39,878 bases of DNA, taken from IMG/VR virus record IMGVR_UViG_3300047994_000103, positions 1 to 39,878 of that record. One strand, 5' to 3'. Positions 1 to 39,878 of the stretch are shown here, piece after piece. The position numbers were made by a program, and so were the translations under genes. The notes beneath the pieces were generated by a model. The model saw only the letters and a list, made by a program, of their open reading frames with translations. It was not told the origin of the DNA and did no database searches. Position 1 is the first letter of the stretch, and each line of letters begins with the position of its first letter. Source of the stretch: a virus.

Positions 1-127
1 TCTTCCACAAAAGCCGGAGGTGGCTGCAAATACAGCGGCAGATCGTTTCTGTCTGTTTCTGGAAACCAGACCACTGCTCTGTAGCCTTCGCCTTTTTTCA
101 AATACTTCAAGTTCTCCGCACTGGTAA
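1..127. repeat. Terminal overlap, copy 1 (identical to 39752-39878)
   Basis: Bases 1-127 recur base-for-base as the last 127 bases of the window. Confidence 0.97.
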
Positions 128-689
128 AAGCTACGGGATAATTTTCTATTCCTTCCGACACACCGCGCACCGGCTCCTCCACTTTGGCCTGCGAGGGTGG
201 AGTGGCAGATTGCTCCAAACGCTCACGGGCAGACGCGAGCAAATCTTGAACCTTTGACAGCCCCTCAAAAATCTTCGCGAATGCTTTCTTCTCTTGGTCG
301 GTCATGGGTGCAGAATCTTCCTGCTTCTCAGCAGCCGGCACGCTGGCGGTTGACGGTGGGGAGTTGAGCGTCACACACGTTTTGCAAATGACGCGGCGCT
401 TGTGACCTCTAAAATTACGACCGCAGAAAGAACAGCAGTTTTCGTAGTTACCGTTTTCAAACCTTGCATCATCGGAAAACGAACGCTCTTGATAAGTCGT
501 ATCTCGCAACAGTCGAAATCCTTCCGGCACACCCCCGCCAACGAACGTCTCGTTCGTCTCGGCTTGTGCGTGGCGGGATGCGAAGCCAGCAACAAACCAC
601 CCTTGAGCATCCCGCTTTTCTTCGTCTCCGTATCGGTAGCCGCCTTCGCCAAAGTATTTGTTGAAAGCGTCTAGGGCGTTCAGGTCCAT
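1..689 (-). CDS. Hypothetical zinc-ribbon protein, 5-prime part of a 359-codon gene split by the linearisation point (continues 39751-39361)
   Basis: ATG at 689, 26 nt after the stop of 716-1180. Every codon checked down to base 1 with no stop. Frame is in phase with ORF 39361-39861 through the repeat. CSFC-x12-CKTC motif. Absent from the ORF track because it runs off the edge. Confidence 0.65.
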   Translation of the reverse strand, partial: MDLNALDAFNKYFGEGGYRYGDEEKRDAQGWFVAGFASRHAQAETNETFVGGGVPEGFRLLRDTTYQERSFSDDARFENGNYENCCSFCGRNFRGHKRRVICKTCVTLNSPPSTASVPAAEKQEDSAPMTDQEKKAFAKIFEGLSKVQDLLASARERLEQSATPPSQAKVEEPVRGVSEGIENYPVAFTSAENLKYLKKGEGYRAVVWFPETDRNDLPLYLQPPPAFVE

Positions 690-715
690 TAACGCCTTCT
701 CGTCGATCTTGGTGT

Positions 716-1180
716 TCACTTTGCGGCTCCGGTTGTGAGTGCGGCTGTCGCTGATTCTTCGCATCGGTCCCAGCCAACGCCGTACAGGTCGCCGTGACTT
801 TCTCGTATGTATCGCCAGCCACTACGCATGTCCGTCAACGCAGCGACCAGCTTATCAATCCGCGCCTGCAGCTGCCGGATCGTCTCTGCCTGCGCCGCGT
901 TGGCTGCTAGGGCGGCGGTTAGGTCGGCGGATCGTTTGGTAATTTCAGCCTTGACCTGATGAATCGTGCCGCCCTGCCATCCAAACAAAATGCACAGCTC
1001 TTGCAGATCAGATTGATAGAGCGAAGGCGGAGCAAGATAGAGCGGCATCGCCGCATCTGCATGGGTTGGGAATTCTTCGTGGTATCGCGTCACAGGCGAT
1101 CGCGCAAAACCTGAATACTCCTTCCAACGCCATGCGACAGACATGGGAGCGACGGCTTCGGCGTGTGGTTTGGTGGTCAT
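716..1180 (-). CDS. Hypothetical protein (helical Ala/Gln-rich region, C-terminal WRYIRE motif)
   Basis: 154-aa ORF; ATG 1180 overlaps the upstream stop (ATGA 1177-1180) in a co-directional coupled gene chain. Confidence 0.6.
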   Translation of the reverse strand: MTTKPHAEAVAPMSVAWRWKEYSGFARSPVTRYHEEFPTHADAAMPLYLAPPSLYQSDLQELCILFGWQGGTIHQVKAEITKRSADLTAALAANAAQAETIRQLQARIDKLVAALTDMRSGWRYIRESHGDLYGVGWDRCEESATAALTTGAAK

Positions 1181-1635
1181 GGCTTGCTCCGGGCGATGGC
1201 TGCGTCAATGGCTTCGTCTTCCGTATTCCCGTAAATTATTTCTCTGCGAGAAACACAAACGCACCAATCTCCATGAGGATCATTTGGATCGTAAATGGCG
1301 TGTTCCCCTTTTTCTCTCTGAAAACGCCACCGCTCGGCATCCTTCCTCAGACTCTCCACCTCAACCAGCAGGGAGGCGTGGTCGGGTGGTGCTGCAAATA
1401 GAGTGTGGTCGCCAGCCGGTAGTTTGCTGGCCGTAAAATAAACTTCGCCGTTTGGATAAACCTTTAGCGCAACCGGCACAGCATCCTTAGCCTCTACCAC
1501 GATGGCTCGACCGTCTGCGATGGCTTTCATCCAAGGGCACGTCCAACCGTGATCTTCGATCAATGTTTGGTAAATAGCATGTGCCAGCTCCGGGAACAAC
1601 AACGACACCTCACGCGCCTCTGTTTTGATGCTCAT
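1177..1635 (-). CDS. Hypothetical protein (152 aa; C-terminal RWRFQRE...EAIDAAIA motif)
   Basis: Track ORF 1177-1761 trimmed to ATG 1635, which overlaps the stop of 1632-1892 (ATGA). The discarded 42 codons are Arg/Pro-rich and overlap the neighbour. Confidence 0.6.
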   Translation of the reverse strand: MSIKTEAREVSLLFPELAHAIYQTLIEDHGWTCPWMKAIADGRAIVVEAKDAVPVALKVYPNGEVYFTASKLPAGDHTLFAAPPDHASLLVEVESLRKDAERWRFQREKGEHAIYDPNDPHGDWCVCVSRREIIYGNTEDEAIDAAIARSKP

Positions 1636-1892
1636 TCGCCATACCACACTTCGTGAAAGCGATCCCGCTGGGCGTCCGCAGCATCCGCGCGGCGATCGTG
1701 GTTGTCTTGTTGGGCGAGAAACAAAATATGTTCCTCGAATTGCTCGGTCTCTGGCGGCCAATGACTCACGCCTTCGTCGTCTACCACGTCTCCAATGTTG
1801 ACATCTCCGATGTCGTCAAGCGTGTAGTAGATGATGCCGTCGAAAGAGTGCCGATAGGCTTTGCGCATTTGCTTTTCGTATTCGATTTTCAT
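1632..1892 (-). CDS. Hypothetical acidic protein (86 aa)
   Basis: ORF track; ATG 1892 overlaps the stop of micro-ORF 1889-2026 (ATGA). Confidence 0.6.
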   Translation of the reverse strand: MKIEYEKQMRKAYRHSFDGIIYYTLDDIGDVNIGDVVDDEGVSHWPPETEQFEEHILFLAQQDNHDRRADAADAQRDRFHEVWYGE

Positions 1893-2026
1893 TGCGGGTT
1901 TTCCTGTTTGCGTTGCAAAAGCGGAACTGAGGGGCGAGTGATTTTCAGGGGAGGACGCGCGGCTTGGCGGGTTAATTCGGCGAGTTTGGCGGGACCACTA
2001 AGGCCCTTGGGGATTTTGAATTTCAC
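1889..2026 (-). CDS. Basic 45-aa micro-protein (GTG start)
   Basis: Not in the ORF track. GTG 2026 overlaps the stop of 2023-2268 (GTGA) and is preceded by AAGGAG (2039-2034) at 7 nt. Its TGA overlaps ATG 1892. Product VKFKIPKGLSGPAKLAELTRQAARPPLKITRPSVPLLQRKQENPQ, translated codon by codon. Confidence 0.55.
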   Translation of the reverse strand: MKFKIPKGLSGPAKLAELTRQAARPPLKITRPSVPLLQRKQENPQ

Positions 2027-2268
2027 TCGAATTCTCCTTCGATTGGCTGAGCATCGCGCGCGAACGTGGCGCGAACCCGGATCACTTTTCTACCAAAGGG
2101 CATCTTGAGTGCCAAGTCATTCTTGACCTCGATGAAAACAAGCGGGTCGTTTTCGACGACCGGCGAGTAGAGATTCGGCGACATGCCCTTGTCTATCAGG
2201 CGCACAGGCAGCATGTTGCGAAGATTGTGGTGGGGAAAAATGCGATTCGGGCAGTATTCGGTCAGCAT
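2023..2268 (-). CDS. Hypothetical protein (81 aa)
   Basis: ORF track; ATG 2268 lies about 18 nt downstream of the predicted start of promoter 2293-2321. Confidence 0.6.
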   Translation of the reverse strand: MLTEYCPNRIFPHHNLRNMLPVRLIDKGMSPNLYSPVVENDPLVFIEVKNDLALKMPFGRKVIRVRATFARDAQPIEGEFE

Positions 2269-2292
2269 GGGATTGGTCTCGATTGTGGGAAC

Positions 2293-2321
2293 AGCATATC
2301 ACACAGAATAACACTTGTCAA
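2293..2321 (-). promoter_or_regulatory. sigma70-type promoter with extended -10 (leftward)
   Basis: Minus strand TTGACA (2321-2316), 17-nt spacer, TATGCT (2298-2293), TG at -15/-14. Shares TTGACA-N7-TTCTGTGTGATA with 38883-38911. Confidence 0.6.
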
Positions 2322-2827
2322 GAAGGGTCGGGAAACTTGGGTTCGTTTGTTTCCTCTGCGCGAATGATCTCCATTTGTTTAGCAAAAATGGAAAAATCGT
2401 CCTCGGGATGCAAGCGAGAGACGGCGTGAAATTCGCGGGGCGCGTCGTCGGGGATGATTCCGCCTTGGAAACATTGCTGGCAAAAGTGCGTCGAAGATTC
2501 CGTCACGATCTCATAGCGGGGCAGCGAGGCGGCAACGGCGGCCATTGCATCATCATAGATGATATAGCTGTAGCCGTTTTTGACCTTGCGTCGCAAACCA
2601 AGGTAGGACGGATATATTGTGATTTGACCGCACAGGCATGTGGAGACTTGAACAAACAGAACGAGAGCATCACATACGCTCGGCTTGTCTTCGATGGGAG
2701 TGAATTTGCGTGGCGCGGGTGTTTTGAGAGATCCCAAGCGAGTGATCGACGGAGCTTCTTTTGACATGAAATCGTCGAGAGAAAGACTATCGTTCGGCTT
2801 GACGATTTGCAACGGAGTTGGGTCCAT
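2318..2827 (-). CDS. Hypothetical protein (169 aa, Cys pairs CLC...CQQC)
   Basis: Track ORF 2318-2854 (TTG start) trimmed to ATG 2827 with AGGA 7 nt upstream. Confidence 0.6.
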   Translation of the reverse strand: MDPTPLQIVKPNDSLSLDDFMSKEAPSITRLGSLKTPAPRKFTPIEDKPSVCDALVLFVQVSTCLCGQITIYPSYLGLRRKVKNGYSYIIYDDAMAAVAASLPRYEIVTESSTHFCQQCFQGGIIPDDAPREFHAVSRLHPEDDFSIFAKQMEIIRAEETNEPKFPDPS

Positions 2828-2910
2828 TTTCGTATCCTGTATGTTGATTGACAAACAAACAAAAATGTGCTAGTGTGGCTGTAACCTCTGCCGAAGGCAG
2901 GTATATGGTG

Positions 2911-3150
2911 TTATCGCACAATGGCCTGCCAGTAGCGACCCTGCGGCCCGCAAGAATCGCCGCTTTCCCAGTCCAACCGCTCGACATTGCAATAGGTCGT
3001 TTCGATCTTGCCTGTTACAAAACTTCGAGGCAGACCTGGCCTGACACAGCGCAGCGAGTAGTCCTTGCCGATAACAGCGCAGAATTCGCATTCGAGGCAG
3101 ATTGGCGGCGGCGAGGGGGGCACAGCCGCCCGTTTGTTGAAGGGCCACAT
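2911..3150 (-). CDS. Small Cys-rich hypothetical protein (79 aa)
   Basis: ATG 3150 sits 2 nt after the stop of 3153-3719. Contains ICLECEFC. The competing ORF 2870-3148 is Arg/Leu-rich and less protein-like. Confidence 0.45.
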   Translation of the reverse strand: MWPFNKRAAVPPSPPPICLECEFCAVIGKDYSLRCVRPGLPRSFVTGKIETTYCNVERLDWESGDSCGPQGRYWQAIVR

Positions 3151-3152
3151 GG

Positions 3153-3719
3153 TCAGTGCGCTCCCTTCGCCGGCGGCGTCCAGTGCTTCAACAAGTCAAC
3201 CGTGGCGGCCTGTTCTTCGGTCACTTCGGCGCTGTCATGCTCCTCGGCCTGTTTTGCGGGCTTGAAAACCTTGTGGGTGAAAAAGGCAGCGAGCATCTTT
3301 TCGGCAAGCTCGCAGTAGGTTATTGGACTGGTCATGAAGGACGCGAGGAGCGCGAGGCGGTCCACAACAGATGGCTCCGTGACGGTGGCGTGGCACGGCC
3401 CGTCGAAGTATTCACACCCGCCGCCCAAGAGCGTAGCTCCTGTAACAGCGTGTTTGTGGTGAACGATGAAAAGAAACTGGGGCAGGCTCGGGTTGTCGAG
3501 AACCTTGCGAGTTTCGCTTTCGGAGCCGTCGACCTTAAGGGGATTCGCGGAATCCCGAAGCTCTGCTAGTTTTTCGAGATTAACCCGCAAAGCAAGTTCG
3601 GTAACTGTGTCCTTAAAAGAGACAAACACACCCAAGTATATGTTGCCTTCGTCGTCCTGTCCTGCGTTGTGCTTTATTTCAAGTTCGGATATGGATATTT
3701 TGCTAATCATTTCTTGCAT
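3153..3719 (-). CDS. Hypothetical protein (188 aa)
   Basis: ORF track. Alternative ATG 3710 has AGGA 8 nt upstream and forms an ATGA overlap with the micro-ORF stop. Confidence 0.65.
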   Translation of the reverse strand: MQEMISKISISELEIKHNAGQDDEGNIYLGVFVSFKDTVTELALRVNLEKLAELRDSANPLKVDGSESETRKVLDNPSLPQFLFIVHHKHAVTGATLLGGGCEYFDGPCHATVTEPSVVDRLALLASFMTSPITYCELAEKMLAAFFTHKVFKPAKQAEEHDSAEVTEEQAATVDLLKHWTPPAKGAH

Positions 3720-3862
3720 CCTGTTTGTTGGATTGGGGCTAGTGTTTGTGAAGCATGTTTGATGTCGTTCGGCAGGCCGTAGTGCAGAAGGGCCAGCAAA
3801 GCGAAGATTGCTGCAACATACAAAAGTATGTCTGTTACGGTGAGTTCTGTTTCAAGTTTCAT
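3707..3862 (-). CDS. Possible 51-aa single-pass membrane micro-protein
   Basis: Not in the track. ATG 3862; MKLETELTVTDILLYVAAIFALLALLHYGLPNDIKHASQTLAPIQQTGCKK has one hydrophobic helix. The stop overlaps the next gene start. The SD is weak. Confidence 0.35.
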   Translation of the reverse strand: MKLETELTVTDILLYVAAIFALLALLHYGLPNDIKHASQTLAPIQQTGCKK

Positions 3863-3879
3863 GCCATGAATTCCGAGCC

Positions 3880-3948
3880 AAAAAAGACCCGCAAGATGGG
3901 GGGAACCGAGCGGGTCAACGGTAGGCTAGTCCTCGGGGGTGGACTAGC
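3880..3948 (-). terminator. Tandem-hairpin intrinsic terminator (leftward)
   Basis: Located just after stop 3951 on the minus strand. First stem pairs 3948-3941 with 3932-3925 (8 bp). Second stem is GACCCGC/GCGGGTC (3916-3886), followed by T6 (3885-3880). Confidence 0.6.
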
Positions 3949-3950
3949 TG

Positions 3951-4535
3951 TTACAGGCCAAACGATTCGGCGAGCGAAGGCGCGGCGGCCTTCGGCTTGC
4001 GCGAGCGTTTCGTCGCGTACAGGGCCGCAGTGAGCGGATCGGTCTTGACCTTGGACAGGAACGCCGAACGCTGCTCGTCGCCGGTCTGGGTCGACACGAC
4101 ACCTTTCGCGTCGGTGACCTGCTTGTCGGTCCAGCCGGTGACAGCCGAACGGATGACGGCAACGTCCTTGCCGGTCGCTTCCGCGAAGGCTTCGATCGCG
4201 CTTTCCAACGCGGTGTGCGGCTTCGAGGACTCGCCCGGCAGACGGCGCACGCCATTGGCGAGCAAATCGGCCAGACGCTTCGAGGCGGCCTCATAGGCCG
4301 CGTGTGCGTTGTCGCGGTGCGGGCCATAGGCCGTTACCAGTTCGCGGATTGCGCCCTTTAGCGCAAGCTCCATGACGAGTTCGGCGACGGGCGAGCCCGT
4401 TAGCTGTTCCATGGAAACGGTCAGCGTATGGCCGTGGGCGAATTCCAGCTTGGCGGACGCGGTGTCCATGTCGATCAGGGTCTTGGCGACGGCCTGTTTT
4501 GCAGGGGCCTTCGTTTCGTGGGTTGCTTCGGTCAC
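3951..4535 (-). CDS. Hypothetical protein (194 aa, Lys-rich C-terminus)
   Basis: Track ORF 3951-4592 trimmed to GTG 4535 with GGAG 7 nt upstream. Confidence 0.6.
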   Translation of the reverse strand: MTEATHETKAPAKQAVAKTLIDMDTASAKLEFAHGHTLTVSMEQLTGSPVAELVMELALKGAIRELVTAYGPHRDNAHAAYEAASKRLADLLANGVRRLPGESSKPHTALESAIEAFAEATGKDVAVIRSAVTGWTDKQVTDAKGVVSTQTGDEQRSAFLSKVKTDPLTAALYATKRSRKPKAAAPSLAESFGL

Positions 4536-4600
4536 GTTGATACTCCGGTGGGTTGTTTGGGATAGCAAGGACAAGGTAACACGGGTTAACACTTTTGCAA

Positions 4601-4855
4601 CTACCGTTTATCGGCTTCCAGTGGAGTTTCGGTGCAGATGCGAAGCAACTCCATGGCGAATTCAACGGCGTCATCCTTGTCCATGCCGAAGTAATCGAGG
4701 TGATCGTTGGGGTTGCCTTCATGTATTTGCGGAAAGAACCGCACGAAAACGGTGTTGGGATAGTTGGCTTCGATTGTCGGGAAGCCAATGGATAGACTTG
4801 ATGCAATTTCGTTTCTTACGTCGATATGATGTGTAAAAACATACTGGCGGTTCAT
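4601..4855 (-). CDS. Hypothetical protein (84 aa)
   Basis: ORF track; ATG 4855 overlaps the stop of 4852-5535 (ATGA). Confidence 0.6.
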   Translation of the reverse strand: MNRQYVFTHHIDVRNEIASSLSIGFPTIEANYPNTVFVRFFPQIHEGNPNDHLDYFGMDKDDAVEFAMELLRICTETPLEADKR

Positions 4856-5535
4856 GCCACACCTACCTGCGCTAGCACGCTTTCCAACAACACGCTGGCA
4901 TTGGTGTGCGTGGCGAGCCAGTCGCGGCAGGCGCGGAGCGCGTACCCGCGTCCGAACTTGCTGGACATGTCCTTATATAGAGTGACGGCTTCGGCGATGG
5001 TCGCGGTGGGATCGTCGGTGGGGTCGACCGGGGGCGAAGCGGCTGATTCTGCGGGGGTTTCGATCGCTGGCGTGGGCTCCGCAGGAGGCGCAGGAGGCGC
5101 GAGAACATCGGGCACTAGCCCTGGCTCGCCTGACATCAGGAAAGCGCGTATGGCATCGCCAGTTGGCTCCGGCGGGGCATCCTCGGGCACCGTGGCGGCG
5201 ATGCCGGCCAGCAATTCCATAGCGATCCTGCCCATGGGCATATCTGAACGAGGGCGCAACACGAAGTCGTCGCCCTCGGTGCTGATGGCGTACGATTGTC
5301 GGAACGTTGCGACATCCCGCTTGGCCTGCGCGTGGTCCTTGCTTTCGACCATTTCGACGGCGCGCAAGTATTTATAGAGGGTATATTGGAACTTGCTTGC
5401 AAGGGGCTTGCCATCGGCATCGCGGGCACATGTGATGCGCCGCTCGATGACAGGGACGTTGGGTTGTGACAATCGTTCAACGAGTGATCTAATCTCGAAG
5501 GCGAAAACATCTGGGGATTTAGTTCGGCGACTCAT
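4852..5535 (-). CDS. Hypothetical protein (227 aa, central Pro/Ala-rich linker)
   Basis: ORF track; GGAG upstream of ATG 5535. Confidence 0.65.
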   Translation of the reverse strand: MSRRTKSPDVFAFEIRSLVERLSQPNVPVIERRITCARDADGKPLASKFQYTLYKYLRAVEMVESKDHAQAKRDVATFRQSYAISTEGDDFVLRPRSDMPMGRIAMELLAGIAATVPEDAPPEPTGDAIRAFLMSGEPGLVPDVLAPPAPPAEPTPAIETPAESAASPPVDPTDDPTATIAEAVTLYKDMSSKFGRGYALRACRDWLATHTNASVLLESVLAQVGVA

Positions 5536-5633
5536 GGGGAGGATTCTCCGAGGAATTGTATGTTAATCGTAGACAGCGGCGTATGTTGCCGATATGCTCT
5601 TGACACCCCGCAGGGGTGAGATTGCAAGTCGGA

Positions 5634-5828
5634 TCACGATGACACCCTGATATGGGCGCATCCGTCCTTGCTCATGGTGATGCACCATTTCGCCATGGTG
5701 TAGCCTTCGGCTTTCAAGCGGCGTGCGGCGTCACACAATTCCCACGCAAGCATCTTAAGATTCATGCGCTCGTTTTCGTCCAGCGCGCCACGACCGGGAA
5801 TGAACAGGAGATAGGTTTCGGTAGTCAT
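5634..5828 (-). CDS. Hypothetical protein (64 aa)
   Basis: Track ORF 5634-5990 trimmed to ATG 5828, which overlaps the stop of 5825-6094 (ATGA). Confidence 0.5.
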   Translation of the reverse strand: MTTETYLLFIPGRGALDENERMNLKMLAWELCDAARRLKAEGYTMAKWCITMSKDGCAHIRVSS

Positions 5829-6094
5829 GATGCACCATCTACACGTTTGTTTATGACTTCCGCCCATATAGAAAAAGAAAAAATCTTTTCTCTGATAGAC
5901 TCGCGTTGGATCAAAAAGCGTGTGTGTTGTGCCGAGCGGTAGCGTTGTTCGTCTACTGGGTTTAGCCAAACTAGCAATGGTAACCCCCAAACGGTTAAAC
6001 GATCCTGCATCGAGCGAGTGCTTATTTCACTATCCGTGCCTGATCCACCGACGAATCCTATTTTAATGCACGTTGTGTCTGGCTTTCGTTTCAT
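5825..6094 (-). CDS. Hypothetical protein (89 aa) in an A/T-richer patch
   Basis: Locked between ATGA overlaps at both ends (6091-6094, 5825-5828). About 46 percent GC over 5861-6100 by hand count, against roughly 58 percent in the flanks. Confidence 0.5.
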   Translation of the reverse strand: MKRKPDTTCIKIGFVGGSGTDSEISTRSMQDRLTVWGLPLLVWLNPVDEQRYRSAQHTRFLIQRESIREKIFSFSIWAEVINKRVDGAS

Positions 6095-6303
6095 TGTGGG
6101 AAATCCTCGTTAGGTGTGCCTGCTCGGCCTGTGACAATGTCGAGACAGACGCACGCGAAACAGATATCAGGCAAAGCCGGACAACGGTGGCGACGGAGCG
6201 TGGCGGAGCGAGCGTAGGCGCGACGTTCGCCTTCGCCTAGCTCCCGGGCAACACGGAGCGCGCTTGCGCGCAGCTCCGCTTCTTGTTCGTCTTTGGTCGT
6301 CAT
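6091..6303 (-). CDS. Hypothetical protein (70 aa)
   Basis: ORF track; ATGA overlap at 6300-6303 with the upstream gene. Confidence 0.5.
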   Translation of the reverse strand: MTTKDEQEAELRASALRVARELGEGERRAYARSATLRRHRCPALPDICFACVCLDIVTGRAGTPNEDFPQ

Positions 6304-7187
6304 GCCGCTTCATCCGATCCGAAAACGTGGTCCTCGATGCGCCGCAGTTGGTTAGCTGCCCACGACGCGCAGTCGCCTGCGTTGCAGATTGTAGCTGGCG
6401 CGATGACGGTGAAGGCCTGCGGATCGATGTCTTCGATGTCGATCGGCTCGAGCGGTTTTGCGTGGCCGATCGACTCGCCCGCGACGAAATTTTTCGGCAT
6501 ATGATTCCACGCATAGCAAAAAGAAAAGCAGCGAAAGAACGCGGGGCATGCAGTAGATGCTGCGAGCGTGGCAAGGTCGAAGCCGCCGCCGTAGGATTTT
6601 GTAACGGCGCGGATGCAGGACCGATTCGAGTCAGCGGTCCATACCATGCCGCTAACGATCTGCACGTCATAGCCGCTGTCCGTTAGGGACGATGCGAGCG
6701 CGAGCGCCGCTGCACCGCGCCAGAACATCTCTTGTGCGCCCGTGAAGCAATTAGCGCAAGCGTCCACGCCTATCACAACGCGCGTGGGCGCGAACGTGCG
6801 AGTGCGGTGCATACCGCGCCACGCGATGTCTAGCTGGCCGGACCGCACGCGGTCCATGTTTAACTCGTCGCCTTGATCGGTCCAGCGTGCACGGCGACGA
6901 ACATTACGCGAAAGCGGCATCTCGACGGACGCGATGGCGCTTTCGATTTTCGTTGCGCCTTCAGACCATCCCGTGTCCATTAGATTCCGAATGCGATCGC
7001 CGGACTTGAAGGGGAGCGCGTACCACGTTTCCGCGTCCAAGCCGCTGCCGGGTTCATTCCAATAGCTACGTGCCTGTGCGTGCATCGTGCCAGCGCCCGG
7101 CACATTGGCGATGTCCATGAGGGATTGCGCACTGTCGAACGTCACGCGGCCCTGTTTGCCGTTTACTTCGTATGTTGGGATGCTCAT
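6300..7187 (-). CDS. vWA-like partner of the AAA+ ATPase (CobT/ViaA-like; function tentative)
   Basis: 295-aa ORF coupled (TAATG) to the AAA+ gene. The strand RVVIGVDACANC, a following helix and the strand YDVQIVSG resemble a vWA beta-alpha-beta core. The MIDAS site is degenerate (D-A-C-A-N instead of D-x-S-x-S). Confidence 0.5.
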   Translation of the reverse strand: MSIPTYEVNGKQGRVTFDSAQSLMDIANVPGAGTMHAQARSYWNEPGSGLDAETWYALPFKSGDRIRNLMDTGWSEGATKIESAIASVEMPLSRNVRRRARWTDQGDELNMDRVRSGQLDIAWRGMHRTRTFAPTRVVIGVDACANCFTGAQEMFWRGAAALALASSLTDSGYDVQIVSGMVWTADSNRSCIRAVTKSYGGGFDLATLAASTACPAFFRCFSFCYAWNHMPKNFVAGESIGHAKPLEPIDIEDIDPQAFTVIAPATICNAGDCASWAANQLRRIEDHVFGSDEAA

Positions 7188-8524
7188 TAGGCGCGCTCCC
7201 CTACCTTGGCAAGTTCATCCGTGGTCCAGCCATTCAGCAAGTCCCGCTTAATTTCGGACTGAGGGATTCCGGCACTGCGAGCTAGCAGAGCTTTTTGCAA
7301 CATGCGGGTCGATACGACCCGGCGCAGCTTTGCGGATTCTGCGCTGGCGCGGATGCGTGCAACCCATTCACCAAAGTGCCGTATCTCATCGGGAGATGGT
7401 GCATCGGCAGCCTGAAACGGCGTAGCTGCTTTGTAGGGCATTCCGCACAGCGATGCCTCAAATGCTGGATCATAGGTCATCGTGACGATATACCAACGAT
7501 CCAGCGTTGCCGCGTCCAATTGCGAGCGTCCAACATACTGCGAGCCTGCACCGTTGCCGAACGTATTAGCGGCTGCAATCTGCACGGCCTGCGGATGGCG
7601 ATGAAGGCGTGTACCGCTGACCGGATTGTCGAACGCACCGTTGGCCGTGGCCGCATTCAGCGTCAGCAACATGTTCGCATCGCCTGCGTCGATTTCATCG
7701 TGCAGGAACACGCTCGGACGTTCGTAATTCTGACAAAAGACGCTCGATTGATACTCGAACTTGCCTTGTTCGCCAGTCGGCAATAAACGGCCAAGTAACC
7801 ACGACTCGGATGCGCCGGCGCTATATGACAGGGAATTGAACGGGACATTAAGGGCCTTGGCGATCTGCCCGGCGAGGTGCGTTTTGCCACAACCTGCGGG
7901 CCCAACCAGCATCACGTTCAAACCTACCGAACAGAGACGCAAGACTTTCTCGAACAAGGGATGCGCGCCGTCGATGCGGACATCGGGCAGTTCGTGACGC
8001 TTCAACACAATCTCGCGGGCCGGCACGGTGCCATCGCCACGGGGCGCGGCTTTGGCAATTTCTTCCTGTGCGATCTGCCGCACGCGATCCTCGTTGCAGG
8101 CTTCGCTTGCTGCTTGCTGCGCGATCTGCTGGACGAGGGCATCGATTGCACCTTGCGTGGAAGATTGCGGCTTTGGTGCCGGCATGGGGATGCCTTGGCT
8201 TTGGCCTGCGTCAGCCTGCGGCTTGGACTGCGCGCCGTCCATGAAGCGATCCAAGTCCAGCGGTTCGATTTTAGGCTTGCTCGGAGTCTCGCCCTTGGGC
8301 TCGGTCCGCGTGCCTTGCTTCCATTCGCCCGAGACGAAAATGCGCCACGCTTCGGCGCGCTCGTCATCCGTGTAATTGCTGGCGAGATACTCGCGGAATG
8401 CGGCTGCGGTGTTAGTGCGAGGGTCGCGGTGAAAGTCTCCCGCTTCGCCGTGCTTCGGCGCGTGGTCCTTGAGTGTTTTCCCGAGAGCAAGCATTTGACG
8501 ATATGAGAGTGTTTCGAGATTCAT
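7187..8524 (-). CDS. AAA+ ATPase, MoxR/CobS-like (AAA_5 type) with ~190-aa N-terminal extension
   Basis: Walker A LVGPAGCGKTHL and Walker B VFLHDEIDAG. AAANTFGNGAGSQYVGRSQLDAATLDRW resembles the CobS/MoxR sensor region. Confidence 0.85.
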   Translation of the reverse strand: MNLETLSYRQMLALGKTLKDHAPKHGEAGDFHRDPRTNTAAAFREYLASNYTDDERAEAWRIFVSGEWKQGTRTEPKGETPSKPKIEPLDLDRFMDGAQSKPQADAGQSQGIPMPAPKPQSSTQGAIDALVQQIAQQAASEACNEDRVRQIAQEEIAKAAPRGDGTVPAREIVLKRHELPDVRIDGAHPLFEKVLRLCSVGLNVMLVGPAGCGKTHLAGQIAKALNVPFNSLSYSAGASESWLLGRLLPTGEQGKFEYQSSVFCQNYERPSVFLHDEIDAGDANMLLTLNAATANGAFDNPVSGTRLHRHPQAVQIAAANTFGNGAGSQYVGRSQLDAATLDRWYIVTMTYDPAFEASLCGMPYKAATPFQAADAPSPDEIRHFGEWVARIRASAESAKLRRVVSTRMLQKALLARSAGIPQSEIKRDLLNGWTTDELAKVGERA

Positions 8525-8558
8525 TGGCTGGTTTTCCTGTCGTCTGTTTGAGTGTTGT

Positions 8559-8834
8559 TTAGCTAAACTGATCGTATGCCGAAGGGATCAGCGCGTTGCA
8601 ATGGGCGCACGTCATGTCTGGCCCTTCCCAGTATATTTCGACGCCTGCGCAGCCCCATCCGCTGTCGTCATTGTCCCGCGTTGCGCGTGCGATCAGCTTA
8701 AACTCGGTGCGGGCGCACGTCGTGCAAAGGCACGCACCGTCCGTCATAACTAGAATTAGCGGATAGCCACCGGGCCAAGCGTAGCGGTTGCGTGCGGCCA
8801 GTTTGATGTCGCGGATGATGGTTTGATTTTTCAT
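8559..8834 (-). CDS. Small zinc-ribbon-like hypothetical protein (91 aa)
   Basis: Track ORF 8559-8921 trimmed to ATG 8834 (AGGA upstream). CTTC ... CAHC cysteine pairs. Confidence 0.6.
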   Translation of the reverse strand: MKNQTIIRDIKLAARNRYAWPGGYPLILVMTDGACLCTTCARTEFKLIARATRDNDDSGWGCAGVEIYWEGPDMTCAHCNALIPSAYDQFS

Positions 8835-8850
8835 TGTTCGAGTGTCCTGT

Positions 8851-9033
8851 TTAGTTAGTGAGTCCGCAAGCAGACTCGAATCGCGAACGGTCGAATGCAG
8901 GGTTGTTGCAACGCAGGGCATCCGAAAGCGCCAGCACCGATCCTTTCCATGCTTGCATAGCCTGCGTGTGGACGGTCAGCGGCTTACTGCGAAACATTGC
9001 TTGTGCAATTGTGACGAAATCGCGTCGTGTCAT
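8851..9033 (-). CDS. Hypothetical protein (60 aa), first gene of the leftward block
   Basis: ORF track; AAGGA upstream. The start region is nearly identical to that of 8559-8834. Confidence 0.55.
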   Translation of the reverse strand: MTRRDFVTIAQAMFRSKPLTVHTQAMQAWKGSVLALSDALRCNNPAFDRSRFESACGLTN

Positions 9034-9227
9034 TGTTCGAGTTTCCTTTTACGGTAGTGGCGAAAGGCGGAATGCCTTGGCCTGTGTAGTTTCATCATCC
9101 CGGAACACTGTGCAACACTTTTTTTTCGTCGATCTGCGTAAGCCTATGATTGTGTTGAAACTGTTTTTTGCCTTGTTTGGTGGGAATTCTCCGAGAACGC
9201 AGTTCTCGCGCTTCAAGTCCTGCAAGG

Positions 9228-9482
9228 ACTTGCGACCGCTTGACGCACCGCTTGAGCGACCACTACTTGCGACCGCTAACAAGGTAAAAGTGGCTTGATC
9301 CCCCTTTTCCCCTTTCGAGTGGTATGTCTTCTCAAAAGAAAAAAAAATCAGAGTACAACTGTACACCATTCTGGGGGAAAGGGGGGATGCAAGCGTTTTC
9401 CCCTGCTTAGGGGTGACGCATTGCGGTTAGTCTAGTGGTCGCAGGTATGGTCGCAAACAGGCCTGCGACGCTTTGCGTCGCA
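9228..9482. repeat. Iteron-like field built on TGCGAC(C)
   Basis: ACTTGCGACCGCT occurs twice (9228-9240, 9265-9277). ACCGCTTGA occurs twice (9235-9243, 9247-9255). TGGTCGCA occurs twice (9436-9443, 9448-9455). Palindrome TGCGACGC-ttt-GCGTCGCA at 9464-9482. The hexamer TGCGAC/GTCGCA appears 6 times. Confidence 0.85.
9300..9386. repeat. Inverted C/G-tract repeat flanking an A-tract
   Basis: CCCCCTTTTCCCC (9300-9312) faces GGGGGAAAGGGGGG (9373-9386). Between them lie AAAAGAAAAAAAAA (9334-9347) and GTACA-ac-TGTAC (9353-9364). Confidence 0.8.
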
Positions 9483-9631
9483 CGGGTGCGGCCCTTGTAT
9501 GTCGCGGCAGCATGCGTTCGTTTGCCACGCTTTGTAGCGCCTCTGGCGCTTGTTCGTGGGGCCTTGGTCCAGTGCCCTGCCGGCCTTCGGCCGCGTACCT
9601 GGTAGCGTTACACTTTTGTGACAATCCTGTG

Positions 9632-9651
9632 TATAATAGGCATGGCCTATT
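9632..9651 (+). promoter_or_regulatory. Perfect -10 hexamer overlapped by a 7-bp-arm palindrome (candidate rightward promoter/operator)
   Basis: TATAAT at 9632-9637. AATAGGC-atg-GCCTATT at 9635-9651. The -35 region is poor (TTACAC at 18 nt). Confidence 0.3.
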
Positions 9652-9701
9652 GCCAGAGCCTTTACCTATGGTTTGTCCCTTGACAATGGAGTTGTCCTAT
9701 A

Positions 9702-9729
9702 ACCATAGGTTTTGCCTATTGTATGTCAA
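9702..9729 (-). promoter_or_regulatory. Candidate leftward sigma70 promoter
   Basis: Minus strand TTGACA (9729-9724), 16-nt spacer, TATGGT (9707-9702). The -10 lies in the right arm of the 10-bp inverted repeat ACCTATGGTT (9664-9673) / AACCATAGGT (9701-9710). Confidence 0.3.
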
Positions 9730-9749
9730 CAAACAATAGTCTTTCTCTA

Positions 9750-9830
9750 TTATCCACAAGTTATCAACAGAAATCTGTGGAAAAGCTGTGCACAACCTGT
9801 GGATATCCTGTTACCAACCTGTGGACAACG
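9750..9830. promoter_or_regulatory. DnaA-box cluster / five tandem 11-bp units (candidate replication origin core)
   Basis: TTATCCACA at 9750-9758 and TTATCAACA at 9761-9769. Units tgtggaaaagc, tgtgcacaacc, tgtggatatcc, tgttaccaacc, tgtggacaacg span 9776-9830. On the complement these give TTTTCCACA, ATATCCACA and TTGTCCACA, exactly 22 bp apart. Confidence 0.6.
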
Positions 9831-9911
9831 TCCACCCCTTGCCGCAGGCAATGGGCCCCGCCCCGGATTGGGTAACACGACTTTCGGGAGCGGCAAAGTT
9901 TTGAAACACCA

Positions 9912-9938
9912 AGGACAGTTTGTGTCCTGCGGACACAA
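9912..9938 (+). promoter_or_regulatory. Two overlapping perfect palindromes (operator or alternative leader hairpins)
   Basis: AGGACA-gtttg-TGTCCT at 9912-9928 and TTGTGTCC-tgc-GGACACAA at 9920-9938. A third TTGTGTCC sits at 9981-9988, just before the SD of the first rightward gene. Confidence 0.45.
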
Positions 9939-10007
9939 CTGCTATCACAGCCGTGCGGGCGCTCGCCCGCGTCCCTTTCATTGTGTCCCTGCCCCGGAGC
10001 CTCCCGC

Positions 10008-10364
10008 ATGTCTTTCAACGCATTCGTCCCGCAGGCTTCGCCAGTTGCAGTTGCGGTCACGACCACGCTCTCGGCACCTATCTTGACAGTTCCCTTGAAT
10101 TTGGCAACAGGGGGCGGCTCGTATCGAGTGTACAATGGAGGCGCGGCGGCGGTGGCTTTCGCCCTGTATGCAAATCAAGCTAATGCCACGGCTTCTCCTT
10201 TTGTTTTTCCCGTCGCAGGCAACCAGCCCCAGACAGGAGTCATGGTGGTTGTGATTAATCCGGGCAACACGGAAGTTTTCAATGGTCCGGCGGGTGCTTG
10301 GGTTCGCGCCATTACGGGAACAGGGACTTCCACGCTGTATGTGCAGACTGGCGAGGGCGTCTAA
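10008..10364 (+). CDS. Small beta-rich hypothetical protein (118 aa), first rightward gene
   Basis: Track ORF 9981-10364 trimmed to ATG 10008 with GGAG (9996-9999) 8 nt upstream. Confidence 0.6.
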   Translation: MSFNAFVPQASPVAVAVTTTLSAPILTVPLNLATGGGSYRVYNGGAAAVAFALYANQANATASPFVFPVAGNQPQTGVMVVVINPGNTEVFNGPAGAWVRAITGTGTSTLYVQTGEGV

Positions 10365-11156
10365 ATGGCAAACCATTCGAGTGGGGGCGGTGGCGGAACG
10401 TCTGGGACCGTTACCGGCGCGAGCAATGAAGGCGCTGGCGTTCCTGTCTATGACTCTGCGAACAGCACGGCATCTAACCTGGCGTTTAAGACGCTGGTCC
10501 AAGGCTCAAATACTGTCCTGACAGATGGCGGCGCTTCTGGCGTCACGGTGGGGGTTGCGGCAAGTCCATCGTTCACGTCAATCCCGGCTGCTGGGGCTAT
10601 TGGCGGAACGACGCCGAGCACTGGTGCGTTTACGACTGTTTCTAGCACTGGAAACGCAACGTTAAACTCGGGTTCTGCTGGAACCGTAACTATCACTGGT
10701 GCAACTACAATCCAATCCGGCAGTGCTGCGACTGTAAGCATAAACAACGCTGCAGCAGCGGGTCAGACTTTCATCGGAAGCGGTTCTAACACTGGCGGCG
10801 TAACAATTGGCAATGCCGCCAACACCACGACTCTAAATTCTTCTTCCGTCAACGTCGCCAACACCGTCAACATCACGACTGCCGGAAAGGGCCTGATGCT
10901 GAAGGAAGGCACTAACGGTCGCTCTGGCACAGCGACCTTGGCAGCAGGCACCGTGACTGTCAGCAACACGACGATCACGGCCTTGAGCCGCGTGTTCCTC
11001 ACCAGCAACGGCCTCAATGGTTCGACGGCTATCGGCACGCTAGACGTGACCAAGATCAACGGGACCGGCTTCACGATCAACTCTTACAGTGCGGCGGCGG
11101 CCATTGTACCGACTGACACGCGCATCGTTCAGTATTTGATTACCGAAGGCGGCTAA
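10365..11156 (+). CDS. Fibre-like Gly/Ser/Thr/Asn/Ala-rich protein (263 aa)
   Basis: TAA-ATG abutting the previous gene. Almost no charged residues, and repetitive G-x-T/S-V-T-I type strands as in fibre or adhesin beta-structures. Confidence 0.6.
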   Translation: MANHSSGGGGGTSGTVTGASNEGAGVPVYDSANSTASNLAFKTLVQGSNTVLTDGGASGVTVGVAASPSFTSIPAAGAIGGTTPSTGAFTTVSSTGNATLNSGSAGTVTITGATTIQSGSAATVSINNAAAAGQTFIGSGSNTGGVTIGNAANTTTLNSSSVNVANTVNITTAGKGLMLKEGTNGRSGTATLAAGTVTVSNTTITALSRVFLTSNGLNGSTAIGTLDVTKINGTGFTINSYSAAAAIVPTDTRIVQYLITEGG

Positions 11157-11184
11157 TTGACAATCTGGTATGTTCTGGTATTGT
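11157..11184 (+). promoter_or_regulatory. Candidate sigma70 promoter immediately after the fibre-like gene stop
   Basis: TTGACA (11157-11162), 16-nt spacer, TATTGT (11179-11184). Confidence 0.45.
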
Positions 11185-11199
11185 GTTTCTAGCGCGCCC

Positions 11200-11258
11200 G
11201 GCAAAGGCGGTAGGCACACGAGGGTCCGAAACCCGAATCCGCTTTTGCCACTTTTTTT
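11200..11258 (+). terminator. Intrinsic terminator upstream of terS
   Basis: 11-bp stem GGCAAAGGCGG (11200-11210) / CCGCTTTTGCC (11239-11249) with one G-U pair. Inner GGGT/ACCC hairpin. T7 run at 11252-11258. Confidence 0.7.
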
Positions 11259-11270
11259 GCAGTACCGAGG

Positions 11271-11765
11271 ATGACCGTGGCCCAGAGCGTGCAATTGAAG
11301 GGAATGAGCAGACGCCACGATGCAATCGCAGAGTGGTTGATCGCCAATCCCGAAAAGAGCATGGCGGAATGTGCCTCCACCTTTGGTGTAACCCGCCCAT
11401 GGTTGTCCTCGGTTGTGCATTCGGACATTTTTCAAACCTATTACCGCAAGTTGCGTGACGGATACGTCGATGACCGTATCATGCCGATGCGCGACAAGTT
11501 ACAGGGCTTGGCGGTAGCCGCTATCGAGCGCATCAGCGACAAGTTGGAAGAAATCAACGACACGCGGCTTTTGAAGGACATCGCGGATATGTCGTTGAAG
11601 AATCTCGGGTTTGGAGCTCCCAAGGTTGGGGCTGCGGTGCAGATTAACAACAACACGTTTGCCTCGTCCTTGACCCCCAGCGAGCTTGACGCTGCGCGGG
11701 AGGCATACCGTGCCAGGCAACGCGATTTGACATCAATCGAAGACGGCCAAGTCGTCAATGGCTGA
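11271..11765 (+). CDS. terS: Putative terminase small subunit
   Basis: 164-aa ORF overlapping the terL start by 8 nt. N-terminal HTH-like segment (MAECASTFGVTRPWLSSVV). Called mainly from position; the start codon is uncertain (ATG 11271 or 11304). Confidence 0.55.
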   Translation: MTVAQSVQLKGMSRRHDAIAEWLIANPEKSMAECASTFGVTRPWLSSVVHSDIFQTYYRKLRDGYVDDRIMPMRDKLQGLAVAAIERISDKLEEINDTRLLKDIADMSLKNLGFGAPKVGAAVQINNNTFASSLTPSELDAAREAYRARQRDLTSIEDGQVVNG

Positions 11766-13233
11766 ACTGCCGCCCATCGAACCGGCAGAGGCCGCAGCAA
11801 TAGGCGCCGTTGATGGAGTCTTTTTTTCGCGCTATTTCTTCCCCCGAACCGCTCGTCAAGCCCCGGCCCCATTTGAGTGCAAAGTGTGGGACTTGCTGGA
11901 CTCCCAAGAAGACCACTTTGCCGCGATGATGATTTTTCGCGGGGGTGCCAAGACCACTCGGTTGAGAATTTTCACCGCCAAACGAGTCGCCTACGCTCTG
12001 TCGCGCACCATCATTTATGTGGGCAAGTCGCAGGACCACGCGATTCGTTCAATCAAGTGGTTGAAGAAGCAGATTGAGTTTAATCGCCCGTTTGCCACGA
12101 CATTTGGTCTATCCAAAGGCTCCAAATGGACCGACGAGGAAATCGAAATTTTCAACTCGGTAGCCGGCGTGACCATCACCATCGTCGCATTCGGCATCAC
12201 CGGCTCTATCCGTGGTGTCAACATTGACGACTATCGCCCCGATTTGATTATCGGGGACGATCTGTGCGATCCCGAGAACTCAAAGACGATCGAGCAACGC
12301 GAGAAAATAAAAGACCTATGGTTCGCGGACCTGCGTCAATCGCTTGCCCCCGTGAGCGAGAATCCCGATGCAAAAATGGTCCTTCTCGGTACGATGCTCG
12401 ACCCGGAAGACGTGACAGCGACCTGTTGCAATGACTCGGGCTGGAAGTCCCTTATTGTTCCGATACTCGACGAGCATGGCGAGTCGACTTGGCCGGATCG
12501 CTTTTCCACCGAAACAATTCTTGCCGACCGCGACCAATATCTCCGCCTCAACAAACTCTCGTTGTGGATGCGTGAGTGTATGTGCGTGTGGCAAGCGCCC
12601 GAGGATTCCGTTTTTCTTCCAGAGTGGTTCGAGAAACGCTATGACACAGTACCCCCGTTCTTGCATATCTACGCTGCCAGCGACACAGCAGTTACAAAAA
12701 CCGACCGGGCTGACTACACAGAACACGGGGTGTTTGGAGTCGACTACAACGGGGACTACTACGTCCTTGATTGGTGGTTTGGCAAGCGCGGTAGCGACGA
12801 ATGGATCGAGCGCCAGTGCGACCTTATCAAACGACACAAGCCCCTCATTTGGTTCGGAGAAACAGGACAGATTCGGAACGCAGTTGAGCCTTTTTTGAGG
12901 AAGCGAATGCAAGAACGCGGGACGCTAGCGCGGCTGGAATGGTTGCCGAGTGTTTCCGACAAAGTCACGCGGGCACAGGGCATCGTCAACATCGCTGCAA
13001 GCGGCAAATTGTGGTTCCCGCGCGAGGCTACATGGGTCGGGCACGTTTTGGCTCAATTGCTTGCGTTTCCCTCTCGCGGTGTTCACGACGATGCAGTTGA
13101 CGTTCTGTCCCTGTTGGCTCGCGGGCTGGATCGCGTCAAACTCCCGCGCCAGCAACGCTCGTTGGTCGACGATTTTCAGGACTCCAACGTCTTTTTTGGC
13201 AATTTTGGGGGAGCCCAAGCGTGGATGCGGTAG
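11758..13233 (+). CDS. terL: Terminase large subunit
   Basis: Walker A-like FRGGAKTT and Walker B-like DLIIGDDL. RNaseH-like nuclease aspartates in IYAASDTA and GVHDDAVDVLS. Size and position fit. Confidence 0.93.
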   Translation: MAELPPIEPAEAAAIGAVDGVFFSRYFFPRTARQAPAPFECKVWDLLDSQEDHFAAMMIFRGGAKTTRLRIFTAKRVAYALSRTIIYVGKSQDHAIRSIKWLKKQIEFNRPFATTFGLSKGSKWTDEEIEIFNSVAGVTITIVAFGITGSIRGVNIDDYRPDLIIGDDLCDPENSKTIEQREKIKDLWFADLRQSLAPVSENPDAKMVLLGTMLDPEDVTATCCNDSGWKSLIVPILDEHGESTWPDRFSTETILADRDQYLRLNKLSLWMRECMCVWQAPEDSVFLPEWFEKRYDTVPPFLHIYAASDTAVTKTDRADYTEHGVFGVDYNGDYYVLDWWFGKRGSDEWIERQCDLIKRHKPLIWFGETGQIRNAVEPFLRKRMQERGTLARLEWLPSVSDKVTRAQGIVNIAASGKLWFPREATWVGHVLAQLLAFPSRGVHDDAVDVLSLLARGLDRVKLPRQQRSLVDDFQDSNVFFGNFGGAQAWMR

Positions 13234-13263
13234 GCTGAATCGAACGAGGGTCGCAACGCAACT

Positions 13264-13289
13264 TGGCCTTCCGGCCATTTTATTGTTTT
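13264..13289 (+). terminator. Weak terminator-like hairpin after terL
   Basis: TGGCC-ttcc-GGCCA (13264-13277) followed by TTTTATTGTTTT. Confidence 0.35.
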
Positions 13290-13369
13290 AGGAAAATTAT
13301 ATCTCACCCCCGCGTTACGGGGACCGTACCACAGATCAAGACCTTTTGTCAAGTGTTTGGAGAAAATAA

Positions 13370-15625
13370 ATGGAAGACGTACCTGCAACTGGCAAAAGTC
13401 AAGAAGACACAGATTTTCATTGGCTAAAAGAGAAATTTGAGATGTGTTTGACAGCAGAAGCGACCAATCGCCAGTTTATGATTGATGATTTGCGTTTTCG
13501 TGCGGCATCTCCTGATGAACCGTGGCAGTGGCCCGACGACATTCAAGCGAGCCGTAAAGCCGATCCTGGTGGTGCGCGTCCGTGCCTCACTGTCAATTAT
13601 CTCCCGCAACACGTTTTGCAAATCACGAACGAGATTCGCCAAAACCGACCCGCAATCAAAGTTCTTCCGCTTAACGATGATGCTGACGTTGAGATTGCCA
13701 AGGTTCTTAATGGAATAATCCGCAACATCGAGAACATTTCCGACGCGGATATAGCCTATGACATCATGGTAGACAACCAAGTTACTGCCGGGGAAGGTTT
13801 TGTCCGAGTCGTGACGCAATACGTTGGTGATAACTCTTTCGATCAGGAACTCCGCATTGTCCCAGTCCCCAATGCAATGTCTGTATACATGGACCCAGAA
13901 GCAAACTACGACGGTTCAGGCGCAAAAATCGTCTTTATCACTTGCATGGAACCGAAAGAAGAAATTGAAGCCGAGTATGGTGATGAGGACCAGCCATTTG
14001 ACTGGCAGACTGCCGCGCAGGGTGACGAGAAAGGGATTTGGTTTGACCAAAATTCTATCCGAACCTGCGAAGCCTACAGGCTTGTTAACGTGAAAAGCTC
14101 CATGAAGAAATGGGATACGGGAGAAGTAACCTATGACGACGAGCAGCCACCAAGCAAAGCAAAGAGCAAGGGTGGAAAACCGCCTGAACCGATCCGCACG
14201 CGCACGTTCTACAAAAAGAAAGTGGTTTGGTATAAGTTATGCGGCGAGCGAATTTTGGAAACTCGTGACACAATTTTTACGCAAATTCCTGTGGCTCGCG
14301 CTGTGGGAAATGTGTTTTTGATCGAGGGCGAGCGGCGTGTTAGCGGTATCGTGCGTAACGCGAAAGACGCTCAACGCATGTACAACTATTGGACCTCGCA
14401 AGAAGCAGAATTTCTTGCCATGGCCCCCCGCGCCCCGTTTGTTGGCGCAGCCGGCCAGTTTGAAGGCTTCGAGAAAGATTGGAAGGTTGCAAACGTCCTA
14501 AACTTGGCTTATTTGCAGTACAATCCTGTGTTAGAAGAAGGTCAATTGGCTCCGCCTCCGCAGCGTGTTGCCCCTCCTATGGTATCGGAAGGTTTGATGC
14601 AGGCTAAAGCCGGCTCAATGGCTGATATCAAAGGCACAACCCATCAATACGAAGCTGCATTGGGACAAAAGTCAAACGAAGTTAGTGGCCGAGCCATTTT
14701 GTATAAGAATCGTGAGGGCGATACCGCTGCATTTCATTATGGGGACAACGCCCGTCGCGCAATTCGATATCTCGGGCGCATTCTTGTAGACGCAATCCCG
14801 AAAATCTATGATTCAAAACGAGCTGCCCGCGTGATGGGCGAAGACGGAAACTACGATTTTGCCATGATTGACCCCGATCAGCCTGAACCGACGCAGCCTG
14901 TGATGGACGAAGCGTCTCAAACTCAGATTGGAACTATTTACAACATTGGAATAGGCAAATACGATGTTGCAGTCACGACCGGACCCTCGTACACCACCAA
15001 GCGTCAAGAAAACCTTGATGTTATGACGCAATTGATCCAAGCCCAGCCGTCGCTGTGGCAAGTTATTGGAGATTTGTTTGTTAAAGACCTCGACAGTGGG
15101 CGTGCCGATGAAATGGCCTTGCGTCTTCGTGCCACACTTGCTCCTGCTGTTCAAGCTGCGTTGAAAGCACAAGAAGGCCCAGCCAAGTCTCCGCAGCAAC
15201 TACGCGAAGAAAACATGCAACTTCACATGGCGTTGCAACAAGCAACGCAACAAATTCAGCAAATGATGCAGGAGTTGCAGCTCGCAAAGACCAAACAACT
15301 TGAAACAGCAATCAACGCGCATACTAAACTTGCTGAGTCCGAGAATTCGCTGCAAGCAGCGCAGGTCAAGGGGACTTCCGATGCTCATGTGGCTGCAATC
15401 ACGGCTCTCGGGAACATTGAAGCAACCCATGCGCAAGGTGCAGCCGATCACAAGACTGCTGCAATTAAAAGTGTTGCAGATTTGTTGATTGACCACCAAC
15501 AGAATCTTGCACAACTTGCCCAGCCACCTGCACAGCCTCAACAGCCTGCCGCTCAAGGCGCTCCAAAGGTCAACGAGAACATTTCGCTTTCTGCGCATCC
15601 GGAAGCTCTCGGAGGTATTCAATGA
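13370..15625 (+). CDS. Portal protein (P22 gp1-like, with helical C-terminal barrel region)
   Basis: 751 aa. EIRQNRPAIKVLP and TAGEGFVRVVTQY parallel the P22 portal segments EMRQNPIDVLYRP and EAGVGAWRLVTDY (from memory). Gln/Ala-rich helical C-terminus. Follows terL. Confidence 0.9.
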   Translation: MEDVPATGKSQEDTDFHWLKEKFEMCLTAEATNRQFMIDDLRFRAASPDEPWQWPDDIQASRKADPGGARPCLTVNYLPQHVLQITNEIRQNRPAIKVLPLNDDADVEIAKVLNGIIRNIENISDADIAYDIMVDNQVTAGEGFVRVVTQYVGDNSFDQELRIVPVPNAMSVYMDPEANYDGSGAKIVFITCMEPKEEIEAEYGDEDQPFDWQTAAQGDEKGIWFDQNSIRTCEAYRLVNVKSSMKKWDTGEVTYDDEQPPSKAKSKGGKPPEPIRTRTFYKKKVVWYKLCGERILETRDTIFTQIPVARAVGNVFLIEGERRVSGIVRNAKDAQRMYNYWTSQEAEFLAMAPRAPFVGAAGQFEGFEKDWKVANVLNLAYLQYNPVLEEGQLAPPPQRVAPPMVSEGLMQAKAGSMADIKGTTHQYEAALGQKSNEVSGRAILYKNREGDTAAFHYGDNARRAIRYLGRILVDAIPKIYDSKRAARVMGEDGNYDFAMIDPDQPEPTQPVMDEASQTQIGTIYNIGIGKYDVAVTTGPSYTTKRQENLDVMTQLIQAQPSLWQVIGDLFVKDLDSGRADEMALRLRATLAPAVQAALKAQEGPAKSPQQLREENMQLHMALQQATQQIQQMMQELQLAKTKQLETAINAHTKLAESENSLQAAQVKGTSDAHVAAITALGNIEATHAQGAADHKTAAIKSVADLLIDHQQNLAQLAQPPAQPQQPAAQGAPKVNENISLSAHPEALGGIQ

Positions 15626-15698
15626 GGACTTGATTCTTGTGCGTTGACCCAACAGACCCACTTTGTTACTTTATCTTTGACCCAATTGGGGATTTTTA

Positions 15699-16523
15699 AT
15701 GGACGTGAAAACGGAAACTGCTACAACGGAAGCGGGTTCGCCCGCGACTACAGCCGAACAAACTGCGACCGAAGGCACGGCGCAATCCTCGCAAGAGGCG
15801 GTTGCAAAGCCATCTGAAAAACCGGCTACTCCTAAATGGGTAACGGCGCGTTTTGGTGAAATGACAGCAGCAAGACGTGCGGCAGAAGCCGCAGCTCAAG
15901 CTGCAAACGAGCGTGTTGAGCGTATTGAAAAAGCTCTCCGCGACAAAGGCATTACACTGGACCAACCGGAATCCACAGGAAAGCCTGCTGGAAAGACTGT
16001 CGAACAAGCTGCGCAAGAACTACTGGCCGAACGCGAATTTGTAAAGCGTGCTGGCGAGATTGCAACGAAAGGTCGGACCGAGTTTCCTGATTTTGATGAC
16101 ACGCTTCGCGTGCTTAACGAAGTCGGTGAAATGAAGAAAGAAACCCTCGATGTGATTCTCGAAAGCGATATCGGTCACAAAATCTTGAAGTATCTTGGCG
16201 ACAATCCGGACGAAGCGTCAGAATTGCTTGCAAAGCCTTTTAAGAGTCAAGCACGCGCAATCGGTTTGCTCGAAGCCCGTTTGGAAAAAGCAGCCGAAAA
16301 ACCACCCATTAATGACACCCAAGAGCCTGACGAAGACGAAGAAGTTGAGCGACCTCTGCAAGTTGTTGCAAAATCCTCAAAAGCACTGCTGCCCGAACCG
16401 ATTGATGTAACGCCCGTTAAGAAGTCCCAGACTTCAACAACGTTGCCAACAGAAAAAGATTCGACTGCGGATTGGATGAGGAAGCGACAAGCGCAAGTTG
16501 CAAAACAGCGTAGTGTCAGGTAG
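15699..16523 (+). CDS. Scaffolding protein
   Basis: 274-aa acidic, Ala/Glu/Lys-rich helical protein between the portal and coat genes. Confidence 0.7.
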   Translation: MDVKTETATTEAGSPATTAEQTATEGTAQSSQEAVAKPSEKPATPKWVTARFGEMTAARRAAEAAAQAANERVERIEKALRDKGITLDQPESTGKPAGKTVEQAAQELLAEREFVKRAGEIATKGRTEFPDFDDTLRVLNEVGEMKKETLDVILESDIGHKILKYLGDNPDEASELLAKPFKSQARAIGLLEARLEKAAEKPPINDTQEPDEDEEVERPLQVVAKSSKALLPEPIDVTPVKKSQTSTTLPTEKDSTADWMRKRQAQVAKQRSVR

Positions 16524-16534
16524 GAGAAACACTC

Positions 16535-17761
16535 GTGGCAAACACTCTGCTTACGCCTCAGATCATCACGCGGGAAGCCCTGCGGATTCTGCACGCGAAA
16601 CTCAACTTCATCAAGTCCATCAATCGTCAGTATGACGATCGTTTCGCTCAAGCGGGTGCGAAAATTGGTGCGACTCTCCAAATCCGCAAACCACCTCGCT
16701 ACACCGTTTCAACTGGTGCCGCCCTTGCCACCCAAGACACGACCGACACGTTTGATGCGCTGACGATTGCAACCCAAAAGCACGTTGACACGACGTTTTC
16801 GAGCGTGGAACTTACGTTGTCTGTTGACGATTTCTCGAAGCGCATTCTTGAGCCGTCAATGGCTCAGCTTGCTTCGGCTATCGAAGCAGACTCGCTTACC
16901 ATGTATCAACAGGTTTACAACACTGTCGGTGCATACAACACGCCGGTCAATTCGCTCGCAACCGTGCTTCGCGGACGCAAGCGTCTTAATGATCTCCTGA
17001 CCCCGTTGGATGGTCAGCGCACCGCGCTTCTGACGACCGACGCGAACTTGCAGCTTGTCTCTGCGTTGCAGGGCTTGTTCCAAGATTCGTCAACGATCTC
17101 CGAGCAATACGACGAAGGCATGATGGGTCGGACGGCGGGCTTCACGTTCAAGGAAAACACCTTGATCCCTGTCCAGACGACTGGCACGCCTACCGGCACG
17201 CCTGTTATTGCGGGCGCTGGTCAAATCGGCAGCTCGCTTGCAACAAGTGGTTGGACTGCTTCAACTCTGGTTCTCAACACTGGCGACGTATTTACGATCC
17301 CGGGCGTCTATGCAGTCCACCCGGAAACTCGTATTGCGTTTGGTTATCTCCAACAGTTTACCGTGACGGCTCCTGTCACTTCGACTGCTGGTGGCCTTGC
17401 GACTATCCCGATCTCTCCGTCAATCGTGCTGTCGCCTTCGCCGTTCCAAACCGTCAGTGTTGCTCCGCCTAACGGCAACGCGATTGTTCCGTTTGCTAGT
17501 GTCACGGCTCCGACCCCGTACAGCAACTCCTTGCTGTTCCACAAGGATGCCTTCACGTTTGCAACAGCCGACTTGGAAGACGTGTCGCAGTACGGTGCAT
17601 GGGGTTCTCGTCAACAGTACGACGGTATTTCGATGCGTATCGCCCGCCAGTATGCAATCGGAACGGACACTGTTCCCTGCCGTATTGATGTTCTGTACGG
17701 CTACGTTCCGCTGTATCCTCAGCTTGCTTGCCGTGTGGCGGGCTCGTTGGAATCCACCTAA
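16535..17761 (+). CDS. Major capsid (coat) protein
   Basis: 408 aa; GTG start with AGGAG 8 nt upstream. The N-terminus TPQIITREALRILHAKLNFIKSINRQYDDRF...IRKPPRY resembles the P22-coat-like family. Position after the scaffold gene. Confidence 0.88.
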   Translation: MANTLLTPQIITREALRILHAKLNFIKSINRQYDDRFAQAGAKIGATLQIRKPPRYTVSTGAALATQDTTDTFDALTIATQKHVDTTFSSVELTLSVDDFSKRILEPSMAQLASAIEADSLTMYQQVYNTVGAYNTPVNSLATVLRGRKRLNDLLTPLDGQRTALLTTDANLQLVSALQGLFQDSSTISEQYDEGMMGRTAGFTFKENTLIPVQTTGTPTGTPVIAGAGQIGSSLATSGWTASTLVLNTGDVFTIPGVYAVHPETRIAFGYLQQFTVTAPVTSTAGGLATIPISPSIVLSPSPFQTVSVAPPNGNAIVPFASVTAPTPYSNSLLFHKDAFTFATADLEDVSQYGAWGSRQQYDGISMRIARQYAIGTDTVPCRIDVLYGYVPLYPQLACRVAGSLEST

Positions 17762-17776
17762 TAGGAGGGTCTTTCA

Positions 17777-18103
17777 ATGGGTAGCCTTCGTACTTTGTCC
17801 AACATCATGTTTTCGGAGATTATTCAGCAGCAGCTTACTCCTGCTACTGTTCCTGCAAACTCGACGGTAGAGCAAACCTTTCCTTTGCCCGGGGCCGTAG
17901 TGACCGATTATTTGTCAGCACAAATGCAGTTCGGTCAGTCCGGTCTTAGTGTTGATAACATCCGTGTTTCCGCACCAAATGTCATGGCGATTGCGTTTTC
18001 TAATCCAACGGGAACCGCAATTACTCCGACGGCTGGCTCGACTTATTTCATCAAATGGGAACGCACCCCTACTCCGGTACCGAGCACTTTGCCTCGTATG
18101 TAA
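17777..18103 (+). CDS. Hypothetical virion-module protein (108 aa; possible decoration protein)
   Basis: AGGAGGG SD. Lies directly after the coat gene and before a strong terminator. Confidence 0.6.
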   Translation: MGSLRTLSNIMFSEIIQQQLTPATVPANSTVEQTFPLPGAVVTDYLSAQMQFGQSGLSVDNIRVSAPNVMAIAFSNPTGTAITPTAGSTYFIKWERTPTPVPSTLPRM

Positions 18104-18104
18104 C

Positions 18105-18133
18105 GAGAGGCCGGGAAACCGGCCTTTCTTTTT
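18105..18133 (+). terminator. Intrinsic terminator after the capsid genes
   Basis: Stem AGGCCGG-gaaa-CCGGCCT (18108-18125, extendable) followed by TTCTTTTT. Confidence 0.8.
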
Positions 18134-18145
18134 AGGAGATTCCAA

Positions 18146-18406
18146 ATGTATCGTCTCAAATTTCGTTGTGAAGAAGCTGTGCAAGTCGACAAAATGCAGG
18201 GTGATATCGTTCAGAAGGGTCTACAGGTGCGTTTTGCACCTATTTTTGCCTATGGATACCCCGAAGAAGACGTTGCTGCCACCGTGTTTGGTTCGACGCC
18301 AGAAGGATCGGTAGTTTTCACCGCCTATGACTCGTCGGCTGTTTCTGCGTTCAAGGTTGGCGACTATTACTACGCCGATTTCAGTCCGGTGGCCGCTAAG
18401 AAGTAA
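18146..18406 (+). CDS. Hypothetical protein (86 aa)
   Basis: AGGAG SD 7 nt upstream of ATG 18146. Confidence 0.6.
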   Translation: MYRLKFRCEEAVQVDKMQGDIVQKGLQVRFAPIFAYGYPEEDVAATVFGSTPEGSVVFTAYDSSAVSAFKVGDYYYADFSPVAAKK

Positions 18407-18415
18407 GGAGTTTCA

Positions 18416-19138
18416 ATGCAAGCGTCCGCCACAGACATCTACACCCGCGCGTTAGGTATCTGTGGCATTTTTGCGCCCGGTGACATCATCCCCGGAGAAG
18501 ATGCGGGCTTTGCTTTCGCCACTCTTAACACAATGGTTGACTCGTGGAATACCGAGTCGCTTTTTGTTTACACAATTCAAGACGTAAAAGTTGGTGGGGT
18601 ATATCCCGTCCTTCCAACAAACACGAATATCCTAACAATTGGACCCACGGGGTCCATTGTCGTAACCGAACGTCCAACTCAACTGATGGACACGATGTTC
18701 GTAAGGATCAATTCTGTCGATTATCCTGTTCGACTTATCAACCAAGAGCAATATAATTCGCTTAACTTAAAAACAAACAATTCATCCTATCCGATGTATT
18801 GTTATTGCGATTACGAGTATCCTACTGCAACTCTTTATTTTTATCCGATTCCAAATCAACCTTGCGAGTTGCATATCCAGATTGAACAACAGCTTATTCA
18901 GTTTCCGGATGTTGGTACCAAGTTAAATTTTCCACAAGGATATGTTCGAGCACTTCAATACGCGCTTGCAGTAGAGTTGAGTGGGTCGTATGGAAGATCG
19001 CTTTCGCCAACAGATCAAAAGGTAGCAGCAAAAGCGATTTACAACATTAAACGTCGAAACAATCAAACCCCTGAACTCGGATTTCGTAACGCACTTCTTG
19101 ATGTTGGCGGTGCTTACAACATTTTCTTGGGCCAATAG
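18416..19138 (+). CDS. Head-tail adaptor, P22 gp4-like (tentative)
   Basis: The N-terminus DIYTRALGICGIFAPGDIIPGEDAGFAFATLNTMVDSWN parallels P22 gp4 [40 protein letters not shown] (from memory). Synteny supports it. Confidence 0.55.
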   Translation: MQASATDIYTRALGICGIFAPGDIIPGEDAGFAFATLNTMVDSWNTESLFVYTIQDVKVGGVYPVLPTNTNILTIGPTGSIVVTERPTQLMDTMFVRINSVDYPVRLINQEQYNSLNLKTNNSSYPMYCYCDYEYPTATLYFYPIPNQPCELHIQIEQQLIQFPDVGTKLNFPQGYVRALQYALAVELSGSYGRSLSPTDQKVAAKAIYNIKRRNNQTPELGFRNALLDVGGAYNIFLGQ

Positions 19139-20565
19139 TGAAGAAAATACCTTTTGTCGGCCCTACATATCAAACACGATCTCGCTTTGTAGAAAGCGAG
19201 AAATGCACTAATTTGTACTTGGAGAAAATTCCAAACGGTCAACGCACGGATATGATGCTGGTAAGCACTCCGGGTTTGCGTAACATTGGTACAATTGGTT
19301 CTGGGCCTATCAGGGGTACTTTTGCACTTCCGGGTGTCGCATATGTAGTTTCGGGCAATGGCTTTTACAGCTACAGCACTACCGGGGTGTCAACACTCTT
19401 GGGTAGTTTTAGCACCACGTCCGGTCTTGTTTCTATGGCCTACGATGGTCAACAGTTAGTTATGGTGGACGGCCTATACGGGTACGTTTGGAACACTTCT
19501 ACTTCCAAGTTTGTTAAAATCACGGACCCCGACTTTCCTAACGGTGTTACCTTTGTTTTCTACGAAGATACCTATTTCATTGTGTCCGGGGACGGAACAA
19601 ATCACTTTTATATTTCTGCAAATCTTGATGGAACTATGTGGAATGGTCTTGACTACGCTTCAATTGAAAGTGAGGAAGCTTCGCTCCAAGTCGCTTTCCC
19701 TATCCATGATGAATTGTGGCTCTTTGGTCTAAAAACAATTGAAGTCTGGGTCAACACCGGGGCTTCAACTTTTCCTTACCAGAAAAGTGGCACGGTACTG
19801 GTTGAACACGGTTGTGTTGCCCCATGGACTGTTTGCAAGCTCGATAACACTTTGTTTTGGGTAGGTCGGGACGAAACTGGTATTGGTCCGGTTTGGCGAG
19901 CAGATGGTTACAAACCTGTACGAGTGTCGAATCCCTATATTGAGCGGTTGATTGAGACCTCAACTAATCCTTACGGCTATCAAGCCTTTACCTACATGCA
20001 AGATGGGCATTTGTTTTACGTTTTGTGCTTTGTCGACATCGACCAGACCTTTGTTTACGACGTTACAACGTCGGAATGGCATGATCGCGCTTGGAAAGAA
20101 GCAAACAACAACAATATGCACAGGTGGCGTGCTGGAACATTCATGGCGTTCAACAACCAATTACTTTGTGGGGATTGGCAAGACAACCGTCTGTATATTC
20201 TTGACAAAAATTACTACCTTGACGATCAAAACGCCATTGCCCGAATTCGTCGTACTTCTGTGTTTGAGTTGACTCAAGCCAGAGTCTTCTACACCATGCT
20301 GCAAGTTGACATGGAAGTTGGGGTTGGAACAGCCACAGGACAGGGTTTTGCTCCACAACTTCGCCTACGTTGGTCTGACGATGGCGGACAGACTTTTGGC
20401 CCTTACCGTACTCAAACAGTCGGTCCCATTGGCTCGTATCGCACTCGTGTTAAATTTAATCGCCTTGGTAGTGGTCGTAATCGAGTTTGGGAGATTTCCA
20501 TTACTGATCCTGTAGCGGTTACTATTCTGGGTGCGTTTGCTGAACTAGAACCGGGGACTTGGTAA
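19138..20565 (+). CDS. Tail accessory factor, P22 gp10-like (tentative)
   Basis: 475 aa (P22 gp10 is about 472 aa). GTG start overlapping the previous stop. Beta-propeller-like repeats. The C-terminus RLGSGRNRVWEISITDPVAVTILGAFAELE resembles the gp10 end. Synteny supports it. Confidence 0.6.
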   Translation: MKKIPFVGPTYQTRSRFVESEKCTNLYLEKIPNGQRTDMMLVSTPGLRNIGTIGSGPIRGTFALPGVAYVVSGNGFYSYSTTGVSTLLGSFSTTSGLVSMAYDGQQLVMVDGLYGYVWNTSTSKFVKITDPDFPNGVTFVFYEDTYFIVSGDGTNHFYISANLDGTMWNGLDYASIESEEASLQVAFPIHDELWLFGLKTIEVWVNTGASTFPYQKSGTVLVEHGCVAPWTVCKLDNTLFWVGRDETGIGPVWRADGYKPVRVSNPYIERLIETSTNPYGYQAFTYMQDGHLFYVLCFVDIDQTFVYDVTTSEWHDRAWKEANNNNMHRWRAGTFMAFNNQLLCGDWQDNRLYILDKNYYLDDQNAIARIRRTSVFELTQARVFYTMLQVDMEVGVGTATGQGFAPQLRLRWSDDGGQTFGPYRTQTVGPIGSYRTRVKFNRLGSGRNRVWEISITDPVAVTILGAFAELEPGTW

Positions 20566-21032
20566 TGCCAGACACCAGCGTACTAGATCTTTTTCCTGTC
20601 CGAATTAAATTTGTTAATCCGGATGGCACCCTGACTTCGGAAGCGTATCGTGCACTTCGTCGTGTTGGGTTAATGGTTTCGGGAATTGATGACAATGGAA
20701 TTGGAGAAGTATTCGCAGACGTTTCTGGCATCGCTGCTCAACAAACACCACCCATTCCTGAGCAAGATTATGGTACTATTGCTGGGTCGATCGCTGCTTT
20801 GCAACGTCAAATTGATGATTTGTTGTTTCCCGAAGTCTACGCTCAAGCATCTGCAACAACCTCTACTCCTCCTGTAGTTTCTGCACCCCAGCCTCCAACG
20901 CATTTGTTTGCAAACCAGTCGTATACTGTCAATGACTTTTCTCAAATTGTTGTGGCATCCCCAATAACCCTCGAAGCTGGTGCGGTCATCATTAAAGGCA
21001 TCGAATCCAAACTCATTAGGATTATAGCATGA
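20565..21032 (+). CDS. Tail-associated hypothetical protein (155 aa; occupies the P22 gp26 position)
   Basis: Track ORF 20559-21032 trimmed to ATG 20565 (TAATG overlap). ATGA overlap with the fibre gene. Confidence 0.55.
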   Translation: MPDTSVLDLFPVRIKFVNPDGTLTSEAYRALRRVGLMVSGIDDNGIGEVFADVSGIAAQQTPPIPEQDYGTIAGSIAALQRQIDDLLFPEVYAQASATTSTPPVVSAPQPPTHLFANQSYTVNDFSQIVVASPITLEAGAVIIKGIESKLIRIIA

Positions 21033-23281
21033 CTGCCCAAACTGGAACAACTAGCGCAGCAGATAGCTATCATGAAGGTGACACCAAGCCTGCTGCTCCG
21101 GCGACTGGTTCGTACCAGCGTTTATTGTATTGCAGATCAGGTGCTTTTTATTCTCTCGATGAAACTGGAACAGAAGTAGCTGTTTCAGGTCTAACAAGTG
21201 TTGTTAATTCTGATGGTACAATTACTGTCACTACATCCTCGGGGTCTGCGACAGTTTCTCGGGCCGCCATTATTGGCGATGTCGCTATTCCAGCCGGCTC
21301 AAATACGGCAACTCTTGCTTCGGTTGCAACTGCTGGGACGACGGGCTCTGCGACAGTCATCCCAGTCATTACGATTGACGCAAAAGGCCGTGTTACATCA
21401 ATTACTACCGCAGCTACGGTCGGCTCAGTAACAAACTCGGACGGAACAATCACGGTATCTGGCACAGCGACTGCGCCAGTCGTGAGTCGTGCGGCGATCG
21501 CTGGCGATATCTCTGTCCCTGCCAATAGTAACACCGCAACTCTACCAAACGTCAATACCAGCGGTGCAGGTACTTACAACAATGTCACCACGAATGCCAA
21601 GGGCCAAGTTACTTCCGGATCGAATGTCGCATATTTAACAAGTGCAGTTACTTCTGTAACTGGTACTTCTCCGATTTCGTCATCTGGTGGAACCACGCCA
21701 GCGATTAGTATTGCGGCTTCTAGCCCGTCGACTGCTGGTTCCATGTCCATTTCGCAGTACAACAAACTTGCTGGATTGGTAACGGGTCTAAATGGAGTTA
21801 TTGACGTTACGCAGCAAGGAACAAACGCGGTATTGACTAGCAACACGGGCGCTGCAAACAACACTGCGCTTGCGACTATTATGTCGGCTGCTGCTAGCGG
21901 CTCGGTTCTGTATTTTCCGGGCGGCTTTTACCCGTTTGCATCGAACATTGCTGTCCCTGCCAAGGTTTTCTTGTTCCAAGGCGCACTTGCAGGCGTCAAT
22001 GGCAACCTGACAGGTTTCGAGTGGACCTCGAATATCGCAGGCGATCTCATCACGCTTACGTCGGGAAATTATTACACCCAATTCCGCGACATCCTTTTTA
22101 CTACCAGTTTGGCTCAAACAGCCGGCTCCGTGGTGAACACCAACGGCAACGCCTATATTAACTTCTATCGGTGCGCTTTCTCAGGTCTGAGCAGCAGCAA
22201 TACGCTGTTTAATGGGGTCAACTACAACGGCAGCGCAGGTGGCGAAATTTCCACCATCAGCGACTGCACCTTCACCAACTTTACCGGCACCGCCATCATC
22301 GGCGGCTGCAACTTGCAGACGTTTGTGGTGCATGGCACCACGATCAACGGTGGCCTGTCCTCAACAACGGGCGCTGTTTGCGGCATCAACATCACGCTGG
22401 GTGGTGCTGTTCAGATCAACGACTCTGACGTGATCGGCTGCCAGAACAACCTGCTGATTAACCCGACCTCGGGGAACGTTGTCGCATCCGTGTTTGCGAT
22501 GAACACGTACTTCGACAACGCTTTTGGATCATGTGTCAAGATCACAGGTGCAGGTGCCACGGTCCGCACCAAGTTCACCGGATGCTCTTTTACGGTGGCG
22601 GCCAACCAGACTGGCGTATCGGCGTTCGAGTGCTCGACTACGGTCTCCGCAGGAGCCCAAGGGCTCGACATCGTCAACTGTAATATCTTGAACACGTTTG
22701 GTGCGGCCTCGTGCAATGGCTTCAACATCACAGGTGGCGCGGACTATTCAATCCAAGCCTGCAACGTGGCCGGATGGGCAACGGGGATCAACCTAACGCC
22801 GAACCCTACCGCTGGCAGTACGATTGCCCGCATCCAGAACAACGTCATCGGCACCAGCGGTGGGTACGGTGTTAATACGGTCGGTATTTTGTTAAACGCC
22901 GGCACGGTGGCTTACGGCGCGCTTGAGATTCAAAACAACGATTGCGTTGGCAGCACCACGCCGCTGACCAACAACCTGACAACTAACATACCGACGAATG
23001 CGAGCCGCTACCGCATCACGGACAACGCCGGAATTAACCCGAAAGGCACAGTCACAACCCCGGCGTTTCCCGCGTCAACCACGGTTGTTACTAATACTAC
23101 GGGGTATCGCATTTCGGTGTTTTTTAAATCCGGTGCAACCCCCCCGACTGTCATGACCATCAACGGTGTCAGCACGGTGCTGCCGCTGGCCAGCCAGATC
23201 ACTACGATCCCGCTTGATCCCGGCGGGACTTTCGCAAACACTTACACGGTCGCCGGAACGTGGACTTGGGTCGCCAACTAA
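21029..23281 (+). CDS. Tail fibre / tailspike with tandem N-terminal fibre repeats and C-terminal parallel beta-helix
   Basis: Two copies of a ~70-aa module ending in (I/T)DAKGRVTS / TNAKGQVTS. GSMSISQYNKLAGL fibre motif. Beta-helix-type repeats (IQNNVIGTSGGYGVN, IQNNDCVG). Confidence 0.85.
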   Translation: MTAQTGTTSAADSYHEGDTKPAAPATGSYQRLLYCRSGAFYSLDETGTEVAVSGLTSVVNSDGTITVTTSSGSATVSRAAIIGDVAIPAGSNTATLASVATAGTTGSATVIPVITIDAKGRVTSITTAATVGSVTNSDGTITVSGTATAPVVSRAAIAGDISVPANSNTATLPNVNTSGAGTYNNVTTNAKGQVTSGSNVAYLTSAVTSVTGTSPISSSGGTTPAISIAASSPSTAGSMSISQYNKLAGLVTGLNGVIDVTQQGTNAVLTSNTGAANNTALATIMSAAASGSVLYFPGGFYPFASNIAVPAKVFLFQGALAGVNGNLTGFEWTSNIAGDLITLTSGNYYTQFRDILFTTSLAQTAGSVVNTNGNAYINFYRCAFSGLSSSNTLFNGVNYNGSAGGEISTISDCTFTNFTGTAIIGGCNLQTFVVHGTTINGGLSSTTGAVCGINITLGGAVQINDSDVIGCQNNLLINPTSGNVVASVFAMNTYFDNAFGSCVKITGAGATVRTKFTGCSFTVAANQTGVSAFECSTTVSAGAQGLDIVNCNILNTFGAASCNGFNITGGADYSIQACNVAGWATGINLTPNPTAGSTIARIQNNVIGTSGGYGVNTVGILLNAGTVAYGALEIQNNDCVGSTTPLTNNLTTNIPTNASRYRITDNAGINPKGTVTTPAFPASTTVVTNTTGYRISVFFKSGATPPTVMTINGVSTVLPLASQITTIPLDPGGTFANTYTVAGTWTWVAN
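21197..21643 (+). repeat. Intragenic tandem duplication (~70-aa fibre module, 2 copies)
   Basis: Copy 1: SVVNSDGTITV..SRAAIIGDVAIPAGSNTATL..IDAKGRVTS. Copy 2: SVTNSDGTITV..SRAAIAGDISVPANSNTATL..TNAKGQVTS. Confidence 0.8.
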
Positions 23282-23290
23282 GGAAGTGCC

Positions 23291-23632
23291 ATGCAACGCT
23301 TACCTCTTAAACTTGTCAATAATACGGTCCTAGCCACAACTGCTGGGGTATTATATACCTCCCCTTTCGGGACCAAAACCACAATCAGCGCCTTGACCTT
23401 TACCAACTCGTCAACAAGCGTAGCAACAATGACCGTCTATATTGTTCCTGCTGCTGGAAGCTTGGGTCAAGGTAATCTGGTTATTTCAGCGCGCCAACTT
23501 GCTATCGGCGAATCCTATATTGCGACTCCAGTCATCGGACAAACACTCGAAGCCGGAGATACTTTGCAAGCTTTCGCTTCGGCTGGGACGGCAATTTCTG
23601 TTACTGCTTCGGGCTACTCTACGGTGTCCTGA
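23291..23632 (+). CDS. Small beta-rich hypothetical protein (113 aa)
   Basis: AAGGAAG SD; directly follows the fibre gene. Confidence 0.6.
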   Translation: MQRLPLKLVNNTVLATTAGVLYTSPFGTKTTISALTFTNSSTSVATMTVYIVPAAGSLGQGNLVISARQLAIGESYIATPVIGQTLEAGDTLQAFASAGTAISVTASGYSTVS

Positions 23633-24171
23633 TGAAGAACTTTCTCCGCATTGGTCAAAACTGGGTTGTCATGCCACTGTTGTTAGAACTTCAACGCAAT
23701 CCGCACTTGTGGAATCAGAATCTTTTGAGAACCACGCATGTAAATAGCCCACACGCGCAGGTTGAAGACATTTGGCTTCGATTTAACGAGATTCCCGAAG
23801 ACGTTTCTCGTGTTCTTGACGAACACGAGTCAATTGACTATCCTGCAATGAAAGAACTTGTTAATGCACGCTTACTTGTTATGAGCGTTTTTCAAGCTAC
23901 CTCAGGTATCCGGCTTGGGCGTGCAATGATTACTAAATTGTCTCCCGGAAAGTCAATCACCCCTCATGTAGACAGCGGTTCCCACGCTGCTTACTACGAC
24001 CGATACCATTTGTGTTTGCAAAGTAGCCCCGGTTGTTTGTTTCGTGGTGACAACGAACAGGTTTCTATGCAACCGGGCGAATTGTGGTGGTTTCAGAACC
24101 AATCCATGCACGAAGTCGTCAACAACTCGACCGTTGATCGTATCCATCTTATTGTGGACGTTCATCACTAG
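23632..24171 (+). CDS. Asp/Asn beta-hydroxylase-family 2OG-Fe(II) oxygenase-like cupin
   Basis: LSPGKSITPHVDSG ... YDRYHLCL ... MQPGELWWFQNQSMHEVVNNSTVDRIHLIVD matches the H-x-D ... H facial triad and the C-terminal signature of the AspH/LpxO family. Confidence 0.7.
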   Translation: MKNFLRIGQNWVVMPLLLELQRNPHLWNQNLLRTTHVNSPHAQVEDIWLRFNEIPEDVSRVLDEHESIDYPAMKELVNARLLVMSVFQATSGIRLGRAMITKLSPGKSITPHVDSGSHAAYYDRYHLCLQSSPGCLFRGDNEQVSMQPGELWWFQNQSMHEVVNNSTVDRIHLIVDVHH

Positions 24172-24172
24172 C

Positions 24173-24631
24173 ATGATTACATATCAGATAGAACAGTGGC
24201 CTGATATTGTTACAGAAATGGTCCCACTTTTTGCCGACCACTGGAAAGAAGTGGCTGTGAATCAAGACACAGTTCCTCTTGATATTGATTACGCCCAATA
24301 CGATATTCTTTATTCTCAAGGTCAACTTCACATAACAACTGCCCGAAAAGATGGCATTTTAATTGCATATGACGCCCGTATTATCCGGACGCATATCCAT
24401 TACAAATCTACCTTGTTTGCTTTTCCAGATGTTTATTATGTTGCTCCTTTGTTTAGACGGGGGAGGACTGTTTGGAAGTTTTTTCAATTCACCGAGGATA
24501 CTTTGCGATCACGAGGAGTTAAGGTTATCTTGACAATGACCAAAAAACACTTGGACGCCTCGCGTTTGTTTGCTGCTCTGGGTCACACTGAAACAGAAGC
24601 GGTGTTTATGAAATTCGTGGGAGAACGCTGA
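24173..24631 (+). CDS. GNAT-like acyltransferase candidate (152 aa)
   Basis: Track ORF 24044-24631 trimmed to ATG 24173. The overall pattern (HWKEV..., DGILIAY, YVAPLFRRGRTVWKFF, LRSRGVKVI) resembles phage GNAT proteins, but the CoA-binding motif is imperfect. Confidence 0.45.
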   Translation: MITYQIEQWPDIVTEMVPLFADHWKEVAVNQDTVPLDIDYAQYDILYSQGQLHITTARKDGILIAYDARIIRTHIHYKSTLFAFPDVYYVAPLFRRGRTVWKFFQFTEDTLRSRGVKVILTMTKKHLDASRLFAALGHTETEAVFMKFVGER

Positions 24632-25410
24632 TGGCTATTGTAGCAGCAGGTATTGGCGCAGCAGGCGTTATTGGTGGCGCAGTTATCTCCGGAAATGCCT
24701 CCCAAAGCGCCGCAAATACCCAACAAAACGCGGCTAACACTGCCACTGCGTTGCAAGGCCAGATTTATAACAACAACGTCACTCTCGAACAGCCATACAA
24801 CCAAGCCGGTTTGCAGTCCCTTTCGACGTTGCAGCAGTATCTCGGTCAAGGCAACAATACAATCGGGTCGGCCTACGGCTCGTTTTTGCAGCCTTTCAAC
24901 GATACGACGTTTCAAAACGACCCGGGGTATCAGTTCCAATTGCAACAGGGCCAACAGGCTCTGGAGCGCCAAAATGCCGCAGGTGGCACTTTGCTTTCGG
25001 GGAAGGCGACAAAAGATTCCCAGAATTTCGCTCAAGGTCTCGCCTCGACCGGCTACGACGATGCCTTTAATCGCTATAACACTGAACAGGGCAATATCTA
25101 CAATCGCTTGATGGGTTTGACGAATCTTGGTCAAAGTGCAGCGAGTTTCACCGCGCAGCAGGGAAGCAACTACGCTAACCAAGCCGGTCAAAACATTATC
25201 GGAGCGGGAAATGCCGCTGCGGCTGGTCAAGTAGGAACTGCAAATGCCATCAGCAATGGTCTTAATGGTGTAGGAAACAGCGCCTTGACTGCGTATTTGT
25301 TGAATAACTCTCAACAAAACTACGGCTCTGGGTATACAAATTCCAACAATCAAACAAGTCCCTATAACAATGCCTATGAGGGTACCGGCTACGACCCCGG
25401 TGTGGATTAA
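24631..25410 (+). CDS. Ejection/internal virion protein (P22 gp7 position)
   Basis: 259 aa with a Gly/Ala hydrophobic N-terminus MAIVAAGIGAAGVIGGAVISG. Gln/Asn/Gly-rich. Contains a DPGYQFQLQQGQQALERQNAAGGTLLSG motif that I associate, from memory, with podovirus internal proteins. Confidence 0.55.
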   Translation: MAIVAAGIGAAGVIGGAVISGNASQSAANTQQNAANTATALQGQIYNNNVTLEQPYNQAGLQSLSTLQQYLGQGNNTIGSAYGSFLQPFNDTTFQNDPGYQFQLQQGQQALERQNAAGGTLLSGKATKDSQNFAQGLASTGYDDAFNRYNTEQGNIYNRLMGLTNLGQSAASFTAQQGSNYANQAGQNIIGAGNAAAAGQVGTANAISNGLNGVGNSALTAYLLNNSQQNYGSGYTNSNNQTSPYNNAYEGTGYDPGVD

Positions 25411-25412
25411 CT

Positions 25413-26780
25413 ATGCCTGTTGACGCATCAATTCCGCTCCAAGCAGGTCAAGGCGTTACGCCTATTGATCCTATTTCTCTTTTGACCCGCACGTTTGCTT
25501 TAAAACAAGCTCAACGGGAAGCCGACCAACAAGATCAAGCAGCGCAGCAGCAAAGTGCATTGCAGCAGTATTTGCAGGGTCCGGGCCTTACCGGGGACAA
25601 TGGTTTGTTGAACGCGCAGGGTCTTGCGGGGTTGCAGCAATTCGGCAAAGCTGGCGCAGACATCATCAAGTCGAATGCTGATGCTACTAAAACCTTTGCC
25701 GATGCTGGCAACACGCAACAAGACGTGCAGACCAAAAAGGCTGCCCTGCTTGGTGGAGCATTGACTGCCCTGCACGATGATCCTTCGGATGAAACAGTCA
25801 ATACTGTTTTGGACAGCGGTCCATATGCAAATGATCCTGTTGCTCAACAAGTCAAACAGCGGTTGTTGTCCACGAACGACCCTACACAGCGCCGGGCATT
25901 GATCGCGTCGATTGCTAACCAGACTCCTGTTGGGCAAGCTGCGATGAAAGAGGTTGCGCCGACATTCGAGAGAGTTATCGAAGGGACAAGGGCTCGGTTT
26001 GTTCAGACCAACCCGCAAGCCGGTCCGACAGGCTATGTTGACCAGAATGCGTCGTATTGGAAAAACCACGGTTTGTTTGCCGGGGATGTGCTTTCGACTG
26101 TCGGTGCCACGGCTGACACGCTGGCTAACAACGCAACCCAGATTCAAACAACCGGCATGAATAATGCCACGTCACTTGCGACTACTAAAATGAACAACGA
26201 TACGTCGAGTGCCAACGTTGCTGCTCAAAATAACCCAGAAACCCAAGCTGCTGCCGCTGTCGCAAAGGATTCTGCCACGAAAGCCGCTGCATTGTCGAAG
26301 GCAACTGCTGCCCGTAAAGCGTGGGCGCAGAACATGACGCAATTAACCGAGCAGGCTCTGCAACAGACCGGCTTGCCTCAAGCGAATAGAGTAGCGACTG
26401 CTGCGCCTCATACTTCGGCTCTTGGGAAGTTTGTTTCGACAACGGTTCCCTCGCTAATTGGCATGGACGCTACGGACTCTGGGCGTCAAACAATGCTTTT
26501 GGATGCTACGTTGGCTTCTTTGAAACAAGCAGGTCGTACTGACCCGATTGCTACGCTGCGTGGCGCAACTACAAAACACCAGCTTGACCTTGAAGGCATG
26601 GCGCAAGGTGCAGGCAACATGGACCTACCAACAAAACGAGCTATATTGCAAACAAACCTTGCTCGATACAAGAAAATTGCGGCGGGCGACAATTCCGATG
26701 TCGATGAGTCGGGTTCTTCTGGTACTGAGCCGATCTCGTTTGTCCGTGACCCCAAGACAGGTAAAATCGTTCCTCAATGA
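25413..26780 (+). CDS. Ejection/internal virion protein (P22 gp20 position)
   Basis: 455 aa, Ala/Gln/Thr-rich. Synteny and size (gp20 about 471 aa). Confidence 0.5.
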   Translation: MPVDASIPLQAGQGVTPIDPISLLTRTFALKQAQREADQQDQAAQQQSALQQYLQGPGLTGDNGLLNAQGLAGLQQFGKAGADIIKSNADATKTFADAGNTQQDVQTKKAALLGGALTALHDDPSDETVNTVLDSGPYANDPVAQQVKQRLLSTNDPTQRRALIASIANQTPVGQAAMKEVAPTFERVIEGTRARFVQTNPQAGPTGYVDQNASYWKNHGLFAGDVLSTVGATADTLANNATQIQTTGMNNATSLATTKMNNDTSSANVAAQNNPETQAAAAVAKDSATKAAALSKATAARKAWAQNMTQLTEQALQQTGLPQANRVATAAPHTSALGKFVSTTVPSLIGMDATDSGRQTMLLDATLASLKQAGRTDPIATLRGATTKHQLDLEGMAQGAGNMDLPTKRAILQTNLARYKKIAAGDNSDVDESGSSGTEPISFVRDPKTGKIVPQ

Positions 26781-28630
26781 AGCCCGTAACGTTTGAAGGC
26801 AAAACGTACCAGTTCCCGGATGATGCTACGCCGGAAGAAATTGCGGGTGCTTTGAACGAGCATCACGATGTTGCTGCGCCTGCGGCTCAAGCTGCGCCAG
26901 AAGCCCCAAGCGAAGATACTGCCAATCCGCAAAACTCACTCTGGGACTATCTGCGTGACCAACTTGTCAAAACTGGAAATGTAGTGCAAGGTGCGGGCCG
27001 TGCAACTGTTGCTCCCCTTTTGGGTGCTGCACAGAAAATCGAACAGGGGGTTCGTGCGGTTCCCGGTGGAGACAAAGTCTTCACTGATGACGACTACGCA
27101 ACTGCGCAGGATTTAATTGACCGCAACAAACAGGCTTTGGGTGATCTTCGCAATCAGCCGGGTGGGTTAATTGGTCAAATGGCAGGAGGTGCAGGAACAT
27201 ATGCTGTTGGTGGTGGTGCGCTGGGCGCAATGAAACTTCCTGCCGCACTTTCTGGTGCCGGTGCTTTGTATAACACCGCGAAAGCTGTTCCTGTTGTTCG
27301 CAGTGTGCTGCCAGTAGTGAACGCAGCAGGTGCAGGTGCAGCATATGGTGCTTCGCAGCCTGTTGCGAGCGATGAAACTGCTAGCGGCAATATGGTGCTT
27401 AGTGCTTTGATGGGTGCCGGCGGTCGTGTCGCAGGAAACGCTCTTAGCTACCTCGGCGGAGCCGTTAAACCACTTGGCGACGTGATAACACAGTCCGCCA
27501 AAGATTCCTATGCAAATCTCACTGCGCAAGGAGTGACGCCAAACGTCAACCAACTCGTCGAAGGTGTGCCGCTTACTTTCCCTCAGCGCGTGGCAAAACT
27601 CGTTGGAACGGCGATTGGATCACCTTCGGCAACAACGCAGTCCGAAGACCTTGCAAAAGCGGTTGCAAAACAAACGGGTCTCCCGTCGCTTTCCCGTCAA
27701 GATATCGCGGCAGGGCTTGATGAAGCTGGCTCTCGGATTGGAAATGCCGTCAAAGATCAAACCATCAATTTGAACAACCCAACTACCATAAAGGCTGTTG
27801 AGGAATTCCGAGCAAAACAAGCAGCACTGCCCGAGGCAAGTCAATCGAAAAAGTCCTTGGGGTATTTGCAAGACCTATTCGGATCAAAAGAAACTGTTGA
27901 TAACCCGGAAGCCCTCAAACTTATTACGCAAATGAAAGCGCAGAACTTTGATGACACAACAATCACTAAAGTTTTAAGCCAATATCAGATTCCTAGGACG
28001 ATTGAAAACAGTATTCCGGGCAAGTATCCGACCGGCGAATTGCCAGGCGAGCTTTACCAAACAATCCGGTCTGGAATCGGTGAGGATGCCTCTAAAGCCT
28101 TCAAATCTGACACAGATAGTGGGACAAAACTTAACGAAGTCAAATCGATTCTTGATGATGCTGCGCAGGCTTCACTGCCGCCAAAGCAAGCTGATGCGCT
28201 TATCAAGGCTCGTAATGACTATCAAATGCGTTTGATTGCACAGGATTCGCTTGGAAACACTAACTCTGGTACTGTCAAACCAGCCGATCTTGCAACTGCG
28301 TTGGAACGTCATGCTCCAAAAGAGTTTGCATCGTTGCAAGGAAAAGATGGTCCGATCGCGTTGTCTCAACTTGCACAATCGGCTAATCAGCTTTTGATTA
28401 AACAGCCTTCGCAGGAACAAACAGCGTTGCATTCGGCTGCCGCTGCCGGTGGTCATTTACTTGGCATCCCCGGCGGTCATGCACTCGGCCACCTTGCAAT
28501 TGCACCTTCCGCAAGTCGCGGCATCACGTCCACCATGCTTGCCCAATACTTGATGCGTAACCCAAAAACGCCGGTTGCCCCCAACCTGCTCCAAACCCTC
28601 GGCATCGTTGGTGCCAACGAGACACAATAA
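26777..28630 (+). CDS. Ejection/internal virion protein (P22 gp16 position)
   Basis: 617 aa with a Gly/Ala-rich hydrophobic stretch. Synteny and size (gp16 about 609 aa). ATGA overlap with the previous gene. Confidence 0.5.
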   Translation: MKPVTFEGKTYQFPDDATPEEIAGALNEHHDVAAPAAQAAPEAPSEDTANPQNSLWDYLRDQLVKTGNVVQGAGRATVAPLLGAAQKIEQGVRAVPGGDKVFTDDDYATAQDLIDRNKQALGDLRNQPGGLIGQMAGGAGTYAVGGGALGAMKLPAALSGAGALYNTAKAVPVVRSVLPVVNAAGAGAAYGASQPVASDETASGNMVLSALMGAGGRVAGNALSYLGGAVKPLGDVITQSAKDSYANLTAQGVTPNVNQLVEGVPLTFPQRVAKLVGTAIGSPSATTQSEDLAKAVAKQTGLPSLSRQDIAAGLDEAGSRIGNAVKDQTINLNNPTTIKAVEEFRAKQAALPEASQSKKSLGYLQDLFGSKETVDNPEALKLITQMKAQNFDDTTITKVLSQYQIPRTIENSIPGKYPTGELPGELYQTIRSGIGEDASKAFKSDTDSGTKLNEVKSILDDAAQASLPPKQADALIKARNDYQMRLIAQDSLGNTNSGTVKPADLATALERHAPKEFASLQGKDGPIALSQLAQSANQLLIKQPSQEQTALHSAAAAGGHLLGIPGGHALGHLAIAPSASRGITSTMLAQYLMRNPKTPVAPNLLQTLGIVGANETQ

Positions 28631-30456
28631 TGGCTACTGGAACTACCGCCGCACTTTCCAAACTATTTTTTCCCGACATCAACGGCATTCCAGTTGTTTC
28701 GGGTCGCGTCCAAACATACATCGCAGGGACCACAACAAACGCCCCCACATACACGAACTCTGCTTTGACAGTAGCCAACACGAATCCGGTTATTTTAGAT
28801 AACTTCGGTTCCGGGACATTTTGGTTTGACCCGTCCATCGTCTACGATTTGCAGGTTTCTAATTTGTTTGGTTCGGTTTTGTACACCATTCAAGGCGTGA
28901 ATGCGAGCAACTCAACAACAATTTTTTCTAGTTTGCTTTCTAGCTCCGCTGGTAGTGGTATTGATTTAATCGGTAATGGGGATGGAAGCCTCCCCACTAT
29001 TGCTGCGCTTCGTGCTTTTCCGCTGTCAGTCCTTTCCGGTTTGGTTGCTGGGCGCACGATGGTTAAGACTGTTCTCGAATATGCCACCGGGTCCGGACTA
29101 GGTGGTGGTCAATATAGTTGGCAACCTACCAACACGCAACCGGACAATAGCGGAACCGTTATCAACCCCACTGGCAATAGCGGCGCTGGTCGATGGATTC
29201 TTATCTATCAAGGTAGTGTTCTAGCAAGTCAATTCGGTTGCGTCGGCAATGGCACAGACGATTCAACAGCTTTGACTAATTTGTTTTCTTATTTGAGTGG
29301 TCCCGGCGCATCAGTCACGTTTGATCCCCAGTTTGCTGCTATGGGATTGACTCACAGTTTACCTCTAACTATTACGTTGGGCCAGTATGGGATGGTTTTG
29401 AATGGAAACAATGTAGTTCTAAAATGCACGGCTCCTGGTACGGCGGCTGCGATCACAATAACCCAAGCGGGAATCACTGGTGGGTATTCTCAACAAGTTT
29501 TCAAGGAAGTAATTTCTGATGTCTCCGCCAGCGGAGCCCTTGTCAACTTCGAGTGCCATAATAACAACTTTGCTCGATGGCTTGATTGCGAAGCACGAGG
29601 GAATAGCAATTCAGTCTGTTGGAGTAACATAAACGATTCTAACATCTACTCAGAGAACTGTCATTGGTACTCGCCTAAGATGATTAACTTCAAGCGAGCC
29701 ATATCATGGACGGTTGCAGGTGGCACTAACTCTTTCTCCCGCCACATGGTTTTCCATGCGTTTATTGCGGCCGGAAGCTTTGATTATGTGTTCTACACCA
29801 GCACTGATTCGGCTCTGTATGACTCGGTGATTTACGATATCTCCGGTAACGTGCAGGGTGCCGGAGACTTGTTCTATCTGGGTGGAGACTACGGCAATAG
29901 CAAGATAGACGGCATTCGAGTTGAGGGCATTAACTCAACCGGATACCTCGCAACTATTGCTGCTGGTGGAGTGCGCAAGCCGATTTTTGCAGGACCGCCG
30001 CCGATCAACGGCGCGTTCACAGGTGGCCTTATTCGAGGCGGCGGCAGCTATACAACAATCGATGGCGGAAACACTCAACAATTTTGGCCTGCCGTTTCAA
30101 TTCAGCGCGGACAAGCAGTGTGGGCAGAAGCTGGATTTAATCCGGGTGGCACGTCGGCGTTGCGCGCTTTTACTCAAACCAACGCTGCGCAGGGAACCGG
30201 ATACCCGATCACTACGCTGCAACCGAACGGCACATATATTCTTGCTGTTGCTACTGGCGGAGGTCCTAGTCAATTTGTGATCGCAGATAAAGCCAGCACT
30301 TTTGCCGTATCCAACGTTAATTATCTTAAGTCTCAACCTGGAAGCGGCGAGATTGTCTCCGTAACTTGGCCAGCGGCAAATACCCCACCAATAGTTACTG
30401 TTTCTGGTGGTTCTGGTGCTCGGACCATAACAGTTGCCGTTCTTGGAGCGCAGTGA
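28630..30456 (+). CDS. Tailspike / depolymerase (pectate-lyase-like beta-helix)
   Basis: Conserved spike N-terminus (LFFPDINGIPVVSGRVQTYIAGTTTNAPTYTNSALTVANTNPVILDNFG). SQFGCVGNGTDDSTALTNLF resembles the Pectate_lyase_3 start motif. Confidence 0.8.
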   Translation: MATGTTAALSKLFFPDINGIPVVSGRVQTYIAGTTTNAPTYTNSALTVANTNPVILDNFGSGTFWFDPSIVYDLQVSNLFGSVLYTIQGVNASNSTTIFSSLLSSSAGSGIDLIGNGDGSLPTIAALRAFPLSVLSGLVAGRTMVKTVLEYATGSGLGGGQYSWQPTNTQPDNSGTVINPTGNSGAGRWILIYQGSVLASQFGCVGNGTDDSTALTNLFSYLSGPGASVTFDPQFAAMGLTHSLPLTITLGQYGMVLNGNNVVLKCTAPGTAAAITITQAGITGGYSQQVFKEVISDVSASGALVNFECHNNNFARWLDCEARGNSNSVCWSNINDSNIYSENCHWYSPKMINFKRAISWTVAGGTNSFSRHMVFHAFIAAGSFDYVFYTSTDSALYDSVIYDISGNVQGAGDLFYLGGDYGNSKIDGIRVEGINSTGYLATIAAGGVRKPIFAGPPPINGAFTGGLIRGGGSYTTIDGGNTQQFWPAVSIQRGQAVWAEAGFNPGGTSALRAFTQTNAAQGTGYPITTLQPNGTYILAVATGGGPSQFVIADKASTFAVSNVNYLKSQPGSGEIVSVTWPAANTPPIVTVSGGSGARTITVAVLGAQ

Positions 30457-30890
30457 TGGACTCTTTATTTGGACAACTTAAACGAGACGAAGGGTTTTAT
30501 AATACAGCGTATCCTGATCCAATAACGCACGCAGAGCCGTGGACAATTGGCGTAGGTCACACTGGCCCGGAAGTCCACAAAGGGCTCGTCTGGACGGATG
30601 CGCAAGTGTTGCAAGCCCTCGAAAACGATATCAACACCCATGATCGCGCGTTGTTTTTAAATGCGCCGTGGGCTGCCACACTCGATGATGCACGCAAAGG
30701 TGTACTGCGCAATATGTGTTTCAATATGGGTTGGCCTCGTCTGAGCGCATTCCACAAGTTTTTGGCAGCAATGCAATCGGGACACTGGGCAACCGCGAGC
30801 GCGGAGATGGAAAACTCGGAGTGGTTTCATCAAGTTGGCTTGAGGGCACTTCGGTTGCAAAAACAAGTTATTTTGGGAGAATGGCAATGA
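30456..30890 (+). CDS. Endolysin, T4-type lysozyme (GH24)
   Basis: Track ORF trimmed to ATG 30456 (TGATG overlap). LKRDEGFYNTAYPDPITHAEPWTIGVGH carries the Glu/Asp/Thr catalytic triad with T4-like spacing. Confidence 0.9.
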   Translation: MDSLFGQLKRDEGFYNTAYPDPITHAEPWTIGVGHTGPEVHKGLVWTDAQVLQALENDINTHDRALFLNAPWAATLDDARKGVLRNMCFNMGWPRLSAFHKFLAAMQSGHWATASAEMENSEWFHQVGLRALRLQKQVILGEWQ

Positions 30891-31348
30891 GTGGATTGAT
30901 GCCGTGGGATTCAATCGTCGATCTTGGGAAGGATTTGATTGACAAATTTATCCCGGATAAAACAAAGGCGATGGAGTTAAAGGCGCAGATGGACGCTGCG
31001 CAACAAGCAGGGCAATTACAAGAACTCTCACTCGCATATGACAATGCTAACAAACAAGCCGACACAAACACAGCAGAAGCGAATGCTGCGGCTGGCAAAC
31101 TGAGCGCATTCGGGGCATTTTTTGTCGCAGGATGGAGGCCGGCGTGTGGTTGGGTTTGCGCGGTAACGCTTATTTATCAAACTATCGTGAGGGATGCCGT
31201 TGCAGTAGGTGCGTCCTTGGTGCAACACACCGCAGTAATCCTGCCCCCTCTCGATACGCAGTTGACTACTACCGCCCTTCTCGGAATGCTTGGTTTGGGC
31301 GCCATGCGTTCTGTCGATAAATACACGGGCAATTCAGGCGGCCATTGA
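30887..31348 (+). CDS. Holin, 3-TM type
   Basis: Track ORF trimmed to ATG 30887 (ATGA overlap). DLIDKFIPDKTKAMELKAQMD N-terminus and three hydrophobic segments, as in the Holin-of-3TMs family. Confidence 0.65.
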   Translation: MSGLMPWDSIVDLGKDLIDKFIPDKTKAMELKAQMDAAQQAGQLQELSLAYDNANKQADTNTAEANAAAGKLSAFGAFFVAGWRPACGWVCAVTLIYQTIVRDAVAVGASLVQHTAVILPPLDTQLTTTALLGMLGLGAMRSVDKYTGNSGGH

Positions 31349-31349
31349 T

Positions 31350-31709
31350 ATGACTCGTCGTCCACCAATAGATCGCAGGTCTACAGTACAGGGGGAGGGT
31401 CGCCGAGTGACGGATCGTGAGCGTATGCAAGAGATGCACGACGAAAATAAAGAAGGCATCAACGGACTCACGAACGGATTGAATCTTTTAATTCAACGTA
31501 TGGGACAGTTTGACGTGAGATTCGATAAGATCGACTCTAAGTTAGACGAACATTCCAGTTTTGAGACGGAAATCACAGTCCAAGGTGGAAAGATTGATAC
31601 TCTCGAAAAAAAACAAAATGAGACGGAATCCCGTATTTGGTACATTGTGATTGCCCTGCTAGGGTTTGTTTTGGAGCAACTCTACAAGTATCTTGGTGAC
31701 AAGCATTGA
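31350..31709 (+). CDS. Tail-anchored coiled-coil membrane protein (lysis-associated?; XhlA-like architecture)
   Basis: Track ORF trimmed to ATG 31350. Arg-rich N-terminus, coiled coil, single C-terminal TM IWYIVIALLGFVL. Last gene of the late block. Confidence 0.5.
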   Translation: MTRRPPIDRRSTVQGEGRRVTDRERMQEMHDENKEGINGLTNGLNLLIQRMGQFDVRFDKIDSKLDEHSSFETEITVQGGKIDTLEKKQNETESRIWYIVIALLGFVLEQLYKYLGDKH

Positions 31710-31711
31710 GG

Positions 31712-32899
31712 TTATTTTGTTGCTAGGAAGAAAGTGCCGTCCGCGTAGGTTTTCTGCGTGACGAGTCCAGTTCGACAAGCACTCTTGACGACTTCCTCGA
31801 ACCGAGTCGCCGTCATAAAACGAACAAATGGTTTATAGGCGTCCGCGTAGCTGATTTTCTTTTCCCTCCCGACGAGATTTATAAAATTCTCGATGGCGCG
31901 TGTGTCGTCGGAAAGTCCGATGTGACCGAAGACCTTGGGCATGTCAGTTTCTGCGGCATCCAGCATGGATTTAGCGGTTTCTAACGTTTCAAGAGTGATG
32001 ATTTTGGAATCGCCCTCCGCCGCACTTAGAATCATCGCTAGTTTATGCAAATGGGTTTGTTTGCGCGCAAAGTAGCCTTGAATGTTGTGGTCGCCCTTGT
32101 CGGTGTTATCGTTGTGTTCGGCATACCACGCTTCACCCCATGCGATTGCTTGACGAGTAAGCGAGAATTCCCCTTCAAGCTGTGAGATTGAAAGTAAATC
32201 TTCAACAAGTCGGGGAGCCATTTCTCGTATTTCGGCCGCCCCCGCATGGTAGCCCGGATATGCCATGTAGTGACGTTTCTTTTCCCCATAGACAAACACG
32301 CACCGGGAAGTAAAGCCGCCTCCGATCATATATTGCGGAAACGTGCCACTGATCCATTCGGGAGTAGTACAGCCGAGAATGTTGATCCATGGATTTACGA
32401 TAGATTCATTCCCCATGGTTTTTGTGACCTTCGTCACTTCGCCTCGCCGGCAATCCCATAAATTTACGAGCATGTCGACCATTTGCGTGTCTTGCGGATT
32501 GATGAGATTCCCAAGCTCGCTGGACACGATTGTCATCGCGGACATCTCATCTAGCGTGCCGTCGGCGCGTTCAATAACTGACCGACAGCCCTCGAACGAC
32601 TTAACAAGCGCCTGCCATGTCACCGAGTGTGGGCCGAAAAAAATCTCTGGCAACTGCTTCAAAAGGTCCATTCCAATCGATGCCGTGGTCGACTTCGAGA
32701 CGATCCCGGGCGGAGCAACAAACACAATATAGAAGTTAGGAACCCAATCGAAGTGCCCCATCGAGATTTGGCACCGCCGCCGCATCGCGCCCGCGATGAT
32801 GCTTACTCCGGTCCAGAAGTGGAATTTGTCCGGCGACTCGCTCAACGACGAATACTCCATGTAGGCTCTGAGCAAGTTCGGGTAGTTACGTTTGCTCAA
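31712..32899 (-). CDS. DUF3987-like replication ATPase (putative helicase)
   Basis: 395 aa; TTG start with GGAG 7 nt upstream. P-loop-like VAPPGIVSKST. SELGNL ... LWDCRRGE ... GGGFTSRCVF pattern as in DUF3987 primase-associated ATPases. Confidence 0.5.
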   Translation of the reverse strand: MSKRNYPNLLRAYMEYSSLSESPDKFHFWTGVSIIAGAMRRRCQISMGHFDWVPNFYIVFVAPPGIVSKSTTASIGMDLLKQLPEIFFGPHSVTWQALVKSFEGCRSVIERADGTLDEMSAMTIVSSELGNLINPQDTQMVDMLVNLWDCRRGEVTKVTKTMGNESIVNPWINILGCTTPEWISGTFPQYMIGGGFTSRCVFVYGEKKRHYMAYPGYHAGAAEIREMAPRLVEDLLSISQLEGEFSLTRQAIAWGEAWYAEHNDNTDKGDHNIQGYFARKQTHLHKLAMILSAAEGDSKIITLETLETAKSMLDAAETDMPKVFGHIGLSDDTRAIENFINLVGREKKISYADAYKPFVRFMTATRFEEVVKSACRTGLVTQKTYADGTFFLATK

Positions 32900-35300
32900 A
32901 GAATTTCTCCGGCGAGATGCACTCTCCCCACGACACTGATGACATCTTGCAATCGACCGGGATTACCAGAGGAATTTTGTAGGGAATTTCTACTAACAAA
33001 CACTCCTTGATACGTTGGATGTTTTCAAGTGTACACATCGACTCCGGAATCTGAACCACAACCGAGTCGTGGACTTGCAACAATAATTGCACCCAAAGTA
33101 GCTCTATGGCAATACGCAAGAGCCCCTTGTTGATTGTGATAGCAACAGTAGACTGGCCGACCCACGCAGTTGCCTGCGTCAAAAGCGTTTCGAGCCGGTC
33201 GAAATATATTCGCTGGAATCCCCATCGGTTCTTTACCCGGCGTGTTGTCCGCAAATCTCGGTCGATCGAAGTGTGCCATTGCGGAATCTCCGGGTTTTCT
33301 TTGAAATACCATTTCTTTAGGGCATCGATTTCGCTTCGCGGCAAGCCTGTGTTTGCTGAGATTGTATTTACGCCGCCAACGTAATCGAGGGCATGAGCGA
33401 CGGTTTTCATCGTCTGGCGATCAGGGTGTTTCTTTCCTTGGTAGGGAGTGTTGGTGCGGCGTGCAGCAAGCGTCCCATAAACGTCTTCGCCTGCATCGAT
33501 GATGGCTTGAAGTTTGCGTGCGCCGGATTCTTTGATGACCACGCGCAAGTCGGCTGACGACAAATCGAAGTCGAGAATCACATGGCCCGGGTCGGGGACA
33601 AACATACCACGGACGTTGAGGTCGGAAGATCGGGGGATATTTTGCAAATTCAAGCCCGAGCCGAAAACATTTTGAGACGAGGAGAAGCGGAATGTTTCCG
33701 TTCCGCTTACGTTATAGGAGCAGCGCATCCGGCCGTCTTCGTCGACTTTGGCTTCTAGAAACGTCGAGGAAAAAGTATCAAGGGACGAGTATTCCGCAAG
33801 ATATTCGCACAGCAGTGTCAAGCCCGGTTTCTGGGCCGCAATCTTGACGAGTGCTTCTTCATCGACAGTGGGCTTTTGGGTCTTGCGATTCAGAATCGGC
33901 TTAATGCCCATTTCCCCATAAAACAGCTTTATCATTTGTTGGGGTGAGCGGAACCACTCGGATGTCTTCGGCCCCGAGCCAACACGGTCCCCGACAATCT
34001 CGCGGAAAAACTTTTCCAGCACAGCTTTGCGGTCCCCGATGCGCTTGCGCAGCGCAGCGCGCTGCTGAGAATCAACGCGAACGCCGCGAACCATCATATC
34101 GAGAACTGGATGGAAAAGAGACAATTGAAAGCGATACTGTTCACCTAGCCCCATTTTCTCTACGATCTGTTTGAGGTTTTGCCAGACCTCGTAGGTGTAA
34201 CAAACGTCCTTGCAATTGTATAGCTTGAATTTTTCTTCGTCATCTGGCAGTCGCCGGTAGTCTTTCAACTCGTCCTTCCAATAGCAGTAGGGAGAACCGT
34301 ACATTGACGCTAGAAAGTCGAGAGACTTTTTCTGGCCCGGAAATGCAACGTGCTGCATCCACATTGTGTCATCGGCAATGTGCGCGTAGATGCCGAGATG
34401 GCGAAGGAAGAATTGCGTGTCGTAGTGGAAGTTCTGGCCGATCACGCCGCATTCCGGGTCTTGCATCAGGGCACGCAGTGCCTCCACGATGGCTTGTTCG
34501 TCATCGCGGCTCCAATAACAATTGTCCTCTGTGTATTTGGTCATCAGCGGAATGCACATGGCGTTGTCGACGGAGTTACCAAGGGCGATCAACGAAATGT
34601 TGCGTCCGGTTGTTTCGATGTCGCACGCGAAAGGGCGCTTCGCGGCGCGCAAGTCGGCGAGGTATGTCAATACCTCGGGCAGTGTTGGATTCGTCGAGAA
34701 TTGGTAATCGCGTTCGGGCCACCAGTCGTTCATGGTGCCTTTTTGCGCCTTGCGCAGATCATGGACGGCGATCGATCTCCATGTCCATTGACGCAACACA
34801 AGCTCCGGATGCAGAGTAGGCATTACGCGGCAGATGGGAACGTCCGGCGAAAATATCGGGGCTTTTTCGTCAATCTGCATCATCGAGCCGCGCCACGAAG
34901 TGATAGCGGTCTCTCCTGTCAAGGCCCACAGCGCCGTGCCCCCGAGGGCAATAATCATCTTCGGCTGCATTTCAATAATGAGGGCTTGCAGGTCTTTCAA
35001 ACCTTCGGCAATTTCGGAAGAATAATATACGCCGTGCCACGACTCGAAGCCTTTAGCTTTTCCCTGTGCCGCGCTTTTCGGCATGAAGTTTGTTATGTCA
35101 TTCCCTTCGGGACGCCAGCCCGTGACGTTGGCGAGCCTGCAACGGCCACGCGCGATCCCGGCTTCTGCCAGCATACGGGTCAACTCTTGCCCGCTGACTC
35201 CAACGAAAGGTTGCCCGATTTTCTCCTCATCTGCTCCCGGCGCTTCTCCAACAATCAAAATCTCTGCATCGCGTGGGCCCCAAGCCGGCACCTTAGGCAT
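32886..35300 (-). CDS. Family A DNA polymerase with 3-5 exonuclease and an N-terminal UDG-like domain
   Basis: UDG motifs: GEAPGADEEKIGQPFVGVSG and HPELVLR. Exonuclease motifs: FACDIETTG, NFHYD, YNCKD. Polymerase motifs: A = LDFDLSSADLRV, B = RQTMKTVAHALDYVGG, C = LQVHDS. Confidence 0.93.
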   Translation of the reverse strand: MPKVPAWGPRDAEILIVGEAPGADEEKIGQPFVGVSGQELTRMLAEAGIARGRCRLANVTGWRPEGNDITNFMPKSAAQGKAKGFESWHGVYYSSEIAEGLKDLQALIIEMQPKMIIALGGTALWALTGETAITSWRGSMMQIDEKAPIFSPDVPICRVMPTLHPELVLRQWTWRSIAVHDLRKAQKGTMNDWWPERDYQFSTNPTLPEVLTYLADLRAAKRPFACDIETTGRNISLIALGNSVDNAMCIPLMTKYTEDNCYWSRDDEQAIVEALRALMQDPECGVIGQNFHYDTQFFLRHLGIYAHIADDTMWMQHVAFPGQKKSLDFLASMYGSPYCYWKDELKDYRRLPDDEEKFKLYNCKDVCYTYEVWQNLKQIVEKMGLGEQYRFQLSLFHPVLDMMVRGVRVDSQQRAALRKRIGDRKAVLEKFFREIVGDRVGSGPKTSEWFRSPQQMIKLFYGEMGIKPILNRKTQKPTVDEEALVKIAAQKPGLTLLCEYLAEYSSLDTFSSTFLEAKVDEDGRMRCSYNVSGTETFRFSSSQNVFGSGLNLQNIPRSSDLNVRGMFVPDPGHVILDFDLSSADLRVVIKESGARKLQAIIDAGEDVYGTLAARRTNTPYQGKKHPDRQTMKTVAHALDYVGGVNTISANTGLPRSEIDALKKWYFKENPEIPQWHTSIDRDLRTTRRVKNRWGFQRIYFDRLETLLTQATAWVGQSTVAITINKGLLRIAIELLWVQLLLQVHDSVVVQIPESMCTLENIQRIKECLLVEIPYKIPLVIPVDCKMSSVSWGECISPEKFFEQT

Positions 35301-35601
35301 AAATTGTTCCTCGAAAATTGCAAGGTTTAGTCGAACGCAATTCTACTTCGCGCACCAATAACTCATCTGGAATACCAAACTCCCTGTATGCTAGATCAAT
35401 TGTTGAAAGCGACCCATTCCCACATGCAGCACAACAATGCGTTACAGAGGTGTAGCCGGAGAACCTTTCGGGTTCCATCCACATCCATGCTTCTCCACAA
35501 AGATGACAAACAAAAACAACCCCCGGAGGCACCACATCAGAAAAATATTCCAGCCATGATACCGCCGGGGGGTGTCCCGAGATGCGAATCGTTTGTTGCA
35601 T
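35293..35601 (-). CDS. Small zinc-ribbon protein (102 aa)
   Basis: Track ORF 35293-35637 trimmed to ATG 35601 (TAATG overlap). CHLC ... CAAC cysteine pairs. Overlaps the polymerase start by 8 nt. Confidence 0.55.
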   Translation of the reverse strand: MQQTIRISGHPPAVSWLEYFSDVVPPGVVFVCHLCGEAWMWMEPERFSGYTSVTHCCAACGNGSLSTIDLAYREFGIPDELLVREVELRSTKPCNFRGTIYA

Positions 35602-35855
35602 TACTTCTTGCGTTTTACCAAGGGTGCAGCAGGACAAGTTGAGGAAAACAGCTTTTGGTGGTAGGCGTCACGTTGAGCCTGATCGATCAAAAGGGCTTCG
35701 ACTTTGGCGTTCAGCAAATTGACAACTTCCAAAGCCCCGAGTTTGCTAATGGCGAATTCAACAGCGGCAGCAAGGTCGCTTTGCGCGCCGATGCGTTGGG
35801 TTCGGACGTTTTCACCAAGAGATGCGGCGCTTGCCGCGAGACGTTTGTTAGACAC
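35601..35855 (-). CDS. Hypothetical protein (84 aa)
   Basis: ORF track; GTG start 19 nt downstream of the tRNA 3-prime end. Confidence 0.5.
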   Translation of the reverse strand: MSNKRLAASAASLGENVRTQRIGAQSDLAAAVEFAISKLGALEVVNLLNAKVEALLIDQAQRDAYHQKLFSSTCPAAPLVKRKK

Positions 35856-35874
35856 AGTAATCTCAGTTTGAAAG

Positions 35875-35948
35875 TGGATCGCGGTCAGGGACTCGAACCC
35901 CGATTGACAGGATCAAAACCTGTAGTTCTGCCATTGAACTAACCGCGA
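35875..35948 (-). tRNA. tRNA-Gln (anticodon UUG), CCA encoded
   Basis: Folded by hand as TCGCGGT TA GTTC AATGGCA GAAC T ACAGG TTTTGAT CCTGT CAAT CGGGG TTCGAGT CCCTG ACCGCGA T CCA. All four stems pair. U8, A14, GG, U33, A37 and T-loop TTCGA are present. U1-A72 as in bacterial tRNA-Gln. Confidence 0.9.
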
Positions 35949-36050
35949 AAATTCCTGAAAAGTGGGGAGTACGAGGTTCCCAGGCTTTGCCCTAGGTGGT
36001 CTAGGGTTCCCGAACAAGCATTTAACGTCTCGCCTGTAAGACATATCGCA

Positions 36051-36530
36051 TTACTTCTTCGCCGTTACCCGCTTGACCTGCTCGTAGATCACTTCGGGAT
36101 TGTTCTTGTTAGGAACATGGTCCACCACAATGACATACGGGCCAGTATGCAAGAGGTTGTTGAACGACCACGGCTGACCTAGCTTGTTCTGACCTGCCGC
36201 TTCGCGCAAACGACCAAGGGCGACGTTCTTGCCCTTGCGCACGTCCAGCTTGCCAGTCGTAGGGTCAAGATCAAGATTCAGGCCGTACTTGACGCGCAGG
36301 GTCGAACGCCCGATCTTTTCCGACAGGACCGGATCATTGATTTCAAAAAACAGATCAATCGCCGCGAAGTCGTACTCGTTGCCGCTCGAACTGGTCCCAC
36401 TGATGCGCCGCGCCTTGCCGACTTCGGTCAGGATCGCGTCGTATTCTCCTGCGGGGATCAGTTCGATGGTCGTGGACATCTGACCGTCGATCGTATCCTG
36501 CACAAACTGGTCTGGGTTAAAGTCTTCCAT
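36051..36530 (-). CDS. DUF669-like phage ssDNA-binding protein (tentative)
   Basis: 159 aa. IELIPAGEYDAILTEVGKA...AAIDLFFEINDP resembles the DUF669 pattern. Sits next to the Sak4-like ATPase and Cas4-like nuclease as in known recombination modules. Confidence 0.55.
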   Translation of the reverse strand: MEDFNPDQFVQDTIDGQMSTTIELIPAGEYDAILTEVGKARRISGTSSSGNEYDFAAIDLFFEINDPVLSEKIGRSTLRVKYGLNLDLDPTTGKLDVRKGKNVALGRLREAAGQNKLGQPWSFNNLLHTGPYVIVVDHVPNKNNPEVIYEQVKRVTAKK

Positions 36531-36598
36531 TGTAATGCTCCTGTTGTGTTGCGAAAAATTGTTTGTTGCGTTTGGGTCGAGGGTGAGAGTTGTCTAAG

Positions 36599-37423
36599 TC
36601 ATGGGTTGCGTTTTCTCCATTCGGTTGCAAGTAGTTTGAAAGATGGTTCGAGCTTCTCGCTCAACGGCAACATGCGTTTCTTCACGTCAACGTTGCGCTC
36701 TGCATTTGACCACGAAAAGGTTGCCCCGTCGCGTTTCAGGTAGATAACTTCGTCGAAAAAGCGGCCAAGTTTGGGTGCGAGCTTGCGGCCGATAGTCGAG
36801 GCCATGATGTCGACGGCTCCCGTGATCTCGTTTGTTTCTTTCTCAACATGCGCGGTCAACACGAACCAGCATTTCAGCGTCATGGCGAGGGAATTAACGG
36901 TCGATTCCAAGAGCTTTTGGATAACGCCATAGTCGGAAACATTCAAAGCCGGCCGGGTGCCAACAAACGAATTGATCGCCATCAGCGTAAGGCCCGAAAG
37001 CGAATCCACGATGAAGGCGCGGTCCGCGCCCCACGATGTCACCGGGCCGAATTCCTGTCCGGTGCGCTGACACTTGAAGTTCTTGCAAAGGGACACGAAG
37101 TCGAGCATTTGGCGGAATTCATTACGCGAGACTTTCATCTCGGCCAGACCTTTGAAGTCCATGGTGTTGATCTGGCGCGCTTGCTGTTCCAGCATGTCGA
37201 GCGTCAGCGGGACCGGAGGCAAGTAGTGCCAGTGCAGTTTGTCTTTCGGCAAGTCGCCAAGCACGGACTCGATTCCGGGCTCGGTTGCGAGAACAAAACA
37301 TTCGACGCCCTCGGCAATCAAGGATCGAATGGAATGCGTTTTGCCGCTGCCGCTTGCGGCCATCAACATAACGTTGGGACCACGGCGTTCAGGGATGTGG
37401 GGAATGTGTGTTGTGTCGTTCAT
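36599..37423 (-). CDS. Sak4-like / AAA_24 RecA-fold ATPase
   Basis: Walker A MLMAASGSGKTHS and Walker B AFIVDSLSG. 274 aa. Confidence 0.8.
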   Translation of the reverse strand: MNDTTHIPHIPERRGPNVMLMAASGSGKTHSIRSLIAEGVECFVLATEPGIESVLGDLPKDKLHWHYLPPVPLTLDMLEQQARQINTMDFKGLAEMKVSRNEFRQMLDFVSLCKNFKCQRTGQEFGPVTSWGADRAFIVDSLSGLTLMAINSFVGTRPALNVSDYGVIQKLLESTVNSLAMTLKCWFVLTAHVEKETNEITGAVDIMASTIGRKLAPKLGRFFDEVIYLKRDGATFSWSNAERNVDVKKRMLPLSEKLEPSFKLLATEWRKRNP

Positions 37424-37447
37424 GATATGCTCGGGTGGAGTGAAGGG

Positions 37448-38362
37448 TTAGAGTTTGTCAAGAGGGTTCCATCTGCGTTCAACGTAGTCCGATTTCCATT
37501 GTTCCGGCTGTGGGGAATTGCAGAGGCGTTTGAAAGGGCAACCGGCGAAAGAGTTGCAAGCGTCGTCTAGGTCCATGTCAGGTTCGCCACTTTTCCAGAC
37601 TTCAATCATTCGATCGACGTTGCGTTGCAACTGGCGAAGCCACTGTTCGATCTTCCAGTCTTCACGATAGGTGATTGATTGGGCTGATCCAAAGCCATTT
37701 TTCAGGAAAGAAATGCCCCGGACGACCGCACCGCCGACTGGATAGCCGTACTCGCGGGCGGCCCATGCGTACCCGGTGAATTGCGAACGCATTTCCCATT
37801 GGTCGCTCCACGATGCCCCGAGTTGTTTAGTGGTTTTCTCGTCCACAACAAACAAAGTGTTGTTGTACACGCCCATCATGTCAAAGCGGCCAGCATACAA
37901 AAGTGGGTCGCCCGTGACAGGGTGAAAGCGATGAGGAATAGGAATTGCGAAAGAAAATTCGACACTGATGTTTCCGCCTTCGATCAGGGGTTGAATTGGG
38001 TCGGTTGTCGGTTCCCATGTGAACAGATAGAAGTCGATGGCATCCATCAAGGCATCGAGAGACTTGGCTTCGGTCTGGCCCTCGGACCACGAAAACATCG
38101 GCTCGTAGTCGCCCCATTCCACGACCATGGCGATCCGGGCCGACTCCACGGCTTCGATCTGCGTCTTGCCCATCAAAAAGAATTCCTTGCGGAAGACTTC
38201 GAGTCCTCGGGCGAACGTGGCCCCTGCGTGCAAGTGGATCGAATGGTGCTTGAGCGAAAGTCCTTCAACAAACTCGTAGAAGAATTTCTGCTCGCATGAG
38301 GCGAAGGTCTTTCGGATGGTACTGTCGATTGCTGTTGGAAATGGCAAATTATGCTTGGGCAT
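37448..38362 (-). CDS. PD-(D/E)XK exonuclease, Cas4/RecB-like with Fe-S cysteines
   Basis: N-terminal Cys in FASCEQKFFYEF. Catalytic LFVVDEKTTKQ. C-terminal CNSFAGCPFKRLC cluster. Confidence 0.85.
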   Translation of the reverse strand: MPKHNLPFPTAIDSTIRKTFASCEQKFFYEFVEGLSLKHHSIHLHAGATFARGLEVFRKEFFLMGKTQIEAVESARIAMVVEWGDYEPMFSWSEGQTEAKSLDALMDAIDFYLFTWEPTTDPIQPLIEGGNISVEFSFAIPIPHRFHPVTGDPLLYAGRFDMMGVYNNTLFVVDEKTTKQLGASWSDQWEMRSQFTGYAWAAREYGYPVGGAVVRGISFLKNGFGSAQSITYREDWKIEQWLRQLQRNVDRMIEVWKSGEPDMDLDDACNSFAGCPFKRLCNSPQPEQWKSDYVERRWNPLDKL

Positions 38363-38618
38363 TGGAGTTTTCGATGGCTTCGGCGAGTGCGGTTTGGGTG
38401 ACAGGCGATGGGCTAGGTTCGACGATCAATGTTGTGTCGGAAATGCGAAAGCGAATTTTTGAGAGTTCGTTGTAGAGAGGGTGATTCTCACGGCGCATTT
38501 TTGCGCGTTGAATGTAGATCAAGCGACGGGCGGCATAGGCCCGGTCGTAGGAGCCGAATGGCAACTCGAAGGGGGCCTTGCAAACAAACGACCGGATTTC
38601 ATCGTCGGATAGTGTCAC
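38349..38618 (-). CDS. Hypothetical protein (89 aa)
   Basis: ORF track; GTG start in a GTGA overlap with the upstream stop. Confidence 0.55.
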   Translation of the reverse strand: MTLSDDEIRSFVCKAPFELPFGSYDRAYAARRLIYIQRAKMRRENHPLYNELSKIRFRISDTTLIVEPSPSPVTQTALAEAIENSNAQA

Positions 38619-38857
38619 AGGCCCATATCCTCGAATGAGATGGATTGTATGTTCGTGACGGGGGCGACTTTAGGTGCTCCGCCCTTGCGAGATGCCGGCT
38701 TGGTCGAGGCAACGTATTCGGAACGTCGGATACGGATTGCATCGACGTGGGCACGCAAGCGCTCCATGTTAGCGGCTTGCCATGCTTCGAGGTTGCCCTC
38801 ACGCTTCGCGTGAGCGATTTCCTTGGCAAGTTCGATTCCATCGAGGTCGAGGCTCAT
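38615..38857 (-). CDS. Hypothetical protein (80 aa), first gene downstream of the promoter
   Basis: AGGAG 9 nt upstream of ATG 38857. Confidence 0.6.
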   Translation of the reverse strand: MSLDLDGIELAKEIAHAKREGNLEAWQAANMERLRAHVDAIRIRRSEYVASTKPASRKGGAPKVAPVTNIQSISFEDMGL

Positions 38858-38882
38858 GGGGTATAGCTCCTGTTATGTGAAC

Positions 38883-38911
38883 ATCGTATCACACAGAACG
38901 ATCTATGTCAA
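38883..38911 (-). promoter_or_regulatory. sigma70-type promoter with extended -10 (leftward), twin of 2293-2321
   Basis: Minus strand TTGACA (38911-38906), 17-nt spacer, TACGAT (38888-38883), TG at -15/-14. Overlaps the last codons and stop of the RHH gene. Confidence 0.6.
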
Positions 38912-39101
38912 GCGTTTGTTGGGACATTTTTCGTGTTTCAAGCCACTCGGTCAGCAACGTGCAAACCAACGCGGATCGGCACCCGTACATATTGCCTCCG
39001 TTTGTTTTTTCGAGTTCCTTGAAAACTTGCCGGGAAAGTTCGGCTGGAACGTGGAAGTTCCACGACACAGGCGCGTCATCCGTCAATCGTTTTCGTGCCA
39101 C
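38889..39101 (-). CDS. Ribbon-helix-helix (Arc/CopG-like) DNA-binding protein
   Basis: GTG start with AAGGAG 7 nt upstream. VSWNFHVPAELSRQVFKELEK ... RSALVCTLLTEWL fits a strand-helix-helix pattern. Confidence 0.6.
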   Translation of the reverse strand: MARKRLTDDAPVSWNFHVPAELSRQVFKELEKTNGGNMYGCRSALVCTLLTEWLETRKMSQQTLDIDRSV

Positions 39102-39267
39102 GGATTTTCTCCTTTATCGGGGTGAAGTAAATATCGATGGTGAGGGTGCCGTAGTAGATTTTGTTGAGAATGTCGTGCGTGGAACCATCCGGGGCGCAAT
39201 TCGCGGGGATTTTGTATGTTGCAAACAAATCTTCAAGAAAAGAAGCCTTAGAAAGTAGGTCGATCAT
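39076..39267 (-). CDS. Hypothetical protein (63 aa)
   Basis: ORF track; GGAG upstream of ATG 39267. The 3-prime end overlaps the RHH gene start by 26 nt. Confidence 0.45.
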   Translation of the reverse strand: MIDLLSKASFLEDLFATYKIPANCAPDGSTHDILNKIYYGTLTIDIYFTPIKEKIRGTKTIDG

Positions 39268-39360
39268 TTATGTTGCTCCGGGTGTTGTAGGGAAACATTG
39301 TAATTGGTAGCTAAAATTCTTAAAAGTGCGGCACCAGTCGTTCAAGCCGATTCGCTTCGC

Positions 39361-39878
39361 TCACGGCTTAACTCCGGCGGTGGGCGTCCTGGCCATTGCC
39401 GTGTCAACGGCGGAATCAAACGACTCGTCCTCTTTGTCGCCTATTCGCTCCCACAGATCGTCTTGCAGCATCGCTTCTCGGCTGCGCAAAAACCGATACC
39501 GAGCAGCATCCCGCGCATCTGCTGCCAACGTATCGGGTGCGGCGGTGTGAGGGGGCGGGGCAGCGTTGTGAAGCGCCACGATTCGTTGAGCAACGGCCTC
39601 GTCCCAGCAATCGGCGACGTTCAAATTACCGTCCTCATCGCTTCCTTGAGACATGACCATCGATCCGTCCGCGTACCAGTGGCCGACATCCCCTTCATCG
39701 TCGAGCGGCGGTTTGGGGGAAAAGCGCTTTGATTTATGCGGATGAAACTTATCTTCCACAAAAGCCGGAGGTGGCTGCAAATACAGCGGCAGATCGTTTC
39801 TGTCTGTTTCTGGAAACCAGACCACTGCTCTGTAGCCTTCGCCTTTTTTCAAATACTTCAAGTTCTCCGCACTGGTAA
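39361..39878 (-). CDS. 3-prime part of the junction-spanning 359-codon gene (see 1-689)
   Basis: The frame stays open from stop 39361-39363 to the window edge. The track start at 39861 is only a TTG inside the frame. Ends with the RYRFLRSRE...SAVDTAMA motif. Confidence 0.65.
   Translation of the reverse strand, partial: TSAENLKYLKKGEGYRAVVWFPETDRNDLPLYLQPPPAFVEDKFHPHKSKRFSPKPPLDDEGDVGHWYADGSMVMSQGSDEDGNLNVADCWDEAVAQRIVALHNAAPPPHTAAPDTLAADARDAARYRFLRSREAMLQDDLWERIGDKEDESFDSAVDTAMARTPTAGVKP
39752..39878. repeat. Terminal overlap, copy 2 (identical to 1-127)
   Basis: Same 127 bases as the window start; lies inside an open reading frame. Confidence 0.97.

Follow-up and report, generated by a model that had tools for sequence, protein, structure and literature searches.

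DnaA-box and iteron origins are exemplified by oriC, P1 oriR and the oriV of RK2 or pSC101, and phage control regions by the operator arrays of lambda and P22 and the face-to-face promoter switches of phages 186 and P2. For regions that act as RNA, the comparisons are lambda PR'-tR' (antitermination) and ColE1 RNA II and the T7 primary origin (primer RNA). SaPI origins have an AT-rich region flanked by iterons of opposite direction, which the winged-helix domain of a self-loading helicase recognises; MCM-type helicases are recorded in such mobile elements (PMC9371898). Short DNA hairpins provide another kind of signal: in RSF1010 ssiA/ssiB, the N4 early promoters and the origin hairpin of phage G4 they have been proposed to mark where a primase or polymerase enters (PMC13037366, PMC4496689). 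A CCGAAGG mini-hairpin core is reported in RSF1010 ssiA (PMC13037366). The N4 early promoters have 5-7-bp stems and 3-nt loops, are extruded at physiological supercoiling, and are further defined by a GC-rich heptamer, a purine at the loop centre and a fixed start site (PMC4496689).

The locus described here belongs to a 39.7-kb phage genome, a circular assembly whose contig ends are joined by a 127-bp overlap; the window is the whole stretch analysed, 39,878 nucleotides long. Its non-coding hub (Table 1) is most likely an origin and control hub of a known kind that carries an unusual palindrome signature. The odds are about even (roughly 0.5) that it combines a replication origin with an early/late promoter switch, most palindromes being binding sites on duplex DNA, each composed of a head-to-head pair of half-sites. 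In uncultivated phages an origin or an early/late switch is hardly ever mapped, and here candidates for both can be read from the sequence alone. The DnaA boxes, iterons and operator-covered promoters would be concrete targets in a lineage without a close relative in public data.

Table 1. Features of the hub, related intergenic sites and the candidate initiator (positions in the window)
Feature	Position	Strand	Description
Non-coding divergent hub	9034-10007		between leftward ATG 9033 and rightward ATG 10008
Approximately 300-bp imperfect palindrome	9186-9490		iteron sets, long hairpin and palindromes #1-#3
Palindrome #1	9192-9208		CGAGAAC-gca-GTTCTCG; no related site elsewhere
Palindrome #2	9214-9232		CAAGTCCT-gca-AGGACTTG; right arm overlaps 13-nt repeat ACTTGCGACCGCT
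Left iteron set	9228-9277	+	ACTTGCGACCGCT x2 (9228, 9265), GCGACC at 9256, all forward
Long hairpin	9293-9396		arms CCCCCTTTTCCCC / GGGGGAAAGGGGG, A-rich tip
Right iteron set	9437-9456	-	GGTCGC x2 (9437, 9449), reversed relative to left set
Palindrome #3	9464-9482		TGCGACGC-ttt-GCGTCGCA; inverted pair of iteron core TGCGAC
Palindrome #4	9536-9550		AGCGCC-tct-GGCGCT; within GC-rich spacer segment
Palindrome #5	9581-9593		CGGCC-ttc-GGCCG; minus strand CCGAAGG, mini-hairpin core
Rightward sigma70-like promoter candidate	9609-9637	+	TACACT-17-TATAAT
DnaA box TTATACACA	9628-9636	-	within rightward promoter candidate
Palindrome #6	9635-9651		AATAGGC-atg-GCCTATT; operator-like site O1
Inverted repeat ACCTATGGTT / AACCATAGGT	9664-9710		27 nt between arms; between two facing promoter candidates
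Leftward sigma70-like promoter	9702-9729	-	TTGACA-16-TATGGT
O2	9704-9720		CATAGGTTTTGCCTATT, 2 mismatches to #6; covers -10 and spacer of leftward promoter
Weaker rightward candidate	9726-9753	+	TCAACA-16-TATTAT; overlapped by O3
O3	9735-9751		AATAGTCTTTCTCTATT, 3 mismatches to #6
AT-rich segment	9735-9774		second least stable 40-mer of genome; candidate DNA-unwinding element
DnaA-box-like 9-mers	9750-9829		9750(+), 9761(+), 9776(-), 9798(-), 9820(-)
Five 11-bp tandem repeats AAnCTGTGGAnAA	9772-9829		overlapping DnaA-like boxes
Palindrome #7	9821-9835		GTGGAC-aac-GTCCAC; left arm in last 11-bp repeat/DnaA-like box
Ninth palindrome	9839-9851		TTGCC-gca-GGCAA
Palindrome #8	9920-9938		TTGTGTCC-tgc-GGACACAA; third TTGTGTCC half-site at 9981-9988
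Terminator-like hairpin	9953-9972	+	GTGCGGGC-gctc-GCCCGCGT then CCCTTTCATT, 36 nt before rightward gene 1
Intergenic palindrome	2888-2900		CTGCC-gaa-GGCAG; downstream of plus-strand TTGACA-17-TAGTGT
Intergenic palindrome	5604-5618		CACCCC-gca-GGGGTG; overlaps plus-strand TTGACA
DUF3987 protein	31712-32899	-	predicted MCM-like AAA+ helicase, C-terminal winged-helix-like domain; candidate iteron-binding initiator

The hub in its genome

The hub, 974 bp long, is the sole long non-coding stretch and the single divergent junction on the circular map. Leftward from it run the early genes, with UDG-PolA (at 804 aa the biggest ORF of the genome), the helicase, a Sak4-like annealing protein and a PD-(D/E)XK nuclease; rightward run the virion genes, with the terminase, P22-like portal and coat, and ejection proteins. 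The first rightward gene begins at ATG 10008, which corrects the initial annotation. That the hub holds no credible ORF was confirmed: codon-usage log-odds of its ORFs range from -0.48 to +0.03, versus 0.17-0.46 in long phage genes, and with this lack of coding signal and without any Pfam or PHROG match, hidden genes were rejected. Public gene calls likewise place no gene in 9034-10007. The phage is probably virulent, since it carries no integrase, and no RNA polymerase family turned up when its virion and early proteins were scanned with Pfam and PHROG.

Relatives are few and distant. With blastn, 8500-10600 matched nothing in 50,697 phage records, and the flanking 60-aa and 118-aa genes and the AAA_5 gene beyond them form singleton clusters. 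The 118-aa protein has no homologue among 5.8 billion proteins; the nearest homologue of a neighbouring gene product, that of the AAA_5 protein, is 59% identical. IMG/VR scans with these two proteins gave no relative, and when IMG/VR was scanned with the shared promoter motif TTGACA-N7-TTCTGTGTGATA, not one of the 21 loci that matched was related at the protein or DNA level. (A second contig carrying the hub region is identical to the window.) The hubs of distant relatives are rich in hub-specific repeats in both orientations, and DnaA-box clusters are absent from them. They also lack the 3-nt signature, which is not conserved at this distance.

Palindromes with a three-nucleotide centre

All ten palindromes first listed, eight in the hub and two outside, are perfect, have a 3-nt centre and lie exactly where they were placed. 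A ninth hub palindrome with 5-bp arms (9839-9851) had been overlooked. Arms are 5-8 bp and loops invariably 3 nt, reading from left to right gca, gca, ttt, tct, ttc, atg, aac, gca and tgc. Every stem is sharp-ended and wholly Watson-Crick, with zero G-U pairs and zero bulges.

Is this more than chance would produce? Against 5000 dinucleotide-preserving shuffles of 9034-10007, the excess claimed initially proved robust: seven palindromes with arms of at least 6 bp and spacer 3 compare with 0.25 ± 0.51, and 0/5000 shuffles reached seven, nor did the maximum over spacers 0-8 ever attain that number. With arms of at least 7 bp there are five (0.06 expected) and with at least 8 bp three (0.01 expected), and spacers 2 and 4 give one each versus 0.26 expected. 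When only the innermost spacer is counted, seven fall at spacer 3, one each at 2, 5 and 8, and zero at the other values from 0 to 8, so the hub excess is specific to 3 nt. In real sequence (764 kb, 85 other phage loci), the best 975-bp window held four at spacer 3 and six at any spacer of 0-6. The density is 7.2 per kb in the hub versus about 0.5 per kb elsewhere, and all other intergenic DNA holds 1-2.

The similar elements outside the hub had been assigned to intergenic spots. There are in fact 21 with arms of at least 6 bp, mostly within genes, and by innermost-only counting the 18 spacer-3 palindromes outside the hub exceed the 8.4 ± 2.5 of shuffles about twofold. The common geometry, a perfect 5-8-bp stem around a 3-nt loop, mostly with C-G closure, is enriched about 29-fold in the hub and about twofold elsewhere; in other phage DNA (953 kb), on the other hand, hairpin excess is highest at 4-5-nt loops and weak at 3 nt. 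This set of perfect palindromes with strictly 3-nt centres, with its genome-wide echo, is a real statistical anomaly.

A neutral history, in which the palindromes have no function of their own, would account for several of these facts. Template switching by the phage polymerase at quasi-palindromes would turn imperfect repeats into perfect short-loop palindromes, and these would build up where coding constraint is absent. The genome-wide excess, its location mostly within genes, its restriction to this phage as opposed to its relatives, the perfection of the stems and the several palindromes without a related site all agree with such a history, and if it were true, a mutational bias of the phage polymerase would have left a visible template-switching footprint. 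However, it does not predict the far higher density in the hub than in all other intergenic DNA, nor that several palindromes coincide with repeated motifs; 4-nt loops should be as frequent as 3-nt loops, which is not observed, and a compact phage would not retain 1 kb of unconstrained DNA. A neutral by-product is quite improbable.

The initial annotation also held that the palindromes share a geometry and not a motif. This was weakened, since four or five of them (#2, #3, #6, #7, #8) use half-sites or repeats that recur in the hub: three of the four genomic copies of TTGTGTCC lie there, as do 3/7 copies of AATAGGC and 6/31 of TGCGAC / GTCGCA. No flanking or stem bases are common to all, and #1, #4, #5 and 9839-9851 have no related site anywhere in the genome. 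The further argument from GNA loops closed by C-G did not survive comparison with the genome's own background, against which it is not significant. C closes 11/21 palindromes outside the hub, GNA or TNC loops occur in 5/9 within it versus 5/21 outside, and CGCAG is over-represented genome-wide. Set against the genome's own palindromes and the CGCAG excess, these features were rejected as a special signal. Relative to the hub, no pattern is seen in which strand bears the GNA loop.

Could the palindromes nevertheless act as hairpins? As mini-hairpins formed only after unwinding or supercoil extrusion, they would keep SSB from coating them and show a primase or polymerase where to enter. All nine loops have the minimal length of exactly 3 nt, a cGNAg core occurs on one strand in four of the nine (#1, 9839-9851, #8 and #5), and #5 (minus) and 2888-2900 (plus) read CCGAAGG, the RSF1010 ssiA core. 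The palindromes flank two easily melted segments, their stem sequences differ, and the preference for spacer 3 departs from the 4-5-nt peak of other phages. The machinery that reads such signals elsewhere was not found, however: there is no virion RNA polymerase, on which ground membership in the N4 family of hairpin promoters was rejected, and no RepB'-type primase among about 40 proteins scanned with Pfam. The absence of shared flanking or stem bases, the patternless GNA strand, the loop and closing-pair biases that are not significant against the genome background, the construction of four or five palindromes from recurring half-sites, and the lack of the signature in distant relatives argue in the same direction, and a single-strand signal seems unlikely. 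A further proposal, that the replication machinery of the phage itself (the MCM-like helicase and UDG-PolA) reads these sequence-diverse mini-hairpins as structure-specific signals, recognising shape and not sequence, is distinctly doubtful; if it were true, it would extend the signals of N4, G4 and RSF1010 to a dsDNA phage that uses host RNA polymerase.

Origin-like elements

The suggestion of a structured origin or switch region gains support from the divergent junction, a DnaA-box cluster, an 11-bp array, inverted GCGACC iterons and promoter- and operator-like sites. The strong fold of 9186-9490 (z-score about -10) is a further origin-like feature. Of the genome's four least stable 40-mers, two fall in the hub. 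One of these, 9323-9362, ranks fourth and lies between GCGACC in forward orientation (9232, 9256, 9269) and GGTCGC in reverse (9437, 9449); palindrome #3, itself two inverted copies of the shorter TGCGAC core, is an additional element flanking the AT-rich centre. The other, in the right half, adjoins the DnaA-like boxes. Nine-mers with at most one mismatch to TTATCCACA number 14 in the genome versus 6.5 expected, and six of the 14 lie within 201 bp (9628-9828), where about 0.03 would be expected. For the strict form TTWTNCACA, 3/5 window matches are inside the hub.

The candidate initiator is the DUF3987 protein. Its predicted fold is MCM-like: the AlphaFold model has a pLDDT of 90.5, and its top PDB fold matches are MCM subunits (E = 1.8e-10). 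The likeness came from the fold search, a sequence search against PDB having given nothing significant. The H-E-H-H-E-E pattern of its C-terminus, judged from predicted secondary structure, fits a winged helix.

Promoters and the early/late switch

Perfect TTGACA promoters stand on the correct strand at four intergenic places, which indicates that host sigma70 polymerase is used. The leftward promoter of the hub scores ninth best in the genome and is the sole strong leftward candidate there. One copy of the #6 site overlaps this promoter and another the TATAAT candidate that faces it, and in all, three related dyad-symmetric sites overlap promoter hexamers, an arrangement found for #6 only. 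No HTH repressor or Cro-like gene was identified in Pfam and PHROG scans; the flanking small proteins show no HTH family, and a weak DUF7317 match and a weak IS481-type HTH match farther off are all that was seen.

In another reading, the hub would be transcribed and the palindromes would be stem-loops of a leader or non-coding RNA. A leftward RNA of about 660 nt would start from the promoter at 9729->9702, and a rightward leader of about 200-300 nt would end at the 9953-9972 hairpin; the roles would be RNA stabilisation, attenuation or antitermination, or primer RNA for the family A polymerase. The sole strong leftward promoter does lie about 670 nt upstream of leftward gene 1, a terminator-like hairpin stands directly before the first late gene, and G-runs at 9300-9312 and 9373-9386 could favour persistent RNA-DNA hybrids. 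Both hub strands fold far better than shuffles (z-scores -6.7 and -7.6); for 9186-9490 the z-score is -10.2 on the plus strand and -8.3 on the minus strand, and as RNA its plus strand is the more stable by 21 kcal/mol, with 9 G-U pairs (+) versus 6 (-), although this G-U bias of the giant hairpin was not decisive. Other observations count against this reading. Without a G-U pair or bulge the nine palindromes are equally good on both strands, they lie on both sides of the promoters, and the hairpins of other phages peak at 4-5-nt loops. None of the nine is followed by a U-tract, and 0/9 are intrinsic terminators (GC-rich stem plus T/U tract), a description for which the 4-nt-loop hairpin at 9953-9972 weakly qualifies. 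An Rfam 15 scan of the whole window found tRNA-Gln alone, and the hub gave two chance-level miRNA-precursor matches only. An RNA function for the palindromes is a tentative possibility, on balance rather unlikely.

How would a combined origin and switch work? The MCM-like helicase would recognise the opposed GCGACC iterons around 9323-9362 and load like the self-loading helicases of mobile elements, while host DnaA would bind the six-box cluster and the 11-bp array (9628-9829) next to the easily melted 9735-9774. A dimeric regulator would bind AATAGGC-N3-GCCTATT and its two degenerate copies over the sigma70-like promoters. After the origin had been unwound, both strands of each palindrome would form hairpins with 3-nt loops, and these could help hold the strands apart or mark priming starts.

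Several observations count against this model. Palindromes #1, #4, #5 and 9839-9851 have no related site; at least four different proteins would have to share the same 3-bp centre, an odd coincidence; and natural operators are rarely perfect, whereas all nine are perfect here. The failure to identify a repressor or Cro-like gene, the distance of 17-22 kb to the helicase gene, unlike in SaPIs, and the lack of DnaA boxes in relatives' hubs weigh in the same sense, as does the twofold 3-nt excess in the coding remainder, which origin or operator sites could not explain. For neither the uniform 3-bp centre nor the twofold genome-wide excess does the origin and switch model give a reason.

Comparison with known systems

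Among hairpin signals, those of N4 match in stem and loop size (here arms of 5-8 bp and 3-nt loops), although stem and loop bases are not conserved among the palindromes of the hub. The RSF1010 ssi signals share the CCGAAGG core with #5 (minus) and 2888-2900 (plus); they are, however, a related pair, each about 40 nt long and one on either strand, and no extended sequence is shared here. In general, N4, G4 and RSF1010 resemble the hub in C-G closure, in GAA/GCA loops (about half of the palindromes) and in the location in an origin or early region, whereas the hub has nine sequences without shared recognition bases and without a pattern in the hairpin strand.

The hub resembles the operator arrays of lambda and P22 and the switches of 186 and P2 in having a 17-bp dyad-symmetric site in three copies, one perfect and two degenerate, that lie over promoter elements (-10, spacer and -35) of opposed promoters. 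Unlike in those phages, no repressor or Cro-like gene was identified and there is no integrase, and palindrome #6 alone fits the scheme. With DnaA-box and iteron origins the hub has in common a box cluster, a tandem 11-bp array and an adjoining AT-rich and then GC-rich segment. It differs in that its DnaA-like boxes coincide in sequence with its 11-bp repeats, in that the phage has no plasmid-type Rep gene, and in that the hubs of distant relatives are without boxes.

The origins of SaPI Rep and SCCmec Cch differ in several respects: the SaPI origin is immediately downstream of the helicase gene, which here is 17-22 kb away; the iterons of the hub are GCGACC cores, as putative binding sites; and the site lies within an imperfect palindrome of about 300 bp flanked by unrelated perfect palindromes. 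On the other hand, the hub shares with them at least two opposed iterons on each side of an AT-rich centre, in an element that encodes an AAA+ helicase with a putative C-terminal winged helix, here MCM-like by predicted fold (PMC9371898).

Genome organization

The first 127 bases of the window are an exact copy of 39752-39878, showing that the genome was assembled as a circle, with 39,751 unique bases; the repeat is compatible with a permuted, headful-packaged genome as well as with one that has terminal repeats. Gene content identifies a tailed phage. The rightward genes (10008 to ~31,700) code for the large terminase, for scaffold, head-closure and ejection proteins, and for a P22-like portal and a P22-like coat. 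The leftward block (1-9033 and 31712-39878) comprises small early ORFans together with genes for an AAA_5/DUF7192 pair, a UDG-family A polymerase fusion, a DUF3987 protein, a PD-(D/E)XK nuclease and a Sak4-like annealing protein. The DNA polymerase (32886-35300, minus strand) fuses a uracil-DNA-glycosylase-like domain, a 3'-5' exonuclease and a family A polymerase. A tRNA-Gln (anticodon UUG; 35875-35948, minus strand), the sole Rfam or ARAGORN match in the genome, lies inside the replication block.

On the circular map, both gene blocks begin at 9034-10007, the hub, which is by far the longest intergenic gap of the genome. Codon-usage score, family searches and public gene calls agree with the initial annotation that it is non-coding. 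No DNA match to the hub was found, the proteins flanking it are singletons or ORFans, and no GenBank phage has a terminase more than 37% identical to this one. Judged by sequence, the phage is remote from everything deposited.

Palindromes of the hub

The eight palindromes with a 3-nt centre that had been reported in the hub (#1-#8) are all perfect at the given positions, as are the two reported outside it (2888-2900 and 5604-5618), and the hub has a ninth. Seven have arms of at least 6 bp, against 0.25 ± 0.51 expected from 5000 dinucleotide-preserving shuffles, none of which reached seven with any spacer from 0 to 8. When only innermost palindromes are counted, the hub has seven with spacer 3, one each (chance level) with spacers 2, 5 and 8, and none with the remaining spacers from 0 to 8. 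Across 85 other phage loci (764 kb in total), no 975-bp window holds more than four with spacer 3, or more than six with any spacer. The excess holds up, and only a spacer of 3 nt shows it.

What are these palindromes for? The best-supported reading, to which we give a probability of about one half, is that the hub combines a replication origin with an early/late promoter switch. On this reading, a minimum of four or five palindromes (#2, #3, #6, #7 and #8) would be pairs of half-sites set head to head, for proteins that bind single or direct copies in the vicinity as well. It is unlikely that the palindromes act as RNA: all nine stems are purely Watson-Crick, sharp-ended and equally foldable on both strands, which favors a DNA-level property over an evolved RNA structure.

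Segments and palindromes of the hub
Feature	Coordinates	Description
Segment A	9186-9490	~300-bp imperfect palindrome; fold z-score -10.2 (+), -8.3 (-)
Segment B	9490-9600	65-75% G+C; contains #4 and #5
Segment C	9600-9835	AT-rich
Segment D	9835-10007	GC-rich; contains the ninth palindrome and #8
Palindrome #1	9192-9208	
Palindrome #2	9214-9232	
Palindrome #3	9464-9482	inverted pair of the shorter core TGCGAC
Palindrome #4	9536-9550	
Palindrome #5	9581-9593	
Palindrome #6	9635-9651	AATAGGC-atg-GCCTATT
Palindrome #7	9821-9835	
Palindrome #8	9920-9938	
Ninth palindrome	9839-9851	TTGCC-gca-GGCAA

Origin-like and switch-like features

The arms of Segment A carry three forward copies (9232, 9256, 9269) and two reversed ones (9437, 9449) of a GCGACC core, and its tip is an A-rich stretch (9323-9362) that is the genome's fourth least stable 40-mer. 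The right arm of #2 extends into an exact 13-nt repeat, ACTTGCGACCGCT. Within 201 bp of Segment C lie six 9-mers with at most one mismatch to the DnaA box TTATCCACA, where ~0.03 would be expected (genome-wide, 14 against 6.5). Three of the window's five matches to the strict TTWTNCACA also fall in Segment C. A five-copy, 11-bp tandem array in this segment includes four of the six DnaA-box-like 9-mers and, in its last copy, the left arm of #7; the adjoining 9735-9774 is the genome's second least stable 40-mer. Segment D has a third TTGTGTCC half-site at 9981 and, on the plus strand, a terminator-like hairpin (9953-9972; GC-rich, 4-nt loop, weak T-tail) 36 nt ahead of the first late gene. The setting of this hairpin resembles a promoter-leader-terminator arrangement under antitermination control.

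Two further kinds of repeat were seen. A minus-strand GACATACAA / ACATACA motif occurs in the hub at 9322, 9497 and 9721, and also at 5560 and 2840, in front of two leftward genes; of the six GACATAC copies in the genome, the hub holds three. In two distant phage loci, G-run/C-run hairpins (L031, 5546-5567; L032, 4395-4417 and 4652-4673) precede homologues of the 120-aa Cys-rich protein (8559-8921), and resemble the CCCCCTTTTCCCC / GGGGGAAAGGGGG arms at 9300-9386.

A perfect TTGACA with a good -10, on the correct strand, is found at four intergenic sites (leftward at 2321, 38911 and, in the hub, 9729 to 9702; rightward at 11157), which indicates that the phage uses the host sigma70 polymerase. 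A candidate TACACT-17-TATAAT (9609-9637) faces the leftward hub promoter. Degenerate copies of palindrome #6 lie at 9704-9720 and 9735-9751. Of the three sites, the first covers the -10 of the rightward candidate, the second covers both the -10 and the spacer of the leftward promoter, and the third is immediately upstream of the leftward -35. Operator arrays in phage switches have this pattern.

The promoters at 2293-2321 and 38883-38911 (both minus strand, preceding leftward genes) are near-identical, TTGACA-N7-TTCTGTGTGATAyGmTGTTC, and have the genome's top two sigma70-like scores; a looser copy (11157-11184, plus strand) precedes the putative small terminase gene. Two intergenic 3-nt-spacer palindromes outside the hub, 2888-2900 and 5604-5618, each lie beside a plus-strand TTGACA (in 2848-2900 and 5600-5618) that is antisense to the surrounding leftward genes: a TTGACA-17-TAGTGT lies 12 nt before the former, and a separate TTGACA overlaps the latter. 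These could be antisense promoters.

Why three nucleotides?

The initial annotation had pointed to the stability of GNA loops in single-stranded DNA. Such a loop is present on one strand in five of the nine hub palindromes, which is suggestive, although not significant against the genome's other palindromes (among 21 outside the hub, five have a GNA or TNC loop and 11 are C-closed). No pattern was seen in which strand bears the GNA loop. CGCAG (152 versus 113 ± 10) and CCGCAGG (15 versus 5.8 ± 2.2) are over-represented genome-wide, which also counts against a special role for the GNA loops. Both #5 (minus strand) and 2888-2900 (plus strand) read CCGAAGG, the core of RSF1010 ssiA (PMC13037366). 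Yet defining features of the RSF1010 ssi family are lacking (no RepB'-type primase, no common recognition bases), as are those of the N4 promoters (no virion RNA polymerase, no common recognition bases), and the palindromes were assigned to neither. These absences leave room for a hairpin signal as such, but that the palindromes work as single-stranded mini-hairpins seems quite doubtful.

Outside the hub, when only innermost palindromes are counted, there are 18 with spacer 3 and arms of at least 6 bp, mostly inside genes, against 8.4 ± 2.5 expected, a twofold excess that none of 150 shuffles reached; other spacers are near expectation, with spacer 0 depleted (5 versus 10.8). Origin binding sites cannot explain this excess, which points either to genome-wide hairpin use or to a mutational bias, for example template switching at quasi-palindromes. 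The mutational idea alone is insufficient, since the hub has 7.2 per kb and the rest of the genome ~0.5 per kb, and a neutral origin of the hub palindromes is improbable.

Related phages

Homologues of the neighboring AAA_5 gene (at most 59% identity) also stand at the head of a leftward block, and the divergent gaps beside these blocks (235-1667 bp) abound in direct and inverted repeats specific to the hub. The replication module recurs at 40-50% identity in three complete GenBank genomes (MW202489, Microcystis phage Mel-JY34 and Vibrio phage VS-ABTNL-3), all with the two-block architecture of the window. The repeat-rich gaps and shared architecture argue that this kind of hub, a repeat-rich origin or control region, is conserved. 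Palindromes in the AAA_5-homologue gaps have spacers of 0, 2, 4 or 6, the sole 3-nt spacer with arms of at least 6 bp being in one locus (L086); the 397-bp hub of Mel-JY34 has two spacer-3 palindromes. Genome-wide, the spacer-3 excess is absent from MW202489, Mel-JY34 and VS-ABTNL-3 (5 versus 10.6, 10 versus 11.7 and 13 versus 9.7 expected, respectively) and from 953 kb of other phage DNA, in which the hairpin excess is greatest at 4-5-nt loops and only 1.24-fold at 3 nt. At the distances available, the 3-nt signature is peculiar to this phage. In Mel-JY34 (L109, 17795-23479) and VS-ABTNL-3 (L110, 17815-23187), a gene of ~1800-1900 aa, without counterpart in the window, ends the virion block.

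A putative helicase and comparison with known origins

The DUF3987 protein (31712-32899, minus strand), labeled "DNA primase" in PHROGs, had no match in the PDB by sequence. Its model (pLDDT 90.5, from a 44-sequence alignment) is confidently that of an MCM-like AAA+ helicase, with MCM helicase subunits as top structural matches (E down to 1.8e-10) and a winged-helix-like C-terminus, the last 65 residues having the corresponding secondary-structure pattern. No separate primase domain was recognised across the genome.

The palindromes are real and statistically strong, and the hub is an element of known kind with one unexplained quantitative oddity. In staphylococcal islands, self-loading helicases, some of them of the MCM type, read short iterons via a C-terminal winged-helix domain, and at the origins iterons flank an AT-rich centre on both sides in opposite directions (PMC9371898). 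Segment A has this layout of opposed iterons around an AT-rich centre; unlike in the islands, the helicase gene lies far from it. By analogy, Segment A may be the site of the putative DUF3987 helicase.

Follow-up and report, generated by a model that had tools for sequence, protein, structure and literature searches.

Clusters of DnaA boxes are well known from chromosomal origins and from some plasmid and prophage origins; P1 oriR, pSC101 and RK2, for example, are iteron-type origins of plasmids or prophages that are accompanied by flanking DnaA boxes. In E. coli oriC, according to our own reading of its sequence, the arrays of boxes diverge. Clusters of four sites separated by 2 bp allow DnaA to fill oriC cooperatively (PMC6070618), and the arrays extend from R1 to I2 and from R4 to C3 (Rozgaja et al. 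2011, as cited in PMC6070618). The basal unwinding system of bacteria has been described as a combination of tandem boxes, a GC-rich spacer of at most 16 bp, at least three DnaA-trios (NAN) and an AT-rich region (PMC8287927).

The stretch of viral DNA analyzed here, hereafter the window, comprises 39,878 nucleotides (record IMGVR_UViG_3300047994_000103). Its two ends have 127 identical bases in common, and a second public contig of the same phage spans the junction; the window is therefore a complete, circularly assembled genome of ~39.75 kb. The 127-bp overlap marks circular assembly only and does not represent a terminal-repeat context.

The minus-strand genes extend leftwards from 9033, across the junction, to 31712. 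They encode, among others, a CobS-like AAA+ ATPase, a DUF7192 protein, a PD-(D/E)XK exonuclease, a Sak4-like ATPase, a UDG-family-A polymerase fusion (UDG-PolA) and a DUF3987 helicase, the last of which matches the PHROG entry 'DNA primase' with an E value of 1.9e-85. Genes on the plus strand, from 10008 to ~31.7 kb, encode the terminase, P22-type portal and coat proteins, and tail proteins. Both gene blocks point away from the region described below and, on the circular map, meet near 31.7 kb. Integrase and partition genes are absent, and the genome looks lytic. Many early proteins carry no annotation, and comparison with PDB and NCBIfam added none for these or for the DUF3987 protein.

A divergent control region of 974 bp (9034-10007) is flanked by the leftward early genes, the first of which starts at 9033, and by the rightward genes, the first of which has its ATG at 10008. 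It is the sole large non-coding region of the genome and contains an array of DnaA boxes. Nine DnaA-box-like 9-mers were located at 9617-9830, seven of them in two opposed head-to-tail runs, of two and then of five sites, with 2-bp spacers. The left array (9750-9769, plus strand) consists of the perfect box TTATCCACA at 9750-9758, the spacer ag, and TTATCAACA at 9761-9769; it is oriented towards the five-unit array, and the two converge across a 6-bp gap.

The main array (9776-9830, minus strand) is composed of five head-to-tail 11-bp units, each a 9-mer followed by a 2-bp spacer that is mostly CC. The units start at 9776, 9787, 9798, 9809 and 9820 and read tgtggaaaagc, tgtgcacaacc, tgtggatatcc, tgttaccaacc and tgtggacaacg, corresponding on the minus strand to the boxes TTTTCCACA, TTGTGCACA, ATATCCACA, TTGGTAACA and TTGTCCACA. 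Relative to the relaxed consensus TTWTNCACA they show 0, 1, 1, 3 and 1 mismatches, respectively, and stronger and weaker boxes alternate. Variation within the array is mainly at box positions 3 and 5, the positions tolerated by the DnaA consensus, while T2 and ACA7-9 are invariant. The sequence-only reading from which this analysis started had placed a perfect box at 9750-9758, a second box 2 nt further on and five 11-bp units at 9776-9830, and every one of these coordinates was confirmed by re-reading. The one-turn phasing that it had noted is also real, as seen in the 9+2 bp head-to-tail register and in the output of Tandem Repeats Finder (period 11, 5.0 copies, 9775-9829, consensus CTGTGGACAAC).

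A further phased pair of DnaA-box-like 9-mers, which had been missed in that reading, lies upstream at 9617-9636 (minus strand), with its members 11 bp apart and in the same orientation as the main array. The first, tgtgacaat at 9617-9625, is ATTGTCACA on the minus strand and has two mismatches to TTWTNCACA; the second, tgtgtataa at 9628-9636, is TTATACACA and matches fully. Exact TTWTNCACA sites are thus located at 9628, 9750 and 9776, and sites with one mismatch at 9761, 9787, 9798 and 9820, all within ~200 bp.

The whole window contains 14 sites with at most one mismatch from TTATCCACA, against 6.5 expected, and 6 of the 14 fall in 9628-9828. Exact TTWTNCACA occurs five times genome-wide, three of these in 9628-9784. 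As a null model, 2000 first-order Markov genomes were generated, and clusters of sites with at most one mismatch were counted in 210-bp intervals. The largest simulated cluster contained four sites and occurred once, and clusters of three or more appeared in 0.6% of the simulations, compared with the six observed. For the five phased units, the summed mismatches were 9, whereas the simulated genomes gave no sum below 15 and averaged 20.6. A chance origin was ruled out by these simulations. A coding repeat was also rejected, because the period is 11 bp and public annotation places no gene call in 9034-10007. The array of DnaA boxes is real and far beyond chance.

Several other elements were found in the control region. 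The enriched repeats are TTGCGACC (four copies), GCCTATT (three) and TTGTGTCC (three), none of which forms a regular iteron array; the other gaps of the genome contain no iteron-like repeats. The copies of TTGCGACC start at 9230, 9267, 9437 and 9449, the last two being inverted (given as TGCGACC and TTGCGACC). A GC-clamped long hairpin with a C-run, an A9 tract and a G-run lies at 9300-9386 on the plus strand; folded as DNA, it yielded -21.3 kcal/mol (z = -4.1). Its Rfam matches were miRNA-like only and were dismissed as spurious. A GC-rich stretch separates the 9449 repeat from the 9617 box pair, and two ATAGG-N5-CCTAT palindromes are located at 9636-9650 and 9705-9719. To the right of the boxes, a TTGTGTCC palindrome (9920-9938) and a terminator-like hairpin (9953-9972) were found.

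An AT-rich stretch (67% AT over 100 bp, 9685-9784) is a candidate unwinding element. Its core, 9717-9776, is 72% AT, the second most AT-rich 60-bp segment genome-wide, and includes two DnaA boxes as well as promoter matches. The stretch abuts the TGTGGA-oriented array; in E. coli oriC the unwinding element sits on that same side of the array, beside box R1.

DnaA-trios were looked for in both directions from the arrays, and the arrangement of trios and GC-rich spacer described in PMC8287927 is absent after either array. The bases 3' of TTATCCACA-ag-TTATCAACA are the opposed array and not trios. On the minus strand, past the five-unit array, 26 bp of gap and inverted boxes are followed by TAG AGA AAG ACT, which does not form a series of NAN triplets. 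Cumulative GC skew, proposed in the sequence-only reading as a check on the origin, did not mark the site as one: the curve is near its maximum at 9-15 kb, where an origin would give a trough, and it follows gene orientation and transcription, although in a 40-kb phage this is a weak test.

Two sigma-70-like promoter matches, the only ones within 8800-10200, are arranged back to back with a common -35 region (9702-9753). The leftward match is TTGACA-16-TATGGT (9729 to 9702, minus strand) and the rightward one TCAACA-16-TATTAT (9726-9753, plus strand), the -10 of which overlaps the perfect box TTATCCACA; both are matches to a consensus that may not be the host's. This arrangement suggests a DnaA-sensing transcription switch, in which DnaA bound to the array would control the divergent promoters, for instance with the rightward promoter repressed until replicating phage copies dilute DnaA, or else tracking the level of host DnaA-ATP. 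DnaA acts on lambda pR, which offers a likeness. Besides the overlap of TATTAT with the box, the first 70 transcribed bases of the rightward promoter are the array itself, which is part of the early/late control region and has palindromic operator-like sites close by. However, the promoter calls carry the limit just given, and five phased units far exceed the needs of an operator. Phages with sites for a host cell-cycle master regulator are known (PMC9437464). With the evidence from other phages given below, a switch of this kind is considered unlikely as the function of the array.

Among GenBank phages, no DNA similarity to positions 9000-10600 was found; the exact and degenerate local array patterns had no match in IMG/VR, and neither collection contained a close relative. 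The nearest genomes by large terminase (TerL) were metagenomic, namely L012-L015 from four samples (61% identity) and L018 (56%). The intergenic DNA of the L014 type and of L018 is unalignable with that of the window. In each of them, all three boxes of the contig with at most one mismatch fall in the intergenic region, one being a perfect TTATCCACA. L014 carries cTATCAACA (plus strand) at 610, a perfect TGTGGATAA at 641 and TGTGGATAT-gt-TGTGGATAT at 750/761, while L018 carries TTATCCACA, ATATCCACA and TTATGCACA (plus strand) at 84-138 and ccTGTGCATATccTGTTGATAT at 426-445.

Conservation in relatives, also proposed beforehand as a check, gave a favorable outcome. As in the window, plus-oriented boxes lie on the left and TGTG-oriented boxes on the right in both the L014 type and L018, and an 11-bp-phased pair with a 2-bp spacer is kept. 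Judging from this retention amid diverged DNA, the box motif is under selection. That the boxes were kept while their surroundings diverged fits a slowly evolving host ligand and not a fast-evolving phage protein. In these relatives a strong late promoter, TTGACA-N17-TACAAT, is located ~170-200 bp downstream of the boxes without overlapping them, which argues against direct promoter control by the array. For the first leftward gene of L014, a CobS-like N-terminus noted by eye was not supported by BLASTP.

The boxes have a limited distribution. No DnaA-box cluster was found in the intergenic regions of MW202489 and Microcystis phage Mel-JY34 (PolA 40% and 35% identity, DUF3987 ~50%), in those of L270 and L017 (DUF3987 65% and 58%), or in TerL relatives at 36-46% identity. 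PolA and TerL searches of IMG/VR and JGI metagenomes returned distant relatives only, all without boxes. The same replication module (DUF3987 47-65%, PolA 35-40%) thus occurs without boxes, and therefore it does not need DnaA. A separate set, L002 and L005-L008, was rejected as relatives, since only a mobile CobS/DUF7192 module is common to them; within this CobS-like set, two tandem boxes were present in L005 only.

An element of C-run, A8-18 and G-run is common to all lineages of the clade, box-less relatives included, always on the late-gene strand of the divergent region. The C-run/poly-A/G-run pattern gave eight matches in 0.38 Mb of relatives, compared with one in 1.97 Mb of unrelated loci. 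Since the hairpin is clade-wide and the boxes are limited, the DnaA array appears as a lineage-specific addition and the hairpin as the deep core. The hairpin at 9300-9386 may be a core cis element that is assisted by the DnaA array.

A three-unit phased pattern, TGTGNANAA with 2-bp spacers, was used to scan IMG/VR and returned at least 120 contigs. These represent at least 118 unique viral loci, unrelated and ranging from 25 to 68% GC, nearly all of them true (C)CTGTGGATAAC runs of 3-8 units. Among the matches listed, the commonest setting was a divergent intergenic region. By its pattern, the array of the window is one degenerate member of a widespread class in phage control regions. In the searchable literature, no description of phased DnaA-box arrays in phage control regions was found. 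Megablast of a synthetic array against GenBank phages gave no match, although the low-complexity filter may have hidden matches.

Two features of these loci bear on the transcription switch. The gene to the right of the array is on the plus strand in 72 cases versus 32 among the matches listed, an orientation bias that speaks in its favor. On the other hand, again among the matches listed, TTGAC[AT] peaks 150-190 bp downstream of the arrays, which weakens the case.

At least 32 of the viral loci belong to one phage group, in which the array is followed, 200-460 bp downstream, by an operon for an AT-hook protein of ~130 aa, an M15 peptidase, TerL and a portal protein, in this order. The opposite side of the array carries genes for GP88, a T7 gp4-like primase-helicase, PolA and endonucleases. 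Tblastn of the ~130-aa array-linked protein against GenBank phages gave no match. Some loci of this group contain ~14 boxes per 200 bp in both orientations, and the array carriers include T7-like phages without an RNA polymerase (RNAP).

Position next to the terminase operon raises a different kind of cis site, either for terminase (pac) recognition or for membrane-bound DnaA that would tether the DNA or halt its injection, as has been put forward for the iss region of T5. In relatives and in at least 32 viral loci, the terminase operon, counted from its first gene, lies 200-460 bp downstream of the arrays, and the non-coding FST region of T5 has eight paired DnaA boxes and is probably not an origin (bioRxiv 10.1101/866236). 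A terminase site, however, should co-evolve with the fast-diverging small terminase, whereas the motif remains the universal DnaA box across unrelated terminases, and in the window the small terminase gene comes only after two further genes. As for T5, the model is itself still a hypothesis and is built on pairs with a 3-bp gap. Such a cis site is very unlikely.

Outside viruses, perfect triple arrays were present in at least 120 contigs of bacteria belonging to many phyla. A DnaA-like ORF adjoins the array in 36 of the 120 listed, identifying these as chromosomal origin regions. Two runs of 8-9 phased units are also present in the iteron plasmid pSOE2 (3.8 kb), next to its RepA iterons. The geometry is therefore common to oriC, bacterial dnaA loci, pSOE2 and viruses, and represents a bona fide DnaA assembly platform that has repeatedly been adopted by phages.

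Thus, at least 118 unrelated viral contigs have phased TGTGGATAA arrays, as do many bacterial genomes next to dnaA. The same motif in unrelated viruses of 25-68% GC and at bacterial dnaA loci makes host DnaA almost certainly the ligand. Taken as a whole, the array is most probably (with a probability of about 85%) an oriC-like DnaA assembly region carried by the phage, at which host DnaA is predicted to bind.

The sequence-only reading had offered as an alternative that the units are iterons for a phage protein mimicking the DnaA-box core. A phage-encoded binder of this kind could be, for example, a protein consisting of DnaA domain IV only, and HTVC010P-type pelagiphages encode such proteins (PF08299; PMC8477408). 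Most early proteins of the present phage are unannotated, which leaves room for one. Nevertheless, DnaA domain IV (PF08299) had no match in any scanned early protein, and no ORF with a DHTTV-type signature was found in the window or among the 120 viral loci listed as carrying an array. The identical motif and spacing are, moreover, found in unrelated phages of 25-68% GC and at bacterial dnaA loci. With the array in at least 118 unrelated viral contigs and at dnaA loci, and no domain IV match among the scanned early proteins, a phage-encoded ligand is most improbable.

It had also been claimed that the genome has no recognisable initiator or primase of its own. This stands in so far as neither an origin-binding initiator nor a primase catalytic domain was detected: Pfam, PHROGs and NCBIfam scans of the early genes, many of whose proteins are unannotated, found no Rep, RepA, lambda O-like or other initiator family. 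It does not hold for the replication machinery in general, as the phage encodes the DUF3987 helicase (PHROG 'DNA primase'), UDG-PolA, the Sak4-like ATPase and the PD-(D/E)XK exonuclease. Any of the unannotated early proteins could be the real initiator and act elsewhere, for instance at the conserved hairpin.

The question of what the assembled DnaA would do is separate from that of the ligand. The most likely use, proposed tentatively, is that of an auxiliary origin element aiding the start of phage replication. In favor of an origin, the array lies in the sole large, repeat-rich non-coding region, beside the AT-rich 60 bp, and the gene layout fits; no initiator was detected, and the same arrays are found in oriC regions and in pSOE2. 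Against it, the array is dispensable within the clade, and phages with the same module are box-less. In contrast to E. coli oriC, the five-unit array is separated from the AT-rich stretch by two inverted boxes. The viral arrays listed, moreover, have no general AT-rich flank, as none was consistent on either side of the array across the 118 loci listed. The label of an origin is plausible and reasonable, with DnaA binding, unwinding, helicase loading and origin function being steps that we infer.

For an auxiliary origin element, the following course may be envisaged. Host DnaA would first occupy the high-affinity boxes TTATCCACA at 9750, TTTTCCACA at 9776 and TTATACACA at 9628. The weaker neighbors would then be filled cooperatively, with the 2-bp spacers placing successive protomers head to tail, and the outcome would be a DnaA oligomer of five protomers facing one of two. 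This assembly could help to melt the neighboring AT-rich stretch with its promoters (~9685-9775), and transcription from the back-to-back pair may contribute. Next, either the phage DUF3987 helicase or host DnaB would be loaded, and UDG-PolA would copy the circle bidirectionally, with both forks moving in the direction of the operons towards ~31.7 kb.

The same dispensability fits a DnaA sink or modulator, similar to datA or DARS, that would serve host takeover without taking part in phage initiation. Once amplified, the phage DNA would sequester DnaA or alter its nucleotide state, so that host initiation is blocked or DnaA-controlled genes are derepressed. Within the clade the array is optional and not tied to the replication module; such arrays are also carried by T7-like phages that lack an RNAP but have their own primase-helicase and PolA, and some viral loci reach ~14 boxes per 200 bp. 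The opposed arrays, 6 bp apart, also recall DARS boxes I and II, which are 5 bp apart (PMC6868365). Titration alone, however, needs no exact 2-bp phasing, fixed orientation or placement in the control region, and a single-copy infecting genome titrates little before it replicates. A sink was regarded as distinctly unlikely.

In a broader view, phased arrays may constitute a widespread, so far undescribed phage device to hijack or sense the host initiator, which in lytic phages that encode a replisome would serve as a trap or timer for DnaA and not as a classical origin, with the array of the window as one degenerate example; this is possible but doubtful. A trap would be a datA- or DARS-like means of shutting off or re-programming host initiation, whereas a timer would sense copy number or the state of the cell cycle and control when early expression gives way to late.

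What was observed is an oriC-style cooperative array in the control region of a lytic-looking phage having its own helicase and polymerase, of a type that recurs in more than 100 unrelated uncultured phage contigs. If DnaA opens these phage origins, this would explain how replication starts in phages without their own initiator or RNA polymerase; if the arrays trap or sense DnaA, they would represent a new mechanism of host takeover or timing. In either case, the array offers a simple sequence feature by which candidate origin or control regions of phages can be recognized, and it would link phage development directly, and testably, with the host cell cycle.

When known systems are compared, the CtrA-box phages of Alphaproteobacteria (PMC9437464) are similar in having control-region sites for a host cell-cycle master regulator. 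They differ in regulator and motif, and the CtrA sites are promoter-proximal pairs of half-sites and not phased multi-unit arrays.

The loci datA and DARS1/2 (PMC6868365) are likewise DnaA-box clusters outside origins, and DARS consists of opposed boxes 5 bp apart with a head-to-tail neighbor, the corresponding gap in the window being 6 bp. Both datA and DARS are, however, defined by IHF and Fis sites and flanking regulatory regions, while the window was compared by its boxes, and box number and context differ.

The iss region of T5 (bioRxiv 10.1101/866236) resembles the locus in its consensus and near-consensus DnaA boxes, including TTATCAACA, which occupy an extensive non-coding stretch in a virulent phage and are conserved in relatives. 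There, the boxes form pairs 3 bp apart in inverted repeats of the terminal repeat and are thought not to be an origin (bioRxiv 10.1101/866236). In contrast, the window has runs of two and five boxes with 2-bp spacers, located at the early/late divergence point and lacking a terminal-repeat context.

Iteron-type origins share with the locus an extrachromosomal replicon and the combination of DnaA boxes, other repeats and an AT-rich region, and pSOE2 has the same 11-bp phased units (TTATCCACAgg in pSOE2). Unlike in these origins, no Rep initiator gene was detected beside the array, and the repeats are candidate iterons only (TTGCGACC four times, GCCTATT three times). Integrase and partition genes are also lacking in this lytic-looking genome.

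Compared with E. coli oriC, the two arrays of the window converge, and seven of the nine sites are within one mismatch of the relaxed consensus, which makes them much stronger than the I, tau and C sites of oriC. The window also has no DnaA-trio, no 13-mer unwinding element and no dnaA/gidA/mioC context, and its array is carried by a phage having its own helicase and polymerase. As in oriC, on the other hand, 9-mers of one orientation stand 2 bp apart, with strong anchor boxes beside weaker sites, and two arrays of opposite orientation are accompanied by an AT-rich stretch beside the TGTGGA-oriented one.

A long hairpin clamped by GC pairs was found at window 9300-9386, built in the order C-run, A9 tract, G-run (-21.3 kcal/mol, z = -4.1). 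Elements of the same type (A8-18 over the whole set) were located in L014, a near relative by TerL that carries DnaA boxes (284-394), and in L270 (4122-4217) and L017 (8225-8299), relatives sharing the DUF3987 module, as well as at L009 3553-3640, L003 38441-38558 and L142 1186-1331. The hairpin is kept across the whole PolA/DUF3987 phage clade, where it occupies the divergent early/late intergenic region and always lies on the late-gene strand; relatives without DnaA boxes carry it as well. The pattern gave 8 matches in 0.38 Mb of relatives, whereas 1.97 Mb of unrelated loci yielded a single one. The element might serve as the core of an origin or as a leader RNA, or have another role.

In the window, the hairpin has (T)TGCGACC motifs on both sides, four in all: two are direct and on the plus strand (9230-9237 and 9267-9274), and two are inverted and on the minus strand (9437-9443 and 9449-9456). 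Four of the seven copies of the 7-mer in the genome fall in this region; a phage protein may bind to these four sites.

Further symmetric elements were observed to the right. The 15-bp palindromes ATAGGCATGGCCTAT and ATAGGTTTTGCCTAT (9636-9650 and 9705-9719), 69 bp apart, lie around the predicted divergent promoters, near which the inverted repeat ACCTATGGTT/AACCATAGGT (9664-9673/9701-9710) is also situated; all of these look like repressor operators. Closer to the late genes, a terminator-like hairpin (9953-9972) precedes the first rightward gene by 35 bp. To its left is the palindrome TTGTGTCC-tgc-GGACACAA (9920-9938), and TTGTGTCC recurs to its right as a third copy (9981-9988). Together, the elements at 9920-9988 may constitute an attenuator or antitermination site.

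The small terminase gene directly follows the control region in the nearest relatives, unlike in the window, where two Gly/Ala/Thr/Ser-rich genes of 118 and 263 aa (10008-11156, plus strand) separate the two. A second sigma-70-like promoter, TTGACA-16-TATTGT, was noted upstream of the small terminase gene (11157-11184).

The window's first 127 bp recur unchanged at its other end (1-127 = 39752-39878) and a second contig runs across the end junction, so the assembly is circular (or circularly permuted) and the genome measures about 39,751 bp. A gene of 369 aa with no assigned function spans the junction. On the minus strand, 32886-35300 encodes a single 804-aa protein combining a uracil-DNA-glycosylase-superfamily domain, a 3'-5' exonuclease and a family A polymerase. 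MW202489 and Microcystis phage Mel-JY34, which share the replication module, encode this fusion too.

A CobS-like AAA+ ATPase and a DUF7192 gene form a pair at 6300-8524 (minus strand), with 46-59% identity to the pairs of phages L002 and L005-L008, whose structural and replication genes are otherwise unrelated. The pair is a mobile module. L005, which shares only this module with the window, also has the consensus array unit of the window, ccTGTGGACAAccTGTGGACAA, in two perfect copies at 9805-9828. These lie approximately 170 bp from its CobS-like gene, on the upstream side.

Head-to-tail (C)CTGTGGATAAC arrays of 3-8 units with 2-bp spacers were detected in at least 118 unrelated viral contigs in IMG/VR (L019-L138), ranging from 25 to 68% GC. 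TTATCCACAgg units of the opposite orientation often adjoin the arrays. The commonest position of the arrays is in divergent intergenic DNA that precedes a terminase operon, and in a subset a G-run follows within about 130 bp downstream. Thirty-two loci form one group: T7-like phages that lack an RNAP and encode a gp4-like primase-helicase and PolA.

Perfect triple phased arrays were likewise present in at least 120 bacterial contigs (L150-L269) from many phyla. Among the matches listed, a DnaA-like ORF adjoins the array in 36 of 120, which indicates that these are oriC regions. The 3.8-kb plasmid pSOE2 (L194 3250-3670) carries phased TTATCCACAgg units in two runs of 8-9 each, together with a RepA-like gene and 22-bp iterons.

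Follow-up and report, generated by a model that had tools for sequence, protein, structure and literature searches.

Directly ahead of its ejection-protein genes, a phage genome from IMG/VR (record IMGVR_UViG_3300047994_000103) carries a predicted Fe(II)/2-oxoglutarate (2OG) oxygenase of the AspH family followed by a GNAT-fold protein, and this GNAT occupies the IVP-A position of T7 gp13 and P22 gp14. An acetyltransferase in that slot was already known; the new element is its coupling, and in some relatives its fusion, to an oxygenase. We propose that the pair would form a two-enzyme, presumably non-structural module that modifies the ejection proteins of a podophage with a P22-like tail, an explanation that we judge to be about evenly balanced between right and wrong. 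Throughout, "the window" means the whole 39,878-nt stretch of DNA that was analyzed.

Gene order and coupling in the ejection operon

The first-pass annotation had called three open reading frames between positions 23,291 and 24,631, and all three are present on the plus strand (Table 1), with the start of the 152-aa GNAT at an internal ATG of a longer, GTG-started frame. The tight packing that it described is also real: the junctions between the 113-aa protein and the oxygenase, the oxygenase and the GNAT, and the GNAT and IVP-B read TGATG, TAG-C-ATG and TGATG, that is, 1-nt overlaps or gaps. A near-identity DNA search with the 19-29 kb region against 50,697 phage records gave no match, and the window phage therefore has no close sequenced relative; the nearest phage that shares the module, the cultivable Pseudomonas phage PfAn1, has 42% protein identity.

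Table 1. Genes of the window from the head-closure gene through the putative ejection proteins
Feature	Position	Strand	Basis
Head-closure / packaged-DNA stabilization protein (P22 gp10-like, Hc3)	19138..20565	+	phrog_578, E=4e-114
157-aa protein, variable stretch between Hc3 and oxygenase	20559..21032	+	no Pfam/PHROG match
750-aa T/A/G/S/N-rich fiber- or spike-like protein	21029..23281	+	composition; lineage-specific
113-aa beta-rich protein, optional oxygenase neighbor	23291..23632	+	unannotated PHROGs 1276, 20100, 26609
179-aa predicted soluble Fe(II)/2-oxoglutarate oxygenase, AspH family	23632..24171	+	PF05118, predicted structure
152-aa predicted GNAT-fold acyltransferase, IVP-A slot	24173..24631	+	phrog_1249, predicted structure, synteny
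259-aa ejection protein IVP-B (P22 gp7 family), hydrophobic N-terminus	24631..25410	+	phrog_598, E=1.1e-35
455-aa putative ejection protein (P22 gp20-like place and size, 471 aa)	25413..26780	+	position and size only
617-aa putative ejection protein (P22 gp16-like place and size, 609 aa)	26777..28630	+	position and size

The order is conserved across related loci: a gp10-like gene, a variable stretch, the oxygenase, the GNAT, a gp7-like ejection protein and two larger proteins. In 69 of 80 oxygenase-seeded loci, a gp10-like (Hc3) homolog precedes the module on the same strand and serves as its conserved upstream landmark, and gp7-like IVP-B lies downstream in 65 of the 71 oxygenase loci that have room for it. 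P22 gp7 itself matches the family of the window IVP-B (phrog_598, 2e-95); direct BLASTP of the 259-aa protein against P22 gp7 gave no significant match. The KD19 maximum of this window protein is 2.17, at residue 1. Farther downstream, the 455-aa protein has no Pfam or PHROG family match, and the N-terminus of the 617-aa protein matches phrog_29864 ("transglycosylase") weakly (3.4e-4).

Side by side, the orders are Hc3...GNAT-phrog_598 protein in the window, gp10-gp26-gp14-gp7 in P22 and gp12-gp13-gp14 in T7, and the four window proteins from the GNAT onward are 152, 259, 455 and 617 aa long, against 151, 229, 471 and 609 aa for P22 gp14, gp7, gp20 and gp16, in the same order. P22 gp14 has a role in making infectious particles. 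Its GenBank labels are "head morphogenesis" and "head assembly".

An acetyltransferase family has been reported in the IVP-A slot (Hardies et al. 2016, PMC4819975 section 9), and T7 IVP-A also matches acetyltransferases by HHpred (PMC4819975). IVP-A is needed for morphogenesis and is not retained in virions (PMC4819975 section 9), and proteomics of phiPsa17 virions did not detect the gp13 homolog (PMC4517105). The first-pass annotation had missed this position of the GNAT, which has a precedent there; the oxygenase partner is the addition. Our own comparisons of the GNAT family with P22 gp14, T7 gp13 and a nine-sequence gp13 profile (from an alignment assembled from eight fetched loci) stayed below 1% hhalign probability, and the family has no Pfam match to PF11090 or PF11039. 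We therefore claim positional and fold equivalence, together with the published HHpred result, and not sequence homology.

Does the pair belong with the fiber gene that precedes it or with the ejection genes that follow? It was first described as embedded between the two. The ejection side of that description stands and the fiber side does not, since the fiber has no homolog in related loci. The 750-aa protein has the composition claimed for it (rich in T, A, G, S and N; N+D+S+T 37%). It has no match in Pfam, PHROG or PDB, and tblastn found none in the first 86 related loci (80 of them oxygenase-seeded IMG/VR loci) or among the 50,697 phage records. Because homologs are lacking and the gp10-like gene and the oxygenase lie closer together in relatives (median gap 938 nt, against 3067 nt in the window), we regard the fiber as an insertion peculiar to the window phage. 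The 157-aa protein likewise has no homolog found in related loci. Homologs of the 113-aa protein were detected by HMM in 45 of the 80 oxygenase loci; alone it has no Pfam relative, and a 14-sequence profile found none in Pfam or PDB. Neither the 113-aa protein nor the fiber is core to the module. Considering that the GNAT sits in the IVP-A slot and heads the ejection operon, the pair is better read as the first genes of an ejection-protein module.

These results bear directly on the original suggestion that the pair hydroxylates Asp/Asn in the adjacent tail fiber or spikes and acylates the same proteins, which we now consider very unlikely indeed. The genes do stand directly after the fiber in the window, the homolog of the 113-aa protein in Vibrio phage VvAW1 follows a tail-collar fiber gene, and bacterial beta-hydroxylase operons, some with acetyltransferases, have been predicted by Iyer et al. 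to modify co-encoded tail-collar or collagen-like proteins (PMC2938197). However, the conserved neighbor across related loci is IVP-B and not a fiber gene, in 9 of 69 loci no more than 400 nt separate the gp10-like gene from the start of the oxygenase, and the median gap in relatives is too small for such a fiber. Since the pair lies just ahead of the ejection genes and is coupled or fused, it is likelier to act on ejection proteins than on the neighboring fiber.

The idea that oxygenase and GNAT act jointly inside the late operon has fared better. In 77 of 80 IMG/VR loci, and likewise in 11 of 14 genome loci, the gene immediately after the oxygenase is the GNAT, and the two frequently overlap by 4 nt; in nine representatives of 50%-identity clusters they form a single polypeptide. 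The fusions retain the invariant residues of both halves; one was recovered identically from independent samples, and one is directly followed by a gp7-like gene (E=4.6e-40). For the fusion P0257, no locus was found in IMG/VR. The alignment of the fusions is too divergent for pattern scanning. Fusions that join the oxygenase to a small cupin also exist.

When loci were seeded with the GNAT instead, the oxygenase was present in 17 of 76, and Zobellviridae Vibrio phages and MW202796 have a GNAT alone in this slot; the oxygenase is an addition to GNAT-bearing loci. One phage sublineage coupled an oxygenase to IVP-A and sometimes fused both. An oxygenase without GNAT lies directly upstream of a "DNA ejection" gene in MW202665, and in VvAW1 the 164-aa protein in the IVP-A slot matches the C-terminal domain of some oxygenase fusions and has no profile similarity to the oxygenase or to the GNAT. 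Most loci with the module derive from Burkholderiales genomes or MAGs. Among GNAT-seeded loci, the gp7-like IVP-B subfamily accompanies 17 of the 17 that bear the oxygenase and 2 of the 59 that lack it, a link that may reflect shared ancestry only.

The two predicted enzymes

The 179-aa translation contains the motifs PHVDSG, RYHLCL and GELWWFQNQSMHEVVNNS..RIHLIVD that had been noted at first pass, and its placement in the AspH family is confirmed by Pfam (PF05118, Asp_Arg_Hydrox, E=2.2e-19, 70.3 bits against a cut-off of 22.6), a domain carried by all listed oxygenase homologs. The proposed H-x-D...H iron triad (H112, D114 and H160) is invariant in 46 homologs with a mean identity of ~50%, and the profile match is far stronger than chance would give. 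An AlphaFold (AF2) model (pLDDT 89.4) has the fold of a minimal double-stranded beta-helix, for which the top Foldseek matches are L-proline cis-4-hydroxylase (4p7w), proline 3-hydroxylase (1e5r/1e5s) and AspH, with probability 1.0 against 4p7w, 1e5s, 5apa and 6yyu; a nucleoside-antibiotic hydroxylase is also among the best structural matches.

By phmmer, residues 83-179 align with residues 650-744 of AspH (9fvu_A), such that T101, H112, R124, H126, H160 and R170 pair with AspH S668, H679, R688, H690, H725 and R735. From AspH crystal structures, we take S668, R688, H690 and R735 to bind 2OG; H679 and H725 are presumably the Fe ligands. T101, R124, H126 and R170 are invariant or at least 90% conserved in the 46 homologs, and the alignment predicts that the phage protein has the AspH-type 2OG-binding residues. 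With a KD19 maximum of 1.03, it has no hydrophobic or transmembrane segment. Judged from its sequence, the 179-aa protein is a soluble minimal Fe(II)/2OG oxygenase of the AspH family and is presumably catalytic.

PF05118 also contains LpxO and OlsC, and a pairing of OlsC with the GNAT-like OlsB exists in ornithine-lipid synthesis. These precedents, together with the predominance of Burkholderiales among the module loci, speak for a second early suggestion, in which the lipid A, aminolipids or polysaccharide of the host would be changed in the late phase of infection by an LpxO-like hydroxylase together with an acyltransferase. Nevertheless, neither phage protein has a hydrophobic segment (the KD19 maximum of the GNAT is 0.81), so the oxygenase lacks the LpxO membrane anchor. 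It is also 179 aa long, against roughly 300 aa for the membrane enzymes, it resembles AspH and proline hydroxylases in sequence and structure, and its context is an ejection operon. Envelope remodeling is thus extremely unlikely. An LpxO-like identity for the protein was rejected on topology and size.

The structural matches also raise the possibility of a small-molecule pathway, in which the oxygenase would act on a free amino acid or metabolite and the hydroxylated product would be N-acetylated by the GNAT. The best oxygenase structures are indeed those of free L-proline hydroxylases and a nucleoside-antibiotic hydroxylase, and aminoglycoside, polyamine and glucosamine-6-P acetyltransferases are among those of the GNAT. 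However, the oxygenase spans no more than about half the length of the proline hydroxylases, which have 280-290 aa (TM 0.71 by query, 0.47 by target), and would therefore lack their substrate-enclosing parts. Moreover, the locus has neither a transporter nor any other gene of a pathway, and the fixed place before IVP-B and the morphogenetic role of IVP-A favor a protein client. We regard such a pathway as quite improbable.

The 152-aa protein was first recognized by its layout as a small GNAT, and its AlphaFold model (pLDDT 95.4) agrees, matching GNAT enzymes: in Foldseek, its matches at TM about 0.7 include AAC(3)-Ia, RimI and GNA1 (E 1e-7 to 1e-8), and the N-acetyltransferase of phage VpV262 reaches TM 0.85. 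Alone, the window protein has no Pfam match and stays below the Pfam GNAT thresholds; it matches phrog_1249 ("acetyltransferase") at 1.4e-8, and 39 of 47 relatives match PF00583 (best 1.2e-11). Within the family, H23, Y66, D86 and K124 are invariant and R95 is found in 93 of 95 sequences. Motif A takes the form R95-x-x-x-x-[G/A]100, compared with R/Q-x-x-G-x-G/A, with G or A in 90 of 95 sequences and V100 in the window. The GNAT fold is confidently predicted, and the protein is probably catalytic.

Could both folds have been kept only as chaperone or scaffold surfaces for loading the ejection proteins? Pfam calls T7 gp13 a "probable scaffold protein", Pfam and GenBank carry the wording "scaffold protein… required for Gp6.7 incorporation", and the window GNAT is degenerate in motif A and below the Pfam models. 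In contrast, the metal- and 2OG-binding residues of the oxygenase are strictly conserved at a mean identity of ~50%, the invariant polar residues of the GNAT family suit an enzyme rather than a scaffold, both residue sets are kept in the fusions, and most members of the GNAT family still score as GNATs. A non-catalytic pair is very improbable. A slot in which a GNAT is coupled or fused to a clearly catalytic-looking enzyme argues that the slot encodes modifying enzymes, not scaffolds.

Candidate substrates

If the pair modifies ejection proteins, as we propose, the two enzymes would act together late in infection on an ejection protein encoded just downstream, with the gp7-like IVP-B as the first candidate substrate. 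The oxygenase would hydroxylate a side chain with O2 and 2-oxoglutarate, and the GNAT would move an acyl group from acyl-CoA onto an amine or onto the new hydroxyl. Perhaps the modification takes place while the procapsid is being loaded with the ejection proteins, or earlier, such that the modified proteins become competent for assembly or for later penetration of the envelope. In IVP-B, a comparison of oxygenase-positive loci with two oxygenase-negative relatives found no discriminating Asp, Asn, Pro or Lys; the conserved residues P55, P98, Y100, F102 and K128 are also kept in these two relatives, and so do not discriminate a substrate.

Alternatively, the two proteins could be effectors directed at the host, whose proteins they would modify late in infection, or once they had themselves been packaged and ejected, in the service of take-over or counter-defense, with their position reflecting timing or packaging. 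A phage GNAT that acts on the host is known: Rac, encoded at the edge of the phiKMV-like structural cluster, triggers cleavage of the RNA polymerase alpha subunit (PMC7552054). In addition, oxygenase homologs occur in Variovorax integrative islands that have no virion genes, where a conserved 226-aa protein lies downstream of them (3 loci), and one of them (locus L006) also adjoins a SET-domain protein, so the oxygenase can work in another context. Even so, the place beside IVP-B is near-invariant, the genes are translationally packed, a fusion also stands right before IVP-B, and T7 and P22 IVP-A are tied to particle morphogenesis (PMC4819975; GenBank notes). Taken together, we consider a host target rather unlikely; if the target were a host protein, the two enzymes would make up a new device for take-over.

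A broader version of the ejection-protein proposal is more tentative, and we think it possible but doubtful. Here, the ejection proteins of short-tailed phages would need enzymatic maturation, and the IVP-A proteins, T7 gp13 and P22 gp14 with their relatives, would be genuine acyltransferases acting on proteins. A widespread soil and freshwater lineage, found mainly in Burkholderiales genomes and MAGs, would have added an oxygenase to give a hydroxyl-plus-acyl mark, making infectivity dependent on O2, iron and 2-oxoglutarate.

The role of IVP-A, which infectious particles require and, at least in the case of T7 gp13, do not retain, has been enigmatic for decades, and a recognizable GNAT in the slot gives a concrete handle on it. 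The module predicts specific mass shifts on the ejection proteins. If confirmed, this would be, to our knowledge, the first known case of a 2OG oxygenase acting on proteins of a DNA-delivery channel, and it would tie virion competence to the supply of oxygen, iron and 2-oxoglutarate.

Comparison with known systems

The oxygenase shares with human AspH (PF05118; 5jqy, 6yyu, 9fvu) its Pfam family, its fold and the aligned 2OG/Fe residues, but it is 179 rather than 758 aa long and has neither the TPR domain nor the membrane anchor. Only the oxygenase domain of AspH (650-744) aligns, the TPR domain and type II anchor of AspH proper being absent. D114 replaces AspH Gly681, which predicts a classical three-residue triad in place of the two-His site of AspH. 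We know of no counterpart in the phage to the EGF-domain substrates of AspH.

The bacterial free-proline hydroxylases (4p7w; 1e5r/1e5s) match the phage protein best, by phmmer in sequence (6e-5 to 9e-5) and by Foldseek in structure (E about 1e-10, TMq 0.71), and have the H-x-D...H triad in common with the phage protein. They differ in their length of ~280-290 aa, of which the phage protein aligns to about half (TMt 0.47), and in acting on free amino acids in secondary metabolism, outside virion operons. LpxO and OlsC are membrane-bound proteins of ~300 aa, whereas the phage protein is soluble, small and without lipid context.

The beta-hydroxylase operons of Iyer, Abhiman, de Souza and Aravind (2010, PMC2938197) resemble the module in combining an oxygenase with modifying enzymes and a co-encoded structural substrate. 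Those operons are cellular and are predictions, with sulfotransferases and PhyH-type oxygenases, whereas the window has a single GNAT partner and ejection proteins as candidates. Rac (phiKMV-like, PMC7552054) is also a small phage GNAT at the border of a structural cluster, but it lies upstream of the first structural gene and not before IVP-B, acts on the host RNA polymerase alpha subunit and has no oxygenase partner.

The closest likeness is to podophage IVP-A, for which we compared T7 gp13 (PF11090), P22 gp14 (PF11039) and the VpV262/SIO1-type acetyltransferase family (PMC4819975). In each case a small protein (138-155 aa) lies between the tail tube or head-closure genes and IVP-B (T7 gp14, P22 gp7), and the acetyltransferase fold is common to both. 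Relative to T7 gp13 and P22 gp14, the window GNAT family has no significant profile similarity and keeps recognizable GNAT motifs. What sets the window GNAT apart from podophage IVP-A is that it is preceded by, translationally coupled to and, in relatives, fused with a 2OG oxygenase.

The oxygenase and the GNAT protein

The window is the complete contig (39,878 bases) of a short-tailed phage, for which no close relative at the DNA level was found among sequenced phages. Lysis genes lie past the region of interest, and the minus strand carries a replication block. The three open reading frames singled out in the first-pass annotation are present where it placed them, and their tight packing is borne out by the junctions TGATG, TAG-C-ATG and TGATG.

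Features of the window discussed in the text
Feature	Position	Strand	Remark
445-aa AAA_5 (MoxR/CobS-like) ATPase and 295-aa DUF7192 protein	6300-8524	-	ATPase in phrog_249 'porphyrin biosynthesis'; the two adjoin each other
263-aa protein	10365-11156	+	C-terminal K1-lyase_C (PF24146, 1.2e-14)
Large terminase	11758-13233	+
Portal	13370-15625	+
Scaffold and major head protein		+
P22 gp10-like head-closure protein	19138-20565	+	after scaffold/major head genes, before region of interest
750-aa fibre	21029-23281	+
113-aa protein	23291-23632	+
179-aa oxygenase	23632-24171	+
152-aa GNAT	24173-24631	+
256-aa other-frame ORF	24583-25353	-	across gp7-like gene
259-aa gp7-like ejection protein (IVP-B)	24631-25410	+
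152-aa other-frame ORF	24653-25111	+	across gp7-like gene

Three features of the table stand apart from the main argument. The 263-aa protein is encoded ahead of the terminase genes and distant from the tail genes; its domain is named for the C-terminus of a K1 capsule-specific lyase, and the protein may represent a second small spike. The AAA_5 ATPase and its DUF7192 neighbor lie in the early region and resemble a CobS/CobT pair, and the two other-frame ORFs are probably artefacts of the low-complexity A/G/N/Q-rich coding sequence of the gp7-like gene.

The 179-aa protein had been proposed to be an AspH-type oxygenase, and this assignment holds: it matches the Asp/Asn beta-hydroxylase family (PF05118) at E=2.2e-19, far over the curated cut-off. 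A word-index search returned 314 homologues; a profile search run exhaustively against 1.84 billion cluster representatives gave 4,458 at E<=1e-3, of which 348 reached E<=1e-30. The suggested iron triad (H112, D114, H160) is invariant across 46 homologues whose mean identity is about 50%. In a phmmer alignment of residues 83-179 with residues 650-744 of full-length human AspH, T101, H112, R124, H126, H160 and R170, all invariant or almost so in the homologues, align with S668, H679, R688, H690, H725 and R735, the iron and 2-oxoglutarate ligands of AspH. AspH lacks a carboxylate in its iron site, whereas the phage enzyme provides one, D114. The first-pass annotation also raised LpxO-like remodeling of the host envelope, a reading that is most improbable for a protein of this small size with no detected hydrophobic segment that could serve as a membrane anchor.

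The 152-aa protein, which on its own has no match in Pfam, likewise fits the GNAT acyltransferase that was suspected. It belongs to phrog_1249 ('acetyltransferase'), 39 of 47 relatives match PF00583, and its AlphaFold model (pLDDT 95.4) has a GNAT fold near AAC(3), RimI, GNA1 and phage N-acetyltransferases, among them the VpV262 enzyme (TM 0.85). None of 95 family members departs from H23, Y66, D86 or K124, and 93 of them have R95; position 100 is V in the window and G/A in most relatives. Such residue conservation makes it very unlikely that the two proteins are non-catalytic chaperones. The confident oxygenase model (pLDDT 89.4) has L-proline cis-4-hydroxylase, proline 3-hydroxylase, a nucleoside-antibiotic hydroxylase and AspH as its best PDB neighbors. 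The proline-hydroxylase and aminoglycoside-acetyltransferase neighbors could point to a small-molecule pathway, which is nonetheless quite unlikely, as the alignment of the oxygenase spans no more than about half of these larger proteins (TMt 0.47).

The 113-aa protein matches only PHROGs of unknown function and has no relative in Pfam or the PDB. In Vibrio phage VvAW1 (L100, 6001-6839) the IVP-A slot, between its homologue and the DNA-ejection gene, is filled by a 164-aa protein that looks like a cupin. This domain (phrog_24280, labeled 'tail fiber adhesin', a label that looks doubtful) also forms the C-terminal part of two fused oxygenase homologues, P0285 and P0293 (E 5.5e-13, 1.7e-9).

The conserved gene neighborhood

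Gene context was scored by tblastn and HMMs in 80 oxygenase-seeded IMG/VR loci. The GNAT gene is directly downstream of the oxygenase in 77, often with a 4-nt overlap, and a gp7-like ejection gene comes next in 65 of the 71 loci with room for it; a gp10-like gene lies upstream on the same strand in 69/80, and the 113-aa protein is present in 45/80. The isolate Pseudomonas phage PfAn1 shares the three-gene arrangement, and the oxygenase-GNAT pair recurs in Limnohabitans phage DC33 and in 11 of 14 loci from genomes or MAGs, mostly of Burkholderiales.

The 750-aa fibre, which had been put forward as a target of the pair, was found in none of the 80 loci and has no match in the phage database. The gp10-like gene and the oxygenase are 3067 nt apart in the window and much closer together in relatives (median 938 nt, range 133-2354). 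On these comparisons the fibre is an insertion peculiar to this phage rather than the enzymes' partner. Modification of the fibre, which its adjacency had suggested, is thus highly improbable.

In PfAn1 (L001, 3850-5986) the oxygenase-GNAT-ejection operon and the gp10-like head-closure gene run in opposite directions, and the upstream genes are likewise on the opposite strand in a fusion-bearing contig (L195, 1386-3190), whose 518-aa ORF has no match to Hc3, the gp10-like head-closure protein. The ejection module can therefore be a transcription unit of its own, starting at or just before the oxygenase. The 39-kb DC33 (PQ492659) is listed as Inoviridae, yet carries a pair typical of podophage loci, and so this classification looks wrong.

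Coupling of the two enzymes and a possible role

Of 76 GNAT-seeded IMG/VR loci that extend far enough upstream, only 17 contain the oxygenase, which is an add-on closely coupled to the GNAT. One record (MW202665) has the oxygenase without the GNAT, directly before a 'DNA ejection' gene. Functional coupling is supported most strongly by gene fusion: nine of the best 150 of 4,458 representatives are single polypeptides with an N-terminal oxygenase and a C-terminal domain of this GNAT family (GNAT-profile E-values 1e-27 to 1e-53), with the invariant residues of both halves retained. One of them, P0292, is identical on contigs of independent samples; the gene immediately downstream of it encodes a gp7-like protein (E=4.6e-40), after which come proteins of 489 and 428 aa. 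Two tandem oxygenase domains occur in some relatives (among P0322, P0327, P0299, P0355, P0379, P0317 and P0383), some with a C-terminal region of about 600 aa behind them, in proteins of 964-965 aa.

Both proteins have enzyme folds whose catalytic residues are conserved; their genes are translationally packed, keep a near-invariant oxygenase-GNAT-IVP-B order and are sometimes fused. On this basis the pair is proposed, at about even odds, to be a non-structural module that matures the ejection proteins. In this reading the oxygenase would place a hydroxyl on a residue of one of those proteins, IVP-B being the first candidate; an amine or the newly made hydroxyl would be acylated by the GNAT, and both reactions would take place before or during loading into the procapsid. 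The gp7-like subfamily tracks the oxygenase (17/17 versus 2/59), a correlation that may be phylogenetic; close relatives L153 and L157 share the IVP-B subfamily and lack the oxygenase, and the conserved IVP-B positions are common to oxygenase-lacking relatives as well.

Action on the host is possible, if unlikely. The phage GNAT Rac is a precedent (PMC7552054), and oxygenase homologues are also found in integrative islands of Variovorax, in front of the gene for a conserved 226-aa protein and, once, beside a SET-domain protein. The Variovorax homologues (L006 7392-9339; L183-L185) are 54-55% identical and lie in chromosomal loci that have no GNAT or virion genes. L006 and L183 represent an integrase/AlpA/primase-type island; the 226-aa protein, A/Q-rich, is downstream of the oxygenase homologue in 3/3 loci, and the SET-domain gene (PF00856, 2.8e-9) is upstream of it in L006.

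Comparison with P22, T7 and related phages

The maturation proposal bears on a gene position familiar from other short-tailed phages. In P22 the order is gp10 (Hc3), gp26, gp14 (151 aa), gp7 (229), gp20 (471) and gp16 (609); in the window Hc3 is followed, after intervening genes, by the 152-aa GNAT and then by 259-, 455- and 617-aa proteins, the first of which shares one PHROG with P22 gp7. T7 has gp12, gp13 (138 aa), then gp14, gp15 and gp16. The GNAT family has no significant hhalign match to P22 gp14, T7 gp13 or a gp13 profile, and the equivalence is accordingly one of position and fold, with sequence homology not claimed.

A GNAT at the IVP-A position is already known. IVP-A matches acetyltransferases in many phiRIO-1-group phages (Hardies et al. 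2016, PMC4819975, section 9), as does T7 IVP-A (gp13); P22 and epsilon15 have IVP-A and IVP-B homologues at the syntenic position; and IVP-A is needed for morphogenesis and not kept in virions (PMC4819975). The proteins detected by proteomics of phiPsa17 virions did not include the gp13 homologue (PMC4517105). Zobellviridae Vibrio phages and MW202796 have the GNAT at the identical position without the oxygenase. So far the oxygenase has received only generic annotations, such as that of an auxiliary metabolic gene in DC33, and no report linking a 2OG oxygenase to ejection proteins was found in the literature searched. What is new relative to these systems is therefore the coupled or fused oxygenase-IVP-A module, which opens the old question of IVP-A function to direct testing.
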